DNA from: a virus
Direction: 5' to 3' (one strand)
DNA length: 52,500 nucleotides
Virus genome (UHGV): UHGV-0197997
Part shown: positions 1 through 52,500 of the stretch, one piece after another
Position numbering within the stretch: position 1 is the stretch's first letter
Layout of the letters: each line of letters starts with the position of its first letter
The notes under the pieces: generated by a model
The model's input: the letters and a program-made list of their open reading frames with translations, nothing else
Told to the model about the DNA's origin: nothing
Database searches by the model: none
Program-made: the position numbers and the translations under genes

Positions 1-2
1 GG

Positions 3-1091
3 GTGGAGAACTCGGCGACGAACTATGCACTGAGTGCGCTCGATCAGACCGCCGCGAACTATGTGCCGTCGGGCCTGACTGTATCCGCGCCAGCTGCCGG
101 GTGGTGTACCCTCACGGAAAGCACCATGAATGAAGCGCATGTGCTCATGGATAACCAGAGCACGATTGATCCGACCCTGTATAACGTGGTGTCCCTGTTT
201 GCTAAAGCCGGGTCAGCACAATACCTGCAGATTCAGGTTTTAGGTGCCGGGGCTCAGGCGTTCGCTAACTTTGACGTACGCAATCAGAAGGTAACCAAAA
301 TGGGCCGTCTTGCCGTCAGGGCCAACATCTTCCAGGGTTTCAATGAGAGCGCCCGGTGTGTGTTGTGTGTGAAAGGAAGCGGGAATACTGTCGGCTCGGT
401 TAAATACAGCCTGATTAACGATCCGCTGGCAGAGCCTGATGTCGCCTACGTCGGAACCGGGCGGACCATGCAGGTCAGTCTGATGCAGATCGAGAAGAAT
501 ACCTATCACGCCAGCTCCGCGTTCTTTCCTGATGGCGCGGTAGGTGGTACTGCCAGCGCGAACCGCCAGGCAGACGCCGCTCGTCTGCTGGATATTCCTG
601 CGGGCGTGAAATCAAACTTCTCTGTGTTTGTGAAGGGGATAATGACCCCGGCGGCACTCGGCAATGCTGGCGGCAATATCCTGTTCTCTCTGCTGAATAA
701 CACGGCGCTGAAATACATTGGTTTCGGTCTGGGCGCGGCTGACAGCTCCAATGCGTTCCAGTCCCTGGCTGCGCATAACATTAACGCCGGCAGCACGCTG
801 GCGGGCATTCCGTTCACCGGAAAAATGTTCTCTCAGTACGGTGAATATGCGCTGATGATCACCCTGAACAACGGGGTGCTGAAAGTATACAGCGGCATGA
901 CCGATAGCCCGGAAACTCTGCTGACCGGATGTCCGGCATTTGATTACGTCATGCTGGGCAGAAACAGCTCGGTTTCTGGGTCTACAGTGTCAAACTCTGG
1001 CTTCTGGGGTGGCTGGCTTCAGAAGGCCGTACTGTTCGATTCGGCGCTGAGTGACGCGGATATGATTGTTCAGTTTGATTTGCTCGCATAA
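3..1091 (+). CDS. Tail fiber-like protein, 5'-truncated at window edge
   Basis: ORF open to the window start; Gly/Ser/Thr/Ala/Asn-rich fibre-like composition; convergent with the minus-strand tail genes and sharing a hairpin terminator. Confidence 0.4.
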   Translation: MENSATNYALSALDQTAANYVPSGLTVSAPAAGWCTLTESTMNEAHVLMDNQSTIDPTLYNVVSLFAKAGSAQYLQIQVLGAGAQAFANFDVRNQKVTKMGRLAVRANIFQGFNESARCVLCVKGSGNTVGSVKYSLINDPLAEPDVAYVGTGRTMQVSLMQIEKNTYHASSAFFPDGAVGGTASANRQADAARLLDIPAGVKSNFSVFVKGIMTPAALGNAGGNILFSLLNNTALKYIGFGLGAADSSNAFQSLAAHNINAGSTLAGIPFTGKMFSQYGEYALMITLNNGVLKVYSGMTDSPETLLTGCPAFDYVMLGRNSSVSGSTVSNSGFWGGWLQKAVLFDSALSDADMIVQFDLLA

Positions 1092-1107
1092 AAGCATCTT
1101 GTTAGTA

Positions 1108-1140
1108 CAAAATAAAATCCCCCGGATAAGGCCGGGGGAA
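1108..1140. terminator. Bidirectional hairpin terminator between convergent tail-fiber genes
   Basis: Stem CCCCCGG (1119-1125) / CCGGGGG (1132-1138) with 6-nt loop; A-rich run 1110-1118 gives a T-run for the minus strand. Confidence 0.6.
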
Positions 1141-1218
1141 ACTAATTAATAACTTTAATTCCGCTTGTATATGAGTCTGTGTTGCATTCTTTGGCTTCAG
1201 GATTCAGGGCAATTTGAG

Positions 1219-4200
1219 TTACGCGCCTGACACCCTGCCTTTTGCAATCTGGTGTACAAAATAAGATGACAACATCTCAATCATCACTTTGTTATGACTT
1301 GAGATAGTCGTTGGTATGCCAGACGCCAGGCGTGGGGAGAAACCATAGAAACGTCCGGACGAATACGGATTGGTAAGATAATCTTTTTCGTAGGCCTGAA
1401 CACAAGCCAGCAGAGCATTTCCGGTTGATACCCGTCGGACCAGCATCATCGTCAATGCAACGCTAACCGGAGTCGAAATGATCCCCCTTCGGCTTTCAGA
1501 AATAATGAAATCAATCCCCCGCAACCTGCCATCACCGCACAATCCCTGAAGTCCATAGTTGACGTTGTTAAACAGGGGCGTTCCGCCGAGTAACTCCGTC
1601 ATCATGAGGTATTCAGGCGCGAGGTCCATATCGTAGTTGTACCACCGGCTCCTTGCCAGGGAGGTGCTGACTGGCATCGAATCCAGCATGCTTGGCAGAT
1701 ATCGACCAATGGTGCTGCTATTGGTCAGATTCGTCATCACCGTGTTATAGCATGACTGGTAAGCTCCGCCAGTATCCATCCCGGCGTGTATTGCCAGCGC
1801 GACAAGCAGCATGCCGTAGATATTAATATTCACGGCGGCACTGACTGAAGATGGCGTATAGGTGTTCGGCACACCTCCTTTTGCTGCGACTGCTGTAACC
1901 ATTGCGTCAGCCCACGACTTAATATAAGGCTGCATTGCCGCCATTGTTGCAGTGTCACCCAAAAACTCAGCCGCACGATATACAGAAACACATGGCTTGA
2001 GTACCGGAGTGACCAAATCAGCAACATTAATAACTCCCTCCAGATAGCGGGCTCCGATATTAGTGCTTCGCCAGTTATCATCCCAGCACCGTTTAAACCT
2101 GGCCCATACTGCCGCAATATTAGGTGAGGGCTTTTGCAGTTCACGATACGCAAGATAACCCCACGGGGTATTAATATCATATGGCCCGGCATTCGAATCC
2201 ATACCGCCTATTCCAGCTGAGTCTCCATTCATCCAGAAGTCAGCAACCCCATCAAGCAATACTCTCAGCTTATTCTCAGCTTCTTTTACTGCAAAGTTAG
2301 GAAGCCTCCCGCCACGCGCAAAACCCACAGGCCGATTGTAAACTTTCTTCGCAAGCGTTAACGGGTCTGTTTCAGTTTCACTGGCATTCAGCCAGGCTTC
2401 AATGGTCCATGTCCAGTTTTTCTCAACCGGCCAGTTAAGAAATGAATAATCCGACAGGGATGAATATTGCCAGCCTGTGGTTACGCCCAGCGTAAACTCT
2501 GACGCGGCATTCGTCATCGTGATGCCTGTCGGTCTGGTTGGGCCCGCAGAGGTTCCATCCCTGTGAATATCCCCGTTTACAATGGTCGGCACATAGGAAA
2601 ACCTGCCGTTACCGGCTGTATTTCCGGTTGTGATTGCTGCAGCAGCGGTACCGGAATAGGCTGGAGTCGTCCCGTTTTTATAAATAACATTAGAGCTAAT
2701 AGTTGCTCCACACATCTTACCAACAGGAATATCCTCCAGGGCAGTCACCATGTTTTTCACAACGACGATTCCGTTTTTAAAAATGCGGAAGCGAGTGGTG
2801 GCCTTAATAATGCCTGCCGAATAAACGGCACTGGCGGCATTGTAGCCTGTGCGCTCAATCTCGGTAAAAAGCGGGCCGGTATTGATGACCTTCAGCGTAA
2901 CGTTGTAGGTGAAATACTCGATAACCTGAGCGCCTGCAGTCACGTAGCGATGCTGCGGGCTCAGCGTGCATCTGATACGGTTGATATCATCATTTTTAGC
3001 AGCATCAATGGATGTGAGGCCATAGGCTCCACCGGCAAAACCAAAGCGGTAATACAAATCACCCACTTTAATGTTATAACGCTTCAGGGCATCAGAAGGC
3101 GCGTAGTACTCCAGGCCTTCGGAATAGATCGTATCATCATAGCGATAACCAAAAACATCCACGTTATAATATTTTTTTTGTCCCGCCGATACGGAATCGA
3201 CGATCCACACGGCCCCCGTTTTGAATGAGCCATCAGGGTGATAACCTTCAGTTGACTGAAAGCGAAGGTTCACGAAATCATCTGCAGAAAATTGCGCATC
3301 AAACACGTTTCCTTCAGCGTCAGATACCTTAATGCAGTTGTGACCAAACACCATTCCTGCAGGGAAACTCACTTTTAACTCGACAGGACCACTGTAGTCG
3401 GTAGCCATGTCATTTACTACATCAGCAACAAAACGGGTAAAAGGGTTATTGTCAGTGTTCTGCCTGGAAATTCCGTTGTAATAAAGAATATCTGCGTCAA
3501 TGGTCAGATAATCGTTTACAGAAATTGTCGCAGGTTCGGCGCTTAATTTGGCAAGGTAAGCCGTTTTATATACTGATACATCGGTACTTCTGTAATAAAG
3601 ATGTACATCATCAAATGAGGCATAGAAATAGTTTTTAACGCCATCATCAGTAATGCTAAACCCTGCCCCCGTAATATCAGAATAGGGGAATGTTAGCTGG
3701 ATTGAGGTTGAGCCGTCAGGGTTAGAGTAAAGCGTGCAATATTTACCATCTGAGCCATACGCACCGGTGTTACCGGAAATAAAATCACCGGACTTGTCGA
3801 TAACGGCATAGGCAGTGATCGATTTATAGGTATTGATAAGCGGAACATTGGTAAATATTGCTCGGGCAACTGAATTTGTCTCATCAAACAAAACTGTTGC
3901 TGGTCTTAACTTTGCCAGTTGAACAGAGTGATATGGAGAGTTAAGTACATTATCAGCAAAGTATTCAGCCGGAAGTAGTTCTGCAATTACTGTTGTGACA
4001 CCGCTTTGCAGATGGGTTACTTTTAGTGTGTTTTTCTGGTTTCGGGCGTCAGAAGTTTCAGCAGCTGACAGGGAGTTAATGCGTAAAACAGATTCTTTCC
4101 CGACATTGACTACAGTGTCACCAGGCATTGAGATACTGGTAAACTTAGTTAGCGGAAGTGATGAGATTTCGCTAAGCAAAACATTAATGGTGCCAATTTT

Positions 4201-4572
4201 ATCATTTATGTATTCATATAAAGCACTTACTTTTGCATCAACCCCCGCACCTGAAGGCATTTTCCTTCCAGTTTCCTCAAGTGTACCGCCGTTATTGATC
4301 ACTTCGACGGCAAGAGCACTATCATCCGGGCTGCGGTAATACGTTGTCGAGCCAACAGGGATATTCACGATATCTGCCTGCGCATCTGCTAACGTCATGT
4401 ATTGCTTGCTGAGCGGGATCAGATTTTGATGGATGCCACGCCAGGTGTAAAGCAATTCGCCTGCGCGGTCAGGGAAGACCAGCGCCAGGCTATTCAGCAG
4501 GTTATCCAGGCGAGTGGCGTTATCGAGCAGCACCGCGGGCGAAGTGCTCCCCAGCTCCGGGTTAAAGGCCAT
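1219..4572 (-). CDS. Tail fiber / tailspike (putative receptor-binding protein), 1117 aa
   Basis: Last and largest gene of the tail module, directly downstream of the tip protein; assignment by size and position only. Confidence 0.55.
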   Translation of the reverse strand: MAFNPELGSTSPAVLLDNATRLDNLLNSLALVFPDRAGELLYTWRGIHQNLIPLSKQYMTLADAQADIVNIPVGSTTYYRSPDDSALAVEVINNGGTLEETGRKMPSGAGVDAKVSALYEYINDKIGTINVLLSEISSLPLTKFTSISMPGDTVVNVGKESVLRINSLSAAETSDARNQKNTLKVTHLQSGVTTVIAELLPAEYFADNVLNSPYHSVQLAKLRPATVLFDETNSVARAIFTNVPLINTYKSITAYAVIDKSGDFISGNTGAYGSDGKYCTLYSNPDGSTSIQLTFPYSDITGAGFSITDDGVKNYFYASFDDVHLYYRSTDVSVYKTAYLAKLSAEPATISVNDYLTIDADILYYNGISRQNTDNNPFTRFVADVVNDMATDYSGPVELKVSFPAGMVFGHNCIKVSDAEGNVFDAQFSADDFVNLRFQSTEGYHPDGSFKTGAVWIVDSVSAGQKKYYNVDVFGYRYDDTIYSEGLEYYAPSDALKRYNIKVGDLYYRFGFAGGAYGLTSIDAAKNDDINRIRCTLSPQHRYVTAGAQVIEYFTYNVTLKVINTGPLFTEIERTGYNAASAVYSAGIIKATTRFRIFKNGIVVVKNMVTALEDIPVGKMCGATISSNVIYKNGTTPAYSGTAAAAITTGNTAGNGRFSYVPTIVNGDIHRDGTSAGPTRPTGITMTNAASEFTLGVTTGWQYSSLSDYSFLNWPVEKNWTWTIEAWLNASETETDPLTLAKKVYNRPVGFARGGRLPNFAVKEAENKLRVLLDGVADFWMNGDSAGIGGMDSNAGPYDINTPWGYLAYRELQKPSPNIAAVWARFKRCWDDNWRSTNIGARYLEGVINVADLVTPVLKPCVSVYRAAEFLGDTATMAAMQPYIKSWADAMVTAVAAKGGVPNTYTPSSVSAAVNINIYGMLLVALAIHAGMDTGGAYQSCYNTVMTNLTNSSTIGRYLPSMLDSMPVSTSLARSRWYNYDMDLAPEYLMMTELLGGTPLFNNVNYGLQGLCGDGRLRGIDFIISESRRGIISTPVSVALTMMLVRRVSTGNALLACVQAYEKDYLTNPYSSGRFYGFSPRLASGIPTTISSHNKVMIEMLSSYFVHQIAKGRVSGA

Positions 4573-4649
4573 GTTTTTTGCTCCAAAAAAGGTGTTCGCC
4601 TAAACGAGGGTTTGTGCGAAAGAAATGTTGAAAGGGGTTTTAGTGGGTG

Positions 4650-7600
4650 TTACGCGACGTTGCCGGGGTATGTGGCGTTGTCGTAGTCGTAAAATTCAGC
4701 GCGGTATTGCCGAGCGGTGACTTCGCATGTCCCGTCATCCTGCGGGACGACTTCGGACACAATGGCGTCGTAGAGGTCACTCTCTGAGCTGCTGAAAATT
4801 AACCGGGGCGGTTCGATTATCGGATCGTCCATCAGGATATCGGCAAACTCGGATTGATACGGAACGGATACCTGATAGTTGTCTCCCGTCGGTGATGCCT
4901 CAAACAGCCGTGACGCCGTACCATCCTGATACCGTAGAAAGATTCGCGGATTTGCAAACGTCCAGTCCAGCGGCTCCGATACGTCGAATATTGTCACCCC
5001 ACCAGCAGTAGCCATTGACTCAATCAAACACGAAATGGTGTTACTGCCGGGAATGTCATCCGTCAGCACAATACGATCCCCGACGTTGTAGCAGAGCGCG
5101 TCCAGCTCCGTCGTCGTTTTATGCGTCATGCGCTGCAGCTGGTATTTTCGCAATCTGCGCATACCAATCTGGTACGCGTGATCGGGATTGCCTACCCCAT
5201 CAGCCCGATATGCCTCTATTTTCTGAGGTGTCGGGTTGTCCGGTGTCCGGCATTGCACCGTTTCTTCTGCCCACGTCGTGCCGTTGATATAGGTGACATC
5301 AACACCATCGTAATCATCGTCGGTCACCGTGCTGAAATCGGTCTGCAGCTCGGACACCATCTCATGAGGGGTGATAGCCCCGGTCCAGGGTTTAACCCCT
5401 TCCCGGCCAACTGACGCAACAGATTGGGTATTCAGCAGAAAATAACTCTTACCTGCGGCAGCGATTTTTTGCAGCATTTCCAGTGCGGAGATACTGTCTC
5501 CCGTAAAATAATCGAAGGTTTCGCCGTTCGGGGTCCAGTACGCCTGCTCCAGCGCATCAATCGCTACCGTGTCCATCTCCATATCCAGAGAGCGACCGAC
5601 GTGGTAGAGCGCGCCAGAAATACTACGGGCAACGCCAGAATCATAAATCCGCGTGGCTACAACGTTTACGCGGCGGTCAGACTGCGCCGCCAATTTGCCG
5701 CCCGTCTCAACCGTAACGCCCATCAGGGTGACGCCAGCATAGGATGATGGCCGAGCCAGCAGCCGACCGCGTAGCGCCTGCCAGTACATCGAGTCGCGTG
5801 CGTTGTTCGACCCCTGCTCGTTCAGACGCCTACAGCGAACTTCGACGAGACCAGGTGAAACCAGATTGAATCGCTCCGTGAAGCCGAGGCCGTTAACGTT
5901 CTTCAGCGCATAGACGCCCTGCTTGCTCGTCCAGCCAGCACCCGATCCATATACACGGTACTGAATTTCCCATTCGCAATGGCGAATTCTTTTTTTGCCT
6001 TTGCTGTCAAACCCACAAATGCCAGACGGAAACGAGAAATTCACCTCGAAAGCGTCCACTACTTCATTTTCCGGACAGACAAGGAAAGGTCCCATCCAGG
6101 TGTTGTTGTCGCTGATCCCCGTAGCCTGGTAGTCAATCATCGTGCGCGGTGAGAATCCAGGCCAGGAAGGATCAACCGCCCCATCAATGACTCGCTGGAC
6201 CATTGCTGTAGTGCCGTCTGCATCAGCAATGCGATATTCGTTACCACGATGTGCCAGAGAAAGCCGCTGCGAGCCTTCCGGGATGCCCGAGAATGCAGCC
6301 CCGGTGACACTGCCATACGCCAGCGTGACGTTTGCAGTAATTGCAGGGCTCCCACCACTCGATGCTGTCCCGAGAGTAAACTCAGGGTCATCGCCGAAAA
6401 CTGATACAGGGAAAATTGAATCGATATCTCCGCCTTTCCACGGGCTAGAAATTTCCACGATCCGCACAACTCCGCCGTCGTCATGGGCAATCAATCCAGA
6501 CCCCGTAAGCCTGGAGTTAATTGCATCCAGCAACCCTGACATTGTGATGTAGTTATCCACAAGCTGAACGAAATAGTAGTTGCCCTGCCAGAACAGAGAG
6601 AAGTTTTCATTATTTACTGAAAAATCGTACGTGGTTGGTGCAGCATTTCCACGCACCGCAGCAGCGGTTCCCCCGACACCAGGCACTGCATCCTGTTTTG
6701 GGGTATAGGTAGCAATGAACAGATCATACTGGGCGCCGTTAATTTCTAGCGTGACCGGCATTCCTGGGCTCGGGTTAATCTCAGCGATAAGATCATTTGT
6801 CAGTACGCTATAACCCGCCGACGTCGATACCTGGAAATTAGCAGGCGCGACAATTGTCACCAGCGCGCCAGTAACCCAGGATTCTGGCAGCGAGTTCCCC
6901 TCATCATCGTCAACGCTGGAATCGACCAACCCCGAAAACGTTACGGAGGGCCCTGAAACCGTCATGCTGTCGGCAGTGATATCGGTAGAATCTGGCGAAG
7001 TCTGGGCCATATCAAGACCGCTTCCGCTGGAAGTGCCACCGACCTCTGTCGAGTTGAACCAGTTTTCACTACGCCGATCACCTGAGACATCCGAACCAGG
7101 TGCATAAACGTTGTGACTAAACGAATCCCCTAACGCCAAAATTGGAGTTGAGCCCACCCTAATATCGCCATTCGTAAACGCGAAGTTCCCTTTCCCCAGG
7201 CAAACCATCATTTCGACCGTCATTAGCGTCGGATCATCAGGGTTAAAACGGGTCACGGGTTGCACAACATAATCGGGATAGATACGGCAGCGGCCAAACA
7301 CCTCACGAATGGGATCGCCCAGCTTAGCCTGGTTCGCTTTAGCCGGGTTTAAATCCAGCCCTAAACCATTTGAGGACGAGTACCCGCCTTTATCCATGTT
7401 CGACATGGTGATCAGCACATAAACAGCAGAGGCTGCAGCAATAGCCGCTGCCGCCCATGCCGCGATTGTCGTCGCCGTCACACCCTCACCCGGGATCGGG
7501 TAGGCTTTTACGTCGCTCTCAGCCCTGATAAAACATAAAGGCCATTCTGCCGGCGGGACCGGTTTACCGTTAACCTCGAAGGAGACACGCTGCGCCATCT

Positions 7601-7715
7601 CGTTACGGTAGTTATCGACGTGCTGCAGCATCCAGTCGTGAAGCGTCGTATCCCGGTGCTCATACGTTTCCAGCGGCTCACCAGGCAGACGCGAAGGGTA
7701 TAATCGAATAGTCAC
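4650..7715 (-). CDS. Tail tip / host-specificity protein (gpJ-like position), 1021 aa
   Basis: Large ORF after the NlpC/P60 tail gene; stop overlaps start of upstream gene; contains Ala-rich hydrophobic segment TIAAWAAAAIAAASAVYVLI. Confidence 0.55.
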   Translation of the reverse strand: MTIRLYPSRLPGEPLETYEHRDTTLHDWMLQHVDNYRNEMAQRVSFEVNGKPVPPAEWPLCFIRAESDVKAYPIPGEGVTATTIAAWAAAAIAAASAVYVLITMSNMDKGGYSSSNGLGLDLNPAKANQAKLGDPIREVFGRCRIYPDYVVQPVTRFNPDDPTLMTVEMMVCLGKGNFAFTNGDIRVGSTPILALGDSFSHNVYAPGSDVSGDRRSENWFNSTEVGGTSSGSGLDMAQTSPDSTDITADSMTVSGPSVTFSGLVDSSVDDDEGNSLPESWVTGALVTIVAPANFQVSTSAGYSVLTNDLIAEINPSPGMPVTLEINGAQYDLFIATYTPKQDAVPGVGGTAAAVRGNAAPTTYDFSVNNENFSLFWQGNYYFVQLVDNYITMSGLLDAINSRLTGSGLIAHDDGGVVRIVEISSPWKGGDIDSIFPVSVFGDDPEFTLGTASSGGSPAITANVTLAYGSVTGAAFSGIPEGSQRLSLAHRGNEYRIADADGTTAMVQRVIDGAVDPSWPGFSPRTMIDYQATGISDNNTWMGPFLVCPENEVVDAFEVNFSFPSGICGFDSKGKKRIRHCEWEIQYRVYGSGAGWTSKQGVYALKNVNGLGFTERFNLVSPGLVEVRCRRLNEQGSNNARDSMYWQALRGRLLARPSSYAGVTLMGVTVETGGKLAAQSDRRVNVVATRIYDSGVARSISGALYHVGRSLDMEMDTVAIDALEQAYWTPNGETFDYFTGDSISALEMLQKIAAAGKSYFLLNTQSVASVGREGVKPWTGAITPHEMVSELQTDFSTVTDDDYDGVDVTYINGTTWAEETVQCRTPDNPTPQKIEAYRADGVGNPDHAYQIGMRRLRKYQLQRMTHKTTTELDALCYNVGDRIVLTDDIPGSNTISCLIESMATAGGVTIFDVSEPLDWTFANPRIFLRYQDGTASRLFEASPTGDNYQVSVPYQSEFADILMDDPIIEPPRLIFSSSESDLYDAIVSEVVPQDDGTCEVTARQYRAEFYDYDNATYPGNVA

Positions 7716-8098
7716 TGGTAATACTCCACTTTCAGGAACTGACGCTCAAAACGCGCCAGGGGGAGAATGGTTACGTTTCGCCGGGGGTTGCATTCGATCA
7801 CGTAAAGCAACCCCTCCATTTCGACGACTACGCCAAGATGGCCGATCATTTTCCCCATATAGCAGGCGGCCACCGCTCCGTTGCACGGCCTGCAGGGAGT
7901 CAGGTCACGCGAAAAACTCTCGCAAAATTCCCCCATCCCCGTGCTGCCTGGCTCTTTAATCACAGCCTCAAACGCAGGCCATTCAGGAAGGCCGAGGTCA
8001 CGGCGAACCTCATGCACAATGCCGTAGCAGTCGAGAATAGGAAAAGCGCGGCCGCCCATCTGCCAGCGGACAGTCAGGTATTTATCAATGTTAAGCAT
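7712..8098 (-). CDS. Tail-associated NlpC/P60-family peptidase (gpK-like position)
   Basis: DCYG motif (catalytic Cys context) and downstream GHLGVVVE His motif typical of NlpC/P60; located between minor tail genes and tip protein. Confidence 0.55.
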   Translation of the reverse strand: MLNIDKYLTVRWQMGGRAFPILDCYGIVHEVRRDLGLPEWPAFEAVIKEPGSTGMGEFCESFSRDLTPCRPCNGAVAACYMGKMIGHLGVVVEMEGLLYVIECNPRRNVTILPLARFERQFLKVEYYQ

Positions 8099-8105
8099 GG
8101 GATAC

Positions 8106-8588
8106 CTATCGGGAGTAACGAAGACCCTGGAAGTACGTGAGGGTGTAGCGATCGCGCGGCCATGCGTAATCGAGCATGTTTTTAAATCCGGCGGTCACGT
8201 TCACCGTAAGCGGCGTCCACGAGCCCCCTTTAACCGGCATGATGTAAGGCGGCTCCGCCGGTGCGGTCAGGTCAGTGGAAATGTACTTCCTGAACGTAAT
8301 GCTGGCACTGGATATGGCATCAATGGCCCTGCGTATAGCAGTGGAAACAACGCCATCGATGTTGCAAAGCATAAATTTCAGGTCCTGCGTGCCATCCTCG
8401 TTTCTGGCAGGAAGAGACAGAACAATGGCGCAGGCGATAAACGTTACGGTAGCCCCCTCTTCGGTAACGGCCGTAATATCCTCGTACCCCTCACACAAAT
8501 AATGAGACTGGCCGCCAATATCGACCTGTAACGTACCGATAATGACCTCCTCCCCGGAGGAGGCATAAAGGCGATTAATCGCTGTCAT
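8106..8588 (-). CDS. Minor tail protein
   Basis: Position between tape measure and tip genes; overlapping stop/start with neighbours. Confidence 0.4.
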   Translation of the reverse strand: MTAINRLYASSGEEVIIGTLQVDIGGQSHYLCEGYEDITAVTEEGATVTFIACAIVLSLPARNEDGTQDLKFMLCNIDGVVSTAIRRAIDAISSASITFRKYISTDLTAPAEPPYIMPVKGGSWTPLTVNVTAGFKNMLDYAWPRDRYTLTYFQGLRYSR

Positions 8589-9048
8589 GTTTAGGCCACT
8601 CCTTATTCAAGGCGATATCCAGAAGAGACTGTCCTGCAAGCCACTCTGGATATTTACCCCACCCATCAGGCGGCATTGGCATTTCCCGCACTTCCAGAGT
8701 CGCACTAAATTGCCAGTATTTTCCCCCAATTAATGTTGGCCCTTCATAGACTGCAGTAAACCGGCTTTTGTAAAACCCAATGCCAACCGGAGTTTTTAAT
8801 TTCATCATGAACCATGAACTGCCCCCGAGCAGAGAATCACGGTACCAGGCCATAAATACCTGAGCCTGGGCGTCAGAGGTAAGTATCCATCTAACCGAAA
8901 CTGAAGCTGGCGTTGAGACGAACCTTCGGCGCTGCCTGGCAAGACCGGTGACCATCTCGGTTCTTAAGAGATTATCAACAGATTTGAACCCATAGCCGTC
9001 CTGCAACGGAAGAGGAAGGTACTCATGTGGGTAATAAATATCAGTCAC
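8575..9048 (-). CDS. Minor tail protein (distal tail, immediately after tape measure)
   Basis: Position directly downstream of tape measure gene. Confidence 0.4.
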   Translation of the reverse strand: MTDIYYPHEYLPLPLQDGYGFKSVDNLLRTEMVTGLARQRRRFVSTPASVSVRWILTSDAQAQVFMAWYRDSLLGGSSWFMMKLKTPVGIGFYKSRFTAVYEGPTLIGGKYWQFSATLEVREMPMPPDGWGKYPEWLAGQSLLDIALNKEWPKHDSD

Positions 9049-9050
9049 AA

Positions 9051-12000
9051 TTACTCCTTATACCCTCTGACGTATCGACTATGAAGAGCGCGACCAAACT
9101 CATTCGATGGTTTATAAACTTGCTGCGCCATATCCCTGCGAATATCTTTCACCAGCTTTTCATTGCGTCGATCTATTGCAGCAAGAGTGGCGTCATCAGG
9201 TTTTCCTGTGTAGGAATTCTGGATATGGATATAACCTCCCGCCCCTGAATCCTGCCTGGCCTGTTGGACCTTTGTTAAGGTGTCATCCAGTTTTGCTGAA
9301 GTGCTGGCGGTCACAACTCTTTCGCCTTTTTGAAGAAGCCATGTCCCTGTTTCGGGTACACGATCAATACCATCGTGAGCCATGCCAGAAAGTGATAAAG
9401 CACCTACAGCAGCAGCAAGGGGCTCAGTAAATGCGGCGGCAACACCTGCTGCGGCTGGAGCCATCGCCGGACCAAAGACAGGAATCGCAGCTGTCGAAGC
9501 GTAAGCGGCTAACTGAGCTTGTAAGGCTGTGGCCTGAGCATTAGCAAACATTGCTGAACCAGCTGAGGCCTGTGTTGCTTTTCCTACCATCAGTTGAACA
9601 GCCTGATAAACCAGCCACTGAGCCCCCATTTTAACCAGCGTATCAATGACAACATTTCCCAATCCTTCAAATGCATCATTCAGAGATTCTGATACTGATT
9701 TGGAGCCATCAATCATGCTCTTAAATCCCTCAGTAATTTCAGATGTCGCACCGTCAAGAATTGCTGTCGTTGCATCAGCTGCAATTTGGCTTAAATTTGC
9801 AGCCTCATCAGCATAGTCAATCAATGAATCCATCATCCCCGAGCTCCAGTCCTTCTGTTGCTCATCGGTTTTTCCGTAATATTCCTCCTGTATAGCTAGC
9901 CTTTCCTCAAGGGCCGATTTCAGCGCTTCTGTTTGCTGCTTATAGAGGTCTTCCGAAATTTCACCGCGGCTGAAATCACGCTGCAGATCACGCTGCTGTT
10001 TCTGGAAGTCTGAGCGAATATCAGCCATTTCCTTCATGCGGTCGCGGGTTTTATTACCCATACCAGCACCAAGAAAATCAATATCACCGAGATCACGAGC
10101 TGCGGAATTACTGTCGGCAAGACCTTCACGGAACGTTTTTAACTGTTCAGCAATTTTTTTCTGATCGATAAGTGCGGCATTTTGCAGAAGGGTTTCTTTT
10201 TTAGCTTGCTCAAGTGAAATCAATTCCCCTTGGGAAACCTGGTATTTTACTTTTGCAAGTTCAGTATTCTGACTGCCGAGGCTTATTTGTTCCTGCTGCT
10301 GTTTAATGAGTCGCTTATAAACATCTTCTGTTTTTTCAGCCGCCTTTACCTCTTCGCTTTTTGGCGTTTTACGTACGGGTTTATTGGATTCATCATTTTG
10401 CCATTTCGCTAACCCTTGGTTAACATACAAGTCGCGATTTGTTTTGAATTGAGGTTCATCCTTAAGACCTAATTCATCAGCGGCATAGCCTAACCGAGCT
10501 CTTTCCTTTGCCTCTCCTTTAAGCTTTGATAATTCCAGGTCCTGACGGCTTTTTTCAAGGGCATTGGTTTGTTGGGATGTTAAATCAGCCTGGGGCATGC
10601 GCATTGGGACGTTAACCAAGCCCTGCCGCTCCATTAAGAGCTGATTTCCCAAACCAAGCAAACGGTTAACTTCCGAATATTTACCAGTCATCATTACAAG
10701 GTTCTGGTATTCATCATTTTGACGCCAAGCCCGATCTTTAATAAGATCGTTTCTTCTTCTCTCTTGCTCCTCGAGTGCTTTCAAAATATCACTCGACTTT
10801 GCACGCATCTGCCTGAGTTTATCTTCCTCAACAACAACTTGCTCAGTTAGAATGGCTATAGCCTTTGTGATATTTAAATCATTCTCTTGTGTAATACCCG
10901 GCTTACTTCTACTTTCATTAAGATCCTGTATTTGTTTATTAAGACCACTTACACTCTTTTGCTGTTCATCAATCAGGCGCTTTTGCTCCTGCATCGCCTC
11001 AACTGTCAGTTTTCGGTTGTTATCAACCTCAGGAAGTGACATGGATGAGGTTTTTTCTCTGATTTGATCTATTTGGCTGGCATACTCCTGAGCTGACTTT
11101 CTTGCTTGTTCCTGGCTTTGATACATAGCGTACCATGCGCCAGCACCCAGCATAACTAACCCAGGTATACCGCCGACCAACCCAAGAGCACCGCTCATCA
11201 ACCGGGTGCCAACAGATGTAACGCTGTTAAGGTTATTTTGAGCAGAAACCCTGCCTGAAATATTACGGCTAAGCGCCGCTTGCGCTGCGGCAAGTTTTCT
11301 TTCTGCAATAGCTTGTGCATCGGCATTTTTTGCAGCCACAAGCCCGGACTGGGCACGTTCGAGTGCGGTTTTAGCGCGAACTTTTTCTGTAGCCGTCCCC
11401 GTAGCGAGGGCTGTAGTCAACCGCCCCTGTGCAGCAGTAACCTTTGCTTCTGCAGCTGCTACTCTTTCCTGTTGTGCAGCCTGAACATCTGCACTTTTCG
11501 CACTCTGAAGTGCCTGTTGGGCTCGATAAACTGCAGCGCGGGAAGCGGCAACAGAAGATTGAGCAGCTTTTTCCTGAGCTACTGCAAGAGCCACCTCAGA
11601 TTTTGCGGCTGAAATAAGTGCGCCAGTGGCACTGGTTGCGCTGGTAACAATCCCGCCAAGATACCGGGCTAACCCAATGCCAACGAGTCCACCAGCAGCT
11701 GTGGTAATCAGTGACATATTATCTGCTACATCACTGAGGGCTCCGCTGACAGCAGAAGATGTAAGAGAGTCTAGAGTTCCCGCCAGCCCATCAAGACCGC
11801 CAGATAGTGCATTTGTCGCGCCAGTTGCCTGGTTCACTCCCCCGACCCATGCCATGAACGAGTTAGTTACTTTTTGCATTGATCCGGAAACTGTCGGCGG
11901 TAACGAGGAAAACTCTCCCTGTAAAACACCCAACTGACTGATTAATGCAGGAACGACTTTATCAATCGTGAGTTGCCCCTGATCCGCCATTGCTTTAAGG

Positions 12001-12635
12001 TCTTTTCGGGCAACACCCATCCCTGCCGCCAGGGCACGGATAACACGATCCCCTGCCTCGTTAACGGCATTAAACTCTTCACCGCGTAACACTCCCTGAG
12101 CAAGCGCCTGGCTAAACTGGGTAATAACAGAACCGGCCTCTTCAGAACTTGCACCAGATAGCTTAAGTCCTGTTGATACCGCCTCGGTGATTTTGAGTAC
12201 TTCATCTGAGCTGTAGCCAAATTCACGCATGGATGCAGCAGCGCGTGAAAATAAATTAGCGTTATCAGTAAAAGCAGTACCCGTACTCTGACTAATAGCC
12301 ATTAAACGAGTCTGAGATAAAGTGAAATCATTTGAGGAGACAGAGGCCTGTTTAAGCCTTGCGTTTACAGAGTTCCACTGATCAGCGATTTGAACTAATT
12401 TCCCTGTCGCGAAGGCCGCAGCGGCTGCCGTAGCGGCTCTACCAGCAGAGGCAAACCCATCAGTAAGATCGGAAAGAGCACGCTGACTTTCTTTAGCAGC
12501 AGCAGCAGCCTGACGCCCTCCATTCTGCATGGTTTTATAATAGTCTTGCCCCATACGTGATGCGCGGGCAATCTCAGTCTGGAATGATTGAGAGTTTGCT
12601 GAAACCTTAATAATAAGCTCACGTAGGGTTGCCAT
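9051..12635 (-). CDS. Tail tape measure protein, 1194 aa
   Basis: Very long Ala/Gln/Glu-rich coiled-coil protein between tail chaperones and minor tail genes; SD AGAGGT upstream of ATG. Confidence 0.85.
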   Translation of the reverse strand: MATLRELIIKVSANSQSFQTEIARASRMGQDYYKTMQNGGRQAAAAAKESQRALSDLTDGFASAGRAATAAAAAFATGKLVQIADQWNSVNARLKQASVSSNDFTLSQTRLMAISQSTGTAFTDNANLFSRAAASMREFGYSSDEVLKITEAVSTGLKLSGASSEEAGSVITQFSQALAQGVLRGEEFNAVNEAGDRVIRALAAGMGVARKDLKAMADQGQLTIDKVVPALISQLGVLQGEFSSLPPTVSGSMQKVTNSFMAWVGGVNQATGATNALSGGLDGLAGTLDSLTSSAVSGALSDVADNMSLITTAAGGLVGIGLARYLGGIVTSATSATGALISAAKSEVALAVAQEKAAQSSVAASRAAVYRAQQALQSAKSADVQAAQQERVAAAEAKVTAAQGRLTTALATGTATEKVRAKTALERAQSGLVAAKNADAQAIAERKLAAAQAALSRNISGRVSAQNNLNSVTSVGTRLMSGALGLVGGIPGLVMLGAGAWYAMYQSQEQARKSAQEYASQIDQIREKTSSMSLPEVDNNRKLTVEAMQEQKRLIDEQQKSVSGLNKQIQDLNESRSKPGITQENDLNITKAIAILTEQVVVEEDKLRQMRAKSSDILKALEEQERRRNDLIKDRAWRQNDEYQNLVMMTGKYSEVNRLLGLGNQLLMERQGLVNVPMRMPQADLTSQQTNALEKSRQDLELSKLKGEAKERARLGYAADELGLKDEPQFKTNRDLYVNQGLAKWQNDESNKPVRKTPKSEEVKAAEKTEDVYKRLIKQQQEQISLGSQNTELAKVKYQVSQGELISLEQAKKETLLQNAALIDQKKIAEQLKTFREGLADSNSAARDLGDIDFLGAGMGNKTRDRMKEMADIRSDFQKQQRDLQRDFSRGEISEDLYKQQTEALKSALEERLAIQEEYYGKTDEQQKDWSSGMMDSLIDYADEAANLSQIAADATTAILDGATSEITEGFKSMIDGSKSVSESLNDAFEGLGNVVIDTLVKMGAQWLVYQAVQLMVGKATQASAGSAMFANAQATALQAQLAAYASTAAIPVFGPAMAPAAAGVAAAFTEPLAAAVGALSLSGMAHDGIDRVPETGTWLLQKGERVVTASTSAKLDDTLTKVQQARQDSGAGGYIHIQNSYTGKPDDATLAAIDRRNEKLVKDIRRDMAQQVYKPSNEFGRALHSRYVRGYKE

Positions 12636-12647
12636 TCACTACCTCTT

Positions 12648-12675
12648 TAAAATAAAAAACCTGCCGAAGCAGGTT
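12648..12675 (-). terminator. Rho-independent terminator downstream of the secreted moron, upstream of tape measure gene
   Basis: Minus-strand hairpin AACCTGC-TTCG-GCAGGTT followed by TTTTTATTTT. Confidence 0.6.
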
Positions 12676-12695
12676 AATTTTCACAACTAATAAAT

Positions 12696-12980
12696 CTAGT
12701 TTGCATTCTGGTCTATAAAATCTCTCAGAATTTGAGATTGACCGCATAACTCTTTATCCGGTGACATTCCTGAATCCTTAGACTTTTGACAGTAATAAAA
12801 GTAATCATCATTCTCTTTGGCATATGATATAACTTTATAAAATGCTTTCACGCACAGCGTTGGGTCTAAATGCTGGGAGCAAATGGTACTTGTTAGCTTT
12901 TGCAATTCCTGAGGCTCAAGAATTTGCGTTGCATTAGCTGCTGACGTGAGAAAAACAAAACCAAATAATAATTTTTTCAC
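12696..12980 (-). CDS. Secreted Cys-rich small protein (moron), 94 aa
   Basis: GTG start preceded by SD AAGGGGGG; signal peptide MKKLLFGFVFLTSAANA; several Cys; visibly AT-rich; own downstream terminator. Confidence 0.6.
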   Translation of the reverse strand: MKKLLFGFVFLTSAANATQILEPQELQKLTSTICSQHLDPTLCVKAFYKVISYAKENDDYFYYCQKSKDSGMSPDKELCGQSQILRDFIDQNAN

Positions 12981-13034
12981 AAATCCCCCCTTTTCTTTAG
13001 TAATAGGGAATCCTAAACCGTCCTTGGTTTTTTG

Positions 13035-13340
13035 TCACTGAGAAGCGGCCAAAAGAGCAGCCTCTAATCCGGCAAATGGATCGCTGCTGTCGCTTACCTC
13101 AGCCTCTTCTGAGTTCCACTTGATCAGTGCGTCTTCAAATGTCACTTTTACGCCCTGTGATCCATACATGGCAGAAACAAGCTGAGCATTGAGAATATCG
13201 CTACGCACATCGCCGATTGGGCTGATACGGTCATACTCAGCCCACATCCTGAACTCCCCCACCGTCATAGTCTGTCGCAGTTCGCCCAGCGTGCGGCCCA
13301 TCCGGAGCGCCAGCGCCATCAGAAACTGCATGCCAGGCAT
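13035..13340 (-). CDS. Tail assembly chaperone, frameshift-extension portion (gpT-like)
   Basis: Immediately follows the G-like ORF in a different frame; classic G/GT arrangement between major tail and tape measure genes. Confidence 0.5.
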   Translation of the reverse strand: MPGMQFLMALALRMGRTLGELRQTMTVGEFRMWAEYDRISPIGDVRSDILNAQLVSAMYGSQGVKVTFEDALIKWNSEEAEVSDSSDPFAGLEAALLAASQ

Positions 13341-13342
13341 TT

Positions 13343-13747
13343 TTACTTTGCTTTAGCATCATCCGCATCACGGATGAGATCGAGAGCCTGTTTCAGCAGT
13401 CGAGAATGGATTGGACCGTAAATTGCTTCAACCTGTTCGGTATCATCGACGGTGAAAACATACTGCAGGTCGGTATCCAGCAAAATATCAATGAAAAGCG
13501 TGACATCTGCCCGCATTCCACGAAAAGCGCGTTCAGAGGGGGTGAGCTCTGGTACTTCTGGCGCTTCCTGCCCTTCCGGTGGTTTGGGTTGATCCGGACT
13601 GGAGATACTCTGCCAGCGAATCCAGGCTTCAGCCGATGGCTCGCGAATGATAACTTTGGCGTTTTCCCACTCCGGAACGATGACTTCCTTTTTGCGAAAA
13701 CCCGCCATCGGGGCCAGTGCCAGCGCTTTAAGATTCTGTTTTGACAT
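13343..13747 (-). CDS. Tail assembly chaperone (gpG-like)
   Basis: Small acidic protein between major tail and tape measure genes. Confidence 0.55.
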   Translation of the reverse strand: MSKQNLKALALAPMAGFRKKEVIVPEWENAKVIIREPSAEAWIRWQSISSPDQPKPPEGQEAPEVPELTPSERAFRGMRADVTLFIDILLDTDLQYVFTVDDTEQVEAIYGPIHSRLLKQALDLIRDADDAKAK

Positions 13748-13777
13748 TAAGTTTATCGCCGGTTTCCCGGCGCTCCA

Positions 13778-14482
13778 TTAACTGATGGTGACGGTGTGAT
13801 CAGCAGAGGTGATAACGGTGCCATCGGCATCGGTAACCACGCAGGAATAAACCCCGGCGTCACCTGATACTGCGCTGGCCTTATTAAACGTTGCGCTGGT
13901 CTGCCCGCTGACCGTAGAAGAGCCTTTTTTCCAGACGTAGGTATAAGGCGCCGTGCCGCCCTGGACGACCACACCCATTGTCAGGGCGCTTCCGGCCGCT
14001 ACCGTCTGCGATGCAGGAAGGTCTGTCGCGAAAGACAGGATGCCAGGGGCATTAATATTGGTTGGCTTGCCTTTCAGACGCAGCGAGAACGTTGCGGCTA
14101 CCACACCATTGGCTTGAGAATCCCAGGTGTGCTGACGCACCTCATTGCGCATCAGGAATCCATTACCAGACGGGAAAATAACCTTAAATCCATAAACACC
14201 GTCGTTATCGTATGCTGCACGAAGTGCATCCTGCGCCGGGTTGCGGTAGAAGTTACCAGAAAGTGACATTTCCGACGGTGCCGGAAGCCCGTTGATATTT
14301 TCTGTTTCGTCAGAGCAAAACGTCGTCACATCAATATCGGTTTTCTGACCGGCGGTAAAGCTGGCCTGTTTGATAGTGCAACTCAGGTTTAACCAGGTCG
14401 CCGTGTCCAGTTCTGCCGCAGTGACCGGTACTGAGGTAATCATTACTACCGTTTTTTGGGCGCGTTCAAATTGTGCTGACAT
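13778..14482 (-). CDS. Major tail protein with C-terminal Ig-like domain
   Basis: Start taken at second ATG (MSAQFER) preceded by SD GGAGG; C-terminal Thr/Val/Ser-rich Ig-like segment (TAPYTYVWKKG...YSCVVTD). Confidence 0.7.
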   Translation of the reverse strand: MSAQFERAQKTVVMITSVPVTAAELDTATWLNLSCTIKQASFTAGQKTDIDVTTFCSDETENINGLPAPSEMSLSGNFYRNPAQDALRAAYDNDGVYGFKVIFPSGNGFLMRNEVRQHTWDSQANGVVAATFSLRLKGKPTNINAPGILSFATDLPASQTVAAGSALTMGVVVQGGTAPYTYVWKKGSSTVSGQTSATFNKASAVSGDAGVYSCVVTDADGTVITSADHTVTIS

Positions 14483-14496
14483 TGCAGCCTCCATAA

Positions 14497-14518
14497 ATGA
14501 AAAAACCGCCTGTGGCGG
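14497..14518 (-). terminator. Hairpin plus T-run just upstream of major tail gene (possible attenuator)
   Basis: Minus-strand CCGCC-ACA-GGCGG followed by TTTTTT. Confidence 0.4.
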
Positions 14519-14538
14519 TCGGGTTTGATTGGTTTCAG

Positions 14539-14886
14539 TCAGGCAATGACAGTTATTTCAAGCGTTGCCCGATGCAGGTGGGTTGTAGTGTCGTAGCCGG
14601 GAATTTTTGTCACCTCGGTAGGTGAAAGCACTTCCAGGCGAGAAAGGGCCTCAAGGCGCAACGCTCTGGCCTCATCGTTCGTTTCTGCCCACACATCAAC
14701 CTGAATGTGCAGCGTCGATTCGGCCTGCCCGCAGAACACATCCCCGGATACGTCAGTCGGTATCGAGAAAATGATGTAGGGCGCGGGAACATCGGGAAGC
14801 CCGTCACTGCCAAGCGGCACCACATACGGATAAACCCTTCCGCCAGCCAGACGCGACAGCAGATCATAGATATCATCCTCTGTCAT
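14539..14886 (-). CDS. Tail completion / tail terminator protein (by position)
   Basis: Small ORF between HK97 gp10-like gene and major tail gene. Confidence 0.4.
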   Translation of the reverse strand: MTEDDIYDLLSRLAGGRVYPYVVPLGSDGLPDVPAPYIIFSIPTDVSGDVFCGQAESTLHIQVDVWAETNDEARALRLEALSRLEVLSPTEVTKIPGYDTTTHLHRATLEITVIA

Positions 14887-15332
14887 TTAGCCAGCACCTC
14901 ATCAATCGCCGTATTCATTCTCTGCATGGCTACCTGTGCAGCCTCTTCCAGCCGAGTATCAAACGCCGGGCGGACAAAAGGATGAGCAGGAGCTGTTGCC
15001 GTTCCCAGTTCAACAAAGCGCCAGTAGAAAGCATTCCGTTTGTTGCTGGCCTTCATGGTGTTGTCGCTGTTCCCTGTTTGCGGATTAACACCGCGAATAT
15101 GTACCCCGGATGCGATTTCACCGCGACGGCGGCTTTTCTGGGTGACGACAACAACGTTTTTCTTCAGCTTACCAGTCTGTTCCGGAGCCCGATCAATCAC
15201 TTCCTGGCGGAGCACTTCAGCCCCGGCACGAGTAGAATCCCGGAGGACTTTATTGTTTTCAGCCTTGCTGAGGGTTTGCAGGTCTCGGGCGATATCCTGC
15301 AACCCGGAGAAATCCAGATTCACATCAATCAT
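14883..15332 (-). CDS. HK97 gp10-family tail component
   Basis: C-terminal motif WRFVELGTATAPAHPFVRPAFD resembles the gp10-family signature; overlapping start/stop with neighbours. Confidence 0.6.
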   Translation of the reverse strand: MIDVNLDFSGLQDIARDLQTLSKAENNKVLRDSTRAGAEVLRQEVIDRAPEQTGKLKKNVVVVTQKSRRRGEIASGVHIRGVNPQTGNSDNTMKASNKRNAFYWRFVELGTATAPAHPFVRPAFDTRLEEAAQVAMQRMNTAIDEVLAK

Positions 15333-15667
15333 TTTTCGGTCCCCTGTTTGCAGAGAATTTCCAGGCGGGTACCTTTGCTATCTGGCACAGGAGGCCCGTT
15401 GACATTCAATGTCACTCCTTTATAGGGACCGTTCAGCACAAGAAGCCGGGATGAGGCCGAAATATCATTGCGATATCGAACCCAGACACGAACGGTTGCA
15501 TCAGTCCTTTCAGCCCCGGCAGTCAGGCTTTCCCGCCCGCTAATTCCCTTAACCTCTGCCCAGATAGTGGCACCATCAGACCACTCTTCCACTGGCTGAC
15601 CGGACGGAGTACGCGTAGCGGTAAAATTACGGATGATGATCCGGTGCCGCATCGGTCCAATCTTCAT
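15329..15667 (-). CDS. Head closure / head-tail adaptor protein
   Basis: ~110 aa ORF between connector and gp10-like genes in HK97-type order. Confidence 0.5.
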   Translation of the reverse strand: MKIGPMRHRIIIRNFTATRTPSGQPVEEWSDGATIWAEVKGISGRESLTAGAERTDATVRVWVRYRNDISASSRLLVLNGPYKGVTLNVNGPPVPDSKGTRLEILCKQGTEK

Positions 15668-15677
15668 GATCCCCCCG

Positions 15678-16016
15678 TTAAACGCCCATATCTATGCGAT
15701 AGGGATTAAGCAACCAACGCGCAGGACCAGGGATATCATGGCCCAGGTCATCCCCACGGTTTTCATACAGCCAGCCCAGAATAAGAAGAACCGCACTCTG
15801 AATGGAGGGCGTGATAATAATTGGGCGATCGCCGGCGCCTTCATTTTCAATTGCGTTATCCAGAGCGGACTGGTCTGCATAAAAACGACGGTTAAGAAAC
15901 TGCATAGCAGTATCCTCTGCAGCGGCCAGATACCCCTCCACCATCGTTTTATCGATTTCATCATCCAGCCTGAGATGTTCCATGGCTGTTTCAGTGTTGA
16001 TTACCGTCATAACCAT
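15678..16016 (-). CDS. gp6-like head-tail connector protein
   Basis: N-terminal MEHLRLDDEID...YLAAAE pattern typical of gp6-like connector proteins; position after capsid gene. Confidence 0.55.
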   Translation of the reverse strand: MVMTVINTETAMEHLRLDDEIDKTMVEGYLAAAEDTAMQFLNRRFYADQSALDNAIENEGAGDRPIIITPSIQSAVLLILGWLYENRGDDLGHDIPGPARWLLNPYRIDMGV

Positions 16017-16270
16017 TACCCTTTGGTTTCGGGGGCGCGGTTCATTTTGTTATCAGGGACTTCACCAACTATCGTCACCAGCCCATTACCTTTGAGCTCG
16101 GCAGCACGTAAGCGAGAAACGTGAAAAGGATCATCGGCTGGCGTTCTGAAAATATCGCCATCCATAAACCGCCGGACAGGTTGAACCTGAATAGTCCCGG
16201 AATCGGGTACAGGTGATAAGTTGTCGTCAACTGATGCAGTAGATTCAGCCACATTTTTCCTGGCCATCAT
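16016..16270 (-). CDS. Hypothetical small head-module protein
   Basis: ORF between major capsid and connector genes. Confidence 0.35.
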   Translation of the reverse strand: MMARKNVAESTASVDDNLSPVPDSGTIQVQPVRRFMDGDIFRTPADDPFHVSRLRAAELKGNGLVTIVGEVPDNKMNRAPETKG

Positions 16271-16312
16271 GCTCTCCTCAAAAAGAGAGGGCCGCTAAGC
16301 GGCCCTTAATTG

Positions 16313-17533
16313 TCAGCCGCCAGAAGCGGTTACATTACCGGTGACAAAAGCCTCCGGCCGATAGACCGCCAACGCCAGACGCTCTTCCGCACGAATGGTG
16401 ACCATGTTTTTAACAAAGTCGTCTTCGTTTTCGGTGGAGAGCAGGACTTCGATATCCATGCGGTCGAAGATTTGCGCCGCCATATTAAACGCCCCGGTCA
16501 GGAAGTTGTTCTGCGCCATGGCCTGTGTTTCCACAACAGGGAGACCCCAGATCCGCGGAACACCACCATTGACCGGCTGCGCGATAATATAGCGGCCTTC
16601 GTTATCTTTGGTCAGCTCGATGCCCGCCCAGTCAATCGGGTTCAGGACAAAACCAGACGCCGGATACTCCGCCAGCACCGCCTGCAGAACAGCCAGACGC
16701 AGACGATCAATCGGCGTAGCGTTGGACAAAGTGAGGGCCGGCGCAAATTCTGTTGCCTGCGGCAGAATCCCGAGGATATTCGCACCGGTACCATCCCCGC
16801 TCAGCAACTGCTGCTCCTCTTTAAAGCGAAGACCATACTGAGCGCGGCCATCGATATAGCTGGCCAGACCGGGCGCATCGTCCAGGATCTGACGGGACGC
16901 TTTAAAATAATGCGCAATGGTACGAACCGGCGCACTTTTCAGCTCAAACTTAATGTCTGATTTTGGCTTCAGGGCACCTTCTGCCACAGCTGCAGCATTA
17001 TTGGTGAACCCCGTTTCCTGAACGAATTCAATACCGTTAGATGCGGTATTACCGGGGATAAGCAGATTACGGATGGTCAGTGTACGTTCCGGCGGGGCGA
17101 TAATGCCCTGAACACGATCGGAGACCACCAGGCTATTGGTTGTGCTCACGCCAGTGCCTGTGGTCGCCGGCACGTTCATAATGTCTTTCTGCTCGAGCTT
17201 TACACGGATGCTCTTGCGGGCCGAGCTGTCCATTCCTTTGAACTCTTCACTTTCGACCACCAGCTCACCGATCGATTTTCGCTGTTGAGGTGTGTCGTTA
17301 TGACGGCGTGCACCTTTTTGCTCCAGCTCAGTAAGGCGTTCTTTCAGCTCGTTGAGTTGGTTCAGACTGTCATCAGTGCGTTCTTTCAGCTCCTGCGATA
17401 CAGTTTGGCCAGACTCCATTTTTTTCTTCACGTCTTCGCCGAAGCTTTTAACCTGCTCCATCACCGCAGAGAGCTGGGTAGAGATTTCGCCAATTGTTTG
17501 TGGCTGATCGTCAGCCGATTTTTTCTGGTACAT
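16313..17533 (-). CDS. Major capsid protein, HK97 family
   Basis: ~400 aa with N-terminal coiled-coil delta-like region and HK97-fold core; follows prohead protease. Confidence 0.9.
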   Translation of the reverse strand: MYQKKSADDQPQTIGEISTQLSAVMEQVKSFGEDVKKKMESGQTVSQELKERTDDSLNQLNELKERLTELEQKGARRHNDTPQQRKSIGELVVESEEFKGMDSSARKSIRVKLEQKDIMNVPATTGTGVSTTNSLVVSDRVQGIIAPPERTLTIRNLLIPGNTASNGIEFVQETGFTNNAAAVAEGALKPKSDIKFELKSAPVRTIAHYFKASRQILDDAPGLASYIDGRAQYGLRFKEEQQLLSGDGTGANILGILPQATEFAPALTLSNATPIDRLRLAVLQAVLAEYPASGFVLNPIDWAGIELTKDNEGRYIIAQPVNGGVPRIWGLPVVETQAMAQNNFLTGAFNMAAQIFDRMDIEVLLSTENEDDFVKNMVTIRAEERLALAVYRPEAFVTGNVTASGG

Positions 17534-17542
17534 ATAAATCCC

Positions 17543-18229
17543 TTAGAGAATTTTGGGGAGTGAAAACTGGCTCAGTTGCTGGCGCATCGCCGCAATAGCC
17601 GCTTTGGTTTCGCCGTCTTCGCCCCCGGACTCACTCCGGTCAAGCAGATAGGACAGCCCGCGGGAGGCGACCGCAGCGGACTGACTTTTCGAGAAACCTG
17701 CCTCTCGCAGGAACTTCTCAAATTCAGGTAAAGAAGGAAGGTCACCGTGTGACAGCTTCGACTTAATGACGTCAATACGCGCATCATCGTTGGCCGGCAC
17801 GGTAACGATGGAGATTTCAACCAGATCGAGCTTCGTTAATGTGCGGATCCGGGTTTTCTCATCGTAATTCGATTCCCGTACGTAATAGCCAATGGAAAGG
17901 CCTGTAATGGCACGGGTTTTCATGCCCCGCCAGGCGGTTTTAGCGTAAGCAGCGTCGTCAAGCCACAAAGCCCCTTCACCAAAAAGCCCATGTTTATCTT
18001 CTTTCAGGGTAGAGATATCCCAGTTCCCTATGGGCTCGCCGGTGCGATGCTGCCAGAGAACAGGGAACGTTCTCCCCTTCGCCCGTGTTTCCTCGATACT
18101 TTCGAGGAATGCGCCCGGCGCCACGACTTCGTTGTAGCTATCCACCACATCGAAGACAGAACCGTACCCAGAAAAAAGGCCGTCATCGTTGACGGCCTTA
18201 ATATCGAAGTCGAATGCCTTTACTTTCAT
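17543..18229 (-). CDS. Prohead protease, HK97 family
   Basis: Between portal and capsid genes; start at ATG (MKVKAFDF) overlapping portal stop as ATGA. Confidence 0.8.
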   Translation of the reverse strand: MKVKAFDFDIKAVNDDGLFSGYGSVFDVVDSYNEVVAPGAFLESIEETRAKGRTFPVLWQHRTGEPIGNWDISTLKEDKHGLFGEGALWLDDAAYAKTAWRGMKTRAITGLSIGYYVRESNYDEKTRIRTLTKLDLVEISIVTVPANDDARIDVIKSKLSHGDLPSLPEFEKFLREAGFSKSQSAAVASRGLSYLLDRSESGGEDGETKAAIAAMRQQLSQFSLPKIL

Positions 18230-19545
18230 GGCTGCGTTTTTCCGGTACATTCCGGCGTCTCCTCTGATTTAATGCCAAGCCATTCCCGCAGTGCGTATTT
18301 GGCCGATTCACTGTCGCCGGACTTGCCAAGCTGATCTATCGGCAGCAGGTTGGATTGAACGGTAAGTTGATCAGCGCCCGGTTTTGGCTGAAGGTTTTCT
18401 TTTTGCCGTGCTTCATTGCGGGTCATCAGACCGTTCTGGGTCATCGTTGAGTAAAAGGCGGCACGAGCGGCGCTGTCAGCGCGTAAGAGACCTTCGATGG
18501 AAAACTCCGCGAAGTACTTATTCCTTTCTCCCGGAGCCAGGAGACTTTTACGAACCGCCTGTTCTATACGGGTTAGCCACGGCCGAAGCGAAAAAGTTAA
18601 AAAGCCGATCAACATCTGTTCGACTCCACTCCCCCACATCGTTTGCCCCTGGGCACTATGGCCAATCAACCCCGGCCATACTCTGAACCACCGACAAATC
18701 TCTTCGATATTGAATGCCCTGGACTGCAGCATCTGGGCATCTTCCGGGTTGAGGTCAACAGGCTGAAACTTCATGCCCGCCTCAAGAACCATCATTTTCC
18801 CGGTATTCATCGAACCGGAAAATTGTTCAACCATGCTTTCCCGGACTTCATTGCGCTGCTCTTTTTTAAGGATCTGATCCATTGAGAGAACGCCGCTAGG
18901 CCGCATACCGTTTTTAAAGACTTTGGCGCTGGCTTCATCTGTTGCCATTGCCAGACCAAGCGTCTGTCGGGCATAACTAATAGGGGATAGTCCCATGACC
19001 CCATTAGTGCTGAAGGCACGGATGTGCATGACGTCTCGTTCATCAATGTTTCGGGATAAACCTGAAGGCCAGTCGCGGTAGGTATAAATGGGCGCTCCAC
19101 TGTTACTTAAATCAACCTTCATCCTTTCTGGCCTAAGAGGCACCAGCGAGGTAATACGCTTTCCGGTACGATCGATTTCCGCGTAAGCATTCCCCCATAA
19201 AAGCAGGCTGGCCATGATCATTTCCCAGAACTCTACTGCGGTCATGTCAGCATTAGGTTGATTATGGAGGAGCTCATAAAGCGGGTGCTCATTTGCACTC
19301 TGGCGACCATCGGCCGTTTTTTCGTAAAAACCAACAGGCAACGTTGCTATGGTTTCGGATAATAATCTCACGCATGACCATACCGCCGACAACTGCAGGG
19401 CTTTATCAACCGTAACGGATTTTCCTGCAGCTGACTCCCCGCCTGCATAGCCAGCCCAGAATTCGCCGTCAGTAAGTGAAATGGGTACGCCGAGCCACCG
19501 GCGAACGGCACTTTTAATCCGGCCAGGCTTCTTCTCTTTATTCAT
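18226..19545 (-). CDS. Portal protein, HK97 family
   Basis: 439 aa ORF directly after terminase large subunit. Confidence 0.85.
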   Translation of the reverse strand: MNKEKKPGRIKSAVRRWLGVPISLTDGEFWAGYAGGESAAGKSVTVDKALQLSAVWSCVRLLSETIATLPVGFYEKTADGRQSANEHPLYELLHNQPNADMTAVEFWEMIMASLLLWGNAYAEIDRTGKRITSLVPLRPERMKVDLSNSGAPIYTYRDWPSGLSRNIDERDVMHIRAFSTNGVMGLSPISYARQTLGLAMATDEASAKVFKNGMRPSGVLSMDQILKKEQRNEVRESMVEQFSGSMNTGKMMVLEAGMKFQPVDLNPEDAQMLQSRAFNIEEICRWFRVWPGLIGHSAQGQTMWGSGVEQMLIGFLTFSLRPWLTRIEQAVRKSLLAPGERNKYFAEFSIEGLLRADSAARAAFYSTMTQNGLMTRNEARQKENLQPKPGADQLTVQSNLLPIDQLGKSGDSESAKYALREWLGIKSEETPECTGKTQP

Positions 19546-19551
19546 GGTGAC

Positions 19552-21288
19552 TCACACTATGATGGGATTACTGAAAAAGTCGTCAATATCGCCGGAATCA
19601 TCCTCATATCCTTCGGAAGCACCGATCGCCATAGCTCCCGCAACAATGCCGTCGATGCGTCCTGTACTCTTTTTCTTTGCAAAAATTCGGTTTTCTTTCT
19701 GATCAGCCTCCGTCACTGCTGACGCTGCATTCCAGCGAAGGCAAGGGTTTGTCCTGATGATAATGACGCTGTCATCGAGCAACTCCTCGAACAACTCGAT
19801 CGAGTGAGGCATCCACAGCCCGGAATCTTTCGCTTTGTAATACCCTTGCCCGTGAGGAATTAAGGGAACAGAAACAGATGCCTCCTCTAGCTCCGGCTCA
19901 AGGTATTTAATACGATACTGGTCGAAGGCGATGGCCTTGATATCAAACTTCTGAGTCAGATCTGCAATGCGCTGGGCAACAAAGCCGTATTTCACCGCTT
20001 TACCAGGTGTGGTGTGGATGTGACCATCGCGCTCCCAGGCGTCATAAGGTACCCGGTCCGTTTTCGCCCGTTCCAGCAACGTATCTTTCGGGGTCCAGAA
20101 CTCCACCAGCAACTTACGTTGTTTTGGAAAAAACAACGCCAGTGCAGTCAAATCACGCGATCCGGACAGGTCCAGACCGCCATAGCATTCCTCGCCTTCC
20201 AGTTCATCTGGATCAAAGCTTTCCTCACAACCCATCCAGACATCACTGCTCATCCACGGATTAGCCGCGTCAACCCACTGACAGAAGTTAAGACGTCTGA
20301 CGATGCTCTCTTTCGATGGCATCCCGCGGGCCTGAGTCACCTGCTCACGAAGATAGCTTTCTTCAAAGGTGTGACCCAGCGAAGGGTTAGCTTTCTTCCA
20401 GCAGGACTCATCCTTGAAAGGATCGTCCCCTTCATCCAGAGAACAGATGAAGGCAAAAAAGCTATCATCATCTATCGAACCGGCAGAAACCTTTCGACCG
20501 TATTCGTGATAGTCATAGCAGACGCTGGTTTTATCGTGTCCACTGTTTGTGATCATGAAAATCAGCGCCTGCCGGCGGCCTTTGGTACCGGCACGCATCA
20601 TTTCAACAACCTGATTGCTTTTATGCTCGTGAACTTCATCAATAAGAGCGCAATGTGGTCGCGGGCCGGACTGCCCATCATCAGAACTGATTGGACGAAA
20701 GAAGGAACCTGCCTGAAGAAAAGCCAGGTTCCACTCTTTCCCGGCGCCACCAGATTTATGAATGCGCGCGGAAAGAGCCGGTGACTGATCGACCATCGCC
20801 ACCGCATCACGGAAGAGAACCATTGCCTGGTCTTTTTTCGTGGCCGCAGCATACACTTCAGCACGAGGCTCTTTATCCGCCGTTAGACAGTAAAGCCCTA
20901 TCCCGGCAGACAGGGGGGATTTGCCGGATCCCTTCCCGGACTCCACATAGGCCATTCGGAACCGGCGAAAACCGCTGGCTTTTTTCCAGCCATAAATCGA
21001 ACCGACGATGAAGCACTGCCATGGCAGCAACACGAAAGGCTTGCCTTCGAAATCGCCACCATTGAGCTTCAGAACTTTCGCAAAATAATCAATCGAGCGT
21101 TGCGCCGCCTCAACATCCCAGTGCAGACCACGAGCGTGACATGACTTCAGGTCGTTGAGATGGCGCTGGCACGAGTTACGGATGTCAGGCCCTGCCAGTT
21201 CTTTTCCCGAGGTTACATCCATCGCATATTGGGTTGCAGGATCAACCGAAGAACTTGTCGAGCGTGTCCTCTTCGGGGTCTTCGCCAT
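19552..21288 (-). CDS. terL: Terminase large subunit
   Basis: 578 aa with Walker A-like GKGSGKS and nuclease-type C-terminal region; start may be the internal ATG near 21222 because the track start overlaps terS. Confidence 0.9.
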   Translation of the reverse strand: MAKTPKRTRSTSSSVDPATQYAMDVTSGKELAGPDIRNSCQRHLNDLKSCHARGLHWDVEAAQRSIDYFAKVLKLNGGDFEGKPFVLLPWQCFIVGSIYGWKKASGFRRFRMAYVESGKGSGKSPLSAGIGLYCLTADKEPRAEVYAAATKKDQAMVLFRDAVAMVDQSPALSARIHKSGGAGKEWNLAFLQAGSFFRPISSDDGQSGPRPHCALIDEVHEHKSNQVVEMMRAGTKGRRQALIFMITNSGHDKTSVCYDYHEYGRKVSAGSIDDDSFFAFICSLDEGDDPFKDESCWKKANPSLGHTFEESYLREQVTQARGMPSKESIVRRLNFCQWVDAANPWMSSDVWMGCEESFDPDELEGEECYGGLDLSGSRDLTALALFFPKQRKLLVEFWTPKDTLLERAKTDRVPYDAWERDGHIHTTPGKAVKYGFVAQRIADLTQKFDIKAIAFDQYRIKYLEPELEEASVSVPLIPHGQGYYKAKDSGLWMPHSIELFEELLDDSVIIIRTNPCLRWNAASAVTEADQKENRIFAKKKSTGRIDGIVAGAMAIGASEGYEDDSGDIDDFFSNPIIV

Positions 21289-21706
21289 TCACTTTCACCT
21301 TCGTCCTTGCCGCTGGCGTCAGACCGAATTCAACCAGGTAACTTTTAAAACGGCGGTCGGCATCGGCCAGCATCGAAACGGCCGGGTTAGCTTTGATAAG
21401 AAAACCACCCTCGGTCTGGACGGTATAGGTTCTTCCCTCTACTGCGATGGTGTCGCGCAACTGAAGGATATCAGCGTAAATATCGCATAGCCGTTCAAGG
21501 GCTAAGGTGTCGGCAACCGTTAGCACCCCCATCCCGTCAAGGAGAACCGTCAACCTTCCCCAGGCAACCTTTCCCCAGTCGGTCAGGTGCGCCGGCGGGC
21601 TTGGAATTTCTCGCGCCGGAGTCGGTTCTTTATCGTTGAGTTTACGTTTACCCGGGTTGCCGGAGACCACTTTGAGATGGGTCGGTTTCGGGCGTCGTCC
21701 TGCCAT
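21242..21706 (-). CDS. terS: Terminase small subunit, P27 family
   Basis: 154 aa ORF preceding terL; typical HNH-terS-terL arrangement. Confidence 0.75.
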   Translation of the reverse strand: MAGRRPKPTHLKVVSGNPGKRKLNDKEPTPAREIPSPPAHLTDWGKVAWGRLTVLLDGMGVLTVADTLALERLCDIYADILQLRDTIAVEGRTYTVQTEGGFLIKANPAVSMLADADRRFKSYLVEFGLTPAARTKVKVNGEDPEEDTLDKFFG

Positions 21707-21754
21707 CGGAACCTCCCAGAAAAAATCTTTTCATTTCGCGGTTTTGTACAAAAA

Positions 21755-21815
21755 GGATGGGCGGCGGTCATTTAGGTTCAAGGTTCTGAACTTTTGACCC
21801 GCCCCTCCCCCCTCA
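21755..21815. other. Candidate cos site / packaging signal
   Basis: Between HNH and terS: GGGCGGCGGTC ... GACCCGCCCCTCCCCCCTC with internal two-fold symmetry GTTCA-N6-TGAAC. Confidence 0.3.
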
Positions 21816-21886
21816 GATGAGAGTCGATATCATTCGAATGATAATGATTTTAAATGACAATCACTTTTGAAGTGTATTGATAATGG

Positions 21887-22243
21887 TTATCCCTTAAACC
21901 AATGAGAAGCCGGGTCCAGTGGCATCCCGTTTTCATCGCAGCCGATCACGGTGCCACGCTTCTCCATTCGCTGCTTCGTTGAGTCGTGGTGCTGCTTACA
22001 CAGCCCTTGCCAGTTCTTCCGGCTCCAGAAAAGTTTTTGCGCCTTCGCTATTGCCTGACTGTCACCAGAGCGAAGAGCTTCTTTCAGTTTATGCGGGATG
22101 ATGTGGTCAACCACCGTTGCCGCTGTCACCCTGCCTTGCTCCTGGCACAGGACGCACAAGGGGTGCGCACGAAGGAAGATAAGACGTTCACGGTCCCATT
22201 TGCTGCCGTAAATACGAGGTTCGCTAATCTTATTGGAATACAT
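21887..22243 (-). CDS. HNH endonuclease (packaging-associated)
   Basis: Cys pairs CVLC...C and His-rich HNH core (VDHIIPH...QGLCKQHH); immediately upstream of terS. Confidence 0.85.
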   Translation of the reverse strand: MYSNKISEPRIYGSKWDRERLIFLRAHPLCVLCQEQGRVTAATVVDHIIPHKLKEALRSGDSQAIAKAQKLFWSRKNWQGLCKQHHDSTKQRMEKRGTVIGCDENGMPLDPASHWFKG

Positions 22244-22356
22244 TAATTCGCTTACCTCTTATAAAAATTACTTCTTATGTTTCTAACTTTAATTTAAAAA
22301 GGTTATATGATTAAGTTTACTCTTAATAGTCACCTTAGGCTATCCTCTTATATTAA

Positions 22357-22386
22357 TTGAAACATGATTTTTGTCTTTGGTATAAC
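22357..22386 (+). promoter_or_regulatory. Sigma70-like promoter for plus-strand moron
   Basis: TTGAAA (22357-22362), 18-nt spacer, TATAAC (22381-22386); AT-rich upstream region. Confidence 0.4.
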
Positions 22387-22441
22387 TGACACATTACCCC
22401 AAGACGCTTAATGAAAACTAAGTACAGCAATAAGGACAATT

Positions 22442-22903
22442 ATGGAAATTGAAAATGTTTACAAAGTATTTTCAAATATAAAAAATGAATGCTGCACGGA
22501 GATAAGCTCAACATTAAACTTAAAAAACAAATTAATATCTTATATCAACAACAATGATTTAGTAAGCACAGCAGCATCGGCTTCTATTATAGAGAATAAC
22601 CTCACCATCGACCTCTCACATTTCAATTTAAAACTTGAATGCAAAGAGTCTCTAAAGCTTTATGACTTCCCACCGATTGTTGCTTCGTGTATAGAAATGC
22701 ATTTCTTTTTTAGAGAAGATGATACATTTCACTCTGTATTAAAAATATTCATAACGCACGACGGCTATATCGTGAAAAATGTTTTCTCAAGCGATTATAT
22801 TTGCAAGACCGAAAACGAATACCGGGGGAAAAAAGTTTTCGAAGAAATAATATCATCACTTATTGATAAAGGATATATAGCGTTGACTCCAGAACAACAA
22901 TGA
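22442..22903 (+). CDS. Hypothetical protein, AT-rich moron, 153 aa
   Basis: ATG preceded by AAGGA; opposite strand to late operon; visibly low GC; no recognisable motifs. Confidence 0.55.
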   Translation: MEIENVYKVFSNIKNECCTEISSTLNLKNKLISYINNNDLVSTAASASIIENNLTIDLSHFNLKLECKESLKLYDFPPIVASCIEMHFFFREDDTFHSVLKIFITHDGYIVKNVFSSDYICKTENEYRGKKVFEEIISSLIDKGYIALTPEQQ

Positions 22904-22945
22904 CAGAGTCAAGAGTTTTAATAATAAAACAGAATTGATATTATC

Positions 22946-22968
22946 ATAGGCACTCATAGAGTGCCTAT
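22946..22968. terminator. Hairpin between convergent morons
   Basis: Inverted repeat ATAGGCACTC-ATA-GAGTGCCTAT; weak T-tract on plus strand. Confidence 0.4.
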
Positions 22969-22977
22969 TCTGCTTTA

Positions 22978-23223
22978 CTAGCTAATCTGCTCTGAGGCTG
23001 TATCAAACAGCGCCAGCGCTTCGGTGGCTTCCTGAATCGCTTTGATGGTCTTTGCAACCACTTCAGATTCGGTTACAACCCGGTTGTACTGCTGGATGAA
23101 AATCTGATATTTCAACTGACTGTCCTGTACGAATGCAATAGCCTTAGCAGCTGCTGCTGTATCGTAGTTCAGGATTGAAAGCAAGTTCAGGCGTATTTGT
23201 TCTGCTAGTGTGATGTCTGCCAT
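22978..23223 (-). CDS. Hypothetical small protein, 81 aa
   Basis: ATG (MADITLAEQ) preceded by SD GAGGAAAG; downstream of membrane-anchored moron. Confidence 0.5.
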   Translation of the reverse strand: MADITLAEQIRLNLLSILNYDTAAAAKAIAFVQDSQLKYQIFIQQYNRVVTESEVVAKTIKAIQEATEALALFDTASEQIS

Positions 23224-23352
23224 GTCTGTCTTTCCTCTATGCGATGTGGGGAGCATTATCAAAATCACTATTCGGAATGGTTTCTGAAGTGCCATTAAAA
23301 AAACCACCTGTGGGTGGCCTTTTTAATATCTAAATAAATTGCAGGGCAGTGA

Positions 23353-23907
23353 TTATTTTGAATCAAAGACAAATCGTGAAGATGTTATTTTATTAAGCAA
23401 CTGCACTAATGGTGCCTTAGTCCCTTCTCCATTGATATAATGTTCAAAGTCGTCTTCGAGTATTATCCAGTCTCTAGCAAGTTGAGTCCCATCAAATAAG
23501 TGCTCAGTAGCAAGCCAAGACGATTGGCAGGCGTCAAAGATGCTAAGAAGGTTATCAAATCTCTGCACATTCTGCTCTCCAGCATCTATCTGCTGACTTA
23601 TGAGATCGACATCTTTAAAAAGCCACCTCACAATAACCTGCTCCCTCTCTTCCTCAAGTTCATCTCGGTCAAGGTTTAGTGGCATATTTAACAAGGCGAC
23701 TCTTAATTGTTTGATCGCAAATCTAAACTCCATTTTTACTTTTGTTTTTTCTTGCTCTCGCCAGGTTGTCAGGGCTCTATAAGCAAAAATCAAAGTGACT
23801 ACGCTTGCAGTGCCACTAATAAATGCAGCAATCATTGACCAAAACGCCCACTCAGCTGCATTGCGATTAGCCACAAGCGTTTCATAAGCTATATAACTAG
23901 CATCCAT
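23353..23907 (-). CDS. Membrane-anchored hypothetical protein (one N-terminal TM helix)
   Basis: Hydrophobic segment WAFWSMIAAFISGTASVVTLIFAY near N-terminus followed by charged soluble domain; SD GAGGTGG. Confidence 0.5.
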   Translation of the reverse strand: MDASYIAYETLVANRNAAEWAFWSMIAAFISGTASVVTLIFAYRALTTWREQEKTKVKMEFRFAIKQLRVALLNMPLNLDRDELEEEREQVIVRWLFKDVDLISQQIDAGEQNVQRFDNLLSIFDACQSSWLATEHLFDGTQLARDWIILEDDFEHYINGEGTKAPLVQLLNKITSSRFVFDSK

Positions 23908-24257
23908 ATCCACCTCACATTAGTTATGAGGTTATTCTAACAAAATATATTAGGGCCGCCACCTGGTGAATGGCTCCTGCAATGCTTTGCCACTTCCCGG
24001 AGTGGCCACGCTCATGCCCTTGAGTAGCTGCCACATCATCGCCGCTTATAACTAGTGCGCGTCTGGCATTCGCGCTTCTTTACCGGAGCATGTTCCCTTA
24101 TTTACCCTCACAACGGTCTGCTATACCTGCTCGCCATTACGCGACTCGGGGCAGCATCATTACTGCTGCTCTGCCTTTCGACTGCGGTCTATCCGCTTTA
24201 ATTCTTCATGGCTGTATCCTCGGGTGGGGATAGCTGTTGGGTTATCCCTTCGTGGGG

Positions 24258-24374
24258 TTAGCGCATGGGAAAGTTGATGATGAACATAAGCCCGATTAAT
24301 GCGCACAACAACCCTACAGCGCCACCCACAACAATGAGCGCCCAAACGATAATGGTTCCTATGGTTGCAATCAT
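24258..24374 (-). CDS. Small hydrophobic peptide, 38 aa (single TM)
   Basis: ATG preceded by AAAAGG; MIATIGTIIVWALIVVGGAVGLLCALIGLMFIINFPMR; begins 20 nt after the Rz1 stop. Confidence 0.3.
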   Translation of the reverse strand: MIATIGTIIVWALIVVGGAVGLLCALIGLMFIINFPMR

Positions 24375-24394
24375 TTCGTAGCCTTTTCGGTTGG

Positions 24395-24601
24395 TTATGG
24401 GCAGTTCGCCAGCACTGATTTGTTGTGCGCCAGAATGTCGCGCTTGGTCTGCTTATCCAGCACATCGATATCGTGGTCGGTCAGGTAGATGATCCGCACC
24501 CAACTGCACGCGGTATCAACCACCACCGGGGCGGGTAAATCTTTCGCGCAGCTCCCTATCAACATCGTCATCAGGCATATGGCTAACAGTCTGCTGTACA
24601 T
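24395..24601 (-). CDS. Rz1: Outer-membrane spanin lipoprotein (Rz1-like)
   Basis: +1-frame ORF overlapping 3' end of Rz; signal plus lipobox-like LIGSC; MYSRLLAICLMTMLIGSC. Confidence 0.5.
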   Translation of the reverse strand: MYSRLLAICLMTMLIGSCAKDLPAPVVVDTACSWVRIIYLTDHDIDVLDKQTKRDILAHNKSVLANCP

Positions 24602-24791
24602 CGCTGGCCCCTTTCGTTGCATCAGCCCGGCGTTCTGCCGCGGCGACAGTAGCAGCGGCGTTTTCTTCAGTGCGTTGCTGCTTGGCTTTTTCTTCGGCTT
24701 TACTGGTACCGCGGGCATGACCAATACCGAACGCGCTAGCGATAACGCCCAGCAGGACAAACACCAGCCCGGCAATAGTTTCGATTCCCAT
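24516..24791 (-). CDS. Rz: Inner-membrane spanin (Rz-like)
   Basis: N-terminal TM helix then charged coiled-coil-like region; immediately after endolysin. Confidence 0.5.
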   Translation of the reverse strand: MGIETIAGLVFVLLGVIASAFGIGHARGTSKAEEKAKQQRTEENAAATVAAAERRADATKGASDVQQTVSHMPDDDVDRELRERFTRPGGG

Positions 24792-24793
24792 AG

Positions 24794-25423
24794 TTACCCC
24801 ACCAATACCGATTTTGCCTTCAGGAAACGGGCACGCCGATCATCAACTCCGTTCTGCCCGCCGTTGATAATCAGGGTGACGCGGACCAGGTCACCGGGAT
24901 ATTTCAGGCAGCCCTTACTGGCATAAAACCAGGCCGCACTTCGTGCCGCGTATTCGTCCTGCGCCAGTAGTTCAGGCTGGACCACCAGATCGACCTTCAA
25001 CCCGGTCCCGCAATCCCGGTAATTCGTCAGTCCGGTGATATGGATAAGACCACGGCCACGATATAGCCAGCCATCACCAGGGCCTTTGTTGCCATTCCTT
25101 TTGTTGTAGGCAAGGTTGGCGATCGCCCGCTGGCGCGCAAGCGGTAGTGACGGCTCACCCTGCCGGCGTCCGAGGGAATTGGCCTGGTCCTGCGTCAGTC
25201 GCCCGGCGCGCACAAATCCCGCCAGCCCGGTAACGCTGTAATTGAAACTCTCCACCAGTTGGGTAAACCCGACGCTTTCATGCCCGACCTGAGCAATAAA
25301 CATCGCCTGGTCGACAGGCGCCGTAATGCCGAATTCTTTCATTGCTGCAGTGATATGCGGATACCAGCGCGCAGCTAAGCCGGCGCTGATACCAGCCGCC
25401 TGCTGAAATTGTGATTGATTCAT
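24794..25423 (-). CDS. Endolysin, glycoside hydrolase family 19-like
   Basis: GH19-type motifs (QVGHESVGF, GRGLIHITG); follows holin. Confidence 0.8.
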   Translation of the reverse strand: MNQSQFQQAAGISAGLAARWYPHITAAMKEFGITAPVDQAMFIAQVGHESVGFTQLVESFNYSVTGLAGFVRAGRLTQDQANSLGRRQGEPSLPLARQRAIANLAYNKRNGNKGPGDGWLYRGRGLIHITGLTNYRDCGTGLKVDLVVQPELLAQDEYAARSAAWFYASKGCLKYPGDLVRVTLIINGGQNGVDDRRARFLKAKSVLVG

Positions 25424-25704
25424 TAGTGCCTCAGTGTATCGACCAGGCGCGCCACGTTACCCCGTGCCCACAGCACGGCGGCGCAGATAAGGATGTTTGC
25501 CAGTACCACCAGCCAGTGGGACTGTACGTAAAGACCGAAGATAAACTGGAAGGGAATGCTCGCGTAAATCAGCACAAGCACATAAGCAAGTACGGAAATT
25601 CCTGGGCGATGCCGGGAACCGCGACGTTGATAAAACATCAACGCACAGACGATAACGACACAAATAACAGCATTGGCCAGTGCAGCAGGGTCATTTATTA
25701 CCAC
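25423..25704 (-). CDS. Holin (small 3-TM membrane protein)
   Basis: 93 aa with three hydrophobic helices and charged C-terminus; overlaps upstream membrane ORF. Confidence 0.6.
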   Translation of the reverse strand: MVINDPAALANAVICVVIVCALMFYQRRGSRHRPGISVLAYVLVLIYASIPFQFIFGLYVQSHWLVVLANILICAAVLWARGNVARLVDTLRH

Positions 25705-26086
25705 TCGAACCTCCTCCCCTAAATCGGGAAAGTATTCCGAACAGGCTGCTCAGATCCTGGCTGTTGATGAAAGTCAGGACCCTGATAGTGATAGCTGATG
25801 CCACCACTGCACCGAGCGCATCAAGCGGGCGGTCTGTATAGCCTGTCCAGGCAGTAAATTTTGAGCCTAATAGTCCAGCAGCCAGAACACCGACAATAAA
25901 CGATGTCATGAAGTAGGCTATCTGCCTCCCTCGTGTCAGGTTCGCGGTCGTTGCCACATAAAACACCGCACCACCAAAGGCTCCAAACACCACACCAAAA
26001 TCGGTATGAGTAATAACGCCATAAGCGACAGAACCAATTAACCCGCCTCCAAAAATAAGGCCGGTACCAGTTAAAGGATCGGACAT
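25691..26086 (-). CDS. Holin-like Gly-rich membrane protein (holin/antiholin candidate)
   Basis: 131 aa, multiple Gly-rich hydrophobic helices; first gene of lysis cassette. Confidence 0.5.
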   Translation of the reverse strand: MSDPLTGTGLIFGGGLIGSVAYGVITHTDFGVVFGAFGGAVFYVATTANLTRGRQIAYFMTSFIVGVLAAGLLGSKFTAWTGYTDRPLDALGAVVASAITIRVLTFINSQDLSSLFGILSRFRGGGSSGNK

Positions 26087-26204
26087 AGGCCCCTCTTATT
26101 GCTGTGAGTCCTCTCAGTAATGAGGGGAAATAGAAACAGGCTTAACGGGCCGGATTTATCAACAAAGCACGTCGAGGATGATTCCCGTAAGCTTGAAAGT
26201 TAAT

Positions 26205-26258
26205 TTCCTAGTTATTAGGAATTAATAGCACTTTTGGATATTTCCTAACAACTAGGAA
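26205..26258 (+). promoter_or_regulatory. Two 17-bp palindromic operator-like sites TTCCTA-N5-TAGGAA
   Basis: Palindromes at 26205-26221 and 26242-26258 directly upstream of plus-strand two-gene module. Confidence 0.5.
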
Positions 26259-26319
26259 ATTGATAAGATGTTTTCACGGTAAGGCAACTGGCCAACCGAT
26301 AACCAACGAGGGTTTCGAA

Positions 26320-26478
26320 ATGTTCAACTCAATCAGCGATGCAAAAACTTTTCTGTTCAATCACGGTATGATCGATTTCATCGACCTTGACCGCGAGGCC
26401 GAAATTGTCGAAGACCTGTATCGCAATGCAACTGACGCCGACAGCGCTGAAGCCATCATCAACAGCTACGTCATTTAA
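26320..26478 (+). CDS. Small acidic protein, 52 aa
   Basis: ATG preceded by GAGGG; Asp/Glu-rich; the track's upstream TTG start is less likely. Confidence 0.45.
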   Translation: MFNSISDAKTFLFNHGMIDFIDLDREAEIVEDLYRNATDADSAEAIINSYVI

Positions 26479-26522
26479 AATTCTGATAGCCTCGCGTGAT
26501 GCGGGCCTAAAGGTGAGATGCT

Positions 26523-26915
26523 ATGAACAATCTGGAAAAATTACGCGCTGTTGGGGAAGCGGTATATGGGGATAAGTGGCAGTCTGCACTTTCACGCGCC
26601 CTCGGTATTTCTGACCGTACCGTGAGGAATTTCGTGTCTGGGAAGTCCCAACCGGAAAACTTATCAAATCGCTTACTCGAGGCGATGGAGCTTGAAATGG
26701 GGAAAATCAAAGCGGCCATCGACATCATCAATAGCGACAAGTTGCGTGGTGACGACATCTCTATTGAGATGATTACTCAAATTGCAGACCGCTACGAATA
26801 CTGTGATGAACAAGATCGTAAGGCTGCGATAGACGCAATGAACAATGCAGTTTACGAGGAAACATTCCTCTCCGACCTGGAAGCAATAGCGATCAGACTC
26901 GCAATACGCCATTAA
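26523..26915 (+). CDS. HTH DNA-binding protein
   Basis: HTH-like segment QSALSRALGISDRTVRNFVSG; follows small acidic ORF; hairpin 26920-26943 after stop. Confidence 0.55.
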   Translation: MNNLEKLRAVGEAVYGDKWQSALSRALGISDRTVRNFVSGKSQPENLSNRLLEAMELEMGKIKAAIDIINSDKLRGDDISIEMITQIADRYEYCDEQDRKAAIDAMNNAVYEETFLSDLEAIAIRLAIRH

Positions 26916-26930
26916 TGTTAAGCCCACGCG

Positions 26931-27161
26931 TTAACGTGGGCTTAAATTGGGGTGTGGTGCTGAGTGCCTCTCAGTAAGCCTTTGGTCAGCAACCATGACT
27001 TGCGGTCCGAGTGAATCATAAGGATTCCATTTAAGCTGTTTCCGCCCCTCCGCACAGGGGGATTCACCACGCCAATAATTTATAGCTACTTCATTCCCAT
27101 CGTCAATAGCAAGCACTCTGTCAAAGGCACCCGAAGATGCCTTTTGCACAGTGTTATTCAC
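26931..27161 (-). CDS. Hypothetical protein, 76 aa
   Basis: ORF downstream of small membrane ORF; stop lies in hairpin loop; weak support. Confidence 0.3.
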   Translation of the reverse strand: MNNTVQKASSGAFDRVLAIDDGNEVAINYWRGESPCAEGRKQLKWNPYDSLGPQVMVADQRLTERHSAPHPNLSPR

Positions 27162-27309
27162 TGGACTTAATTAACGGCCAGAGTAAAGCAATTACTCCGG
27201 CCACCAGCACGCCATCTGCCAGGATGGACATCATTTTGCTGGTGAAGTCGATGGCAACCACCAAGAACAAAAGCACCCCGGCAGCGCCCCAGCGAAGTTT
27301 GCCAATCAC
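27154..27309 (-). CDS. Small two-helix membrane protein, 51 aa
   Basis: GTG start overlapping TerB-like stop as GTGA; hydrophobic segments GAAGVLLFLVVAI and GVLVAGVIALLW. Confidence 0.35.
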   Translation of the reverse strand: MIGKLRWGAAGVLLFLVVAIDFTSKMMSILADGVLVAGVIALLWPLIKSSE

Positions 27310-27728
27310 AGATACTGATCCAGAGGAAGCTGCAGAGCCTGGGAGATTTTCTTCAGAGCCACCTCTTCTTCTTCACCAATACCATCGTTATCTGCAATAT
27401 CCAGACAGAGGCAGAGAACATCCACTGCATCAGAGGTACCGGCAACATCAGCCAGTTGACGAATAGCTTCGGCGTTAGCTGAACGCGGGGAAGCTTCGTA
27501 ACGAGCGCGAATGTTCGAACTCATCTGGGCAATTTCACCAGCGAACGGGGCAAATGCCGGCAGCGCGGAGATAGTTTTCTCCAGTACCGCAATCTCTTTT
27601 GCATCACAGGTGCCATCCGCATACGCAATCGAGTATGCGCCCCAGACAGTTGCCTCTACCGCATCGCGGTTCTCCATCTTCTTAACTTCTGCTACTGCCT
27701 TACGTGCTTTTTTACCGAATCCAAACAT
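27306..27728 (-). CDS. TerB-like (tellurite-resistance TerB family) domain protein
   Basis: Two ADG-type motifs (IAYADGTCDAKE and LDIADNDGIGEEEE). Confidence 0.55.
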   Translation of the reverse strand: MFGFGKKARKAVAEVKKMENRDAVEATVWGAYSIAYADGTCDAKEIAVLEKTISALPAFAPFAGEIAQMSSNIRARYEASPRSANAEAIRQLADVAGTSDAVDVLCLCLDIADNDGIGEEEEVALKKISQALQLPLDQYL

Positions 27729-27861
27729 AGTGACTTTCCTTTTAGCGGGTGAGCCAGCGCTCAGGAATGATCAGCCCACAGAGACAGTCACACTGACTAT
27801 TCCCTATGGCTCACCCCTGAAAGGCTCTGTGGTTAAATAACGCCGAGCGTGGCGTAGATAC

Positions 27862-27883
27862 GAAAAAGGCCCGCGAATGCGAG
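27862..27883 (-). terminator. Rho-independent terminator downstream of phage tRNA
   Basis: Minus-strand GCTCGC-ATTC-GCGGGC followed by CTTTTT. Confidence 0.55.
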
Positions 27884-28038
27884 CCTGGTGGATCCGCTTA
27901 CTGATACGGAGCGGCCAGCCTCAGCTGCCGCAGATTCAAATTGTGGCCCTGCTTTGGAGTCACTTTGCGAGCAGCTGGGACATGTATGTTTCGCATCGTG
28001 ATTGGGATTCGCTTCAGGCGCTGGCCCCACTACCATTC

Positions 28039-28114
28039 TGGTGCTGGTTGACGGAATCGAACCACCGACATCCTACTTACAAGGCAGGTGCTCTACCTAC
28101 TGAGCTAAACCAGC
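28039..28114 (-). tRNA. tRNA-Thr (anticodon UGU), phage-encoded
   Basis: Hand-folded cloverleaf: acceptor GCTGGTT/AACCAGC, D-arm GCTC-AGTAGGTA-GAGC, anticodon loop CTTGTAA, T-loop TTCGATT, encoded CCA; T-stem needs two wobble pairs; 5' end overlaps methyltransferase stop by 10 nt. Confidence 0.55.
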
Positions 28115-29154
28115 AAATTGCGCATTTCACTGACCGTCTGTTCAAACCGCTCGGTTTCCAGTTCAACGCCGATTCCACTCCGCCCGAGTAGAGCAGCTTG
28201 CTTTAGTGTGGAACCAGAACCAGCAAAGAAATCAGCTACGACCTCCCCCGGCCGACTGCTTGCAGTAATGATCTGCTGGAGCATATCGGCAGGTTTTTCG
28301 CATGGGTGCTTACCTGGGTAGAACTGAACAGGCTTATGAGTCCACACGTCGGTATACGGCACCGAGACGGAAACACTAAACGGCCTCCGCAGGCAGTGAT
28401 ACTCCTGCTGAAGTTCGCAGTATTTCCGGTTAAGAGATTGCCATGTTGCGACAAGCTGGTGATGGGGCTTAGCAAGTTCGTTTCGTGAGTGTTTATCTCT
28501 GGCAATTTGCTGGAACAACGTCTGCAATTTCAGGTAATCGGCTTCGTTCGGTAACTGCCACTGGCTAAGACCGAACCAGTGAGAAACCATGTTTTTCTTA
28601 CCTGTGGCAACTGTAATTTCTGCTGACGTTACTCCAAGAGATTCTCTGGCTTCCCGGAAATAGGAAATCAGTGGAGTCATGACATGCTGCTTGAGTTCAT
28701 TGCTCTTAGCAGCAAACCCATCATCTTTCGGATTATATGGCCCTTGATAATGATCGGCGAAAATGATGCGCTCCGTCGCAGGGAAATATGAGCGCAGGCT
28801 CTCTTTGCTGCATCCGTTCCAGCGCCCGGAAGGTTTTGCCCAGATAATATGGTTAAGCAGGTTAAAACGCTCGCGGACCAGTATCTCAATGTCCGCCGCC
28901 AGCCGGTGCCCGCAGAAAAGATACATGCTGCCCGAAGGTTTCAAAACCCGCCAGAAGTGGGCCAGACAACTATCGAGCCATCGCAAATAGTCATCATCCC
29001 CATTCCATTGATTGTCCCAACCGTTCGGCTTCACCTTAAAGTAAGGCGGGTCAGTAACGATCAAGTCGATGGAGTTATCTGGAAGCGATGGAAGAAATTG
29101 CAGGCAGTCAGCATTGATTAACTCAATACTGGATATTTTTACAGTATTTTTCAT
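28105..29154 (-). CDS. DNA methyltransferase, beta-class (N6-adenine or N4-cytosine), orphan
   Basis: DPPY motif (LIVTDPPYF) N-terminal to SAM motif DFFAGSGST; no adjacent restriction gene. Confidence 0.8.
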   Translation of the reverse strand: MKNTVKISSIELINADCLQFLPSLPDNSIDLIVTDPPYFKVKPNGWDNQWNGDDDYLRWLDSCLAHFWRVLKPSGSMYLFCGHRLAADIEILVRERFNLLNHIIWAKPSGRWNGCSKESLRSYFPATERIIFADHYQGPYNPKDDGFAAKSNELKQHVMTPLISYFREARESLGVTSAEITVATGKKNMVSHWFGLSQWQLPNEADYLKLQTLFQQIARDKHSRNELAKPHHQLVATWQSLNRKYCELQQEYHCLRRPFSVSVSVPYTDVWTHKPVQFYPGKHPCEKPADMLQQIITASSRPGEVVADFFAGSGSTLKQAALLGRSGIGVELETERFEQTVSEMRNLLV

Positions 29155-29291
29155 AGATCAGTAAGCAGGACTCTGGTAGGCTCACTATGCTTTTGCGCTA
29201 AAGCAGTGGGCCTTGGTTAGCTTGTGACCTCAAGGCATGAGCTGATGGCTGGTTGGGTGCTACAACACCCACCAGCCGCCCATTTCACAGT

Positions 29292-29319
29292 AAAAAGCCG
29301 CCATGGATATTCTGGCGGC
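29292..29319 (-). terminator. Internal terminator in late operon
   Basis: Minus-strand hairpin GCCGCCA-9nt-TGGCGGC followed by TTTTT. Confidence 0.5.
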
Positions 29320-29335
29320 ACGATTAAACTGGCAA

Positions 29336-29668
29336 CTAATTATCTAGTCTCCAGATAGAGTCATCCAATTCAATATGAATGCGCCCATCTCTAACTTCAT
29401 AATCAATCAACCCTGTATCTTCGTGGGAATCATTCATATCCTTGCATCCAGCAAAGAAATCAATTCCAACTTCATATTCAAAGTAATCTCCTCCAATGCT
29501 GGCAACTTCAAATGTACCATCAATAACGGAATATCTGGCATCACCGCCATAACCAGCAAGGAAATAATCTTTGAACAGATGGGAGTGTGACTCCAAAACT
29601 CCTTTAACAGCATCCAGGTTCGCTGGATCAACACCATTTAAATCAATTTCGTAATTTTCAACGCTCAT
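29336..29668 (-). CDS. Hypothetical acidic protein, 110 aa
   Basis: ATG preceded by GAGGTG; visibly AT-rich. Confidence 0.5.
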   Translation of the reverse strand: MSVENYEIDLNGVDPANLDAVKGVLESHSHLFKDYFLAGYGGDARYSVIDGTFEVASIGGDYFEYEVGIDFFAGCKDMNDSHEDTGLIDYEVRDGRIHIELDDSIWRLDN

Positions 29669-29808
29669 TTTTCACCTCTATATCTGATTTAGTGTGAAAA
29701 AATCTTAATCGCTGAAGAGTTATGTCAGAAATTATTTTTAAGTCAGAAACAAAAAAAACTTAAGACATTGATTTAAATAATATTATTTAGAGTTAAAAAC
29801 AGTCCCCA

Positions 29809-30000
29809 TTACTGAGGGCGCTTATAACATCCAAACTCGTATTCTGATAAACCAGCCATCACAAGTTGCGTCAGTATCAACTGGCAGCATTCGCGCGACA
29901 GGTGCGTATTCTGGGCGATCTCCCCAGCCGTTGCTGGTTCGTTGGTTAAAGTGTTGAAAACTGCCCGGGCCGTTTCCGTCATATCCTGCTGATTTAGCAT
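29809..30000 (-). CDS. Hypothetical small protein, 63 aa (first late gene after tR')
   Basis: ATG preceded by AGGAAAAAG; possible winged-helix-like segment. Confidence 0.45.
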   Translation of the reverse strand: MLNQQDMTETARAVFNTLTNEPATAGEIAQNTHLSRECCQLILTQLVMAGLSEYEFGCYKRPQ

Positions 30001-30101
30001 GTCTTTTTCCTATCAAGTTGGCGTGACACACAGATAACTCTGGTCAGCTATGCCAGCAAGAAGTAATTGAAAAAGAAGCGGAATTGCGTGACTTCAGCCC
30101 A

Positions 30102-30127
30102 TAAAAAAACCCGCACATTGGCGGGTT
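30102..30127 (-). terminator. tR'-like terminator downstream of Q
   Basis: Minus-strand hairpin ACCCGC-loop-GCGGGT followed by TTTTTTT. Confidence 0.65.
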
Positions 30128-30139
30128 AATCAACGTTGA

Positions 30140-30225
30140 ACATACAAAGCCCATCGTTATAAAAACAATACCCAATAATTTTGAATATTGCAAGTATCTT
30201 GCTGCTATTTTTCATTAAAATGTAG
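30140..30225 (-). promoter_or_regulatory. Putative late promoter (pR'-like) and Q utilisation region
   Basis: AT-rich segment between Q stop and tR'-like terminator with TTGCAA ... TATTGT candidate hexamers; exact -35/-10 not resolved. Confidence 0.3.
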
Positions 30226-30984
30226 CTATCGTGTCACTTCCTTCAGTTTCTGCTCAGCGAAGGTCTCCTCTTGCCAGCATTTTGTAACCAGAATATTGAT
30301 CACCTCGGCATATCCGCTATACCACTGATAATTGGTCATATCAGGTACCAGCCGTATTACTCGATCTTTTACCAGTGTCGTAGGCAAACGGCTGTAACCC
30401 TTGCCATTACACCGTCCACATAGTTTTTGCACAGGTACTTTATGCAACTCAGTACGTTTTTTATCGAGTACGAGGCCGCGTCCACGGCAGTCCCTGCACG
30501 CTGTACTGATCCAGCCCTTCCCTGCGCAATGACTGCATGTTGACTCAACCTCTTCAGGTTTAATCGTAGGTGGGATGCCTTTCACTCCAGGGTGTTTAAC
30601 AACGTCCTTTACCTCCCGAATGACTCGCTGCCCATTGCATTGTGGGCATGTGCTCTTGCTGGCAGCTGAACGCGCATAATCATTGAAAGCAAAAGTTGCT
30701 AAGCAAGAAGCCATTTCAATACGAATACTTTCGGAAAGTTTGGACATTACAGGGTTCTTTAATGTCATCGCGTAATTGGTTAGTTGCTCGATAGCCGGCT
30801 CGGGATCCTGAATACCCATTTTTGCGAGAAACAAATTGAAGCCAAATCGAGCCTGGGCAGACGCCATACCTTGTGCTGCCATAACATCCGTAATCGTTAG
30901 TGAAGTGCCCCCAGTAGCCGGAGTTTCATCATTAAGCTTTGGTGACTTTGGGGAATAAAATTTCGGTAATGATTCAAGTTTCAT
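30226..30984 (-). CDS. Q: Late antiterminator Q (Cys-rich zinc-binding type)
   Basis: Start MKLESLPKFYSPKSP with SD GGAG; Cys-rich CPQC...CSHC...CRDC...CGRC; upstream of late promoter/terminator. Confidence 0.65.
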   Translation of the reverse strand: MKLESLPKFYSPKSPKLNDETPATGGTSLTITDVMAAQGMASAQARFGFNLFLAKMGIQDPEPAIEQLTNYAMTLKNPVMSKLSESIRIEMASCLATFAFNDYARSAASKSTCPQCNGQRVIREVKDVVKHPGVKGIPPTIKPEEVESTCSHCAGKGWISTACRDCRGRGLVLDKKRTELHKVPVQKLCGRCNGKGYSRLPTTLVKDRVIRLVPDMTNYQWYSGYAEVINILVTKCWQEETFAEQKLKEVTR

Positions 30985-31002
30985 GTTAAGCACTCCATAC
31001 AC

Positions 31003-32061
31003 TCATGCTTTTAAAATGACGCCAATACCCATAACCCGATCCAGAAAACGAGCCCACAGCTCTAACTGAGTGCCGTATTTCTGTTCGAATACTGAGACGT
31101 CGGCATGTAATTCATCGTGATGCACTCTGCACAGCGGTATCACGAAGAGATCATGGGCCTTTGTTGCGGTACCTCCCAGACCATGCCCTATTATATGGTG
31201 TGGATCGTCTGCGGGTTGCCTACAGCATTCACATGGCTGAGTTTTTACCCACCGGGTATATTGCGGACATTCCCAACGCCGGCGCTTAGGGCGGAGCATA
31301 AACGACTCAGGGCTTTCAGGATCAATTCGAAGACTAAGAATCGGCTGAACTTCTTGCGGGAACTGGGGATCGATGTACCTGGTGTCGTCTTTAATCCAGG
31401 CGCGCTCAACAAGATCCTGGAGCATTTCAGCCGCAGGAAATGACGGGACGATATCGCTTTCTTTGTAGACCGAGAGAAAAGGCTCTACGGGTAGCCTTAA
31501 GGCATGTTGAGCCATCGTCTCTGTAATCGCATCTGCAATGCCGGATTTGACGGCCCACCAGCAAAGCTCAGCCATAGATAACTCGCGCTCTTTGTTATAT
31601 CCCAGGCCGATCAGCACGGTGTCTATTACCCACAGGACCACATTCTGGTAGGCCAGCTCGGAGAGCGTCTCTGTCGTTTGTTCACGTAATTCATTATCGC
31701 AATGCCAGCAAACAACTAATGCGCCCGGAGGATGGCGCATAGTGACGAATTCATGGTGATGGTAATGTGAATGCGGGTATTGGCATTGTTTAACGTTATG
31801 CTTCAGCCACGCCTCAAGCGCGTTAATGCCACCAGCAGCATTAATGACCCTTTCATCCCTCATGAAAAAGCGAAGAATATCAAGCTCTGCAAGGGGCTGA
31901 CGTACATCAGGGATCCGGCCCGTTGGAATAGTTTTCATCTTTTCAGGCTGACTTTCTATCAACACGCGACCACCAGCAAAAAGAGGCATGAGTTCGCGGC
32001 CAGGCTTAAACAGCACAACGCCAAGACGTGACACTATTTCCGGAGTTAGTAGCGCTCGCAC
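31003..32061 (-). CDS. DUF968-like protein with C-terminal HNH-type Cys/His motif
   Basis: C-terminal CPQYTRW...CECC...HHIIGHG...CRVHHDELH; position in nin-like region upstream of Q; family name from memory. Confidence 0.45.
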   Translation of the reverse strand: MRALLTPEIVSRLGVVLFKPGRELMPLFAGGRVLIESQPEKMKTIPTGRIPDVRQPLAELDILRFFMRDERVINAAGGINALEAWLKHNVKQCQYPHSHYHHHEFVTMRHPPGALVVCWHCDNELREQTTETLSELAYQNVVLWVIDTVLIGLGYNKERELSMAELCWWAVKSGIADAITETMAQHALRLPVEPFLSVYKESDIVPSFPAAEMLQDLVERAWIKDDTRYIDPQFPQEVQPILSLRIDPESPESFMLRPKRRRWECPQYTRWVKTQPCECCRQPADDPHHIIGHGLGGTATKAHDLFVIPLCRVHHDELHADVSVFEQKYGTQLELWARFLDRVMGIGVILKA

Positions 32062-32069
32062 AATACCCC

Positions 32070-32624
32070 CTAAACAGTGAGATCTTTAAGCTTCTGCACG
32101 GCCTTTCCAACATCAGCCATAGCATCGACGAACTCGTCAAACTTCCTGCTGGCCATCCCATACGCCTGGAGAATTTCCAACTTCAAGGGATCGAGCTGCT
32201 TCTTAATTTCTGCACGATCCCCGGCTTTTTTCTCCGCTTCCTCTGCCGCTTTGATCAAGGCGTCAGCCTGTTTACGCAATGCTTCCGGAGTTACTTCGAG
32301 CTGTTTATTCATTTTGCATTCCATCGTCGGCTGAGGAGGTGTCATAACGGGCGCCACAGAGTTGTGACCATATTTCGGGTGGTGCAAGGTTGTAGACCTT
32401 CCATCATCGATTACGCAGAGCATCCCGCTTTCCCGGATAATTTCGATCAGGGTCTCTTTGTCTTTACGATTGAGGCCACTGTACGCCGCCACTTTGTGTG
32501 TCAGATGGGTTAGCGTGGCGCCCTCGGGTTGCCTTTCAACAAAACGCTTAACCCGGGAAAGAACAGGTTGCAGGTGCGGGGGAGTCATTCTCATTTTCAT
32601 CCCCTTATTGCGTGGCAATGCCAA
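32070..32624 (-). CDS. Hypothetical protein
   Basis: ORF in nin-like region; C-terminal coiled-coil-like segment. Confidence 0.4.
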   Translation of the reverse strand: MALPRNKGMKMRMTPPHLQPVLSRVKRFVERQPEGATLTHLTHKVAAYSGLNRKDKETLIEIIRESGMLCVIDDGRSTTLHHPKYGHNSVAPVMTPPQPTMECKMNKQLEVTPEALRKQADALIKAAEEAEKKAGDRAEIKKQLDPLKLEILQAYGMASRKFDEFVDAMADVGKAVQKLKDLTV

Positions 32625-33447
32625 GTAGCTTCAAAAGCTCAGGAAACTTCGATTCGAAGAAGTGCGGCTGCATCTCACGTGGATTTGCCGGGCTGGTGAT
32701 GTTTTTCCCATACAGGCAACCTCTTGCCGTAACAGACCAGAATCTTTTTACTCCATTGATACCCGTTCGGCTGCGGCGCTCCTTCTGCTCGACTATGCCG
32801 TGGCCTGCCATAATGTGATAAGCCTGGTTCGCGGTCATTCTGATGTTATTAGCTTTAAGTAAAGCGCTGAGAGAAAGTGTTGGCCTGCTTGAACCGTCCT
32901 GCGCGCCAGCTGGCGCATCAATGGCATAAGAGGGCATTATATCAGGCAACCCGGCCACCAGCTGAAGCTTCTGATATGCCCCGAGCTTTGACGAATTGGA
33001 GAGATTGAGCATTTTGGCTGCTGACTCCAGAAGGATCACACCAGCCTGGATGCGATCGGCATTGACGGTTGCAGCGCCGGCAGTGTGCAGCGCGTCAAAC
33101 GTTCTGATGACCTTCAGATTAAAAACAGCGCTGATCCACATCGCGTAGGCATACACCAACTCACGGCAAACATATGTGCCTTGCTCATTGCCTCCACGGA
33201 TGACACTTACAGGTTCTGATATATCCGAGTTGCTATTTTGCAACTCGCCTATCAATTGCGCAGTTTGTTCGTTGCGCAGCCAGAATGCTGGCTTGTGGCG
33301 GTCAAGGGAACCGGACACACGATGGAGATCATTTAGGCAATAGCGACCAAGGACATCACGACGAACAGAAATTCCATCAATGACAAAAAAAGAGTGATTA
33401 TTGGATGCAGCAGCACCCATGACGTGGTTAGTCATAGCTTTCTCCAT
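32605..33447 (-). CDS. KilA-N domain protein (antirepressor-like)
   Basis: N-terminal FVIDGISVR...KPAFWLRNEQTAQLI matches KilA-N pattern. Confidence 0.6.
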   Translation of the reverse strand: MEKAMTNHVMGAAASNNHSFFVIDGISVRRDVLGRYCLNDLHRVSGSLDRHKPAFWLRNEQTAQLIGELQNSNSDISEPVSVIRGGNEQGTYVCRELVYAYAMWISAVFNLKVIRTFDALHTAGAATVNADRIQAGVILLESAAKMLNLSNSSKLGAYQKLQLVAGLPDIMPSYAIDAPAGAQDGSSRPTLSLSALLKANNIRMTANQAYHIMAGHGIVEQKERRSRTGINGVKRFWSVTARGCLYGKNITSPANPREMQPHFFESKFPELLKLLGIATQ

Positions 33448-33523
33448 ACATTTTTATGTAACGAAGGGCCTGCACGCCCGTTTCGTTTGCACACCTTGAG
33501 ATTAATGCTAAGTTGCATAGACT

Positions 33524-33925
33524 TCAACCTACCACTGAACAAACATCCAGCGCTTTTCTATAAGCCGATATAGTGATTTCTACCCGCCCTCCTTTAACAT
33601 TCTCGCCCCACTCTATAGCCATGCGTTTTACCTGGCTGTCGTCCTCCCAGATCCCGGCATAGGTCAAAGCATCGAGCAGGGCCTTGTTGTAATTATCCAG
33701 GTCTCGCCGGCGGTAATCCGGCGGGTAAAGAATAATTTCTACAGCTGCTGGTGCCGATGAAGGCTTTGGTATATCTCGCAATTGCTCAATGACCGCTGCC
33801 CGCACCGCATGCTTAAACTTGCGGCCTGCCGCACTGACAAGAAGCTTGCCTTTTGCGGGCCCCTTATTTGGGGATCGCCAATAGGCATTCACGCTGGGCG
33901 GAAAAGGAAGTAAAAATTTCATCAC
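33524..33925 (-). CDS. rusA: Holliday junction resolvase RusA
   Basis: N-terminal PPSVNAYW motif and ~130 aa size typical of RusA. Confidence 0.8.
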   Translation of the reverse strand: MMKFLLPFPPSVNAYWRSPNKGPAKGKLLVSAAGRKFKHAVRAAVIEQLRDIPKPSSAPAAVEIILYPPDYRRRDLDNYNKALLDALTYAGIWEDDSQVKRMAIEWGENVKGGRVEITISAYRKALDVCSVVG

Positions 33926-34395
33926 TCCTCCAGTACCATTTTAAGTTCGAAAGGCAAGTCGCCACCGCAATAGCAGAGTTGCCCCAGCTCTGACATGAGG
34001 CTCCATAGGGTCATTGACGAATAGCCATTTTCGTCAGTCGCCGGCGGCTCAAATTCACCAAATATTCCTGGCGCACGAGCTCGATTTTCATCGTGTTGGG
34101 CCTGCATAAACCTCAGGGAGATATCATTCAACTTCACCTTTACGATGCTGTTGAGGTTAACTGAAACCTCCCTGGTTAAAAGCGAAGTGGTGATGCTGAT
34201 ACCGCGGGAAACCCCGCGGGTAATCTTGATGGCCCCTTTTCTCTCCAGCGCCTTGAGGTGGGTTGCCGCCGCATTGGGGGACCGGCACCCCAACATGCCG
34301 GTCAGTTCGTAGGTGGTAGGCGGGAAACCATGCTTACGTTGGTACTCGATCAGGAGGTTCAGAACCTCCTGCTGCCTGAGAGTTAACTTCATCAT
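33922..34395 (-). CDS. LexA N-terminal-like DNA-binding protein without S24 peptidase domain
   Basis: MKLTLRQQEVLNLLIEYQRKHGFPPTTYELTGMLGCRSPNAAATHLKALERKGAI closely resembles LexA DNA-binding domain; C-terminal half lacks Ser/Lys peptidase motifs. Confidence 0.55.
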   Translation of the reverse strand: MMKLTLRQQEVLNLLIEYQRKHGFPPTTYELTGMLGCRSPNAAATHLKALERKGAIKITRGVSRGISITTSLLTREVSVNLNSIVKVKLNDISLRFMQAQHDENRARAPGIFGEFEPPATDENGYSSMTLWSLMSELGQLCYCGGDLPFELKMVLEE

Positions 34396-36479
34396 GCTGC
34401 CCGCTCCTGTTTGTTAACGCACATTTCTGGCAGATTGGCCCTAACCAGCGCCTCAGCGAACGGCGGCGGCACGGCGTTTCCGCAGCGCGCAACCTGCTTG
34501 TCCTTCGAATACTTCACGCCGCGGTAGTCCCGGTCGATGATGTACCACTCAGGGAAGCCCTGCGCGCGATAGAGCTCATGCGGTTGCAGCATGCGCATCC
34601 CGATATCAACAATTCGGAACGTAACGCCGTCAATATCCACCAGCCCGGTGCTGTCCTCCCCGCAGTATTCCCGCAGAAATGCCAGCACCTGCTGAGCGCG
34701 CTCTTCGTCGTAGTCCTCGACCGCCAGTGTCGTTTTAACCTCTCCAACATGCTGGCCCCCGGCGGTAATTGTCGGCATCGGCTCGTCAGCGCGCTGACCA
34801 TCACGACAGGTCCCACGCAGTTTGACCAGGTGGGATGAGACTATTGCGGCATCGGCTTTAGTGGTCATTGTCTGCAGCGGCTCGCTAACATCACGCGGGC
34901 GGCTCTGCCCTGCTCGCCCACCAACGCCAACAACCTGGGCTGTAACCAGTGCATGATGATCAATCGTCGTCACCGAGTGGGCGGGCTCACCCAGTCCTAC
35001 GCCGGCGCCCTGATAATTCCCGCCGTAGTGTTTAGCCAGGAACGCCCCGACAACAGCATGCTTTCCGCCACCAGCAACAACGGTACCCAGCGGTTTGTCC
35101 AGCCCTGGCACGCGAGGTGCCTGCCCTGGTCGTTCTCCGTATCCCATCTGAATCAACGTCGGCACAACCAGTTGCGATTTACCGCCGCCGCCGGCGGTGA
35201 TTGTTGCACTGGGCTCGTCGGCGCGATGACCGATGCTTGCGCCAAACTGGCGCGCAATGACCGGCGCAACGATACAGGCGCGGGACTCTTTCAGGATGGT
35301 GTGAGCAGGTTTATCCAGTGGCCGTGGCTTAGCCTGGTACTCGCTGCCACCATTTCCGGCCAGGAACGGCGCCAGCTCAGCTTCAACGACACCCAGTGCA
35401 TGACCATTCCCGCCCGGGCGTTTTGACGTGCCGGCGGTCACCGTAGGTACCGGGTCGGTAACTGGCTGCCCGGTGGCACCGGTGCGGAATTTTGTCAGGT
35501 GAGGTACCGCGATTGCGTACCCATGAGTTTTGGTAATGGTCTGTAGAGGATCGGCCAGGGCCTGCCCCCGAAAACAGTCGTATTTGCCACGGGTGGTTGT
35601 GTGGTTGCATTTCACAATGAATGGATCCGCGCTGTCGATAACGAAACGCTGAATGCCGCGGGCTATGCGTTTGAGCGTATTCTCTGCCAACGGCTTTTTG
35701 CGGTCGAATATCGACCGCGCGGAAATAGTCCAGTCGATGCATTCCGCCGCGGTGCGAAACGGCGCCAGCTTGCCTGCCTGCACCGCCGGCGATTTCGGAT
35801 CCCCGTGTGTAGCCTCCGGCCAGACAATAGGCTGGTCATCACGACGCATCACCATGAAGAATCTTTTACGGATGGTTGGGGTTCCAAGGTCGGATGCACG
35901 CAGTTCACGGCAATCCAGATCGTAACCAAGCCCCGAAATCAGCCGCTGAGCCTGCTCGCTTTCCAGCGAGAGCTCCAGAAATTCGCAGCACTCTACCAGC
36001 GCAGGATGATCAGCAGGAATGCCAGTTGTTAGCATGCCGACAAATGCCCGGAATGTTTCGCCAACGCGCGCAGGGTCTGGGCGCATTTCTGCCGCCAGCA
36101 GCGGGCCCCACGTTTTGAACTCCTCCACGTTCTCCAACATCATCACCCGTGGGCCAACATCCAGGGCCCAACGAATGACAATCCACGCCAGCCCACGGAT
36201 GGCTTTTTCTACAGGCTTCGCCCCTTTCGCCTTCGAGAAGTGGCGACAATCTGGCGAAAACCAGGCGAGACCTACAGGTTTGCCGCTGGTGGCAGCTGCA
36301 GGAGAAACATCAAACACGCTTTCGCAATAGTGCAATGTGTCAGGATGGTTAGTGCGGTGCATGGCCACGGCGTTCTCGTCGTGGTTAATAGCAATATCAA
36401 CGCTGCGCCCGATCGCCATTTCGATCCCGGTTGATGCCCCGCCGCCGCCAGCAAAATTATCAACAATCAGCTCACGCAT
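34392..36479 (-). CDS. DNA cytosine-5 methyltransferase-like, 695 aa, with repeated TAGG-containing internal motifs
   Basis: Motif I FAGGGGASTG, ENV motif, motif IV-like SPDCRHFS (DC instead of PC), C-terminal RCGNAVPPPFA; four internal repeats of the TxTAGG type. Confidence 0.75.
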   Translation of the reverse strand: MRELIVDNFAGGGGASTGIEMAIGRSVDIAINHDENAVAMHRTNHPDTLHYCESVFDVSPAAATSGKPVGLAWFSPDCRHFSKAKGAKPVEKAIRGLAWIVIRWALDVGPRVMMLENVEEFKTWGPLLAAEMRPDPARVGETFRAFVGMLTTGIPADHPALVECCEFLELSLESEQAQRLISGLGYDLDCRELRASDLGTPTIRKRFFMVMRRDDQPIVWPEATHGDPKSPAVQAGKLAPFRTAAECIDWTISARSIFDRKKPLAENTLKRIARGIQRFVIDSADPFIVKCNHTTTRGKYDCFRGQALADPLQTITKTHGYAIAVPHLTKFRTGATGQPVTDPVPTVTAGTSKRPGGNGHALGVVEAELAPFLAGNGGSEYQAKPRPLDKPAHTILKESRACIVAPVIARQFGASIGHRADEPSATITAGGGGKSQLVVPTLIQMGYGERPGQAPRVPGLDKPLGTVVAGGGKHAVVGAFLAKHYGGNYQGAGVGLGEPAHSVTTIDHHALVTAQVVGVGGRAGQSRPRDVSEPLQTMTTKADAAIVSSHLVKLRGTCRDGQRADEPMPTITAGGQHVGEVKTTLAVEDYDEERAQQVLAFLREYCGEDSTGLVDIDGVTFRIVDIGMRMLQPHELYRAQGFPEWYIIDRDYRGVKYSKDKQVARCGNAVPPPFAEALVRANLPEMCVNKQERAA

Positions 36480-37422
36480 GGCTCACCCCCTGCATGCTTT
36501 CAACCAGTCCACCAGCAATAGCGATGATTTCACTGGTGGGCATACGCTCCAGCCAGAGCTGGTTAATATGTGCTTTCAGCCTGTTTTGATGGGACAACTC
36601 CATCCCTTCAGCTCCTTCAACCTGTCGAAACAACAGCCCTACTTCCAATGGCCAGATACGTGATTCCGTCGCCGGTAATTCCACAGGCGCTGCAGGTGGT
36701 TCTACTGCCGCCGCCGGCGCTGTTACTTGTGCTGGAATATTGCCAACAGCAAACTGCGCCAGCCTCATGAATGCATGACCCTTAGCTTCCAGATCGGACC
36801 GGTGGATATAGCTGAAACGCTCGCCTCGCCATGACTTATCAAACACAACAATGGCACCAGCGAAAAATGCGCTGGTGGGCTTTTGCTTATCATCAGCAGG
36901 GATAAACCACGAAGGTAGATCGAATCCAATTCGACCACGAATAAACATGATGTGATCAGCATCTTCCGGCCACCATGTTTCGCTTGTTGCTGACTTCACA
37001 AGGTAAATGTAGCGACCGCCCTTTTCACGCTGCTCAGTGGTATAGTTCATGATATGAGCCATGCCGGTGATGGCTTGTTTTTCATGGTACTGCGAGCGAC
37101 TGTACGGCGGGTTAGCAAAGGCCGCGCCGCCGAGTTCTACCAGGCGACCTGACCAGTCCTGCGTCAGCGCATTGTCTTCAGCGGTGTACCATGCCGGGCA
37201 TTTTGCGTTGCTTTCGTCAGCGAACAGATCCAGAACCAACGGACCGAACATCGCGTTGATCCCCCAGAACAGTAGATCCGGAGTACGCCATTGATCCCCT
37301 ACATCTTTCAGGTAATGGGCGCTGCACTGGCGCTGTTCTTCAAGAGCCAGGCAATAAGGGCTGACAGTCTTAGCTTCGGTATTTTCTTCTTCGATCATCA
37401 TGTCCTGCACTTCCTGGATCAT
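36472..37422 (-). CDS. DNA N6-adenine methyltransferase (phage Dam-like)
   Basis: NPPY motif (FANPPYSRS); overlaps C5-MTase start. Confidence 0.7.
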   Translation of the reverse strand: MIQEVQDMMIEEENTEAKTVSPYCLALEEQRQCSAHYLKDVGDQWRTPDLLFWGINAMFGPLVLDLFADESNAKCPAWYTAEDNALTQDWSGRLVELGGAAFANPPYSRSQYHEKQAITGMAHIMNYTTEQREKGGRYIYLVKSATSETWWPEDADHIMFIRGRIGFDLPSWFIPADDKQKPTSAFFAGAIVVFDKSWRGERFSYIHRSDLEAKGHAFMRLAQFAVGNIPAQVTAPAAAVEPPAAPVELPATESRIWPLEVGLLFRQVEGAEGMELSHQNRLKAHINQLWLERMPTSEIIAIAGGLVESMQGVSHA

Positions 37423-37591
37423 AGATTTCCCCTGCGCTGGTCTGCTCGTACAAGTGCCCTCAGAAACCAGTAACGACGGTCAAAGCTAAACAGGCCCCTG
37501 GTGAGTAACGCAAAATTTCTGCGGAATAAAACATCGTGTCGCCACCAGGTTCGCCAGTGATTGAGCCGGAGGTGGCGGCGGATCGTTCTAA

Positions 37592-38053
37592 TTAATCGGA
37601 GCACAGGTCACCTCCGCAGTAATTACCTGCCAGCATAGAAATTCCGCTGGAATTCATCCCACTTTTGGCATTGCGTACACACTGATTTTTCATCCGCATA
37701 TAACGCTCTCTGGATTTAACGCTGCAGTTTGAATCGCACAGCTGCTGCCAGACCGTCGCCGCCCGGCGGAAGTAGCGCCGGCTTTCCAGGCTCCTCGCCA
37801 CCAGTTCCAGATTGCGCATTGCTTCGGAGGTATCCTCTGGCTGATTTTGATCATTTCCGTCAGGGTTACCGGCGACACGATAACGAAATACACTCGACGT
37901 TTGGGCGCTCGCCAGACGGCCCTCGTAATACAGGCGGTGTACCGCGTTCTTCACAGACATGGGGTTGCACTGAGGGAATGCTGCAATGATGTCCCGCATC
38001 ATCACCCCTGGGTTTTTCTCGATAAACTCGAATGCCGATTTCGCAATAATCAT
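37592..38053 (-). CDS. Hypothetical protein downstream of replication initiator
   Basis: Start taken at ATG (MIIAKSAFEF) overlapping upstream stop; no ATPase motifs. Confidence 0.4.
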   Translation of the reverse strand: MIIAKSAFEFIEKNPGVMMRDIIAAFPQCNPMSVKNAVHRLYYEGRLASAQTSSVFRYRVAGNPDGNDQNQPEDTSEAMRNLELVARSLESRRYFRRAATVWQQLCDSNCSVKSRERYMRMKNQCVRNAKSGMNSSGISMLAGNYCGGDLCSD

Positions 38054-38961
38054 CCCCGGAACCCCGCTGGAATTGTGTTTTGTACCGGACTTACTGAATT
38101 GATATCTCGTGGCTTGTTTTTGTCCCAAGCCTCTCTTGGCGGCCGGCCTTTAGCATCCCAGCGGATAGCGCTTTGCAGATAGCCTTCGAATTTTTTTGGG
38201 CCAAAGAGCGTCTCAGGTCGCATGTACTGGTATTGCTCGTCGTTTTCATGCCAGTGCTCATGCTTCAGGTCGATAACCAGTTTCAGGTCGCTGACGGCAT
38301 GTCCATCGCGTAGACGGGCACGGATGTTTTCCAGGGAGGATTTTGATTTCTGGAAACGGGAACCGCTGACCTGGTTCAGGTGGGCCAGAACTTCGATCGC
38401 ATGATCGGTAATAACCACTTCAGGATCCGTCTTATCGTCGGGATCCGCAGGAACCCGACAAGAAGGTTTTTTAGATGACGGATCTAATGACGGATCTAAT
38501 GACGGATCGCCTTCAACCATTGAGGGGTCCCCCGTCAATATTTGAGGTGGTGCAGACCCATTATTTGAGGCCTCAGATTTTGACCCTTCAAATTTTGAAC
38601 CCTCAATTTCTGAGGCCTCAAATTTTGATTGCTCCTTAGGAGGTGAATAGAAAAGTTTTGCCTCTGCAGCTGCACGCTCCAGCATGTCTACGTTGAGTTT
38701 GTAGACGTTCGAGTTATTCTTCCCACCAACCCGGCGCTCTTGTTTCTTCAGCCACCCTTTTGCTTCCAGCTTTTTAATAGCACTGCGTACGGTGTTCTCA
38801 CTCTTAGCACCGATCTGGCGCTGAATTGTCGTTACCGCGGGCCAGGACACGCCTTCATCGTTACTGAAGTCAGCCAGGCGGGCCATGACCGCTATTTCGG
38901 ATATGATCAGGCCTTTGAAAGCACATGCTTCCCAAACCAGACCGTGCAATTTACTGCTCAT
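38050..38961 (-). CDS. Replication initiator (O-like; N-terminal winged helix, conserved phage C-terminal domain)
   Basis: C-terminal LNQVSGSRFQ...IRARLRDGH...LKLVIDLKHEHW...YMRPETLFGPKKFEGY pattern; low-complexity repeat linker; SD GAGGG. Confidence 0.7.
   Translation of the reverse strand: MSSKLHGLVWEACAFKGLIISEIAVMARLADFSNDEGVSWPAVTTIQRQIGAKSENTVRSAIKKLEAKGWLKKQERRVGGKNNSNVYKLNVDMLERAAAEAKLFYSPPKEQSKFEASEIEGSKFEGSKSEASNNGSAPPQILTGDPSMVEGDPSLDPSLDPSSKKPSCRVPADPDDKTDPEVVITDHAIEVLAHLNQVSGSRFQKSKSSLENIRARLRDGHAVSDLKLVIDLKHEHWHENDEQYQYMRPETLFGPKKFEGYLQSAIRWDAKGRPPREAWDKNKPRDINSVSPVQNTIPAGFRG
38468..38630. repeat. Iteron-like direct/palindromic repeats inside replication gene (candidate ori)
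   Basis: 3 x 12-nt tandem repeat at 38468-38505 and ~5 copies of a TCAAA(A)TTTGA(G/A)G-like motif at ~21-bp spacing (38540-38630). Confidence 0.45.
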
Positions 38962-39130
38962 GGCTGCCCTCTACTTCCCTGAACTTACGTTTGAACTGAT
39001 CGAGTGGGCTAAAGCACTCATGGGGATACCCTTCTCGCAGGAAGATGACACGCTGCGTTTCTGGCTCCCAGCGGATGACCTTGACGGGCTTACCGTAGTG
39101 GTCTTTGAACTTCCGGTTAACTTCTCGCAT
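38951..39130 (-). CDS. Small ORF upstream of replication initiator (frame uncertain)
   Basis: 59-codon ORF with AAGG upstream; alternative frame ORF 38971-39318 in track; cannot decide without homology. Confidence 0.25.
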   Translation of the reverse strand: MREVNRKFKDHYGKPVKVIRWEPETQRVIFLREGYPHECFSPLDQFKRKFREVEGSHEQ

Positions 39131-39302
39131 AACGCCTTAGCCCTCCGGTTAAAGACCCCCACAACTCCACGCGCCCTACTGTGGTTACATTCGACCCACT
39201 TTCCGCCTACCATGCGCTCATACCGAAACGACGAAACACCCGGGACCGGGTACATCCGTAGTTGCGGTAAGTGAAGATTTACGATTAAATTGCTCATGCG
39301 GA

Positions 39303-39854
39303 TCATTTCTCCATACACGTTGATTTATCTGCCACGACGCCCGGAGCTGCACACTCGCGGGCGTCACTCTTTTCTGGCTGACAGAAGACGCGGAAAAGCA
39401 ACGTCAGATGTTCCTGCCATTTCGCCATCACCTGATAGCTGTTCTCCTCAATCTGCTCGCGTTCGGCCTGGTCAATAACACCGTCAGCTGTAGCTTTACG
39501 GAGATATTGCGAGTGCTTTCCGATCCACTCGATAGACTCCATCAGGCGATGGTTAATATCGGCGTTGTCCACATCATCAATATCTGCCAGCGGTACAAAG
39601 ACCCCGTTCGAGTGGCGCGCTATCGCATTGGCGATATGATTTGACCCACCAGCCCGCTGCAGGACCATTGCCCATCCGAGAGGAAAAATCTGATCTCCAT
39701 CGGCACGTAAGCGGTTAAACAATGCGTTTTCAGTAACACCCAGCCATTCCGCTGCTTCTACATAGCCGCCGTCCAAATCAGTGATCGTTTTTTTAATCGC
39801 AGCTACCAGCCAAGCCGGCTGCTTATCAACTTTCCATTCTGGTTCTATACCCAC
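39303..39854 (-). CDS. Regulatory protein at cII position (CP76/YdaT-like by memory)
   Basis: First gene after cro-like gene in early-right operon. Confidence 0.4.
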   Translation of the reverse strand: MGIEPEWKVDKQPAWLVAAIKKTITDLDGGYVEAAEWLGVTENALFNRLRADGDQIFPLGWAMVLQRAGGSNHIANAIARHSNGVFVPLADIDDVDNADINHRLMESIEWIGKHSQYLRKATADGVIDQAEREQIEENSYQVMAKWQEHLTLLFRVFCQPEKSDARECAAPGVVADKSTCMEK

Positions 39855-39882
39855 GGCTTACCCCCTACCTCTGTGGTTTCTG

Positions 39883-40113
39883 TTACACCCCTGAAGCGCT
39901 ATCGTTCTGATTAGCACCCTCGCCATAGAGCAACCAATGAGGATCGCAATGCAGGGCTGAAGATAATTCAATGATGTAACGGGGCCTCTTTGTTAAACCC
40001 GCCTCGATCGCTTGTAATGACTGCTGGGTCATTCCGACCAATTCAGCCAATTGCGCTTGTGAGAGATTCATCTCTTCACGTTTATTCTTTAATCTTTGAG
40101 AAATTGATTCCAT
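39883..40113 (-). CDS. cro: Cro-like HTH-XRE repressor
   Basis: 76 aa HTH (LSQAQLAELVGMTQQSLQAIE); divergent from cI across operator region; SD GGAGG. Confidence 0.75.
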   Translation of the reverse strand: MESISQRLKNKREEMNLSQAQLAELVGMTQQSLQAIEAGLTKRPRYIIELSSALHCDPHWLLYGEGANQNDSASGV

Positions 40114-40122
40114 AACACCTCC

Positions 40123-40181
40123 ACAGTTTTATCTGTATTTTTGAACAGATACTACTGTTTGTCAATCACAGTTTAAACTGT
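40123..40181. promoter_or_regulatory. OR-like operator cluster: three ACAG-N6-CTGT palindromes
   Basis: Sites at 40123-40136, 40145-40158, 40168-40181 (22-23 bp spacing) between cro and cI. Confidence 0.65.
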
Positions 40182-40210
40182 GACCATGAGGCCATGGGAA
40201 TGGAGGAGCT

Positions 40211-40843
40211 ATGAGCCTTGCAGAACGCGTAAAGCAAAAAAGAATCGAACTTGGTCTTACTCAAGAGCAAGCCGCTGAAAAGGCAGGAATAAGGCAACAA
40301 TCATGGGCCAGCATTGAAGATGGAAAAACTAAAAAGCCTCGCAACATTGTAGGAATAAGCAAAGCACTTAAGTGCGACCCAACATGGTTGATGAACGGTG
40401 GGCCTTTTATGGCTCTTGCCGATGTGAATTCAAGGAAAGTACCTTTGATCAGTTACGTCCAGGCTGGGGCATTAGCAGAAAAACACCCAATTGATGCATT
40501 TGATGGTAGCTTCGAATACATCATGACAGACCTTGATATTTCTGAGTTTACTTTTGCACTAAGGATAGAAGGTGATTCAATGGAGCCTGACTTTAAAGAA
40601 GGCGACATTATCATTGTCGATCCAGAGTTAGAGCCCGTTCCGGGCGAGTTTGTTGTTGCTAAAAATGGTGATAATGAGGCAACTTTTAAAAAGTACCGTC
40701 CTACATTTACCGATATTTCAGGCCGCCAGCAATATGAACTGGTCCCCCTTAATGACGACTACCCCACCATCAATAGCTCTGAATGCCCGTTGAAAATTAT
40801 CGGCGTAATGGTCGAACATAGAATTTACAGGCGAAAAAGGTAA
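40211..40843 (+). CDS. cI: CI-like repressor (HTH-XRE plus S24 LexA-type peptidase domain)
   Basis: N-terminal HTH; C-terminal GDSMEP motif and downstream Lys region typical of S24 autopeptidases. Confidence 0.85.
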   Translation: MSLAERVKQKRIELGLTQEQAAEKAGIRQQSWASIEDGKTKKPRNIVGISKALKCDPTWLMNGGPFMALADVNSRKVPLISYVQAGALAEKHPIDAFDGSFEYIMTDLDISEFTFALRIEGDSMEPDFKEGDIIIVDPELEPVPGEFVVAKNGDNEATFKKYRPTFTDISGRQQYELVPLNDDYPTINSSECPLKIIGVMVEHRIYRRKR

Positions 40844-40858
40844 ATCCTTCCTCACATG

Positions 40859-40881
40859 AACCGGCTAGCGCCGGTTTTTTT
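40859..40881 (+). terminator. Rho-independent terminator after cI
   Basis: CCGGC-TAGC-GCCGG followed by TTTTTTT. Confidence 0.7.
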
Positions 40882-40942
40882 ACGTCTTTAGTTTCATAAA
40901 AAACAATAAATTACAGTTTTTCAAGTAAACACCCCCACTCAA

Positions 40943-40990
40943 TACAGTTTTGACTGTTGACGAATTAACAGTTTTATCTGTATTATTAAT
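40943..40990 (+). promoter_or_regulatory. OL/pL-like operator-promoter region
   Basis: Two further ACAG-N6-CTGT sites (40943-40956, 40967-40980) flanking TTGACG with AT-rich -10 candidates. Confidence 0.5.
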
Positions 40991-41093
40991 CCATCAACAG
41001 CGAACAGGCAGGACGCCCACGAAGTAGCCGCCCGGGGCATACGAAGGCCGGGATGATTCGCAGGTATGAAAAAAGCGCCCCGTAGGACGCTTA

Positions 41094-41106
41094 GCTCTTT
41101 AACAAT
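41094..41106 (+). promoter_or_regulatory. boxA-like element in early-left leader
   Basis: GCTCTTTAACAAT matches rrn-type boxA core as recalled; lies in GC-rich leader downstream of pL-like promoter. Confidence 0.35.
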
Positions 41107-41145
41107 CTGGATGCCCCAACACGTTAACCAACTGAATGGAGGCCT

Positions 41146-41341
41146 TATGAAGGCAACTGAACCAAAAATCATTGCTCCTAGCAGCACCGAGGAAGAGGTC
41201 ATCTCCTGGATGGAACGGAAAATTAGTGCATCACATCGGCTTAAAACCGCAATCGCCGAAAGAGAAGCTCTTAAGCAGTCAATCGAAGTGGTCGATCAAC
41301 TCATTGACGAACTCACCATCGCTGCGGCTTTGGAATTGTGA
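41146..41341 (+). CDS. Hypothetical small protein, 65 aa (first early-left gene)
   Basis: ATG preceded by GGAGG; track start at 41066 lacks an SD and would cover the boxA-like element; no Arg-rich N-like motif. Confidence 0.45.
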
Positions 41342-41759
41342 GATACAGATCTGGATCCCACTCTTCCTCTCGTATTTCAGCGAAGTAGTGTTCAGCTCGG
41401 TCAGCTAAATAATTTTTGAGAACACGTTGAGCCAGATCCGGAAGGTTTTCAAATTTTAATTCTTCCTGAAGGAGGAATACGGACTCCTGCAGGGTCAAAG
41501 CCTTTATTTCAGATAATGGCCATTTGTACTTTTGAAGGATCAAGTGCAACAAAGCGAGTTTTCCGGGTAACGGGCTCCATAAGGTTCCGTGTTTTTCACG
41601 ATGTCGCTCAAGTAGGACTTCAAGTGCAAATACGAGTGAAGCACGATTTTTGACCTGGGAATAGCCGGGTTCAGTAACTGAACCAAACACTGCTATACCG
41701 TGTAGTTCGGAAAGATTATTAAGAATTTTCTGGAAAAATTCTTCGCTAATAACACTCAT
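41313..41759 (-). CDS. Hypothetical protein (antisense insert in early-left region)
   Basis: ATG preceded by AGAGGTG; opposite orientation to surrounding operon; direct repeats CCCCAACAAC upstream. Confidence 0.5.
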   Translation of the reverse strand: MSVISEEFFQKILNNLSELHGIAVFGSVTEPGYSQVKNRASLVFALEVLLERHREKHGTLWSPLPGKLALLHLILQKYKWPLSEIKALTLQESVFLLQEELKFENLPDLAQRVLKNYLADRAEHYFAEIREEEWDPDLYLTIPKPQRW

Positions 41760-43208
41760 AGCAACACCTCTTCGTTGTTGGGGATATCCAGATTAACCGA
41801 ATCCTTGTTGTTGGGGAATAACCAGGATCCACCTCGCCTGATGTGGTGAAAAGCAGGCACATAAAGTGGCAGGTGTCTTCGGGAGGGGTAACAGAGGTGC
41901 GGCCTGATTAACCGCAACTCATAGTAAAATTCCTACAACTGGTGGCGATACCCAAGCCAGGAATGCCGAAAACCAGTAGGAGTGTTAAGGACAAGGGCTC
42001 ATCACCACCTTAGCACCCCGCCCGAAGATACCTGAACGAACATGGCGAAAGCCGACAGCGTTGAAGGCGATTTTCTCGGTTTGCGCGCTAAACAATAGCG
42101 GGGGTGAAATCGGGGCGGAGAAGCAGAATCCGCGATGTCGGGACTTGATACTTCCGGCCATACCAACAAGCCGAATGATCGCGTAACGGTCCTTTGCATC
42201 TGCCCCGGCGAGGTGGCGCCGCCGGACCGGGGTAGATGAATCGTACCCAACATGAAAGCGCATTCCATCTTCCATCGGTCGTGGGGACTGGTTTGTCACT
42301 GAAGGAGTGCGCTTCCAGTTGTGAACGGCAATATTCGCAACCGTTGTATGGCACATGCAGCGTCAGCGGCCTGAGAGTTCCCTTTATCCATGCGCTCACA
42401 GGACAACCGGAAATGTGCAAGCTAAGTGTTTCAGGCACGACGTGCGCCCCACCAGCGCGGCGAAAAGGTGTGACACCCGGGAAGAGTTCGTTCGGGACAC
42501 AACAGGAAAGAGCACTGAAGATGCCAGGAAACGCCCTACCGCCAGGCAGACAGACGGGTTATCCCGCAAGGGGTGGCGGCAGTGCTCTTACCGTTGTGGT
42601 GTAGCTCAAATGGATAGAGCGCCCCTCGTATGGGGAGTTGAGCACTAACCAATGTTCGCAACACAGGTTATCTCATGCGGTCCGGCCGGACGTTATGCGG
42701 GTTCGACTCCCGCCACCACAGCGCACAACGATGAGGGCTCTGACGAGCAAGGCACAGAGTCTGGTTCGATTCCAGACGCCAGGATAGTTCGATATCTGGT
42801 GATGGGCAGGGAAAAGGTCCGTTCGATTCGGACACCGGCAGTGCCCTCTTCGTTGTGGTAATTGCGGCTATGCGCACCCAGCGAGCCAAACCGTTCAATG
42901 AATGCGTTTCTGGGCAGTGTACGCCTCCGGTTATGGCTTAACCCGGCAGGTGGAGGCACCACCGCCACAACCTAGTTAACTGTGCTGTGTGTAGTCTTGG
43001 CGGTTATCCAGTTTTCCACTACCCAAAGGAGGAAGAGGATAACGTTCTGATGGGTAACCGCCCTTTTTACACAAGACAAAAGAGCATCACCGGGCGACGG
43101 GCTCATAACCCAATCCACCCGGGCGGCTGCTAACCGCAGATGCTCTTCTGTGTTGTGTATGGAGAAAATTCCGGCGGTTGCAGCCGCCTTTCATGAGGGT
43201 AAAAAACC
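41760..43208. other. GC-rich ~1.45 kb region without credible coding ORFs, containing tRNA-like fragments (candidate structured RNA or decayed tRNA locus)
   Basis: Only mutually overlapping ORFs in many frames with Arg/Cys-rich translations and no SD-start contexts; tRNA-like motifs at 42595-42841. Confidence 0.5.
42595..42721 (+). ncRNA. Split tRNA-like element (acceptor and D-arm, ~75-nt insert, T-arm and acceptor)
   Basis: 5' TGTGGTG-TA-GCTC-AAATGGATA-GAGC; 3' GCGGG-TTCGACT-CCCGC-CACCACA-G with fully complementary acceptor strands; intervening region lacks a canonical anticodon arm. Confidence 0.35.
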
Positions 43209-43580
43209 ATGAGTAATGATCGCATGACAGTCGTGCCCGATTTCCTGGGCGAGCTCGATGCCGGCGTGTTCATGAATAAGATTGCGGCGGCTCTCAATAC
43301 CACCGCGCTCGGCGTTCTGAACAACGGCAATAAAGGCAAGGTAGTCCTCACCTTTGATTTTGAGCGTATGGGCAACTCCGTTGAAGAGAAGCGCGTCAAG
43401 ATTAAGCATCGCCTGAATTACAGCACCCCTACCCCACGCGGCAAAGCGTCCGAAGAGGACACCACCGAAACACCTATGTGGGTCAACAAAGGCGGCAAGC
43501 TCACCATCCTGCAGGAAGATCAGGGTCAGCTGTTCGGCATCACCGGCACGGTGGATGGAAAGCTTAAAGCGGCTCAGTGA
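43209..43580 (+). CDS. Hypothetical early protein, 123 aa
   Basis: ATG preceded by GAGGGT; first gene after non-coding block. Confidence 0.5.
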   Translation: MSNDRMTVVPDFLGELDAGVFMNKIAAALNTTALGVLNNGNKGKVVLTFDFERMGNSVEEKRVKIKHRLNYSTPTPRGKASEEDTTETPMWVNKGGKLTILQEDQGQLFGITGTVDGKLKAAQ

Positions 43581-43636
43581 TCCGCACCAACAAATTCACT
43601 GATACCACTTCGCTCATCAGTTAATAAGGAATTTCT

Positions 43637-44464
43637 ATGTCTCAGTTAGACAGCGGTACTTTTCAGCAGGTTAAAGAACTGGTGCTTTCCGGTTATCACC
43701 TGAACGATATCCCCGGCCTGGCCTGCCCGACGACTATTTTGCCGGATGGCACTACCGTAGCAAGCCTTGAACGTTTCGCCCTGGAACGTTTCCGTTTCCG
43801 TGGGGCAATGGACACGACCAGCATTGATGATTTCGTTCGCTATTCCGTCGCTTATGCCCAGGAAGAAGAAAAAGCACGTTGCTTTATCGATGCAGACAAC
43901 ATGCTGGCGCGTTCCATCTTCAATATCGGCACGCTTGATAACCCAGGCCACGCTGATAACGTAGCTTCGATCAAACTGAAAAAAACCGCCCCTTTCTGGG
44001 CATTGCTCGCAATCAATGGCGATCGCCTGAGCCAGAAACAAATTGCTGAATGGCTCGAAGACTGGAGCGATTTCTTGCTCGCTTTCGATGCTGAAGGGCA
44101 AACCATGGATATCTCCAAAGCTGCACAGGCTGTTCGTCGGGTGACTATCCAGCAGACTAATCAGGCCGACCACGAAGATAGTGATTTCGCTGGTAGAAAA
44201 TCGCTGATGCAAAGTGTAGAAGCGAGCAGCAAAGATGTAATGCCGGTCGCTTTCGAATTTAAATGCATCCCCTACGAAGGCCTGGGCGAACGCCGCTTTA
44301 GTCTTCGTAACAGCCTACTTAAAAGTGGCGAACCCGTATTTGTGCTGCGGATTGTTCAACTCGAAGCGCAGGAAGAAGAAATGGCTAATGAATTCCGCGA
44401 TTTGTTGATTGCTCAGTTCGACGACAAGCCGGTGGAAACCTTTATCGGCAACTTCAAAGCCTAA
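43637..44464 (+). CDS. Hypothetical early protein (DUF2303/YfdQ-like by memory)
   Basis: ATG preceded by AAGGA; 275 aa. Confidence 0.4.
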   Translation: MSQLDSGTFQQVKELVLSGYHLNDIPGLACPTTILPDGTTVASLERFALERFRFRGAMDTTSIDDFVRYSVAYAQEEEKARCFIDADNMLARSIFNIGTLDNPGHADNVASIKLKKTAPFWALLAINGDRLSQKQIAEWLEDWSDFLLAFDAEGQTMDISKAAQAVRRVTIQQTNQADHEDSDFAGRKSLMQSVEASSKDVMPVAFEFKCIPYEGLGERRFSLRNSLLKSGEPVFVLRIVQLEAQEEEMANEFRDLLIAQFDDKPVETFIGNFKA

Positions 44465-44605
44465 TTCAAAGCCTTATTGCTCAGCCTTAAATACCCGCAG
44501 CTGCGGGTATTTATTGAAGCGTAATCCTGTAATTAATCGCCACCTGGCGAGGGATTCCTACACCCAAAAATCAGCGCTGTGCAGGCGTAAAGTATGGAGA
44601 AAAAA

Positions 44606-45133
44606 ATGAGCTTTATTCAAACCTTTGCAGGTAAACATTTTAACTATCTCGATATCCAGCAAGATGCCATCGAGATAGAAGATATCGCTAATGCCCTCTC
44701 GAATATCTGCCGTTTCGCTGGCCACCTGCCTGAGTTTTATAGCGTTGGGCAGCACAGTGTTTTAACGAGCTATCTGGTGCCTCAGGAATTTGCGCTTGAA
44801 GCGCTGCTGCATGACGCCGCCGAGGCATATTTGCAGGATATCCCTGCCCCATTGAAACGCCTCCTTCCTGACTACCGCGCCATTGAAGATCAGGTTGATG
44901 CAGCTATTCGCCAAAAATTCGGCCTGCCAGCTGAGCAGCACCCGACCGTTAAATATGCCGACCTGGTGATGCTGGCCAGCGAACGTCGCGACTTTGAGAT
45001 CGACGACGGCACCCACTGGCCGATGCTCGACGGCATTATTCCTACCGACCAGTTTGTGATTAACCCCGTCCGCCCGGGCCAGTCTTACGGCATGTTCATG
45101 AATCGCTTTAACCAGCTAATGGAGCGGCGTTAA
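44606..45133 (+). CDS. HD-domain phosphohydrolase (YfdR-like 5'-deoxynucleotidase)
   Basis: HD signature context (GQHSV ... LLHDAAEAYLQD); start at ATG after SD GGAG. Confidence 0.55.
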   Translation: MSFIQTFAGKHFNYLDIQQDAIEIEDIANALSNICRFAGHLPEFYSVGQHSVLTSYLVPQEFALEALLHDAAEAYLQDIPAPLKRLLPDYRAIEDQVDAAIRQKFGLPAEQHPTVKYADLVMLASERRDFEIDDGTHWPMLDGIIPTDQFVINPVRPGQSYGMFMNRFNQLMERR

Positions 45134-45333
45134 TGACACATATGAAAGTGAAAGAGTTAGTTGCTGCAGCTAATGCTGCGGCACCTGACTTTCCACCAGC
45201 AGCAGCCCAATTAATGCGTGATCTCGCGTCAAGGCTGGATGTGACCTTCGTTGCCCTTACCGAGGCGATGGATCAGAACACAGCTATGGCTGCTTTGCTA
45301 TCAAACCAGAGCGGAGCTTGCAGCAATGGCTAA
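45133..45333 (+). CDS. Hypothetical small protein, 66 aa
   Basis: ATG overlapping upstream stop (TAATG). Confidence 0.4.
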   Translation: MTHMKVKELVAAANAAAPDFPPAAAQLMRDLASRLDVTFVALTEAMDQNTAMAALLSNQSGACSNG

Positions 45334-46111
45334 AAATTCAAAAGACGTATACGGAGCCAGTGGCAAGACGAACGTTCTGACGTTCGAGCCCGAAAAGCTG
45401 CACCTGGTAACCGATAAGACCCATCCGCTCTACGATGAGCGTATTCACCTGCCGATCGACGAAGGGATGGTACTGAATATCAAGGAGCTGGGTGTTCTGG
45501 AACCGATTGCTGTCTGGAAAGACCCTGAAAAGGGACTTACCTGTGTAGTTGCTGGTCGTCAGCGCGTTCGCCATACCCTGGAGGCAAATAAACTCCTTCT
45601 GAAAGAAGGCAAAGACCCACTGCTTGTTCCAGGCGTCGTTAAGCGCGGGTCAGCAAATCAGATGGCTAAATATATGGTCAGCGAAAACGAAATTCGCCGA
45701 CCTGACACACCGCTTGGGCGGGCTAAAAAAATGTCAGATGCTCTGGATCGCGGTCTTGATGAGGACGACATTGCGGTGTTGTTTGGCTGCAGCGTTCAGA
45801 CCGTGCGCGCCACCCTGTCTCTGCTTGATGCCACTCAGGCCGTTCGGGATGCGGTCGAATCTGGCACTGTCACCGTCTCTCAGGCGCGCCAGCTGGCATC
45901 AATGAAGCCAGAAGCACAGCGGGAGAAGGTAGCAGAAATCGAAGCGGCGACCGCCGGCACTACCGGACACGAAAAAACGCGCCGGCAGCGCCAGGTTCTT
46001 GGCGACGCAAAACCCCGCCTGAAAACTCGTAAAGACATAACTAAAGCACTGGAATCAGCCGAAGGAGAATTTGCCGCGGCTCTCCGCTGGGTGCTTGGGG
46101 AGAGCGTATGA
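45326..46111 (+). CDS. ParB-like nuclease domain protein
   Basis: N-terminal ParB/Srx-like region with GRQRV motif context; C-terminal HTH-like; start at MAKNSKD. Confidence 0.45.
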   Translation: MAKNSKDVYGASGKTNVLTFEPEKLHLVTDKTHPLYDERIHLPIDEGMVLNIKELGVLEPIAVWKDPEKGLTCVVAGRQRVRHTLEANKLLLKEGKDPLLVPGVVKRGSANQMAKYMVSENEIRRPDTPLGRAKKMSDALDRGLDEDDIAVLFGCSVQTVRATLSLLDATQAVRDAVESGTVTVSQARQLASMKPEAQREKVAEIEAATAGTTGHEKTRRQRQVLGDAKPRLKTRKDITKALESAEGEFAAALRWVLGESV

Positions 46112-46242
46112 ACTCTGATCCCGGACATTACAGCAAATATACGCTGCGTCGGTTTGCCGTCCTGGTCGATGTTATCTGCTGGGTAGCTGTAGTCGTAGCG
46201 GCTTGGGTCATCTGCATGATTATTGAGTGGTGGACAGCATGA
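46108..46242 (+). CDS. Small membrane peptide, 44 aa, translationally coupled
   Basis: ATGA overlaps at both ends with neighbouring genes; hydrophobic FAVLVDVICWVAVVVAAWVICMII. Confidence 0.35.
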   Translation: MNSDPGHYSKYTLRRFAVLVDVICWVAVVVAAWVICMIIEWWTA

Positions 46243-46607
46243 ACGTATACGAAATGGAAGGTTTTCTCCGTGGTAAATGCTTACCTAGTGATATCAAGGT
46301 TAATGAATCAAACGCTGAATACCTGGTGAGAAAACTCAATGCAGCAAGCGAATTAGAAGACGAAGTAACGGCTCTGGTCGCAACTCTTGAGAAGTGCCGG
46401 GAGATTACCAACTGCCCGGCTGGCGTAGACCTGCAGGACCATCTGCGACAGTTGGTGGCGGATTCAGTGCAGCAGCGGATTTCTGAGTTAGAGTCCCCCA
46501 CCTTAACATTCGAAGTCACTGTAGAGCCGTTCACCTGCCCTCGATGTGGTACCACAACAACCCATCCAGAAGGGTGGCACTATTGCCATAAGCGGGAGGG
46601 TGAGTAG
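46239..46607 (+). CDS. Hypothetical protein with C-terminal zinc-ribbon-like CPRCG...CH
   Basis: ATG start; Cys pair motifs. Confidence 0.45.
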   Translation: MNVYEMEGFLRGKCLPSDIKVNESNAEYLVRKLNAASELEDEVTALVATLEKCREITNCPAGVDLQDHLRQLVADSVQQRISELESPTLTFEVTVEPFTCPRCGTTTTHPEGWHYCHKREGE

Positions 46608-46835
46608 ATGGCCGTTACAAAAATGCAGTGCGTTAGCTCAGCCAATCCTGACTGGTTTACGCCAAGCGCTGTGTACGACTCAGAGCCACGCGGTGTTGAT
46701 ACCTGCATTTGCGGTGACAACCTCGTATCAGACCTGAACAAAGAGGACTGGTACGAAATGAGCCAGCGTATTGATGGTCTGTGGTTCTTAATCGGTTTTG
46801 AGCAGTCAATTTTGTTCCGGGGAGCCAACCAATGA
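46608..46835 (+). CDS. Hypothetical protein
   Basis: ATG preceded by GGGAGGG. Confidence 0.45.
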   Translation: MAVTKMQCVSSANPDWFTPSAVYDSEPRGVDTCICGDNLVSDLNKEDWYEMSQRIDGLWFLIGFEQSILFRGANQ

Positions 46836-47260
46836 CCAGCAAATTAACCAGAGAGCAACTTCACGAACGCGCCCGCGAAAATGTCAAAGCGTTGAAAATG
46901 GCGTCACGCCAGCATGCATTCGAAAGCGCGCGCGAAGAAATATTGGCTGACCTGCAGCTTGCCGAACTGGCGCTGGCCGCAATGGACAGCGAGCCGGTGG
47001 CGTATACCGACGAGCGCAACTTGGGCTACATCGACCGAGGGAGGGAGACGGCGTATCTGTGGGGAAAACAGAACTCAGAGCCAGCAGATGTTGCGCTCTA
47101 TCGTCACGCGCAGAAGCCGGTAGTGAACGAGGATTTATACAAACTCGCTAATCACATAGCCAGCAGCAAAAGCGGATTGCCTGATGAATGGCAGGACTGG
47201 GCCGAGGAACTGGAGACTGATATTCGCCGTGCCGCCATGCTCAACGGAGGTAAGTCATGA
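46832..47260 (+). CDS. Hypothetical protein
   Basis: Overlapping start/stop with neighbours in early-left operon. Confidence 0.45.
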   Translation: MTSKLTREQLHERARENVKALKMASRQHAFESAREEILADLQLAELALAAMDSEPVAYTDERNLGYIDRGRETAYLWGKQNSEPADVALYRHAQKPVVNEDLYKLANHIASSKSGLPDEWQDWAEELETDIRRAAMLNGGKS

Positions 47261-47640
47261 AAGACAAACTGCTTATAATCAGGAACCAGTTGAAAATGGG
47301 GCACAGGCTGTCATTCGCAGAAGCAATGCTCCTGCAGCGTGCCATCGACGTGTTTGTTTGCCAGGCTGGCAACTCTCCGGTAATTCCGGATGGTTACGTG
47401 ATGGTGCCGATGAGGTTAACCGCTGAGAACGGTGCGAAAGCAGCGCTTCTCGGGGAATTCAACCTTGAATACTCGCTGACCTGCCATGAATGTTTTGGTG
47501 AAGGGTGCGACGACTGCAGCGGCGAGGGAACATGGACAAATACTATCCCGATTGATTGGACAACCATCAAAGAAATCTGGGCTAAAGGTGTTGAGCATTT
47601 CGCAGCCGCCCTACCAGCACCGAAACAGGAGAACATTTAA
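47257..47640 (+). CDS. Hypothetical protein with Cys-rich motif (CHECFGEGCDDCSGEG)
   Basis: Overlapping start/stop; zinc-finger-like Cys/His cluster. Confidence 0.45.
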   Translation: MKDKLLIIRNQLKMGHRLSFAEAMLLQRAIDVFVCQAGNSPVIPDGYVMVPMRLTAENGAKAALLGEFNLEYSLTCHECFGEGCDDCSGEGTWTNTIPIDWTTIKEIWAKGVEHFAAALPAPKQENI

Positions 47641-47653
47641 CGTGAACCATTTA

Positions 47654-48211
47654 ATGATCGACATCGAAACTATGGGAAATAAGCCTGCTGCGCCAATTGT
47701 CGCGATCGGCGCTGTGTTCTTCGACCCAAAAAGCGGTGAGCTGGGATCCGAGTTCTATGTGGCCGTCGACCTCGCTAGCGCCATGGATCAGGGGGCAACT
47801 CCTGACGGTGACACAATTCTCTGGTGGCTGAAGCAATCAGCTGAGGCCAGGGCCGCGATTTGTACCGGCGACACTCTTCACATCGATGAAGCACTTTATG
47901 AACTGAGTGACTTCATCAGTCGAAACTCTGAAAACCCGCGTTATCTGAAAGTCTGGGGCAACGGTGCCAACTTTGATAATGTCATTTTGCGAACTGCGTA
48001 TGAACGTGCGGGCCGTATTTGCCCTTGGCAGTTCTGGAATGATAGCGACGTGCGCACCATGGTGCTGCTTGGTCTCCAGTTGGGTTTCGATCCGAAGCGC
48101 GATATGCCGTTCGATGGTGTGGCCCACAATGCGCTGGCTGATGCTCGCCACCAGGTGAATTACGTGTCAGCGATTTGGCAGCGCCTACTGCCAACCAACA
48201 CCGAAGAATAA
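47654..48211 (+). CDS. 3'-5' exonuclease (DEDD-type)
   Basis: Exo I-like motif MIDIETMG near N-terminus and downstream acidic/His motifs (HNALADA). Confidence 0.6.
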   Translation: MIDIETMGNKPAAPIVAIGAVFFDPKSGELGSEFYVAVDLASAMDQGATPDGDTILWWLKQSAEARAAICTGDTLHIDEALYELSDFISRNSENPRYLKVWGNGANFDNVILRTAYERAGRICPWQFWNDSDVRTMVLLGLQLGFDPKRDMPFDGVAHNALADARHQVNYVSAIWQRLLPTNTEE

Positions 48212-48254
48212 ACCAAAACGCCCGGGTGCAGCCGGGCTGTATGGAGGACCTGTC

Positions 48255-48464
48255 ATGGCAAAACTTATGAAAGCGAGTCAATGGGGCAAACGCGAATTTG
48301 CTAAAGACTCTATTCCTGATAATCGAACGATTAAACGTTGGGTTGAAAATGGACTCCTTACGGGAAAGATCGTCGACGGATCCGTTTTCGTCTTCGAGTC
48401 TGAAAAATGGGGTGTCGACTCAATGGTTAACCACACAGTTCGACAGCTAATAAATGAAGGTTGA
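48255..48464 (+). CDS. xis: Excisionase-like small DNA-binding protein
   Basis: 69 aa basic protein immediately upstream of and overlapping integrase start; SD GGAGG. Confidence 0.5.
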   Translation: MAKLMKASQWGKREFAKDSIPDNRTIKRWVENGLLTGKIVDGSVFVFESEKWGVDSMVNHTVRQLINEG

Positions 48465-48466
48465 CC

Positions 48467-49645
48467 ATGGCAGCAAGACCAAGAAAAAGAGAATATCGTC
48501 ATCTTCCTGAATACCTGATCTTTGATAAGGATCGAGGTGTATACAAATTCACACTCATAACGGGAAAGAAAAAGAATCTTGGTAAAGACCGAGCTATGGC
48601 GATAGCTATAGCTCGCGAATATAACCTAAGAATGAGGCCCTTTAATGCACCATCGGTTGAATTATTAATCCGAGACTCCGGGGGGATCTCTGGGGAAGCT
48701 AAACCATTTGCTGAACATGTAGATCATATTATGGCCCGAGCGATTGAAAATGAGCGCCCATCTCAAAATACTCTTGATGACTGGAGTAACGACGCACTTC
48801 GGGTGAAAGAATTCTTCGTCGGTATGCCAGCCTGCGATATCGAGCTGGAGCACGTGAACGCCTATATAAACCATTATCATGCTGATGCTTCAGCAAACGT
48901 ACAAAACAGGAAGGTCAGCTTCCTTAAGAAACTATTCTCCTATGCTGTCGATGAATCATTGATGTTTGATAACCCTGCTACACGTAAAAAAATGCGAAGG
49001 ACTGAGGAGAAGAAACGGCAGCGCCTGTCACTCGATAACTTTAAAGCCATCAGACTCGCCGCCGAACCATGGCTGCGTACCGCTATGGATTTAGCATTGC
49101 AGACGACGCATGCACGCCTCGAGGTGTCACGAATCCGATATTCAATCAGTGAGCCAAAAGATGGAGTCTGCGGGTGCGTATGGCTGGCACAGCCGGAGAA
49201 TGGGATATATGGCACGCTATACATCCACCGCCAGAAAGTACAGAAGAAAGAGGCCTCGCATGTTGCAATCCCGATCGGGGAAGAATTGAAACGGATTATT
49301 GACGAAAGCCGCGATAACGTAGCTAGCCCGTTTGTCGTTCATCGAATTCCTGAGCGGCAGGTTAAACGCAGCAAAGAGGTTTCACACCCGACACAGGTTG
49401 CGCCGGATTATCTGAGCCGGTCCTTTTCCGCGGTGCGAGACAAGCTAGGTTTATGCGACAAACTGGCAATGGATGAAAGACCAACCTTTCACGAAATTCG
49501 AGCGTTGGCCGCTCACCTCTTCGATCAGCAGGGTATAGATCCACAAGGTCGAATGGCGCATAGCGATGCAAAGTCCACCAAGATTTATACTCAAAATCAT
49601 ATAGACTGGGTCGTCGTCCCTCATGGTGAAATCAAAGCCTGTTAG
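48467..49645 (+). CDS. int: Tyrosine integrase (lambda Int family)
   Basis: C-terminal catalytic region with HEIRALAAH ... KSTKIY(Tyr); N-terminal arm-binding-like domain; start at ATG after SD GAAGG. Confidence 0.85.
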   Translation: MAARPRKREYRHLPEYLIFDKDRGVYKFTLITGKKKNLGKDRAMAIAIAREYNLRMRPFNAPSVELLIRDSGGISGEAKPFAEHVDHIMARAIENERPSQNTLDDWSNDALRVKEFFVGMPACDIELEHVNAYINHYHADASANVQNRKVSFLKKLFSYAVDESLMFDNPATRKKMRRTEEKKRQRLSLDNFKAIRLAAEPWLRTAMDLALQTTHARLEVSRIRYSISEPKDGVCGCVWLAQPENGIYGTLYIHRQKVQKKEASHVAIPIGEELKRIIDESRDNVASPFVVHRIPERQVKRSKEVSHPTQVAPDYLSRSFSAVRDKLGLCDKLAMDERPTFHEIRALAAHLFDQQGIDPQGRMAHSDAKSTKIYTQNHIDWVVVPHGEIKAC

Positions 49646-49769
49646 CAGAAAAAAACATCTTAATTATTAGTACAGACAAGATAACAACTTTACAGCACAA
49701 AGTTAGATATAATTAGAGAGTCTACTTTGTGCCGTACTAGTATTACTCACAAAGAGAATAAAAAATCAA

Positions 49770-51083
49770 TTATTCAAATTCATCCAGCGTCCCGTTAACT
49801 TCTCCTTGTTCTACAGACCCCAGACCTAATCTACCAATTAATACAGGGCATTTCATTGTTATAGAAACACTCATATCTCTCCCAGGGACTCCAGCCTCTT
49901 TATAATGTTCTCCGCTTGCATTAGCAGAAAGCTCCGCATAAAATCCGCTATCAAATCTATAATTTTCTAGTGTGATATCCTCTACCGAATCAAAAATTGT
50001 ATCGGATATCGCAATCGCTCCTGATACTCCATCACCATCAAAAATATCGTTGGGGTTATTTTCAAAAGATTCTTTGCATATTTCTGCCAAGCTGTCTCCT
50101 GATATTAATCTAAAAGGAGTATCTTCAAATAACATATCAAGATGACTGAAAATGAAATCAGCTGTAAAATCTTCATTATCCGAATTTTCATCTAACACTA
50201 TCTGGTGCAGTTCCTTTGCAAGTTCTTCATCATAATATATATACTCCACCTTCCCTAAAGTTTCATTATTGAAATTTTTATCGTTAAGTAGTGAATCAAA
50301 ATCGGCATAACCAAACAGTACTGAAACAATTGAACTTAAGGATTTAATAGAAATATATACATCATCATCCTTAAAGCTATCTGCTACTATTTGCATAAGA
50401 AAAAACGCAGATGGGAATCTATTAGAGGCAAGAGTGGCTCTTACTTTAGCACCCTCACTCTCAAATCGCAGCATTTCTAATTCTGTTTTCTTCTCTTTTT
50501 TAACAAGTTCCAGCTTTGATATTCTTTCATTATTTTCTGCTTCTTGCGTTTTAAACAGCTGCTCTTGAGTTTTAAGTGTCGACTCTGCCTTTTTAGCCTC
50601 TAAACGAGAAGTTCTCAGTGTCATATGGTCTAATATCAAATTGCGTTTATCTATATCATGTTGGACTAATTGCTCCAAAAATTTTTTATTAGGATTAGCT
50701 TTAAGCTTTTCCATATTCAACTTTTTCTGATGATCAATTTTTATCAACTCTTCCGAAATTGCTTGTTTATGAAGCTTCTCCTTAGCCCAGTGTTGTAGAA
50801 ATTTAATAAATAATGAAAACCAAGGAAAAAGGAAAAGATAAAAAGATGCAATAAGTAATGGGATAACAAAAAGTTGATTCCAACCAATCAATGGAGTTTT
50901 TTCTAAATAATTAGTAAAACCACTTACCCGTTCAGCTACCTTACCTTCTCCCCAGAAAAGTAATGCAAGTTGATTCCAATTACATACTAACCAAGAACAT
51001 ATAAAAGTACCAACGAAGGGATCATTGATTCTTGTTCTTGCATTTCCTGCTATTGAAGAGAAGAATTCTTCTAAAAATTTCAT
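49770..51083 (-). CDS. AT-rich cargo protein: N-terminal membrane helices, central Lys/Glu-rich coiled coil, acidic C-terminal domain
   Basis: Located between int and attR core; visibly low GC relative to the phage backbone; hydrophobic segments LFVIPLLIASFYLFLFPWFSLFI; start taken at MKFLEEFF. Confidence 0.55.
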   Translation of the reverse strand: MKFLEEFFSSIAGNARTRINDPFVGTFICSWLVCNWNQLALLFWGEGKVAERVSGFTNYLEKTPLIGWNQLFVIPLLIASFYLFLFPWFSLFIKFLQHWAKEKLHKQAISEELIKIDHQKKLNMEKLKANPNKKFLEQLVQHDIDKRNLILDHMTLRTSRLEAKKAESTLKTQEQLFKTQEAENNERISKLELVKKEKKTELEMLRFESEGAKVRATLASNRFPSAFFLMQIVADSFKDDDVYISIKSLSSIVSVLFGYADFDSLLNDKNFNNETLGKVEYIYYDEELAKELHQIVLDENSDNEDFTADFIFSHLDMLFEDTPFRLISGDSLAEICKESFENNPNDIFDGDGVSGAIAISDTIFDSVEDITLENYRFDSGFYAELSANASGEHYKEAGVPGRDMSVSITMKCPVLIGRLGLGSVEQGEVNGTLDEFE

Positions 51084-51556
51084 TTTTCTATCGTTAACCA
51101 AGGCTAATTTACCATCAATTTAACAGCATATACTGTAAAACCGCAATAGAATAACCCGTTGTCTATACAACATACTTGTTGTCAATGGGGACTATACTGC
51201 TCCAATCCACAGAGTACTATCCGAAGACACAAGTGTTCAAAAACCTTTCTATTCAACTCATATGCTTTTAGTCAGTTCGAATGAGTTGTAGCTTGGAATG
51301 CTTCACTCGATCATGTTAGGCCGCTAGGAAATCGAGCAGAACAAACAATCAACAAAAATGTTTGTCCGATATAATCCACTGTGCTGAAAAGGTTATGACC
51401 AGACTTAATAAATTAATCCAAATGGCATGGGGAGAAACTACCCCCTAACTCATTGATGTATATAGAGCATATTTTGCTAAAAAAGCACTGTTTGTTTATA
51501 CATACAAACATCCCTCACCACCAGCAATGGCGCGGCTTACAGCGGTTTATAAGCGG

Positions 51557-51605
51557 CGACATGGGGTGTCGGGGGTCGGAGGTTCAAATCCTCTCGTGCC
51601 GACCA
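51557..51605 (+). other. attR-like core: 3' portion of tRNA-Pro(GGG) (anticodon loop to CCA), no 5' half
   Basis: CGACATGGGGTGTCGGGGGTCGGAGGTTCAAATCCTCTCGTGCCGACCA matches the recalled 3' part of enterobacterial proL; upstream sequence cannot form acceptor/D-arm. Confidence 0.6.
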
Positions 51606-51650
51606 AATCATTCACCGGTAAGTTATCTTAACAACCGGTAACCCTTAAGA

Positions 51651-51682
51651 ACCCGCATCCTCTCTGAGCCTGCGGGTTTTTT
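51651..51682 (+). terminator. Rho-independent terminator (native tRNA terminator)
   Basis: ACCCGCA ... TGCGGGT inverted repeat followed by TTTTTT. Confidence 0.6.
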
Positions 51683-51836
51683 AATGCCCGAATCACCCCG
51701 TCGACACGGTCACGGTCCGCGGTCGAATCCATCCCCGTTTCCGCACTGCTGATGAAGAAACTCCGACCTTACTGATTGTAAATCGAAGAATAGCTTCTAT
51801 TATTCGTCGTACTTGCCTGACACCGGAACAATTAAT

Positions 51837-52500
51837 ATGAGAGTTAATGGACTTACGAAGGGATTTTTTATCCTGATTTTGCTGATGGTCAGCCTCGCCT
51901 TTTTTAATGTTCTTTCCCCCTATTATTCAGCCATACTGTGGGCCGCGATTCTGTCGGTCATCTTCAACCCGGTGAAGAACAAGTTGCGTACTCGCCTCGG
52001 TGAGCGCAATGGCCTGGCCTCGTTGTTGACCGTCGTGATTATCTGCCTGATTGTTTTCACGCCGCTGGCGATCATCATTTCATCGCTGGCGATTGAGCTC
52101 AACCTGGTTTACACCCAGCTTCAGCATAACGACACCCAGTTTCCTGTGGTGGTGGCCAATCTGTTTGCCCATCTGCCTGAGTGGGCCAGAAGCTTTCTCT
52201 CCGAACATAACCTTGACAGCGCAGAGCAGATTCAGAAACAGCTCTCTGACGCCGCTCTGAAAGGCGGGCAATATCTGGCCGGCAGCGCGTTCCTGATTGG
52301 TAAAGGGACTTTCGGCTTTACCGTTAGCTTCGGCATCATGCTGTATCTGCTGTTTTTCCTGCTCAAAGATGGCCCCTATCTGGTCATGCTCATCCTTGAG
52401 TCCCTGCCGCTGTCTAACTACGTTAAGCAGCATCTGTTTGCCAAATTTGCCGCCGTATCACGGGCAACCGTAAAAGGTACCGCCGCCGTCGCCCTCGCCC
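51837..52500 (+). CDS. AI-2E family transporter-like membrane protein (host gene, 3'-truncated by window end)
   Basis: ATG at 51837; multi-pass hydrophobic protein open to the window end; first non-phage-like gene. Confidence 0.5.
   Translation, partial: MRVNGLTKGFFILILLMVSLAFFNVLSPYYSAILWAAILSVIFNPVKNKLRTRLGERNGLASLLTVVIICLIVFTPLAIIISSLAIELNLVYTQLQHNDTQFPVVVANLFAHLPEWARSFLSEHNLDSAEQIQKQLSDAALKGGQYLAGSAFLIGKGTFGFTVSFGIMLYLLFFLLKDGPYLVMLILESLPLSNYVKQHLFAKFAAVSRATVKGTAAVALA

Follow-up and report, generated by a model that had tools for sequence, protein, structure and literature searches.

The window analysed here is the whole of a 52,500-nt stretch of a virus genome (UHGV-0197997), which carries on its minus strand a tail operon with the gene order, from 5' to 3', major tail protein, G, T, a small open reading frame (ORF) and the tape measure protein (TMP). 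The ORF is separated from T by 54 nt and from the TMP gene by 60 nt, the latter spacer containing a hairpin and a U-run, and we refer to the interval between T and TMP as the slot. The frame of gene T is -1 relative to G, which matches the expectation for a G/GT frameshift pair. Besides a Q-type antiterminator, the window also encodes a CI-like repressor and an integrase. The phage bearing the slot is a Klebsiella-type prophage with an HK97-like tail operon. The features relevant to the analysis, in the order of transcription, are:

31002..30226, minus strand: Q-type antiterminator gene (PF03589, E 4.7e-42), upstream of the late operon
14494..13778, minus strand: major tail protein gene
13747..13343, minus strand: gpG-like tail assembly chaperone gene (PF06222, E 4.7e-43)
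13340..13035, minus strand: gpT-like gene, the upstream neighbour of the ORF (PF06223, E 3.6e-18; phrog_337, phrog_14766)
13038..13033, minus strand: promoter-like -35 element GTGACA, overlapping the TGA stop of gene T (13037..13035), from a pattern scan
13015..13010, minus strand: promoter-like -10 element TAGGAT, 17 nt after the -35, from a pattern scan
12992..12985, minus strand: Shine-Dalgarno sequence AAGGGGGG, 4 nt 5' of the GTG, read from the sequence
12980..12696, minus strand: the moron ORF, GTG start, 94 codons, read from the sequence
12980..12930, minus strand: predicted signal peptide, codons 1-17 (MKKLLFGFVFLTSAANA), by n/h/c regions and the -3/-1 rule
12929..12696, minus strand: mature 77-aa domain and stop codon, a predicted four-helix bundle with conserved Cys
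12675..12648, minus strand: intrinsic-terminator-like hairpin and U-run, 7-bp stem with a UUCG loop, MFE -11.7 kcal/mol, z -2.46
12635..9051, minus strand: TMP gene, 1194 aa (PF20155, PF06120, PF09718; phrog_339)

The initial annotation had pointed to a 94-aa ORF with a GTG start after a strong Shine-Dalgarno sequence, several cysteines and visibly lower GC, lying between the tail chaperone and tape measure genes, and all of these elements were recovered. The ORF is at 12980..12696 on the minus strand with AAGGGGGG 4 nt upstream, its product has four cysteines (C34, C43, C64 and C79), and it stands apart from both T (PF06223) upstream and TMP (PF20155) downstream rather than being conserved as a portion of either of them. 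In homologues the Shine-Dalgarno sequence is AAGGGG, or GGTGAAG ahead of an ATG start. The GC content is 0.361 for the ORF, against about 0.50-0.55 in the flanks, and 0.356 for the whole slot, to be compared with 0.546 for T, 0.511 for G, 0.475 for TMP and 0.499 for the window. The same holds for all 36 loci of the family in IMG/VR (0.31-0.36 versus ~0.5 in the flanks), and the range across all lineages of the family is 0.31-0.41. Low GC is kept in every lineage and is thus a stable property of the gene, not a mark of its having arrived recently.

Pairwise dN/dS values among the homologues are 0.13-0.25, with dS up to ~0.9. Purifying selection of this strength, together with the recurrent layout of the ORF and the hairpin, places the ORF beyond chance, and judged by these substitution ratios it is a real gene under purifying selection.

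At the N-terminus of the product we recognise a positively charged n-region MKK (+2), an h-region LLFGFVFLTS (mean Kyte-Doolittle 2.2) and a c-region A-N-A|TQ, with signal peptidase I cleavage predicted by the -3/-1 rule after A-N-A, which would give a mature N-terminus TQILEP…. The call was made from rule-based features and from their conservation over nine diverged homologues, all of which have retained positive charge in the n-region, a hydrophobic segment 10 or more residues long and a small-x-small cleavage motif; it is this architecture that is conserved, unlike the N-terminal sequence itself. The clear signal peptide that was noted initially is borne out by these Sec-type n/h/c features and the ANA|T site. 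A search for a lipobox ([LVI][ASTVI][GAS]C) found none, the signal peptide of the window protein having no Cys, and no second hydrophobic segment was seen in this protein. We infer that the product is exported via Sec with a cleavable signal peptide and is probably oxidised, that is disulfide-bonded, in the periplasm.

The mature part is characterised by its cysteines. In a 12-member alignment (A2) in which identity falls to 26%, no column other than those of the four Cys is invariant, and H37, N57, D59, K66, K68 and R86 are near-invariant. An AlphaFold2 (AF2) model built with a 10-sequence alignment has a pLDDT of 75 overall (below 50 for residues 1-17 and 72-91 for residues 21-94) and predicts four helices at residues 23-34, 40-58, 60-69 and 76-93.

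The family to which this protein belongs is very small. With the window protein as query, a word-indexed search returned 3 clusters, and with the Aeromonas homologue as query 6; an exhaustive profile search over 1.84 billion representatives gave 10 matches at E<=1e-3, one of them a spurious repeat protein, so that family size, counted at 50% identity, is about 10 clusters. By tblastn the family occurs in 3 of 50,697 phage records, namely Klebsiella phage ST13-OXA48phi12.2, Aeromonas phage AsXd-1 and Escherichia phage SaltyDalty. IMG/VR holds 36 genuine loci; three others (L054-L056) were left out since only ~26-31 residues matched, inside unrelated proteins of 255-265 aa. The length of the protein is 91-100 aa in all members, and the hosts and contexts are Klebsiella, Citrobacter, an E. 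coli phage and Aeromonas phages; the occurrences include prophages of the clinical Klebsiella pneumoniae complex and of Citrobacter freundii, as well as a phage of Aeromonas salmonicida and a swamp E. coli phage. When the slot was compared by megablast with 5,426 complete E. coli genomes, nothing matched, which indicates that the window is not an E. coli prophage. A scan of GTDB species-representative genomes by pattern found no relative within the reach of the pattern used.

Searches for relatives of known function were negative within their scope: Pfam profiles gave no match to the protein at E up to 1, PDB sequence searches with 10- and 12-member profiles gave chance matches only (E >=0.26), and structure comparison of the model returned nothing above generic helical bundles. 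Neither in sequence nor in fold did the protein resemble gp15/YebO, Ltp, Cor, Llp or another characterised protein. The sole PHROGs match, phrog_21025 (E 0.011), was set aside as noise driven by the signal peptide, the Aeromonas homologue scoring still weaker (E 0.051). Three more candidates were rejected because they lie far under their cut-offs and are limited to the two or three closest members: PsiF (NF008560; 22 bits, E 1.4e-4, against a cut-off of 165 bits; 3/12 members), the PME_inhib profile TIGR01614 (14 bits over residues 5-49, signal peptide included, against a cut-off of 35.95; 3/12 members, best E among them 0.0016) and the PADLOC candidate defence protein PDC-M04B (17 bits, E 1.1e-3; 2/12 members). 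According to our analysis the cargo of the slot is a new, rare and uncharacterised family of exported proteins with four conserved Cys and no detectable relatives.

Downstream of the ORF, the stem-loop AACCUGC-UUCG-GCAGGUU occupies 12675..12658 and is followed by UUUUAUUUUA. The hairpin lies 20 nt 3' of the ORF stop; its stem ends 23 nt, and the U-run 13 nt, before the TMP start codon (12635). Folding energy was calculated from a 56-nt region and its z-score against shuffles. A pattern scan for terminators is by itself non-significant (1 found versus 1.2 expected), and the order of ORF and hairpin recurs in 36/36 of the genuine loci in IMG/VR and in another 9 loci taken from elsewhere, the stems being different. 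In close relatives, whatever the slot contains, a run of at least five T lies within its last 75 nt in 71 of 77 cases; the 31 distinct slot ends mostly fold into strong hairpins, the stems again being different, and the hairpins of other cassettes in the slot reach -18 to -24 kcal/mol. A strong terminator just before the tape measure start had been claimed for the window: the hairpin and U-run are there, but their strength is moderate (7 bp, about -12 kcal/mol). That the terminator is the moron's own also needs qualification. A hairpin with a U-run does follow the ORF in all loci, but a relative with an empty slot (L005) has a hairpin and T8 between T and TMP as well, and the homology of the window with this phage continues through the hairpin. 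Retention of the hairpin in the empty slot suggests that the terminator is partly a resident feature of the T-TMP junction, a piece of the backbone.

Upstream, the promoter-like GTGACA-17-TAGGAT agrees with the consensus at 9/12 positions, a weak match, with the -35 in part coding sequence, and the promoter scan taken alone is non-significant (3 sites found against 1.7 ± 1.3 expected). An alignment of 19 distinct upstream sequences of the family, whose contexts are Klebsiella, Citrobacter, E. coli phage and Aeromonas phage, has GTGACAA in every one (19/19), both non-coding bases after the stop included; the -10 is TAGGAT in 18 and TATTAT in one, and the 17 nt between the two elements are free to vary. 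In phages with other cargo the T stop is not followed directly by this 'CA'. We consider GTGACA-17-TAGGAT a good phylogenetic footprint of a putative sigma-70-like promoter. The distant member L013 is only 11 nt from its upstream gene, with no room for an intergenic promoter. Two loci (L022/L061) have a 1.6-kb KilA-N insertion between T and the ORF, and a duplicated T 3' end (…DPFAGLEAALLAASQ*) abuts the ORF, so that the cassette moves together with that segment. The Q gene lies upstream on the same strand, so that the late operon is expected to be Q-dependent, and read-through of the slot terminator by Q-modified polymerase in lytic growth is plausible.

Comparison with relatives places the ORF among exchangeable accessory genes. 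A blastn search against phage records found Klebsiella HK97-like prophages with 80-88% identical flanks, only one of them collinear through the slot; in the others homology ends at 12661-12676, in the hairpin/U-run, and restarts at 13035-13056, at the T stop. Relatives whose T and G proteins are 85-96% identical hold unrelated cargo. The contents of the slot in other phages include a 173-aa membrane protein in MK433583, a 77-aa YebO-like protein in MK422450 and KY271401, and gp15 with an annotated rho-independent terminator in HK544. The slot of vB_EcoS-733R4, a more distant relative, is only a 46-bp spacer. PF13974 and phrog_5031 match the cargo of two loci (L004 and L006).

We took a census of the 77 closest IMG/VR relatives that have both T (>=83% identical) and TMP, and none of the 77 slots was empty. 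The commonest alternative cargo is a YebO/gp15-like gene (37 slots), followed by membrane proteins or lipoproteins with a 'KDPxSAxF…CG..N.KN.YG' domain in common (22); 11 slots hold members of the family described here, one more motif match (L070) being a false positive, and the remainder are single other secreted proteins or lipoproteins, KilA-N-type inserts and an IS element. The small cargo of the T-TMP slot is almost always envelope-targeted, and the slot is a hypervariable hotspot in this lineage, which is a new observation.

The term "moron" was first applied to the element containing HK97 gene 15 (reviewed by Cumby, Davidson and Maxwell, PMC3594210). In the sense of Juhala and Hendrix (2000), as summarised in PMC3594210, it denotes extra DNA that is absent or replaced in close relatives of conserved gene order, differs in base composition from its neighbours, has a promoter and a terminator of its own and is expressed from the repressed prophage. 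The window cassette is replaced by other cargo in relatives, or the slot is empty (in one distant relative), its base composition departs from that of the flanking genes, and it ends in a terminator-like hairpin, with that of the empty slot as a caveat; as a candidate promoter it has the GTGACA-17-TAGGAT motif. What the comparison shows is an AT-rich exchangeable unit of ~360-380 bp that comprises a candidate promoter, a strong ribosome-binding site, a 94-codon gene and a hairpin with a U-run. The homology breaks and the differing cargo in relatives uphold the initial view of a moron inserted in the tail module, and we hold the moron architecture, taken alone, as highly probable on the strength of these comparisons. 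The architecture itself is textbook; the cassette is a new cargo in the archetypal moron slot, the position of HK97 gene 15.

All family members that can be placed sit immediately 5' of the TMP gene. The arrangement T-X-TMP, where X is the family ORF, is found in L001, L007, L008, L010, L011 and L012. The upstream neighbour differs in L013, L015 and L022: L013 has a different tail module (Big_2 tube protein, DUF6246 chaperone) with the family ORF still before TMP, and in L015/L016 a YdcA-like small gene lies upstream and TMP downstream. The TMP gene starts 52-62 nt past the ORF stop in 35 of the 36 IMG/VR loci, the remaining one (L052) ending before TMP; three loci (L009, L014, L017) end right after the ORF, and there the upstream tail-chaperone context alone is confirmed. 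This constant position directly before TMP, in this data set, is new.

Identity of X tracks that of T, of G and of the first 190 aa of TMP with Spearman coefficients of 0.81, 0.68 and 0.92, which are descriptive, as the pairs are non-independent. Such tracking fits simple linkage, and the data fit a long residence of X at this site with faster evolution than that of its neighbours. Strict co-evolution of the cargo with the body of TMP was considered and rejected, since the window TMP shares 98% identity over 712 aa with the TMP of L002, whose cargo differs, but only 80% with that of L001, whose cargo is of the same family. The adjacency to TMP can be explained by history alone, that is, by a single early insertion that was then inherited vertically and exchanged through homology at the conserved ends. 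T is highly conserved at its 3' end and TMP at its 5' end, which would guide such exchange, and linkage alone is no proof of a functional tie.

For the function of the cargo it is instructive that HK97 gene 15 likewise has the tail chaperone and TMP genes as its neighbours; the prophage expresses it, and its inner-membrane product blocks genome entry (PMC3594210, PMC10883804). Sensitivity to gp15 maps to the incoming tail, for the tail tube and TMP genes of HK022 confer escape (PMC3594210, PMC10883804), and HK97 injection requires PtsG together with the periplasmic chaperone FkpA (PMC5099701). A second precedent is Ltp of Streptococcus phage TP-J34, an extracytoplasmic exclusion protein that, as cited in PMC10883804 and PMC3952083, targets TMP. 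It is from the gp15 and Ltp precedents, the need for FkpA and PtsG and the envelope-targeted cargo of the slot that we propose an exclusion function.

According to this proposal, the ORF would have a promoter of its own that is active while the prophage is repressed, with transcription stopping at the hairpin, and in lytic growth Q-modified polymerase would pass the hairpin into the TMP gene. The protein would be exported and then oxidised in the periplasm, where it may block a periplasmic step of TMP-dependent genome delivery by HK97-like siphophages. Its target could be either the ejected TMP itself or a host factor that TMP requires, and the protein would be the periplasmic counterpart of the inner-membrane gp15. 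To the full statement, a T-TMP moron cassette carrying a soluble periplasmic superinfection-exclusion factor that acts on TMP-dependent delivery, we give a probability of roughly 0.4. The soluble periplasmic exclusion function taken by itself, which is suggested by context, we hold a little more tentatively, and the overall figure is the higher one because it leans on the better-supported architecture. We may even suggest, as a more doubtful extension, that the family is an unrecognised class of soluble periplasmic exclusion proteins binding either TMP on its way through the periplasm or its periplasmic chaperone, that the linkage to TMP in phages of Enterobacterales and Aeromonas comes from functional pairing and that the slot as a whole is a dedicated 'entry-blocker' locus for exchangeable cargo acting at the envelope.

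Several other readings have to be weighed against exclusion. The cassette may be a host-fitness or lysogenic-conversion moron unrelated to exclusion, similar to lambda Bor and Lom, with a role in envelope stress, serum or bacteriocin resistance, or colonisation. The same moron architecture and the predicted export of the product would serve it equally, the family is found in prophages of the clinical Klebsiella pneumoniae complex and of Citrobacter freundii, and morons bear many kinds of fitness genes (PMC3594210). However, the family is seen solely in tail modules before TMP and never elsewhere in bacterial chromosomes, its occurrence in an Aeromonas salmonicida phage and in a swamp E. coli phage does not point to a host-niche-specific trait, and the sole characterised cargo of the slot is an exclusion protein, so that we consider this reading unlikely. 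Less likely still is a late lytic accessory, produced when the late operon is read through and exported ahead of lysis, which would keep progeny virions from spending their genomes on the infected cell or on its debris, much as T5 Llp masks a receptor, and would not be expressed in the lysogen. It would agree with the embedding of the ORF in a Q-dependent late operon on the same strand, with the lack of intergenic space for a promoter in L013 and with a hairpin of only moderate strength; it is at odds with the promoter-like motif kept in 19/19 upstream sequences across a variable spacer, with a terminator directly after the gene, and with the exchange of this AT-rich cassette for gp15-like cargo, which is prophage-expressed (PMC3594210).

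The four invariant Cys, the predicted four-helix bundle and the predicted export could also belong to a periplasmic inhibitor, whose target enzyme might be a protease, a lysozyme or another peptidoglycan hydrolase. Helical bundles of small size that are stabilised by disulfides do serve as secreted inhibitors, for instance the plant pectin methylesterase and invertase inhibitors, and the weak TIGR01614 match of three of the 12 members (best E 0.0016) points in that direction, but these matches are sub-threshold and not common to the whole family, and we regard an inhibitor as quite improbable. Finally, the lack of a homologue of known function and the great rarity of the family (3/50,697 phage records, about 10 clusters at 50% identity) might suggest that the ORF is a non-functional or purely selfish remnant that serves neither phage nor host. 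This is made extremely unlikely by conservation: the dN/dS of 0.13-0.25 at dS up to 0.9, the four Cys and the signal-peptide architecture kept at 26-31% identity, and the conserved promoter motif and terminator. If the exclusion factor is the right reading, the protein would be of interest as a soluble periplasmic probe of the passage of siphophage TMP through the periplasm, a poorly understood step, and it could help to explain patterns of phage resistance among Klebsiella lysogens, which would be relevant to phage therapy.

Phages have other small exported proteins that block phage entry at the envelope, such as Llp of T5 and Sp of T4. Cor and Llp are outer-membrane lipoproteins that block FhuA, T5 Llp masking the receptor, and Sp is membrane-anchored and inhibits the tail lysozyme. 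Cor, known from HK022, N15 and phi80, is likewise a small exported exclusion protein blocking phage entry at the envelope (PMC3594210). No homology of the window protein to Cor, Llp or Sp was found, and its genomic position and its link to TMP are not shared by them. Tai and Tab, which interfere with tail assembly, were considered as precedents and put aside as not relevant, being cytoplasmic and encoded elsewhere. The bor and lom genes of lambda code for envelope proteins, are AT-rich and independently transcribed, and lie within or beside the lambdoid late region (PMC3594210). The window moron resembles them as an AT-rich gene for a predicted envelope protein in that region; bor and lom occupy other slots, encode outer-membrane proteins and have host-virulence functions, and no homology of their products to the window protein was found.

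Ltp comes closer in its mode of action. Ltp is small, helical, extracytoplasmic and prophage-encoded, as the window protein is predicted to be, and, as cited in PMC10883804 and PMC3952083, it acts on the TMP of incoming siphophages, which is the mechanism proposed here. Ltp is a lipoprotein, its host is Gram-positive and its gene belongs to the lysogeny module, whereas the window protein has no lipobox, is encoded in a tail operon and gives no fold match; it has neither the lipobox nor the tandem helix-turn-helix-like domains of the Ltp type.

The nearest system is HK97 gene 15. The idea of an exclusion factor, already present in the initial annotation, has in gp15 a direct precedent at this exact slot (PMC3594210). 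The two proteins have no sequence similarity, the gp15/YebO profiles (PF13974, phrog_5031) giving no match to the window protein. They also differ in kind: gp15 is ~62-77 aa long, uncleaved and resident in the inner membrane, whereas the window protein is predicted to lose its signal peptide by cleavage and to be left as a soluble helical domain with disulfide bonds, and its hydrophobic segment precedes an A-x-A motif in place of an N-terminal transmembrane anchor of the gp15 type. YebO homologues are common in bacterial chromosomes, and the family of the window ORF is found in phage tail modules only; the exclusion activity of gp15 has been shown experimentally, and that of the window protein is a proposal. 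What the two have in common is the place and the design, for gene 15 occupies the same slot between G/T and TMP and forms a similar AT-rich unit, in which a promoter-like sequence, a gene for a small envelope-targeted protein and a rho-independent terminator stand together before TMP (PMC3594210).

On sequence comparison, the junction between the gpT-like tail chaperone extension gene (T) and the tape measure gene (TMP), window-equivalent 12636..13034, is a hypervariable cargo hotspot. At least nine cargo types occupy this slot in the 77 close IMG/VR relatives (among loci L057-L136) in which T, at least 83% identical, and TMP are both present. The second most frequent cargo, found in 22 of the 77 slots, carries the domain KDPxSAxF…G(Y)VCG.(V/I)N(A/S)KN(S)(Y/F)G(A/G)Y(A/T)G, which comes in two forms, either within a lipoprotein about 127-140 aa long or joined to three transmembrane helices in a 173-aa protein (phrog_16400 and phrog_2320).

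In L022 (L061 is the same contig), T is separated from the 94-aa gene for the predicted secreted protein by an inserted block of about 1.6 kb (1384..3000) that codes for a 279-aa KilA-N/P63C-like protein. A second copy of the T 3' end (…DPFAGLEAALLAASQ) lies immediately upstream of the 94-aa gene, and it looks like a recombination footprint at the left edge of the cassette.

The cargo-free slot of Escherichia phage vB_EcoS-733R4 (L005, 2148..2193) keeps, between T and TMP, the hairpin AACCGC-TTCG-GCGGTT followed by T8, which makes a terminator-like element part of the backbone at this junction. The hairpin with its T run could be a scar left by cargo loss, or it might serve to set the level of TMP expression or to stabilise the mRNA.

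The identity of TMP to its relatives is also mosaic, at 98% over the first 190 aa and 80% overall against L001, the locus with the same cargo. GC content in the middle of the gene (window 10100..11100) is 0.40-0.45 versus about 0.50-0.55 at both gene ends, and the AT skew there is strongly negative.

Elsewhere the prophage encodes three DNA methyltransferases, listed here with other features of the window.

28105..29154, minus strand: N6_N4_Mtase (PF01555)
34392..36479, minus strand: 695-aa protein, C-5 cytosine methylase domain (PF00145) at its N-terminus
36472..37422, minus strand: Dam (PF05869)
33922..34395, minus strand: 157-aa protein in the early region, LexA DNA-binding domain (PF01726)
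27306..27728, minus strand: 140-aa protein near the lysis region, weak TerB match (PF05099)
26915..27101, minus strand: match to the sRNA STnc100 (Rfam RF02076, scoring 72 bits where the gathering score is 47)
28039..28114, minus strand: tRNA-Thr(TGT), within the prophage and adjoining the N6_N4 methylase ORF at the latter's 3' end
51528..51605, plus strand: tRNA-Pro(GGG), about 1.9 kb past the integrase gene (48461..49645)

The STnc100 match has the lysis genes on one side and the region downstream of Q on the other. The tRNA-Pro(GGG) is a candidate attachment site.

Outside the family of the 94-aa protein, AT-rich unrelated IMG/VR proteins of 255-265 aa (L054-L056) have in common with it a local motif, …DPSVCR.ALY.IV.YIKENDDKKRYC…, of about 26-31 residues at 45-50% identity, which could be a chance match or a shared mini-motif. 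The homologue in Aeromonas phage AsXd-1 (L007, 2196..2546; AXC33169.1) is annotated as a CDS of 116 aa overlapping the end of T, and its true start is likely the homologous signal-peptide start MKKLVLF…, which has its own Shine-Dalgarno sequence and would give a 97-aa product.

What the first reader, a model, noticed from the sequence alone, without database searches (positions are those of the whole stretch)
22357..23913. Three low-GC morons between the lysis cassette and HNH/terminase, one with its own promoter and one membrane-anchored
A plus-strand 153 aa ORF (22442-22903) with a good sigma70-like promoter (TTGAAA/TATAAC) lies antisense within the late operon. It is followed convergently by an 81 aa protein and a 186 aa protein with a single N-terminal TM helix, both with good SD sequences. 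None matches a family I recognise. The lysis-terminase junction is a known moron site in lambdoid phages (bor in lambda), so these are candidate lysogenic-conversion, exclusion or toxin-antitoxin-like functions.
Basis: partly seen in the sequence, partly recalled or inferred. Interest (0 to 1): 0.55.

Follow-up and report, generated by a model that had tools for sequence, protein, structure and literature searches.

The report
Prophage cargo genes before packaging module
Between the lysis and DNA-packaging genes of a Klebsiella prophage sit two horizontally acquired cargo genes of unknown function (one antisense with its own promoter, one membrane-anchored) and one ordinary conserved phage gene, an arrangement typical of a known hot spot for prophage accessory and defence genes.

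Summary
The three ORFs exist as described, with corrections. The window is a Klebsiella pneumoniae HK97-like lambdoid prophage with its late operon on the minus strand.

- **ORF153 (22442-22903, +)** is a real, self-contained antisense unit. It has a conserved extended -10 promoter block, an SD and a conserved hairpin terminator, at 32% GC. Its family is tiny. In every locus examined it lies between the lysis and packaging modules and antisense to the late operon, across four terminase types. It matches no known family.
- **The 81-aa gene** is DUF2560 (PF10834), the P22 Orf80 family. It is a backbone late gene of near-normal GC, not a moron.
- **The "186-aa" gene** is really 184 aa (phrog_6169). 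It encodes a single-pass inner-membrane protein with a four-helix bundle. It is a mobile single-gene cassette with its own terminator, always found at this junction.

In sister prophages the same slot carries Acb2/Tad1-like, Abi_alpha and YfbU genes. The organisation mirrors phi80 taiEcA and lambda bor, but homology to TaiEcA, SieA, SieB and PADLOC models is absent.

Verdict: new members of a known kind (hot-spot morons, candidate defence or exclusion genes); function untested.

In passing, I found an apparently uncatalogued, widespread structured RNA at 23969-24231 (-).

The parts
22357..22386 (+). Promoter-like site of ORF153: TTGAAA, 18-nt spacer, TG-n-TATAAC (extended -10)
   Evidence: Read. 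The TTGGTATAA block is conserved upstream of homologues at 88% and 70% protein identity, and partly in a 41% homologue. It was not listed by the generic scan because of the scan's T6 rule.
22442..22903 (+). ORF153: cytoplasmic acidic 17.6-kDa alpha/beta protein; antisense moron
22946..22968 (+). 10-bp hairpin between the convergent ORF153 and DUF2560 genes; terminator of ORF153
   Evidence: Conserved in the Klebsiella homologue loci, with an analogous hairpin in L030.
22978..23223 (-). DUF2560 (PF10834, phrog_571) 81-aa acidic helical protein; P22 Orf80 family; backbone late gene
   Evidence: 29% identity to P22 Orf80 over the full length, E 2e-10. It lies adjacent to HNH in phages that lack ORF153.
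23253..23293 (-). Downstream copy of the ~40-nt junction sequence (GCAyTnCAG..CCATTC..GTG..GATAATGC) that flanks the ORF184 cassette
   Evidence: alignment A10.
23297..23320 (-). Intrinsic terminator after ORF184 (CCACC-CACA-GGTGG followed by T7 on the minus strand; also scored on the + strand)
   Evidence: Homologue loci have a terminator directly after the stop codon.
23353..23907 (-).
   Evidence: (pLDDT 83). Contexts.
23934..23939 (-). TAGAAT, a conserved TAnAAT hexamer about 27 nt upstream of the ORF184 start (possible -10; TG-extended only in the window)
   Evidence: the hexamer aligns as TAnAAT in four of the five diverged loci and as TAAAGT in the fifth. No convincing -35 was found, so promoter status is uncertain.
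23947..23985 (-). Upstream copy of the ~40-nt junction sequence; it travels with ORF184 in other genera
23969..24231 (-). Adjacent and outside the original finding: a conserved structured RNA element that begins with an SD, an ATG and a 0-3-codon mini-ORF

Best explanation
This is the accessory-gene hot spot between the lysis cassette and the packaging module of a Klebsiella pneumoniae lambdoid (HK97-type) prophage. It holds two independently acquired single-gene cargo cassettes on either side of one backbone gene.

**ORF153**
- Shown: it is a self-contained unit consisting of a conserved extended -10 block, an SD, the ORF and a hairpin.
- Shown: it is inserted between DUF2560 and HNH, antisense to the late operon.
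- Inferred: it is transcribed constitutively in the lysogen.
- Inferred: it is damped during lytic growth by the convergent Q-antiterminated late transcript.
- Inferred: its cytoplasmic acidic alpha/beta product acts as a prophage-encoded anti-phage factor. This is the same logic as phi80 taiEcA.

**ORF184**
- Shown: it is a mobile cassette (gene plus terminator plus about 40 nt of upstream junction sequence) on the late strand.
- Inferred from the positive-inside rule: it encodes an inner-membrane protein with a short periplasmic N-tail, one TM helix and a cytoplasmic four-helix bundle.
- Inferred: it most likely acts as a superinfection-exclusion or abortive-infection type membrane protein. 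A core lysis role is less likely, because it occurs with unrelated holins and endolysins.

**DUF2560 (P22 Orf80 family)** is a conserved late gene of the backbone with unknown role. It is not cargo.

I put about 0.8 on 'two cargo morons plus one backbone gene at a known hot spot'. I put about 0.35 on each of the specific defence or exclusion functions.
For: **Position and orientation**
- ORF153 homologues, from 100% down to 22% identity, always lie between the lysis and packaging genes and always antisense.
- This holds next to four packaging types: Terminase_4+HNH, Hendrixvirinae TerS, Terminase_2/3 and Nu1-like/GpA.

**Presence/absence among relatives**
- The related phage ST147-VIM1phi7.2 has HNH directly followed by DUF2560.
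- E. coli phage 733R5 has the upstream RNA element abutting DUF2560, with no ORF184.

**Composition**
- GC is 30-37% for ORF153 and 35-40% for ORF184 in loci of 45-55% GC.

**Regulatory signals**
-.

**Contents of the slot in sister prophages**
- Acb2_Tad1_hairpin, Abi_alpha and YfbU.

**Independence of ORF184 from the lysis and packaging machinery**
- It occurs with holin families Phage_holin_8/3_7 or 2_3, with GH19 or Phage_lysozyme endolysins, and with three terminase types.

**Precedent**
- Tai defence genes lie 'predominantly upstream of the packaging module'.
- They are divergent within the Q operon, expressed in the lysogen and reduced by Q (PMC11364771).

**ORF184 structure**
-.
Against: - No functional evidence of any kind exists here.
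- No hit to PADLOC, Pfam, NCBIfam or PDB for ORF153 or ORF184.
- ORF153 is not homologous to TaiEcA (hhalign probability 4.8%).
- ORF184 is not related to P22 SieA or SieB.
- Fold searches gave only generic four-helix-bundle or frataxin/KA1-like matches.
- The ORF153 model has low confidence (pLDDT 62).
- The ORF184 promoter is weak or uncertain, so the gene may be expressed only as a late gene.
- A late-only ORF184 would fit a lytic-cycle role (lysis timing, anti-defence) better than a lysogen-expressed exclusion role.
- The invariant position could partly reflect the few sites in these genomes that tolerate insertions, rather than selection on function.
Confidence: 0.55

Rival explanations
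1. ORF184 is a lysis accessory of the late operon, for example an antiholin, holin modulator or membrane-associated lysis-timing factor. It would be expressed only by Q-dependent read-through.
For: - It always directly follows the Rz/Rz1 or LysC genes on the late strand.
- It is membrane-anchored.
- Its own promoter is doubtful.
Against: - It occurs with unrelated holin, endolysin and spanin families, and is absent from most phages carrying the same lysis cassette.
- It has low GC, its own terminator and a flanking duplication, so it behaves as cargo.
- It has no hit to any lysis PHROG or Pfam family.
Confidence: 0.2
2. One or more of the genes are anti-defence (counter-immunity) proteins used during lytic growth, like the Acb2/Tad1-type sponges found in the same slot of sister prophages. 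On this reading the small acidic DUF2560 protein could be an inhibitor, or even an Ati-like antidote to ORF153.
For: - Acb2_Tad1_hairpin genes occupy the slot between Rz and DUF2560 in several sister prophages.
- All three proteins are acidic, with pI 4.5-5.1.
- DUF2560 and ORF184 lie on the late strand.
- In phi80 a 76-aa late-strand antidote lies beside the antisense tai gene.
Against: - DUF2560 is widespread without ORF153 (P22-like phages, Klebsiella phages).
- ORF153 relatives occur without DUF2560 (L030, L031, L033, L042, L046).
- DUF2560 has no similarity to AtiEcA.
- ORF153 is antisense with its own promoter, which fits lysogen expression rather than lytic use.
Confidence: 0.15
3. The genes are lysogenic-conversion or virulence morons of the bor/lom type, or a toxin-antitoxin pair.
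For: ORF153 has the same locus and the same antisense orientation as lambda bor (established knowledge of lambda). AT-rich cargo is typical of conversion genes.
Against: - None of the three has a signal peptide or lipobox, and ORF153 is cytoplasmic.
- No TA-like co-directional pair or conserved partner exists.
- No TA, toxin or virulence family was hit.
Confidence: 0.07

Closest known systems
phi80 TaiEcA/AtiEcA (tail assembly inhibition defence in a 'noncontiguous operon'), PMC11364771
   Same: A single gene sits just upstream of the packaging module. It is transcribed against the Q-dependent late operon and is flanked on the late strand by a small (~80 aa) gene. It is moron-like cargo of lambdoid prophages.
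   Different: ORF153 (153 aa) shows no detectable homology to TaiEcA (204 aa). DUF2560 shows none to AtiEcA. DUF2560 is not specifically linked to ORF153. Function and expression are untested here.
Lambda bor (and the moron concept of Juhala/Hendrix for HK97/HK022)
   Same: A low-GC, autonomously transcribed gene lies between Rz and the packaging genes, in antisense orientation (ORF153). It is variably present among related phages.
   Different: Bor is an outer-membrane lipoprotein. ORF153 has no signal peptide and ORF184 has no lipobox. There is no sequence similarity.
HK97 gp15, P22 SieA and T4 Imm (inner-membrane superinfection-exclusion proteins)
   Same: ORF184 is a small prophage-encoded inner-membrane protein carried as a single-gene moron.
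   Different: ORF184 has no homology to SieA or SieB. It has a 135-residue soluble four-helix bundle, predicted to be cytoplasmic. It lies on the late strand, and lysogen expression is unproven.
P22 Orf80 / Pfam DUF2560 (PF10834)
   Same: The 81-aa protein is a member (64 bits against a 25-bit cut-off; 29% identity to Orf80 over the full length). It occupies the same position, just upstream of the terminase genes.
   Different: Nothing notable. The family itself has no known function.
Acb2/Tad1-type anti-defence sponges and Abi_alpha genes in the same slot of sister Klebsiella prophages
   Same: They occupy the same variable slot between Rz/Rz1 and DUF2560.
   Different: ORF184 shares neither sequence nor fold with them; it is membrane-anchored.

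Membership tests
Moron (autonomous cargo unit in a phage operon) | Present or absent among otherwise collinear relatives | tested here: met
   ORF153 is absent in ST147-VIM1phi7.2, where HNH abuts DUF2560. ORF184 is absent in most sister prophages and in Ec733R5.
Moron (autonomous cargo unit in a phage operon) | Atypical base composition | tested here: met
   ORF153 is 31.8% GC and ORF184 40.4% GC, against 49.9% for the window. The same holds in all homologue loci. DUF2560 at 46.7% does not meet this feature.
Moron (autonomous cargo unit in a phage operon) | Own promoter and terminator | tested here: inconclusive
   Terminators are present and conserved. For ORF153 the extended -10 block is conserved. 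For ORF184 only a conserved TAnAAT was found, with no -35. Activity cannot be tested in silico.
Moron (autonomous cargo unit in a phage operon) | Expression from the repressed prophage | not testable with these tools
   Needs RNA-seq or a reporter assay in the lysogen.
Tai (tail assembly inhibition) defence | Sequence homology to Tai proteins | tested here: not met
   hhalign of the ORF153 profile against phi80 TaiEcA gave probability 4.8%. Only TaiEcA was tested, not the other Tai versions.
Tai (tail assembly inhibition) defence | Location upstream of the packaging module, divergent within the Q operon | tested here: met
   compared with the paper's description.
Tai (tail assembly inhibition) defence | Blocks tail assembly of the infecting phage | not testable with these tools
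   Needs plaque assays and electron microscopy.
DUF2560 (PF10834) / P22 Orf80 | Pfam gathering threshold; full-length similarity to Orf80 | tested here: met
   64.1 bits against a 25-bit cut-off. phrog_571 at E 2e-29. BLASTP to P22 Orf80 at E 2e-10 over 80 aa.
PHROG 6169 | Profile match over the full length | tested here: met
   E 7.5e-56, residues 17-184 against profile positions 2-164 of 165. The family has no known function.
Known anti-phage defence systems (PADLOC-DB v2) | Match to any defence protein model | tested here: not met
   No family at E <= 1 for any of the three proteins.
Toxin-antitoxin module | Two adjacent co-transcribed genes that co-occur | tested here: not met
   ORF153 is convergent with DUF2560. 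Each of the three genes occurs without the others.
Bor-type lipoprotein | Signal peptide with a lipobox cysteine | tested here: not met
   No N-terminal hydrophobic signal or lipobox appears in any of the three sequences.
Holin, antiholin or spanin | Match to a lysis family, or strict co-occurrence with one lysis system | tested here: not met
   ORF184 hits no lysis PHROG or Pfam family. It occurs with different holins and endolysins.
P22 SieA / SieB exclusion proteins | Sequence homology | tested here: not met
   hhalign probability 0.2% for both.

The most novel reading that the evidence does not exclude
The ORF153 family is a new single-gene prophage defence. It is hard-wired to the lysis-packaging junction in antisense orientation, so that it is on in the lysogen and is switched down by the prophage's own Q-dependent late transcription (self-immunity by transcriptional interference). 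ORF184 is a second, unrelated membrane-anchored exclusion or abortive-infection effector that uses the neighbouring slot.
Probability: 0.3. Interest if true: 0.55.

Novelty: new member of a known kind. Interest (0 to 1): 0.38.

Why it matters
If ORF153 and ORF184 are anti-phage or exclusion factors, they add two uncharacterised families to the prophage-encoded immune repertoire of Klebsiella and other Enterobacterales. That bears on phage therapy against K. pneumoniae. ORF153's antisense placement holds at 22-30% identity and next to four terminase types. This argues that orientation within the late operon is itself selected, which supports the 'noncontiguous operon' control principle described for phi80 Tai. 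The work also removes DUF2560/Orf80 from the moron list. Finally, it points to a widespread structured RNA, with no Rfam match, that sits at the start of antiterminated phage transcripts.

Tried and rejected
**Sequence and family searches that gave nothing for ORF153 or ORF184**
- Pfam, PHROGs, NCBIfam and PADLOC scans.
- Profile searches of PDB sequences.

**Fold searches that gave only generic matches**
- The AFDB library was not available.

**Searches for more ORF153 relatives**
- An exhaustive HMMER search over 1.84 billion representatives, plus a profile search of 5.8 billion proteins, found only about 10 clusters, all 'hypothetical'.
- A scan of GTDB species genomes found nothing.

**Direct homology tests, all negative**
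- ORF153 against TaiEcA, DUF2560 against AtiEcA, and ORF184 against SieA, SieB and the L030 TM protein.

**DNA-level searches**
- Near-DNA searches of 22244-23950 against the phage and E. coli collections found no match.

**Ideas rejected**
- ORF153 and ORF184 as a linked pair: in the loci fetched they co-occur only in this window.
- ORF153 and DUF2560 as an obligate pair: each occurs without the other.
- The 109-aa GTG-extended form of the 81-aa ORF: homologues are 78-81 aa.

**Literature**
- Searches for DUF2560 and for P22 orf80 gave no functional data.

**The neighbouring RNA**
- It has no Rfam hit.
- It is not the STnc100/PasD family, which lies elsewhere in the window at 26915-27101.
- An exact-sequence literature search found nothing.
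Full report
**Setting**

The window is a lambdoid, HK97-type prophage of Klebsiella pneumoniae; ORF153 is 100% identical to K. pneumoniae entries. The late operon runs on the minus strand in this order:
- two holins (25691-26086 and 25423-25704)
- GH19 endolysin (24794-25423)
- Rz (24516-24791) and Rz1 (about 24395-24601)
- a 38-aa hydrophobic ORF (24258-24374)
- about 340 nt without an ORF
- the three ORFs of the finding
- HNH (21887-22243), TerS (21242-21706), TerL (19552-21288) and portal

**Check of the observation**

All three ORFs exist.
- GC falls to 29-32% over 22200-22950 and to about 38-43% over 23100-23850, against about 50-57% in the flanks.
- Gene by gene, ORF153 is 31.8% GC, the large membrane ORF 40.4%, and the 81-aa ORF 46.7% (GC3 52%). 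The last value is backbone-like.
TG precedes the -10, making it an extended -10.
- Alone this is not significant, because the AT-rich region has 9 promoter-like sites against 6.2 +/- 2.7 in shuffles.
- The TTGGTATAA block and the SD region are, however, retained upstream of homologues whose intergenic DNA is otherwise diverged.
- All 20 homologues of the '186-aa' ORF begin at the ATG at 23907, so the protein is 184 aa.

**ORF153**

No Pfam, PHROG (best E 0.029), NCBIfam, PADLOC or PDB-sequence match was found.

The family is very small:
- 5 clusters by word-indexed search
- 8 representatives among 1.84 billion proteins by exhaustive HMMER
- 10 clusters with a broader profile
- all are 150-158 aa, all come from Enterobacteriaceae (named sources: Klebsiella, Leclercia, Pseudescherichia, Kluyvera), and all are annotated 'hypothetical'

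The alignment preserves length and a set of invariant residues down to 22% identity, so this is a real protein gene.

The context is the striking result. In every locus recovered, the gene lies between the lysis cassette and the packaging module and is transcribed against the late operon.
- These loci are twelve Klebsiella places plus L030, L031, L033/34, L042/43, L044/45 and L046.
- The neighbouring packaging genes are of four kinds: Terminase_4+HNH, Hendrixvirinae TerS, Terminase_2/Terminase_3, and Nu1-like DUF1441+GpA.
- Gene GC is 30-37% everywhere, in loci of 45-53% GC.
- A related phage, ST147-VIM1phi7.2, has HNH followed after 55 bp by DUF2560, so ORF153 is an insertion there.
- A 10-bp hairpin (22946-22968) follows the stop codon and is conserved.

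**The 81-aa gene**

It is DUF2560 (PF10834, 64 bits against a 25-bit cut-off) and phrog_571.
- tblastn finds it in 74 phage records: Salmonella P22-like phages, Klebsiella, E. coli and Proteus phages.
- In the records whose context was examined it lies just upstream of the terminase region, for example ST64T orf-118.
- It aligns end to end with P22 Orf80 (P22 map).
- It is adjacent to HNH in Klebsiella phages that lack ORF153.

It is therefore a backbone late gene of unknown function, not a moron. No functional literature was found.

**ORF184**

It matches phrog_6169 (E 7.5e-56) and no Pfam or PADLOC family.
- Homologues of 41-98% identity occur in Klebsiella, Kluyvera, Citrobacter, Enterobacter, Kosakonia, Serratia, Obesumbacterium, Hafnia and Salmonella.
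- They share 35 invariant columns, including the juxtamembrane TWR-QEK motif and the motif W-ATEHLF.
- In every context examined the gene is the last gene after the spanins, on the late strand, just before the packaging genes or other cargo.
- The accompanying holins (Phage_holin_8/3_7 or 2_3), endolysins (GH19 or Phage_lysozyme) and terminases (three types) differ between loci.
- No partner gene is conserved, and ORF153 co-occurs with it only in this window.

The model is confident (pLDDT 83). A long helix (residues 3-73) contains the TM segment (residues 24-42, hydropathy 1.91) and leads into a four-helix bundle. Flank charges are -2 on the N side and +2 on the C side, which predicts N-out/C-in; this is an inference from the positive-inside rule. 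Fold searches return only generic helical bundles. There is no relationship to P22 SieA or SieB.

An intrinsic terminator follows the gene in all loci. A TAnAAT hexamer about 27 nt upstream of the start aligns in four of the five loci (TAAAGT in the fifth), but no convincing -35 exists.

In the window the cassette is bracketed by two copies of a ~40-nt junction sequence, at 23947-23985 and 23253-23293. E. coli phage 733R5 has a single copy directly upstream of DUF2560. The same 40 nt travels with the gene in Citrobacter. The gene is thus a mobile cassette inserted upstream of DUF2560.

**The slot**

In sister Klebsiella prophages the interval between Rz/Rz1 and DUF2560 carries Acb2_Tad1_hairpin, Abi_alpha, YfbU or small unknown genes. 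It is a variable defence/anti-defence slot.

**Comparison with known systems**

He et al. 2024 (PMC11364771) report the following for Tai defence genes:
- phi80 taiEcA lies divergently inside the Q operon, next to a small late-strand antidote.
- TaiEcA is made in the lysogen and decreases when Q is expressed.

ORF153 has exactly this layout, but no homology to TaiEcA (phi80 map). DUF2560 has none to AtiEcA.

Lambda bor shares the locus and the orientation, but it is a lipoprotein. That statement rests on established knowledge, not a test made here.

**Explanation and likelihood**
- I put about 0.8 on the structural conclusion: two cargo morons flanking a backbone gene in a known hot spot.
- For ORF153, I put about 0.35 on a lysogen-expressed anti-phage factor whose antisense placement lets late transcription damp it.
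- For ORF184, I put about 0.35 on an exclusion or abortive-infection membrane protein, about 0.2 on a lysis accessory and about 0.15 on anti-defence.
- None of this is shown; expression and phenotype need experiments.

**Side finding**

The 'empty' stretch upstream of ORF184 contains a conserved element at 23969-24231 on the minus strand.
- It recurs at 74-89% identity in mEp213, Stx2c phages, Klebsiella RothC/D, Hafnia yong1 and Providencia PSTCR7lys.
- A 16-nt core pattern, CTCAAGGGCATRRGCG, retrieved at least 120 IMG/VR loci; about 90 loci in all matched the full-length profile.
- Sixty-three copies below 95% identity show no codon periodicity and no conserved long ORF.
- In nearly all of the 38 copies that could be anchored on the first-hairpin motif, the element begins with a GGAGG-like SD, an ATG and 0-3 non-conserved codons before a stop. 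The ATG sits 13-15 nt before the first hairpin.
- For an eight-helix, 35-pair structure, 94.7% of cells are paired, against 27-37% when the 3' partners are slid.
- 23 pairs show double-sided changes (165 cells), and 0 of 500 shuffles reach the observed values.
- The element lies about 110-290 nt downstream of Q-type antiterminators (often just after a terminator), directly upstream of N-like genes, or ahead of accessory genes in the late region.
- It has no Rfam 15 match. It is distinct from STnc100/PasD, which is present elsewhere in the window at 26915-27101.
- I could not find it described, though the library searched is incomplete.

Noticed in passing
window 23969-24231 (minus strand); core 23985-24215: A widespread conserved structured RNA-like element lies directly upstream of ORF184. 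Most copies begin with an SD, an ATG and a 0-3-codon mini-ORF, followed by at least 8 helices. Across 63 non-redundant copies, 94.7% of cells are paired, 23 pairs covary and 0 of 500 shuffles reach the observed values. CTCAAGGGCATGAGCG is invariant. The element is found just downstream of Q antiterminators, upstream of N genes and ahead of accessory genes in many lambdoid phages. It has no Rfam 15 hit and is not STnc100/PasD.
   Followed up: yes
window 23947-23985 and 23253-23293 (minus strand): A ~40-nt junction sequence (GCAyTnCAG..CCATTC..GTG..TAAT) is directly duplicated on both sides of the ORF184 cassette. It is single-copy in E. coli phage 733R5 and co-travels with ORF184 in a Citrobacter prophage. 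It may be a recombination boundary or linker sequence.
   Followed up: partly
window 24258-24374 (minus strand): An unlisted 38-aa strongly hydrophobic ORF (MIATIGTIIVWALIVVGGAVGLLCALIGLMFIINFPMR) with an SD lies right after Rz1. It could be a small membrane peptide of the lysis cassette.
   Followed up: no
window 26915-27101 (minus) and 28039-28114 (minus): An STnc100 sRNA (Rfam RF02076, 72 bits) and a tRNA-Thr(TGT) lie upstream of the holins, next to an ORF (27306-27728) that looks TerB-like by eye (no family scan was run on it). A 2026 preprint reports a similar gene neighbourhood (TerB, STnc100, tRNA genes and a holin/lysozyme operon) around PasA/PasC, and finds PasD structurally homologous to STnc100.
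   Followed up: partly
L030:6571-7173 (minus), beside a distant ORF153 homologue: A 200-aa protein with one N-terminal TM helix and a helical C-domain sits in the position ORF184 has in the window. It shows no sequence similarity to ORF184. This may be an analogous membrane-anchored cargo.
   Followed up: partly
L126 (IMG/VR), 130 nt downstream of a copy of the RNA element: A 369-aa ORF, judged by eye to have a RelA/SpoT-like (alarmone-synthetase-type) motif, follows the RNA element. This suggests the element often precedes defence-type cargo.
   Followed up: no
L024-L027, downstream of ORF184 homologues: A conserved trio (180 aa, a 461-aa weak Glycos_transf_2 hit, and 71 aa) lies between the ORF184 homologue and HNH/TerS. 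Genes of similar size (a 485-aa ORF followed by one of about 200 aa, no family hits) flank the ORF153 homologues in L030 and L031. This may be further cargo of the same hot spot.
   Followed up: no

Follow-up and report, generated by a model that had tools for sequence, protein, structure and literature searches.

A candidate anti-defence operon of the acr-aca type on a portable cassette in a Klebsiella-type lambdoid prophage

What is a pair of small genes, preceded by paired palindromes, doing on the opposite strand of a prophage late region? The question arises from a virus genome (UHGV-0197997; the 52,500 nucleotides analyzed are referred to as the window), in which the initial annotation had pointed to an autoregulated cassette, toxin-antitoxin-like or a regulatory switch, and had offered a DNA-mimic-type anti-restriction factor as an alternative role for the acidic product of the first gene. 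Comparison with related loci (designated by L numbers below) leads us to consider the module a probable anti-defence operon of acr-aca type in the form of a portable cassette, a judgement drawn from sequence data.

The host element is a Klebsiella-type lambdoid prophage, and the module occupies the plus strand amid its minus-strand Q-to-lysis late region, with the Q antiterminator gene on one side and the lysis genes on the other (Table 1). Matches to holin, endolysin and TerB families bear out the location originally given, between minus-strand lysis genes and a TerB-like gene, and the coordinates of the two plus-strand ORFs, a strongly acidic one of 52 aa followed by an HTH protein of 130 aa, were likewise correct. 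In a local blastn comparison with Klebsiella phage 1 LV-2017, the two sequences part after 26141 and are homologous again from 27043, and that phage carries 331 unrelated bases between the equivalent flanks. When the segment 26090-26960 was compared with phages and E. coli genomes (megablast), the sole matching part was 26090-26141, just upstream of the holin gene, which matches related Klebsiella phages and E. coli prophages. The slot having no counterpart in the closest Klebsiella phage backbone, the proposal of a separate operator-controlled cassette outside the late operon is strengthened. The exact module proteins are found in Klebsiella pneumoniae, K. oxytoca and Raoultella genomes, where they are annotated as hypothetical only.

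Table 1. Features of the module and its surroundings (positions are those of the window)
Feature	Position	Strand	Remarks
Endolysin gene	24794-25423	minus	Left of module
Holin gene (Phage_holin_3_7)	25423-25704	minus	Left of module
Holin gene (Phage_holin_8)	25691-26086	minus	Left of module
Variable cassette slot	26142-27042	n/a	Without counterpart in Klebsiella phage 1 LV-2017
Distal operator O2 (predicted)	26203-26223		Core TTCCTA-GTTAT-TAGGAA, 26205-26221; centre about -63 from the predicted transcription start
Proximal operator O1 (predicted)	26240-26260		ATTTCCTA-ACAAC-TAGGAAAT; core 26242-26258; centre about -26
Sigma-70 promoter (predicted)	26241-26269	plus	-35 TTTCCT, 26241-26246; 17-bp spacer; extended -10 TGATAAGAT, 26261-26269
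Structured 5' leader	26275-26322	plus	Hairpin 1, 26277-26298; hairpin 2, 26301-26314
52-aa cargo gene	26320-26478	plus	ATG start; GAGGG 8 nt upstream
GC-rich intergenic hairpin	26489-26507	plus	Imperfect in the window, one C.C mismatch
130-aa regulator gene	26523-26915	plus	
N-terminal XRE-type HTH and long helix	26523-26738		aa 1-72
Conserved acidic alpha/beta C-terminal domain	26739-26912		aa 73-130
STnc100-family sRNA match	26915-27101	minus	72 bits against a gathering score of 47
Strong 9-bp GC hairpin	26920-26943	n/a	Just past the HTH stop codon
DUF3927 gene	27154-27309		Between module and TerB gene
TerB gene	27306-27728		Right of module
tRNA	28042-28114		
Methylase gene	28105-29154	opposite to module	Late region
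Q antiterminator gene	30226-31002	minus	phrog_127, E 6e-89

The two 17-bp palindromes of the form TTCCTA-N5-TAGGAA read TTCCTAGTTATTAGGAA (26205-26221) and TTCCTAACAACTAGGAA (26242-26258), with a start-to-start distance of 37 bp. Their positions are as first described. Both are exact and are the sole copies in the window, and the exact pattern gave no match in 100 dinucleotide-preserving shuffles; a search allowing two mismatches has no power, as 1.4 matches are then expected. At the proximal site the symmetry runs further, giving a perfect 8+5+8 palindrome, ATTTCCTA-N5-TAGGAAAT. In L005 and L226, whose HTH proteins are 98% and 89% identical to that of the window, the half-sites of both palindromes and the 37-bp spacing are kept while N5 differs, the signature of a dimer-binding site. 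The distal palindrome (O2) is confined to close relatives and is missing in more distant ones. At the O2 position, L002 carries a perfect CRP consensus site.

For the proximal palindrome (O1), the comparison reaches further. Its TTCCTA half-sites are conserved in 14 loci with a variable N5, and in other loci they are replaced by GACCTA, GCCCTA or GTACG/GCACG, in step with changes in the third helix of the HTH. A helix 3 of the type ..DRT(V/I)RNF.. accompanies TTCCTA (14 loci), ..RSF.. accompanies GCCCTA (L220), ..RRY.. or ..RRF.. goes with GACCTA (L003, L228) and ..RRW.. with GTACG or GCACG (L011-13, L230). This co-variation of half-site and helix 3 suggests that the palindrome is the 130-aa regulator's own site. 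The operator control that had been proposed for the cassette gains accordingly from relatives, in which the proximal palindrome is kept with a free N5 and shifts with the recognition helix; a search among them for unconserved palindromes or lost ORFs left the cassette reading standing, the proximal palindrome being conserved.

O1 coincides with the predicted promoter: its left half-site doubles as the -35 hexamer, and the operator covers the -35 and the spacer. A consensus promoter scanner reported no promoter upstream of the 52-aa gene because this -35 matches the consensus at only 3 of 6 positions. Across loci, the poor -35 (TTTCCT) is usually accompanied by a -10 with a TG extension, and the extension is absent where the -35 reads TTGACC. 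In the promoter alignment, the -10 and the leader hairpin (CACGG) are a constant number of bases apart; because this number never varies, the predicted transcription start is placed at about 26276, 1-2 nt before the stem-loop. Occupancy of O1 would, given the position of its centre, exclude RNA polymerase. An operator in the core promoter is an arrangement reported for Aca families (PMC9410906), and O1 likewise provides a conserved inverted repeat within the core promoter of the operon, as looked for in acr-aca loci. Additionally, L011/L013, L012, L214-216 and L220 each have a second operator-promoter-leader unit from which a neighbouring operon is driven, and control of several operons has been reported for Aca proteins (PMC13551039).

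Operator and promoter belong to a portable unit found in about 25 related loci, consisting of an operator over the -35, a -10, a leader of approximately 45 nt, a variable cargo gene and the HTH gene, usually with a GC hairpin between the last two. The leader is kept even where the downstream gene is unrelated. In the window its hairpin 1 combines an outer stem CGGU/ACCG with an inner stem GGC/GCC, and hairpin 2 (AACC/GGUU) holds the Shine-Dalgarno sequence GAGGG in its loop and 3' arm. Hairpin 1 as first drawn was independently returned by RNAalifold; 98% of its cells in the alignment are paired, with compensatory changes in 4 of the 7 pairs, compared with at most 54% pairing in slid controls. 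The outer stem occurs as CGGU/ACCG, CGGC/GCCG, CAGC/GCUG or UGGU/ACCA and the inner stem as GGC/GCC, GGG/CCC or GGAA/UUCC. Single-sequence folding gave hairpin 1 in all 17 leaders and also hairpin 2 in 16 of them; for hairpin 2, covariation is seen in 2 of 4 pairs (model-fitted alignment). The folding energy of the window leader is no better than that of shuffled sequences (z -0.54), so it is the covariation that argues for an RNA structure.

With a covariance model of the leader (R1), the window yields a single copy, at 26275-26322 with 70.4 bits, and each related locus one or two. Rfam returned no match at 26270-26322 (E≤5). Among viral contigs, a 16-nt leader pattern recovered only contigs already known via the HTH protein, together with chance hits, and a single metagenome scan gave only chance matches among the matches listed. 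Structured 5' UTR motifs are known in acr-aca1 and acr-aca2 operons (PMC13551039), and this leader would be a further case if the anti-defence reading is true.

The first gene of the window is exactly 52 codons long in nine loci, with dN/dS values of 0.07-0.41 at a dS near saturation; its fixed length and these ratios indicate a real gene under purifying selection. A longer, 72-aa reading from a TTG at 26260, annotated in one metagenome record, was rejected because the extension overlaps the -10 element, because one-base indels in the hairpin loop shift the frame between loci and because a stop codon closes the extension in L002. The protein has 11 Asp/Glu against 3 Lys/Arg (net charge about -8) and is modelled as a three-helix bundle (pLDDT 86). 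It has no match in Pfam, PHROGs, NCBIfam or PADLOC, none in a PDB fold search or PDB profile search and none in phage records by tblastn. Compared with known Acr proteins, it shows no likeness in sequence or fold; homology to AcrIE8 was rejected at an hhalign probability of 0.6% over 7 columns. In the portions of the Pinilla-Redondo 2020 and Shehreen 2022 supplementary lists that were accessible, neither this cargo nor the motifs of the regulator family occur.

Acr and anti-restriction proteins are typically small and strongly acidic (PMC7648647), and the 52-aa protein is a candidate anti-defence (anti-CRISPR-like) protein that would represent a new family. The suggestion of an acidic DNA-mimic-type anti-restriction factor is borne out in part: its anti-defence element comes close to the best explanation, whereas for the DNA mimics Ocr and ArdA no Pfam or PDB match was obtained, acidity alone fitting, and the comparison of loci favours one of acr-aca type.

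The second gene starts 44 nt past the first on the same strand with no promoter-like site in the gap, so that, as in acr-aca operons, a protein of DNA-binding type (HTH fold by model) lies downstream of the cargo in the same operon. Its AlphaFold model (pLDDT 93.8) resembles solved structures in the N-terminal domain only (P22 c2, HigA2, GraA, Aca10, Aca2), and Pfam gave only sub-threshold HTH_3 and YdaS hits. With no Pfam Aca2_YdiL hit, the protein appears not to belong to Aca2. A profile search against PDB chains (E≤10) named no chain as Aca; the PDB fold libraries searched with the model do include solved Aca2 and Aca10 chains. From Aca3-10 (60-70 aa), going by their descriptions, it differs in size and architecture. 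Provisionally, we regard the 130-aa protein as an Aca-type autorepressor of an apparently unnamed family, set apart from Aca3-10 on the basis of those descriptions.

This family is small and confined to Enterobacterales: full-length members form 40 clusters at 90% identity, and six clusters were found at E≤1e-30 among 1.84 billion representatives. The C-terminal domain is the best-conserved part of the protein among homologues. Many proteins of 60-95 aa match aa 1-70 only, and aa 73-128 alone are matched by a few acidic proteins of 60-71 aa, a single tandem duplicate and a single protein in which this domain is fused to another HTH. One solo C-domain protein comes from Xenorhabdus; another candidate, P0073, was rejected as a pseudogene remnant. 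In L223, a phage-like contig, a solo C-domain gene takes the cargo position: hairpin 1 is weakly matched upstream of it (11.9 bits, E 0.32), and the gene that follows encodes another small HTH protein.

Because the C-domain is also found apart from the HTH, it may be an effector, beyond a role in oligomerisation. A bolder proposal follows this line, namely that the 130-aa protein is an Aca-Acr fusion with aa 73-128 as its anti-defence effector and that the two-hairpin leader is a new class of cis-regulatory RNA, which may then be common to anti-defence operons whatever their operator specificity. AcrIIA1 and other Acr-Aca fusions likewise begin with a repressor domain of HTH type and carry a small second domain behind it, and both domains of the 130-aa protein also exist as separate small proteins. 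However, beyond the HTH there is no likeness to these fusions in sequence or fold, and anti-defence activity of the C-domain is pure conjecture. We consider this combined proposal rather unlikely.

Further indications for an acr-aca-type operon come from what replaces the first gene. Behind the same operator, -10 and leader, and ahead of HTH homologues that are 42-98% identical, the first gene is one of four unrelated kinds: the 52-aa family (window, L002, L003, L005, L008, L009, L217, L219, L221 and L226), a 63-aa AcrIE8 homologue (L006), a Gp111-like protein of 116-164 aa (L007, L010-L013, L220, L222 and L228) or a 68-aa acidic protein (L230). The 63-aa protein (MTTITINTYD...) is 63% identical to AcrIE8.2 (E 2e-27), and besides filling the cargo slot of L006 it lies behind the second operator unit in L012 and L214-216. 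AcrIE8 is listed among the anti-CRISPRs of type I-E and has been validated (PMC7648647); it works in K. pneumoniae (PMC11781037) and, as the title of a further report has it, binds Cas11 (PMC12883894). For AcrIE8.1, carriage has been shown to go together with self-targeting I-E spacers. Moreover, P0035 is an in-frame AcrIE8::HTH fusion, and the protein after the HTH gene in L012 appears in the AcrIF16 homologue list of PMC7648647. Regulator homologues are in this way linked to validated acr genes, as expected of aca genes, in L006, L012, L214-216 and P0035. The Salmonella loci have a Cas1-like gene nearby (Pfam 40.6 bits) and a gene with a precomputed Pfam 'AcrVA2-like' hit, a label that was not reproduced with a local Pfam copy. 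Other cargo, namely the Gp111-like proteins and a DEAD helicase and methyltransferase operon, is large or without assigned role.

The module recurs in diverse surroundings. As a two-gene unit it lies antisense between Q-side and lysis genes in at least four unrelated lysis backbones (L226, L214-216, L218 and L219); in L217 it adjoins a minus-strand antiterminator gene, and in L220-222 and L228 it is found beside integrase or early accessory genes. It is also present on conjugative IncF plasmids, at 42-47% identity. Its locations are thus prophage accessory hot spots and IncF conjugative plasmids.

Such positions, between Q and lysis genes or near the integrase, are those of classic morons, and as some of the cargo is large or without an assigned role, the regulator could control accessory genes in general. 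The HTH protein would then repress the promoter to time or limit any accessory gene behind it, and the role of the 52-aa protein would lie outside defence evasion, for instance in superinfection exclusion, host takeover or lysogenic conversion. The diversity of the cargo, including the Gp111-like proteins and the helicase/methyltransferase operon, agrees with such a general cassette, as does a 52-aa protein without known relatives. On the other hand, each cargo or neighbour family of known function is anti-CRISPR-related (AcrIE8, the AcrIF16 list, 'AcrVA2-like'), helicase and methyltransferase genes have been reported inside acr-aca operons (PMC13551039), and the size and acidity of the 52-aa protein are those typical of Acr and anti-restriction proteins. 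A general accessory-gene cassette is on balance unlikely.

Cargo swapping weighs against the toxin-antitoxin idea. A type II system in toxin-first order (HigBA- or YdaS/YdaT-like) would make the 52-aa protein the toxin and the HTH protein both antitoxin and operon repressor. The order of a small gene followed by an HTH gene and the palindromic operator within the promoter fit this, the HTH domain is weakly similar to the HigA, GraA and VapI antitoxins, YdaS_toxin hits occur below threshold, and one source names a homologue 'antidote protein VapI'. Those antitoxins likewise have an XRE-type HTH, are encoded by the second gene of a two-gene operon and act with a palindromic operator, but they have a cognate toxin, whereas the partner gene of the module is variable and not toxin-like. 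Unrelated genes, one of them for a validated anti-CRISPR, replace the first gene, whereas identity among the HTH proteins is kept at 42-98%; the product of the 52-aa gene is acidic and helical, with no toxin-family match in Pfam, NCBIfam or PADLOC; and neighbouring operons, distinct from the module, are driven by the same operator unit as well. We therefore regard a toxin-antitoxin system as very unlikely, and this part of the initial annotation finds no support, the first gene being swapped (in L006 for an AcrIE8 homologue) behind a constant promoter and leader and ahead of a constant HTH gene. A restriction-modification switch of C-protein type, with the HTH protein on paired palindromes (C-boxes) delaying a downstream enzyme, is hardly credible, since the operon in the window lacks a restriction or modification gene (the methylase gene lies on the other strand, in the late region), the likeness is no more than that of any XRE-type HTH, most loci carry small acidic cargo only, and the swapping of cargo and the linkage to AcrIE8 speak against it.

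Under the favoured acr-aca-type reading, the module might work as follows. The host sigma-70 promoter, with its weak -35 and extended -10, would fire once the DNA enters the cell, and being constitutive and of host type would give an early burst of the 52-aa protein before repression by the HTH protein sets in. The transcript would begin just before the 5'-terminal stem-loop, which probably stabilises the mRNA, and the second small hairpin, which carries the ribosome-binding site, probably tunes translation. Of 19 loci, 15 have a GC hairpin in front of the HTH gene, regardless of which gene comes first, and this hairpin may act as an attenuator or stabiliser; the copy in the window has little thermodynamic stability (z -0.23). 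It would probably lower the output of regulator relative to cargo, this role, like those of the leader hairpins, being suggested by its position. The acidic 52-aa protein would inhibit a host defence system, foremost among the candidates being a type I CRISPR-Cas complex, since AcrIE8 holds the same slot in relatives. A dimer of the 130-aa protein would then bind O1, over the -35 and spacer, and the auxiliary O2 37 bp upstream, and shut the promoter in negative autoregulation of the Aca style.

Among the nearest known systems is acrIF8-aca2 of Pectobacterium phage ZF40, in which a small cargo gene is likewise followed by the gene of a regulator of approximately 120-130 aa, whose HTH is N-terminal and which has a further domain at the C-terminus, and in which an inverted repeat overlaps the promoter with a second repeat nearby. 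That system also has a structured 5' UTR, extra copies of the site on neighbouring operons and sometimes helicase genes (PMC9410906, PMC13551039). The acr loci linked to aca5 and aca9 (AcrIE8, AcrIF15-22; Pinilla-Redondo 2020) share with the module its hosts Klebsiella, Raoultella and Salmonella, the cargo families of its relatives (AcrIE8, AcrIF16-like) and a pattern of shuffled cargo beside a fixed regulator; however, Aca5 (60 aa) and Aca9 (69 aa) are single-domain proteins, in contrast to the 130-aa regulator with its second domain. A 2026 report on Aca1, Aca2 and others describes additional operator units at neighbouring operons, structured 5' UTRs and helicase/methyltransferase cargo (PMC13551039), so the kind of system is known. 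What appears to be new, provisionally, is an apparently unnamed two-domain Aca-like family, a candidate anti-defence family and a leader motif outside Rfam.

For the field this would be an incremental finding, of use as a marker for discovery in hosts of clinical relevance. If the reading is true, the 130-aa HTH family and the leader motif offer a new handle for association-based searches for anti-defence genes in prophages of Klebsiella, Raoultella, Salmonella and E. coli and on IncF plasmids, and at least three cargo families are nominated: the 52-aa protein, the 67-68-aa acidic protein and the Gp111-like proteins. [quoted passage not shown]

Finally, the right-hand border of the module holds two features, the STnc100 match and the DUF3927 gene between module and TerB gene, that were missing from the initial annotation. 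A 76-aa ORF at 26931-27161 was rejected as a gene, the STnc100 RNA being the better explanation. The strong hairpin at 26920-26943 (-18 kcal/mol, z -3.4) lies inside the STnc100 match (26915-27101) and, being common to the 3' end of this convergent match, probably acts as a two-way transcription stop. As neither strand has a clear U-tract here, we infer its terminator function. At the equivalent position, L226 carries a canonical terminator.

The cassette, comprising an operator-promoter-leader, a cargo gene and an HTH gene, is also plasmid-borne. In L230, the conjugative IncF plasmid p2_STEC383 of E. coli (NZ_CP091028.1), it lies directly 3' of a gene encoding a TIR-domain protein, with repA located about 3 kb upstream. 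This copy has an operator TTGCACG-N7-CGTGCAA, a leader scoring 50.8 bits with the covariance model, a 68-aa acidic cargo protein and an HTH protein with 42% identity.

Upstream of the operators of related cassettes, CRP-like sites were found. In L002, a site that matches the CRP consensus perfectly (TGTGATATAAATCACA) has its centre at −61.5 relative to the predicted transcription start, and near-consensus sites are located 5' of the operators in L218 (−53.5) and L007 (−62.5), all at roughly the position of the window's distal operator (−63). Judging from these matches, some cassettes may be activated by cAMP-CRP.

The operator-promoter-leader unit can also be present twice. In the related locus L220, a second operator, GCCCTA-N5-TAGGG, accompanied by hairpin 1 of the leader, is found 3' of the HTH gene. 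The genes that it would drive encode a 177-aa protein, a DEAD/ResIII helicase, an N6/N4 methyltransferase and a protein of 146 aa. In L214-L216, a second unit is followed by a homologue of the anti-CRISPR AcrIE8 and then by a phage-borne gene whose product is Cas1-like (Pfam Cas_Cas1, 40.6 bits). This gene overlaps another for which a precomputed hit is labelled 'AcrVA2-like'. The same overlapping pair is present in L217, downstream of the HTH gene and of a gene for a 124-aa protein; these loci are from Salmonella and metagenomic relatives. A Cas1 standing alone within an anti-CRISPR locus is unusual.

In P0035, a 198-aa protein of Salmonella enterica, an AcrIE8-like N-terminus is fused in frame to the HTH regulator, which points to a natural Acr-Aca fusion or else to an operon joined by a frameshift. 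The gene directly 3' of the HTH gene in L007, L012, L218, L221 and L228 encodes a ROS/MucR zinc-finger protein of 130-370 aa and often overlaps the HTH stop codon; in L012, this protein is fused to an AcrIF16-like region.

In the window itself, the HTH stop codon lies directly against the 3' hairpin of the STnc100 match, and one stem-loop is therefore common to both convergent transcripts. A mechanically called 76-aa ORF is probably not a gene, as the STnc100 match covers it. Elsewhere in the late region, the tRNA gene immediately follows the methylase gene, overlapping its end by 10 nt. Finally, the ribosome-binding region of the minus-strand holin gene is spanned by a CCCCTC ... GAGGGG inverted repeat, which may regulate translation of the holin. 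The repeat lies within the only stretch that E. coli prophages and Klebsiella phages share with this part of the window.

Coordinates of features in the window and in related loci
Feature	Location	Strand	Score
Inverted repeat	window 26094-26131		
STnc100 (RF02076) prophage sRNA family match	window 26915-27101	minus	72.3 bits (gathering score 47)
STnc100 3' hairpin	window 26920-26943		
Mechanical ORF	window 26931-27161		
tRNA gene	window 28042-28114	minus	69.9 bits
DNA methylase gene (349 aa)	window 28105-29154		
Plasmid cassette	L230 2729-4396		
CRP consensus site	L002 ~5684-5699		
Second operator unit and the genes behind it	L220 5560-8850		
Cas1-like gene	L214-L216 5931-7605 (with the overlapping gene)		
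Cas1-like gene	L217 1260-2961 (with the overlapping gene)

Follow-up and report, generated by a model that had tools for sequence, protein, structure and literature searches.

What is a TerB-domain protein doing in the late region of a prophage, and why does a small hydrophobic reading frame begin exactly where it ends? The question is raised by a locus within a 52,500-nt stretch of viral DNA (UHGV-0197997; the whole stretch is referred to here as the window), which the initial annotation had read as a membrane-associated stress or defence module carried as cargo and composed of a 140-aa TerB-like protein, a 51-codon ORF and possibly a further ORF of 76 codons, all three on the minus strand (Table 1). 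On balance, we take the locus to be the tciA-tciB module first named in bacteriophage P1, here residing within the late operon of a lambda-like prophage, and we are highly confident of the identity of its parts. The locus is neither a ter operon nor a holin, and it corresponds to no recognised defence system. Both proteins belong to families that are already known, and the exact TerB protein is present in many public genomes (an identical copy was found in 147 blocks of a public collection) in which both genes are annotated; the whole locus is already catalogued, through the P1 tciA/tciB family, Pfam TerB and DUF3927, and Rfam STnc100.

The window is a lambdoid prophage, with an integrase and a tRNA-Pro at one end and terminase, head and tail genes farther along. 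Downstream of the Q gene and the tR' terminator, the order on the same strand is a small ORF, a 110-aa ORF, a DNA methyltransferase, tRNA-Thr, a terminator-like hairpin, a conserved 135-nt leader, tciA-tciB, a second hairpin and STnc100; next come a convergent plus-strand HTH gene, two holin-family genes and an endolysin. The gene order of the window recurs in six public loci with an identical TerB protein. At the prophage edge, between integrase and tRNA-Pro, lies an orphan gene for a 443-aa N/D/K-rich protein (49770-51101, minus strand) that has no Pfam or PADLOC match; a search of 185,579 species-representative genomes gave one relative, at 62%, in Pantoea sp. The sequence flanking the prophage is not that of E. 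coli.

Table 1. Positions in the window of tciA, tciB and the elements around them, in the direction of late transcription.
Feature	Position	Strand	Basis
Lambda-type Q gene	31002..30226	-	PF03589, 142.5 bits
Lambda-type late promoter pR' and tR' terminator, directly after Q	30108..30200	-	Sequence reading; terminator scan
DNA methyltransferase	29154..28105	-	
tRNA-Thr	28114..28039	-	
Intrinsic-terminator-like hairpin between tRNA-Thr and tciA leader	27867..27886	-	Terminator scan
Conserved tciA 5' leader, ~135 nt	27729..27866	-	Identity across related loci
tciA-type TerB-domain protein, 140 aa	27728..27306	-	ATG start, AGGAAAG Shine-Dalgarno; Pfam TerB; PHROG 632
tciB, DUF3927 small hydrophobic protein, 51 aa	27309..27154	-	GTG start; Pfam DUF3927; PHROG 1470
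76-aa ORF, judged non-coding	27161..26931	-	No family match; stops in homologues
Conserved imperfect hairpin	27111..27153	-	RNAalifold; single-sequence fold
Sigma-70-like promoter TTGACG-18 nt-TAAATT	27077..27106	-	Promoter scan; hexamers kept in homologous loci
STnc100-family prophage sRNA gene	26915..27101	-	Rfam RF02076
Two holin-family genes	26086..25423	-	

The assignment of the 140-aa protein to the TerB domain, which had been made from its motifs, was borne out by the profile search set beforehand as its check: it scores 30.5 bits against Pfam TerB (PF05099; gathering cut-off 24.4), matches phrog_632 ('tellurite resistance') from end to end (E 2e-60) and is 81% identical to TciA of bacteriophage P1. 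The two ADG-type motifs that had been pointed out are indeed present, as the acidic stretches YADGTCDAKE (residues 36-45) and ADNDGIGEEEE (112-122); the internal repeat is by itself not significant, with 27 of 500 shuffles scoring equally well. Residues 1-20 are basic (+4) and strongly conserved, and the globular part is acidic (-11). A phmmer search of the protein against all PDB sequences, which presumably included the NMR structure of Klebsiella TerB (2JXU), returned nothing meaningful, so the relationship to the canonical TerB of ter operons is at the level of the domain only, and a comparison of folds was required. The AlphaFold2 model, computed from 28 homologues (pLDDT 87.7, pTM 0.83), begins with a disordered N-terminus followed by six helices, and by fold comparison the modelled structure is TerB-like and all-alpha. 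A BFVD fold search gave four good viral matches, every one of them unnamed, and offered no functional lead. A distant TerB homologue in phage Pollock aligns with positions 3-108 of the 118 in the Pfam TerB profile.

The 51-codon ORF, initially described as unannotated, turns out to have both a family and a name. It scores 54.3 bits against Pfam DUF3927 (PF13064; cut-off 25), matches phrog_1470, 'TciB-like' (E 1.6e-22), and is 45% identical to P1 TciB; NCBI RefSeq labels its homologues 'DUF3927 family protein' in Klebsiella, Enterobacter, Leclercia, Citrobacter and E. coli, and one homologue cluster spans at least 1000 contigs at NCBI. NCBIfam gave no matches for TerB, TciB or the 76-aa ORF. 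The two hydrophobic helices that had been ascribed to the small protein are supported in part: there are two hydrophobic segments (about residues 7-20 and 26-47, with DFTSK between them), whereas AlphaFold2, given TciB alone, returns one continuous 49-residue helix and no hairpin. A two-helix topology is plausible. The motifs DFT(S), DG and WP are invariant in the alignments, and the protein ends in a short KSSE. The codon-level test of this small ORF came out in its favour because it is under strong purifying selection, with dN/dS of 0.02-0.15 over 44 distinct 51-codon alleles whose synonymous divergence from the window is 0.5-1.5.

The tciA stop and the tciB start overlap as GTGA (27309..27306), an arrangement already noted initially and read directly in the sequence, and since the start of tciB overlaps the stop of tciA the second gene is expected to be co-translated with the first. 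A scan of IMG/VR gave 397 viral contigs with a TerB relative, from which 80 loci were retrieved for analysis of the pair. In all 80, tciB follows TerB directly; 76 have the 4-nt overlap, and 63 read GTGA, so the tight coupling to a small hydrophobic partner extends to the relatives. Judged from gene sequence, tciA-tciB is a conserved, co-translated unit under purifying selection.

The pair is also found far beyond the lambdoid phages. TerB relatives were found in 92 records of the phage collection, and TciB relatives in 56. TciB had been missed by tblastn in the Erwinia jumbo phage Asesino, Pseudomonas phage nickie and Pantoea phage LIET2; when we inspected these by hand, the small ORFs that abut or overlap TerB could be aligned with TciB (26-35% identity, with the D..S / DG / WP..K pattern kept). 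The N4-like phage Pollock has the same TerB-TciB pair, with a TciB identity of 69%. The pair occurs in temperate phages (lambdoid, P1, SSU5-like) as well as in virulent ones (N4-like/Schitoviridae, jumbo, nickie-like). Several long or short forms that might have served as Rosetta-stone evidence in the guise of natural TerB-TciB fusions, among them P0117 (196 aa) and P0133, were rejected, as they resemble frameshifts, deletions or wrong starts; folding of the P0117 fusion from a block-diagonal alignment was dropped when MAFFT placed the TciB rows at the N-terminus.

Phage 434 and its relatives encode a TciB homologue without TerB, behind a polytopic membrane protein, so TciB is not strictly dependent on TerB. 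In the phage 434 region retrieved (2612-3844), the neighbours of the homologue are membrane proteins of 247 aa (polytopic) and 62 aa, from which it appears that DUF3927 can partner other membrane proteins; gp68, encoded upstream of the phage 434 TciB, showed no similarity when the TerB alignment was compared with it as a profile. In the N4-like Vibrio phage BUCT194 (retrieved region 1-1874), the order is TerB, TerC/Alx, TerB and then an unrelated 83-aa ORF, and TerB there adjoins the TerC membrane protein, not TciB.

The closest known system is tciA-tciB-tciC of P1 (PHROG 632 and 1470), where the pair has been annotated since the genome paper (Lobocka et al. 2004 annotation). Beyond the identities given above, the two share the order of the genes, the overlap of stop and start, and a neighbourhood that runs from a DNA methyltransferase through tRNA-Thr to tciA and tciB. 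Two differences stand out: the window has no tciC homologue and carries STnc100 instead, and its module lies in a lambdoid Q-dependent late operon, whereas that of P1 lies in the C1-repressed ban operon, beside dmt and tRNA-Thr. The P1 region retrieved (913-5430) reads dmt, tRNA-Asn/Thr, plp/upl, tciABC, tRNA-Ile; tRNA genes also flank TerB-TciB in Asesino and nickie. In Pollock, the pair is found among the early genes.

The placement of the locus in the late region, also proposed initially, is borne out by the lambda-type Q, pR' and tR' upstream and the holins downstream; tciAB lies ~2.4 kb from pR'/tR'. The promoter region after Q closely resembles the pR' promoter of lambda, and carries the ACGATGGG pause motif in a …aaaattattgggTATTGT…ACGATGGG… arrangement. 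The tR' terminator found by the terminator scan (AACCCGC-caaugu-GCGGGUU followed by UUUUU, 30127..30108) lies ~60-70 nt downstream of the pR' region. As read from these elements, pR' is the transcriptional entry point for everything up to the lysis genes, and with a strong tR' just behind it a short constitutive pR'-tR' RNA is predicted. Since tciAB lies behind tR', its expression should depend on Q; the constitutive pR' together with read-through of tR' could give low expression of tciAB in lysogens.

The terminator-like hairpin immediately before the tciA leader has the form AGGCUCGC-auuc-GCGGGCCU followed by UUUUU. Between it and the tciA ATG, a consensus scan, too coarse to be sure of picking up a weak lysogenic promoter, detected no promoter-like site. 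The leader is 86-98% identical in 66 of 80 related loci and has no match in Rfam. It folds with a long-range stem, GGUGAGCCA...UGGCUCACC (consensus fold -40 kcal/mol), and shows little covariation, the sequences being too alike to support or reject the structure. A GUGACU in the leader is complementary to an AGUCAC located between the Shine-Dalgarno sequence and the ATG of tciA. In most related loci the distance from the end of Q to tciA is 285 nt, with the conserved leader immediately behind pR'-tR', which makes tciA the first late ORF in those loci.

Because the 76-codon frame is open and overlaps the end of tciB by 8 nt, and because a third small gene follows tciB in both P1 and Pollock, one might regard it as a real protein gene, the third of the module and the counterpart of P1 tciC; over residues 3-40 it is 68% identical in some Klebsiella phages. 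We consider this highly improbable, and judge that the 76-aa ORF is not a gene and that the third element is the gene for the STnc100 sRNA. The ORF matches nothing in Pfam, PHROG or NCBIfam and has no similarity to P1 TciC or Pollock gp29. It can be aligned over residues 3-40 only, and in some phages only, and in each of the 12 homologous sequence types that can be aligned the frame is interrupted by stops. None of the six public loci with an identical TerB protein has it called; the genes called there are TerB, the convergent 130-aa gene and, in four of the six, DUF3927. DNA homology 3' of tciB is patchy (~60 nt in most loci and ~130 nt in a subset), and the conserved stretch of the ORF is accounted for by a covarying RNA hairpin, a promoter and the 5' part of STnc100.

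The hairpin, CACUGUGCAAAAGGCAUC-uucg-GGUGCCUUUGACAGAGUG, lies directly 3' of the tciB stop. RNAalifold, run on 23 distinct sequences, gives it 15 pairs, of which three apical ones have 10-12 double compensatory changes each; it is also found in the single-sequence fold, and is probably a 3' end, processing or stabilising element of the tciAB message. The STnc100 match is full length (model positions 1-206; 72.3 bits against a gathering score of 47) and covers 74% of the 76-aa ORF. Its 3' end is a 12-bp hairpin (26917-26945), the region has a fold z-score of -3.46, and STnc100 follows tciB in 14 of 17 related loci sampled. The position of the TTGACG-18-TAAATT site suggests that it could drive STnc100 independently. 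This arrangement has a precedent: sRNAs of the STnc100/PasD type adjoin the holin/lysozyme operon, and TerB is a conserved neighbour of the prophage Pas sRNAs (Zhu, Shabalina & Storz 2026 preprint). The sRNA of the window resembles these in its full-length Rfam match and in its site near the holin/lysozyme operon and TerB; a convergent HTH gene between sRNA and holin is a feature of the window, and there is otherwise no notable difference.

That gene belongs to a plus-strand insertion running against late transcription between STnc100 and the holin, composed of a 130-aa ORF (26523..26915) with weak HTH_3 / YdaS-like similarity and a small ORF upstream of it (26260..26478). The hairpin at 26917-26945, terminator-like in both directions, is common to the plus-strand ORFs and the sRNA. 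All six loci that encode an identical TerB protein have the insertion, which may be cargo expressed in the lysogen.

Could tciAB itself be such cargo? The initial annotation had proposed a stress or defence cargo for the TerB gene and its membrane partner, and a lysogenic-conversion module, expressed in the lysogen and guarding the host against phages, pore-forming colicins or tellurite and oxidative stress, would be comparable to the Phi/PacB/Te phenotypes of the ter operon or to defence systems that contain TerB. The accessory part of that proposal stands. P1 tciA, tciB and tciC are non-essential by CRISPRi and dispensable for plaque formation (PMC10695390), the tci operon is variably present in P1-like elements (PMC9603915), and cargo is classically found at such a site, between Q and the lysis genes. 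TerB-like proteins do occur in the defence systems Shango, Bunzi and Dionysus, in the last with transmembrane and pore-forming partners, and an 'amphitropic, membrane surveillance' idea has been put forward for them (bioRxiv 10.1101/2025.09.30.679545); phage Ter components have been proposed to counter superinfection (PMC7824862). The stress or defence part fares less well. PADLOC-DB v2, which includes Shango and Bunzi (Dionysus post-dates the library), gave no match at E <= 0.01 for TerB, TciB or the 76-aa ORF. Like Shango SngA, Bunzi BnzA and Dionysus DinB, TciA is a TerB-like protein combined with a membrane protein, but tciAB has no helicase/ATPase or pore-forming-toxin partners, and it is encoded by phages, lytic ones included, whereas those systems are in host defence islands.

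The comparison with the ter operon (terZABCDE(F)) is similarly divided. The Pfam domain, the TerB-like all-helical fold and the two acidic DG-type motifs are common to both; however, the partner in the window is the 51-aa DUF3927 protein and not TerC, and in the six loci with an identical TerB protein no terC, terD, terE, terZ or other Ter-family Pfam gene lies within 6 kb. We consider it unlikely that tciAB confers tellurite resistance on the lysogen. The presence of the pair in strictly lytic phages and in lytic-phase operons, such as the C1-repressed early operon of P1, argues against protective cargo expressed from the lysogen more generally. With no PADLOC match, no ter partners, no promoter of its own between the upstream terminator and the tciA ATG, and a presence in obligately lytic phages, a role as defence or stress cargo for the lysogen is less likely than one as a membrane unit for lytic growth, and we regard the former as unlikely.

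The neighbourhood in lambdoid phages brings up a role in the timing of lysis, in which TciB would be holin- or antiholin-like and TciA would modulate holin triggering. Of the 80 related loci, 52 have a Phage_holin_8 gene at a distance of 0.7-2 kb downstream of tciA; the late genes often begin with tciAB, and TciB has its two hydrophobic segments within 51 residues. However, TciB matches no holin family in Pfam or the PHROGs, its only matches being DUF3927 and phrog_1470, and it has no charged C-terminal tail of the kind that holins usually carry. Two holin-family genes are already present in the window: these overlap in tandem, encode Phage_holin_8 (131 aa) and Phage_holin_3_7 (93 aa), and are followed by a glycoside hydrolase 19 endolysin. 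Lysis genes do not adjoin the pair in P1, Pollock, nickie or the jumbo Erwinia phages. A lysis-timing role is thus suggested solely by the proximity of holins in lambdoid phages, a proximity absent elsewhere, and appears decidedly improbable.

Our preferred reading is that TciA and TciB form a membrane unit of the phage. TciA is a soluble TerB-fold protein translationally coupled to the 51-aa hydrophobic TciB, which would insert into the inner membrane and there either tether TciA or be controlled by it. Candidate contacts for this putative interaction are the conserved basic N-terminal tail of TciA and the invariant acidic residues D21 and D32 of TciB. Such tethering would mirror the TerB of ter operons, which, according to literature cited in one preprint, is amphitropic and works with the membrane protein TerC (bioRxiv 10.1101/2025.09.30.679545); in other systems, too, TerB has been described as an amphitropic, membrane-linked module (bioRxiv 10.1101/2025.09.30.679545; PMC7824862). 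TciAB would serve the phage at the cytoplasmic membrane while it grows lytically. Four observations place it in the lytic phase: the lambda-like pR'/tR' after Q, the place of tciA as first ORF behind pR'-tR' in most related loci, the leader that carries no promoter-like site, and the presence of the pair in Schitoviridae and jumbo lytic phages. The most likely role would be to buffer or monitor the integrity of the membrane against superinfecting phages, pore-forming colicins or abortive-infection effectors. By analogy with these systems, we tentatively suggest that TciAB may help the phage-producing cell to withstand or sense insults directed at its membrane.

As named families with a long-annotated pairing, the two genes of the locus add little in themselves. 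The locus is instructive in another respect, in that a plausible 76-codon ORF is really a structured RNA region made up of a hairpin, a promoter and the STnc100 sRNA; it serves as a reminder that the region immediately ahead of lambdoid lysis cassettes is prone to over-called genes in ORF lists. The 'tellurite resistance' label on the phage TerB gene has been inherited by homology and is probably misleading, because the gene stands without ter partners and is accompanied by a dedicated 51-aa membrane protein across very different phages, obligately lytic ones included. The interest that remains lies in the pair itself, which is very widespread, from lambdoid prophages to jumbo phages. A speculative possibility is that TerB-TciB is a widespread, self-contained phage 'membrane module' for lytic growth, one that would exclude superinfecting phages or neutralise colicins and abortive-infection effectors that depolarise the membrane. 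If so, a counter-defence or exclusion function would stand behind the 'tellurite resistance' label.

Follow-up and report, generated by a model that had tools for sequence, protein, structure and literature searches.

A predicted pseudoknotted RNA element adjoining a phage tRNA-Thr in late leaders of temperate phages of the Klebsiella/E. coli type

Introduction

The minus strand of the viral genome UHGV-0197997, analysed here as a stretch of 52,500 nt (the window), carries a tRNA gene followed by about 150 nt before the next terminator, and the question is what these 150 nt encode. A sequence-only reading had folded the tRNA by hand as tRNA-Thr(UGU) and suggested that the interval 27887–28038 could hold a small RNA. 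Two known phage RNAs invite comparison: species 1 and 2 RNAs of T4 (rnaC, rnaD), made late and still of unknown function (PMC9697503), and StxS, the Hfq-bound sRNA into which the short pR'–tR' transcript of Stx phages matures (PMC7547250). Judged by comparison with its relatives, the region after the tRNA belongs to a predicted new, undescribed RNA family, conserved, folded and pseudoknotted, which occupies the leader of the late genes in temperate phages of the Klebsiella/E. coli type.

Late transcription unit

The tRNA and the element belong to the following series of features:

30226–31002, minus strand: Q antiterminator gene (Pfam PF03589 'Antitermination protein Q', 4.7e-42)
30150–30193, minus strand: pR'-like late promoter, TTGCAA, 17 nt, TATTGT, then AACGATGGG (read from the sequence; aligns with lambda pR')
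30103–30127, minus strand: first late terminator tR'1, immediately following the late promoter (terminator scan; conserved in L075/L108)
28105–29154, minus strand: N6/N4 DNA methyltransferase gene, 349 aa (ORF list; Pfam PF01555, 7.9e-40)
28039–28114, minus strand: tRNA-Thr, anticodon UGU, 76 nt, CCA encoded (ARAGORN and Rfam RF00005)
27891–28038, minus strand: structured RNA element, helices H1–H4 and a pseudoknot, ~145 nt (covariance model R1, covariation)
27862–27886, minus strand: intrinsic terminator-like hairpin AGGCUCGC-AUUC-GCGGGCCU with a U-tract (terminator scan; shared with relatives)

The layout of a late unit is complete, with a PF03589 Q gene, a pR'-type promoter and pause motif with AACGATGGG, a terminator at 30127–30108, and lysis genes, holin (PF16931) and endolysin, downstream of the element. 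The AACGATGGG segment is invariant in the alignment with lambda pR', and the promoter falls one match below the threshold of the simple promoter scan. Two relatives, L075 and L108, display the minimal arrangement Q–pR'–tR'1–element–terminator–holin. The tRNA and the element are predicted adjacent minus-strand RNA genes in a Q-dependent late unit of a lambdoid (HK97-like) prophage.

tRNA gene and the end of the methyltransferase gene

The hand-folded 76-nt tRNA-Thr(UGU) with encoded CCA is accepted by both predictors. ARAGORN reports Thr with anticodon TGT at 28039–28114 on the minus strand, and with the Rfam tRNA model RF00005 the score is 69.9 bits (E 1e-14; gathering score 29), the full model, positions 1–71, being matched. 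The two adjacent wobbles predicted earlier in the T-stem are seen in the Rfam alignment as G-U next to U-G (GGUGG/CCGUC); relatives have GGCGG/CCGUC, hence one of the two is a window-specific C>U change. The anticodon stem CCUGC/GUAGG is also kept through a G-U wobble where relatives carry G-C, and both wobble-bearing stems still pair. The tRNA has 84% identity with tRNA-Thr of Erwinia and Serratia T4-like phages. ACA accounts for 19.7% of Thr codons in the ORFs of the window and for 36% in the tape-measure gene; most likely, the tRNA would help to decode ACA, a frequent codon in the late genes of the phage.

The overlap of 10 nt between the tRNA and the methyltransferase stop was also read correctly: the last 10 nt of ORF 28105–29154 (minus strand), stop included, lie within the tRNA 5' end. 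The methyltransferase ends in ...MRNLLV* in the window and in ...MRNLLEH(R/L)PPQPNPLP* in the tRNA-less L001/L016. Compared with tRNA-less relatives, the tRNA cassette is swapped in for ~95 nt at the short common sequences TTGCTGG and AACC[A/G]GCAC; the last three codons and the stop derive from the junction with the tRNA, and upon cassette entry the methyltransferase became 11 codons shorter, with the new stop supplied by the cassette. By this comparison, the overlap is a recombination scar and not a regulatory arrangement, existing because the tRNA cassette recombined in and clipped the gene end.

Predicted fold

The element begins immediately 3' of the tRNA CCA, and the junction between the upstream tRNA and the element, CCA-GA-AYGG, is precise and conserved. 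The covariance model R1, built here, finds a single copy in the window, at 27891–28041 on the minus strand (176 bits). Its parts are as follows:

28003–28029, minus strand: H1, stem 28029–28025/28007–28003 (UGGGG/UCCCA) with an inner 3-bp helix 28023–28021/28017–28015 (columns 16–20/38–42 and 22–24/28–30 of alignment A2)
27960–28001, minus strand: H2, in two parts, 28001–27998/27963–27960 and 27995–27992/27969–27966, with a 2x2 internal loop (GA/AA) and a 22-nt loop (covariation)
27944–27982, minus strand: H-type pseudoknot, H2 loop strand 27982–27973 (UGUCCCAGCU) with 27953–27944 (AGCAGGGCCA) (RNAalifold and covariation)
27911–27931, minus strand: H3, 27931–27928/27914–27911 and 27926–27924/27919–27917, capped by a tetraloop (covariation)
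27893–27910, minus strand: H4, hairpin UCCGU/GCGGA with the nearly invariant loop AYCAGUAA (covariation)

H1 is the weakest-supported helix, with 86–88% of cells paired and CG/UA, GC/AU, and AU/UA exchanges; a different hairpin takes its place in the L073/L074/L076 class. H2 is paired in 98.5% of cells and is changed on both sides in four of its eight pairs. Its variants are UCAC/GUGA, UCGC/GCGA, GCAC/GUGC, GCCC/GGGC, GCGC/GCGC, and GAGU/GCUC, as well as UGCG/CGCA versus UGUG/CACA. The pseudoknot strands, put forward independently by RNAalifold, pair in 98.9% of cells; pair 71/93 is CG (29), AU (4), or UA (1), and pair 72/92 is UA, UG, or CG. H3 (99.6% of cells paired) shows changes on both sides in four of seven pairs, with pair 117/132 seen as CG (17), AU (15), and GC (2), while H4 (99.4%) is closed by UA (26) or CG (8). 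In the 34-sequence alignment, the pseudoknot and several loops of the element are invariant; an A/U-rich unpaired stretch between the pseudoknot and H3 is more variable than the pseudoknot.

Covariation analysis

The alignment was made with MAFFT from 34 distinct sequences and was not fitted to any structure. For the 36 pairs of the fold, 96.4% of 1220 cells pair. Changes on both sides are observed in 17 of the 36 pairs, against 6.7±1.6 in shuffles, with none of the 500 shuffles reaching the observed value. The relationship among the sequences is close, with a mean column identity of 85%, and the number of independent compensatory events is, hence, modest. The covariation score is 0.188, and sliding the partners by ±1–3 columns reduces it to 0.049 or less. 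There are 73 G-U cells versus 7 A-C cells, and pairing is 96.4% in the sense versus 91.0% in the antisense orientation; the RNA is assigned to the tRNA strand because G-U pairs are tolerated and A-C pairs are not. The fold persists in divergent members, whose stem sequences differ. The alignment shows a predicted fold that is maintained by compensatory evolution on the minus strand.

No stability above that of shuffled sequence was found, the MFE z-scores being -0.45 and +0.15. The MFE structure of the window sequence (-44 kcal/mol) uses window-specific helices; the covariation-supported nested fold has -25 kcal/mol without the pseudoknot. Single-sequence folding was rejected as a guide, since z is about 0 and relatives do not keep the window-specific helices.

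Database searches

A search of Rfam 15 over 27887–28038 gives no match at E<=10, the whole-window scan gives none over the element at gathering scores, and the element in the relatives L016, L075, and L074 likewise has no Rfam match. The sequence-only reading had seen neither an ORF nor an obvious second tRNA in this interval. This holds for the tRNA, as neither ARAGORN nor the Rfam tRNA model detects a second or degenerate one; short ORFs of 32–67 aa do occur and are not conserved in relatives. A promoter within the element was considered and dropped, with no sigma-70-like site on either of the two strands scanned.

The covariance model finds no match in a Serratia T4-like tRNA cluster. A possible remnant of the element after tR'1 (about 30100) was rejected at 5.3 bits and E about 1, with only UAUGG after the U-tract in common, and a wider scan for the H4 hairpin motif returned mostly chance matches inside genes. 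Deposited phages, plasmids, and E. coli genomes contain few copies, namely that of Kp4866-6, those of three E. coli genomes, and a truncated one on a plasmid; Kp4866-6, where the element is unannotated, is the sole relative among deposited phages. The scan of species-representative genomes yields one Raoultella contig, and a literature search for the element sequence found nothing.

Distribution among related phages

The element is present at 63 other loci (64 with the window). Upstream of it are tRNA-Thr (23 loci), a non-tRNA module (30), a terminator (4), or, in L005, tRNA-Arg(UCU) (1), and about half of the copies have a tRNA-free neighbourhood. The upstream 'module U' of tRNA-less relatives was tried as a tRNA-like structure and rejected, as it gives no signal with the Rfam tRNA model and yields no convincing consensus fold. 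The element co-occurs with Q genes of two families, PF03589 and PF06530, that are unrelated to each other; in L072 and L079 it stands beside non-late genes. The genes downstream differ between loci, and neighbouring genes are 77–98% identical between these phages.

In the window, the terminator hairpin begins 6 nt past the folded element. The distance to a downstream terminator is up to ~40 nt at 29 loci (the window and 28 others) and ~140 nt at 24, and about 11 have none within 170 nt; E-type copies have a ~100-nt module inserted between the element and the terminator. The comparison supports the small RNA suggested earlier for the ~150 nt, as a conserved RNA whose fold combines a pseudoknot with four covarying helices, but this RNA may not be a classical terminator-ended sRNA, given a terminator that in relatives is adjacent, ~140 nt off, or absent within 170 nt.

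At about 35 loci, a tRNA is followed by only the first ~52 nt of the element, with about two thirds lost; because these loci keep the tRNA with a truncated element, the element appears to be dispensable for the tRNA and can be lost. H3 and H4 alone recur ~10 nt upstream of tRNA-Thr in tRNA arrays of large phages. Overall, the comparison of neighbourhoods shows a movable module of late leaders.

Discussion

The most probable interpretation, in our opinion, is a functional tRNA-Thr cassette combined with a self-contained structured RNA made from the late transcript. The tRNA-Thr(UGU) cassette would have entered the late leader by recombination at short sequences in common. The element would be transcribed from the late promoter after Q antitermination; in lysogens, its transcription would depend on read-through of the upstream terminators or on a start upstream of the methyltransferase gene. 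The 5' end may be set by ordinary tRNA 3'-end processing, and the 3' end, for RNA polymerase without the Q modification, by the terminator. The folded product would act on its own, binding a protein or a small ligand via the invariant pseudoknot and loops, and would probably not be a regulator of one particular neighbouring gene.

The location of the element might also indicate a cis-acting leader that affects its own transcript only, e.g., by protecting the 5' end of the late mRNA after tRNA excision, by directing RNase processing, or by aiding Q-modified polymerase or blocking Rho over the length of a long untranslated leader; the put RNA of HK022 is the analogue here. Indeed, the element is nearly always in a late leader, oriented with late transcription, and starts a few nucleotides from a tRNA 3' end or a terminator U-tract; in L075, L108, and L074 there is no room for an own promoter between the upstream terminator and H1. 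Nevertheless, we consider this unlikely: a simple hairpin would be enough for 5' protection, yet the pseudoknot and several loops are invariant; the element is also found away from late genes (L072 and L079); its position relative to terminators varies; and the loss of two thirds of it is tolerated in ~35 loci. A riboswitch or attenuator acting on the terminator 27867–27886, with read-through into the TerB-like and lysis genes, is extremely unlikely, even though a conserved folded domain is followed by a terminator 6 nt later in the window. Terminator distance and presence vary, with the ~100-nt module intervening in E-type copies; no alternative antiterminator pairing was seen; Q-modified polymerase ignores terminators; and the downstream genes are not the same between loci. 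A classical Hfq-type base-pairing sRNA, in which single-stranded CACAAUUUGAAUCUG or the H4 loop would pair with host or phage mRNAs, has the precedent of StxS (PMC7547250), and both the A/U-rich unpaired stretch and the intrinsic terminator with a U-tract within ~40 nt in the window and 28 loci would suit it. It seems improbable, as 24 loci have the terminator ~140 nt off and about 11 have none within 170 nt, the A/U-rich linker is more variable than the pseudoknot, and such a dense, tertiary-type architecture is unusual for seed-pairing sRNAs.

The compact pseudoknotted core with invariant unpaired nucleotides and the precise, conserved tRNA junction CCA-GA-AYGG could belong to a new self-cleaving ribozyme processing the late transcript beside the tRNA, and small ribozymes are common near phage tRNAs. 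However, no Rfam ribozyme family matches at E<=10, no cleavage site was identified in the element, and half of the copies have no neighbouring tRNA, which makes a ribozyme very improbable. Flanking DNA without a function, carried along with the tRNA cassette and conserved by close kinship only, would account for the persistence of truncated copies and for neighbouring genes likewise being 77–98% identical. This explanation, already disfavoured, deserves next to no weight: 17 pairs have compensatory double changes and the register-shift controls fail, about half of the loci carry the element without any tRNA, and divergent members have different stem sequences with the same fold. Finally, a 32-codon ORF (27898–27996, minus strand; MRNIHVPAARKVTPKQGHNLNLRQLRLAAPYQ) lacks stops in the window and most E-type copies, several of the differences between copies look synonymous, and its ratio of synonymous-type to non-synonymous-type changes, 21:37, is the best of the six frames. 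The chance that it encodes a small protein is practically negligible: many copies carry internal stops, the commonest tRNA-less type having an in-frame TAA at codon 14 and L025 one at codon 24; variation over codon phases is 22/21/20, without three-base periodicity; no Shine–Dalgarno sequence was seen; tblastn matches Kp4866-6 only; and the 'synonymous' changes fall on the two strands of helices H3 and H2. In-frame stops and stem covariation, together with the six-frame test, disposed of the coding reading.

Among known systems, T4 rnaC and rnaD resemble the proposed self-contained RNA in being ~120–140 nt RNAs immediately 3' of a phage tRNA (tRNA-Arg in T4 and also, as tRNA-Arg(UCU), in the relative L005). 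Unlike the element, they show no similarity to it in sequence or structure by the covariance model over the T4 region (best E>1; with filters off over 68000–76000, the best E is 1.2 and is not at rnaC/rnaD), and T4 is a virulent myovirus, whereas the element occurs in late leaders of temperate phages, often without an adjoining tRNA. StxS and the lambda 6S-type transcript share with it the non-coding nature, the position in a lambdoid late leader between Q and the lysis genes, and an intrinsic terminator as a boundary (PMC7547250). StxS, however, runs from the late promoter to the first terminator; the equivalent short leader in the window is separate (about 30158–30103), the element lying 2.1 kb beyond it in the window and directly after tR'1 in L075/L108. 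Contrary to any kinship with pR'–tR' RNAs, the covariance model has no match in the lambda Q–S region. STnc100 (RF02076), an enterobacterial sRNA family, is found in the same leader at 26915–27101 on the minus strand (72.3 bits), ~800 nt downstream of the element, and differs from it in sequence.

In E. coli, the RNAs 3'ETS-leuZ and RtT are released when the normal tRNA-processing enzymes cut off the 3' flank of a tRNA precursor; to our knowledge, both are chromosomal and have no comparable pseudoknotted fold, and RtT, which is present in Rfam, gives no match to the element. In Stx phages, the tRNA genes ileZ-argN-argO lie between Q/pR' and the lysis genes and are expressed with the late transcript; these are tRNAs other than that of the window, and we know of no structured element reported to be associated with them.

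More tentatively, and with greater doubt than for the cassette and the RNA themselves, the element may be the founding case of a new class of pseudoknotted phage RNA genes, autonomous and mobile between temperate late leaders and tRNA clusters, with a function of their own. If so, that function might be, e.g., sequestration of a host protein or defence factor, metabolite sensing, or self-processing catalysis, and it could illuminate stable RNAs beside phage tRNAs such as species 1 and 2 of T4.

For annotation, the covariance model tells the element apart from unannotated intergenic DNA, and the odd overlap of the tRNA with the methyltransferase gene is accounted for. Generally, the untranslated leader of the late operon in temperate phages of Klebsiella and E. 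coli, a group under intensive study, is usually deemed a spacer but can hold a compact pseudoknotted RNA, the fold of which selection appears to have kept while the RNA moved among phages with different antiterminators, tRNAs, and cargo genes. Three matters become testable: the role of a conserved phage RNA in lytic growth or lysogeny; why stable RNAs often adjoin phage tRNAs, a question since species 1 and 2 of T4; and how phage genomes gain and lose tRNA cassettes by exchange at short stretches of shared sequence.

A Pseudoknotted RNA Family Downstream of tRNA-Thr

The main result concerns the formerly unassigned stretch directly 3′ of tRNA-Thr(UGU) (27891-28038, minus strand; hereafter, the element). 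It belongs to a family of pseudoknotted RNAs that has covariation support and no Rfam entry. The sequence-only reading had suggested that some 150 nt ahead of a terminator contain no ORF or obvious second tRNA and could hold a small RNA. ARAGORN indeed calls no second tRNA in the 152 nt between tRNA-Thr and the terminator, a hairpin with a U-tract at 27886-27867(-); a scan yields no promoter-like site there; and comparison of related loci points to a conserved folded RNA family with covariation support. The alignment of 34 distinct element sequences (A2) was built by MAFFT without structural input, and the structure tested was read from the variation:

28029-28025 with 28007-28003, minus strand: H1; inner helix 28023-28021 with 28017-28015 (A2)
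28001-27998 with 27963-27960, and 27995-27992 with 27969-27966, minus strand: H2 (A2)
27931-27928 with 27914-27911, and 27926-27924 with 27919-27917, minus strand: H3 (A2)
27910-27906 with 27897-27893, minus strand: H4 (A2)
27982-27973 (UGUCCCAGCU, H2 loop) with 27953-27944 (AGCAGGGCCA), minus strand: pseudoknot (RNAalifold)

RNAalifold, run independently, proposes H3, H4, and the pairing of the H2 loop with 27953-27944; H2 and this loop pairing together make the predicted structure an H-type pseudoknot. Standard pairs fill 96.4% of 1220 cells (all 36 pairs). Both sides change in 17 of the 36 pairs; column shuffles give 6.7 ± 1.6, and 17 was not reached in any of 500. Covariation scores 0.188, versus at most 0.049 with the 3′ partners slid by 1–3 columns, slid pairing being 22–45%. 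The outer stem of H2 is seen as UCAC/GUGA, UCGC/GCGA, GCAC/GUGC, GCCC/GGGC, GCGC/GCGC, and GAGU/GCUC, and the inner stem as UGCG/CGCA or UGUG/CACA. Pair 117/132 of H3 is C-G in 17 sequences, A-U in 15, and G-C in 2; pseudoknot pair 71/93 is C-G in 29, A-U in 4, and U-A in 1; the closing pair of H4 is U-A in 26 and C-G in 8. The weakest helix is H1 (86–88% paired), in place of which the class of loci L073/L074/L076 has another 5-bp hairpin. G-U cells greatly outnumber A-C cells (73 vs. 7), an asymmetry that assigns the RNA to the tRNA strand. Conservation is highest at nucleotides that are either unpaired or part of the pseudoknot, namely UACAUGUCCCAG, CAGGGCCACAAU, and the H4 loop AYCAGUAA.

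Single-sequence thermodynamic prediction for the window copy does not find the consensus fold, and z-scores are about 0. The minimum free energy of this copy, -44 kcal/mol, is reached via a window-specific 10-bp helix; the nested consensus fold has -25 kcal/mol without the pseudoknot. The 10-bp helix (27924-27979, minus strand; CAGCUGC.CGC with GCGGCAGCUG) competes with the pseudoknot and H3, and is not conserved in relatives.

The window also has an open 32-codon ORF on the minus strand (27898-27996). Several differences between element copies at first looked synonymous in its frame, but proved to be the two strands of RNA stems. As a gene this ORF was rejected due to in-frame stops (TAA at codon 14 in the commonest tRNA-less type and at codon 24 in L025), flat variation by codon phase (22/21/20 in 24 distinct sequences), a lone tblastn match of the peptide (Klebsiella phage Kp4866-6), and no ribosome-binding site upstream of its ATG.

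Distribution of the Element

Pattern scans find the element at 63 further loci (64 with the window), drawn from IMG/VR viral contigs, one metagenome scan, one species-representative genome scan, which yields a single Raoultella contig, and BLAST, which places it in the unannotated phage Kp4866-6 and, among 5426 complete Escherichia coli genomes, in the prophages of 3. About 35 more loci (L022, L035–L071; e.g., Klebsiella phage ST974-OXA48phi18.2) carry tRNA-Thr and, of the element, no more than its first ~52 nt (H1 and the 5′ half of H2), followed by an unrelated gene start; such shortened copies mark a recurrent recombination breakpoint within the element.

No Rfam 15 model matches the window copy or three divergent members at E ≤ 10, and at gathering thresholds the whole window yields tRNA and STnc100 alone. 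The covariance model of the element (R1) finds one copy in the window (176 bits), recovers divergent members at 89–162 bits, and has no match in the lambda Q–S region, the T4 tRNA/rnaC/rnaD region, or a Serratia T4-like tRNA cluster. The element sequence is absent from the searchable literature.

The tRNA Gene and Its Junction With the Methyltransferase Gene

28039-28114, minus strand: tRNA-Thr, anticodon TGT (ARAGORN)
28105-29154, minus strand: N6/N4 DNA methyltransferase gene, 349 aa (PF01555, 7.9e-40)

The tRNA-Thr is ordinary and correctly called. The cloverleaf with encoded CCA, previously folded by hand, is recovered by ARAGORN and by the Rfam tRNA model; the latter aligns over its full length to 28042-28114 (69.9 bits; gathering score, 29) and finds the tRNA again in the whole-window scan. 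The two adjacent wobble pairs noted in the T-stem are present in the model alignment (GGUGG/CCGUC, with G-U and U-G side by side). Relatives have the T-stem GGCGG/CCGUC and the anticodon stem CCUGC/GCAGG, from which the window differs by two C-to-U changes with pairing kept via wobble. Of the phage Thr codons, 19.7% are ACA, a share that rises to 36% within the tape-measure gene. These figures are consistent with codon supply as the role of a late-expressed tRNA-Thr(UGU), the host comparison resting on the rarity of ACA in Klebsiella and E. coli.

The reported 10-nt overlap also holds: the last 10 nt of the methyltransferase ORF lie inside the tRNA. Related loci are known both with and without the tRNA. 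In the window, L004, L006, L009, L010, L020, L028, and L041, the methyltransferase ends in ...MRNLLV*, its GTT TAG being supplied by the tRNA 5′ end (GCTGGTTTAGCTC); in tRNA-less L001, L014, and L016 it ends in ...MRNLLEH(R/L)PPQPNPLP*, and in such relatives a ~95-nt non-tRNA stretch ending in ...CGTAACCGGCACTTAAATGG follows. The left junction has TTGCTGG and the right junction AACC(A/G)GCAC in both versions. The same tRNA-Thr occurs without the upstream methyltransferase in L003, L007, and L029, and tRNA-Arg(UCU) takes its place in L005. The overlap is thus likely a scar left by the replacement of a cassette at short stretches of common sequence, and not an arrangement by design.

Elsewhere in the prophage, a second DNA methyltransferase gene, of the C-5 cytosine type (PF00145), lies in the early region at 34392-36479(-). 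ARAGORN also calls a 78-nt tRNA-Pro(GGG) at 51528-51605(+), with 22.6 bits in Rfam, below the gathering score of 29; this doubtful or degenerate tRNA lies ~1.9 kb past the integrase gene (48461-49645) and may have a link to the attachment site.

The Late Transcription Unit and Neighbors of the Element

The window is a lambdoid prophage, with an integrase, a large terminase subunit, and an HK97-type tape-measure protein. Its late region contains:

31002-30226, minus strand: Q antiterminator gene (PF03589)
30193-30165, minus strand: late promoter TTGCAA-17-TATTGT, then AACGATGGG; aligns with lambda pR′, nonamer invariant
30127-30108, minus strand: strong terminator after the late promoter (terminator scan)
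27101-26915, minus strand: STnc100 sRNA (RF02076), full-length, 72.3 bits, above the gathering score (Rfam)

In lambda, the sigma-dependent pause signal lies within the nonamer AACGATGGG. After the 30127-30108 terminator, the minus strand carries two small ORFs, the methyltransferase gene, the tRNA, the element, and the 27886-27867 terminator; beyond it lie a TerB-like gene, STnc100, and then the holin and endolysin genes. STnc100 shares the late leader with the element, ~800 nt downstream of it and ahead of the lysis genes. The short leader 30103-30193(-), right after the Q gene, is the counterpart of lambda 6S/StxS-type transcripts; the equivalent stretch of L075 has a sub-threshold STnc370 match (26.9 bits).

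L075 and L108 have the same promoter and first terminator, then immediately the element, a second terminator, and the holin gene. This looks like the minimal arrangement, and the cargo genes and tRNA of the window were probably inserted between the first terminator and the element. Of the 64 loci, 23 have tRNA-Thr(UGU) before the element, 1 has tRNA-Arg(UCU), 30 have a non-tRNA "module U" (motif GCCGGAUAAACGUAACCGGCA), and 4 have a terminator U-tract. Downstream, 29 loci have a terminator within ~40 nt and 24 have one at ~140 nt; in about 11 none is seen within 170 nt. The flanking protein genes vary, too. The Q gene accompanying the element is of family PF03589 in the window and of the unrelated family PF06530 in L029, and in L072 and L079 the element lies beside DUF2303/ParB-HTH and XRE-repressor genes, not lysis genes.

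Module U, ~100 nt upstream of the element in tRNA-less relatives (L001, L016, L031, L072, L079, L092, and others), is conserved, ends with its motif, and is at times duplicated. No Rfam model matches it, and no consensus fold is clear. Some of its sequence (AAAUCCCxUUAC, CGACCAACAAAC) is found again in tRNA-array spacers of large phages (L081). H3 and H4 alone score 22–26 bits with R1 in L080 (573-613), L083 (3569-3609), L086 (596-636), and L081 (2532-2572), ~10 nt ahead of a tRNA-Thr(UGU) that is the first member of arrays of 6–14 tRNAs on 46–92 kb contigs; in L080 and L083, a strong promoter and a ~260-nt leader without Rfam match precede them. A degenerate tRNA-Arg-like 3′ half (…GAGTCCTGAATGGTGCACCA), not called by ARAGORN, stands before the element in L025 (~90 nt upstream) and L090/L098, and appears to be a decaying tRNA cassette.

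Discussion

The tRNA and the folded element are both real, share one strand within the late transcription unit, and make up a movable module. By established lambdoid biology, after induction, Q-modified RNA polymerase would pass the terminators from the late promoter and transcribe the methyltransferase gene, the tRNA, and the element, while polymerase without Q modification would stop at 27867-27886; RNase P and 3′-end maturation enzymes would free the tRNA, thereby making the 5′ end of the element.

Alternative readings take the element for a cis-acting leader or stabilizer, an sRNA of the Hfq type, a ribozyme, an attenuator, a micro-ORF, or junk. Because the tertiary-type elements are invariant, the neighbors and terminator positions vary, and the element also occurs outside late leaders, we favor, with modest confidence, a self-contained RNA that may bind a protein or ligand, rather than a regulator of one adjacent gene.

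In kind, the element comes closest to the T4 species 1 and 2 RNAs, late RNAs of no known function directly 3′ of tRNA-Arg; however, by the R1 search of the T4 region, they are not homologous to the element. StxS is a precedent for lambdoid late-leader transcripts giving rise to functional RNAs, but it corresponds to the promoter-proximal leader, in the window a unit separate from the element. The element thus represents a new family, but one whose general kind is known: phage-encoded non-coding RNAs linked to tRNAs or late leaders.
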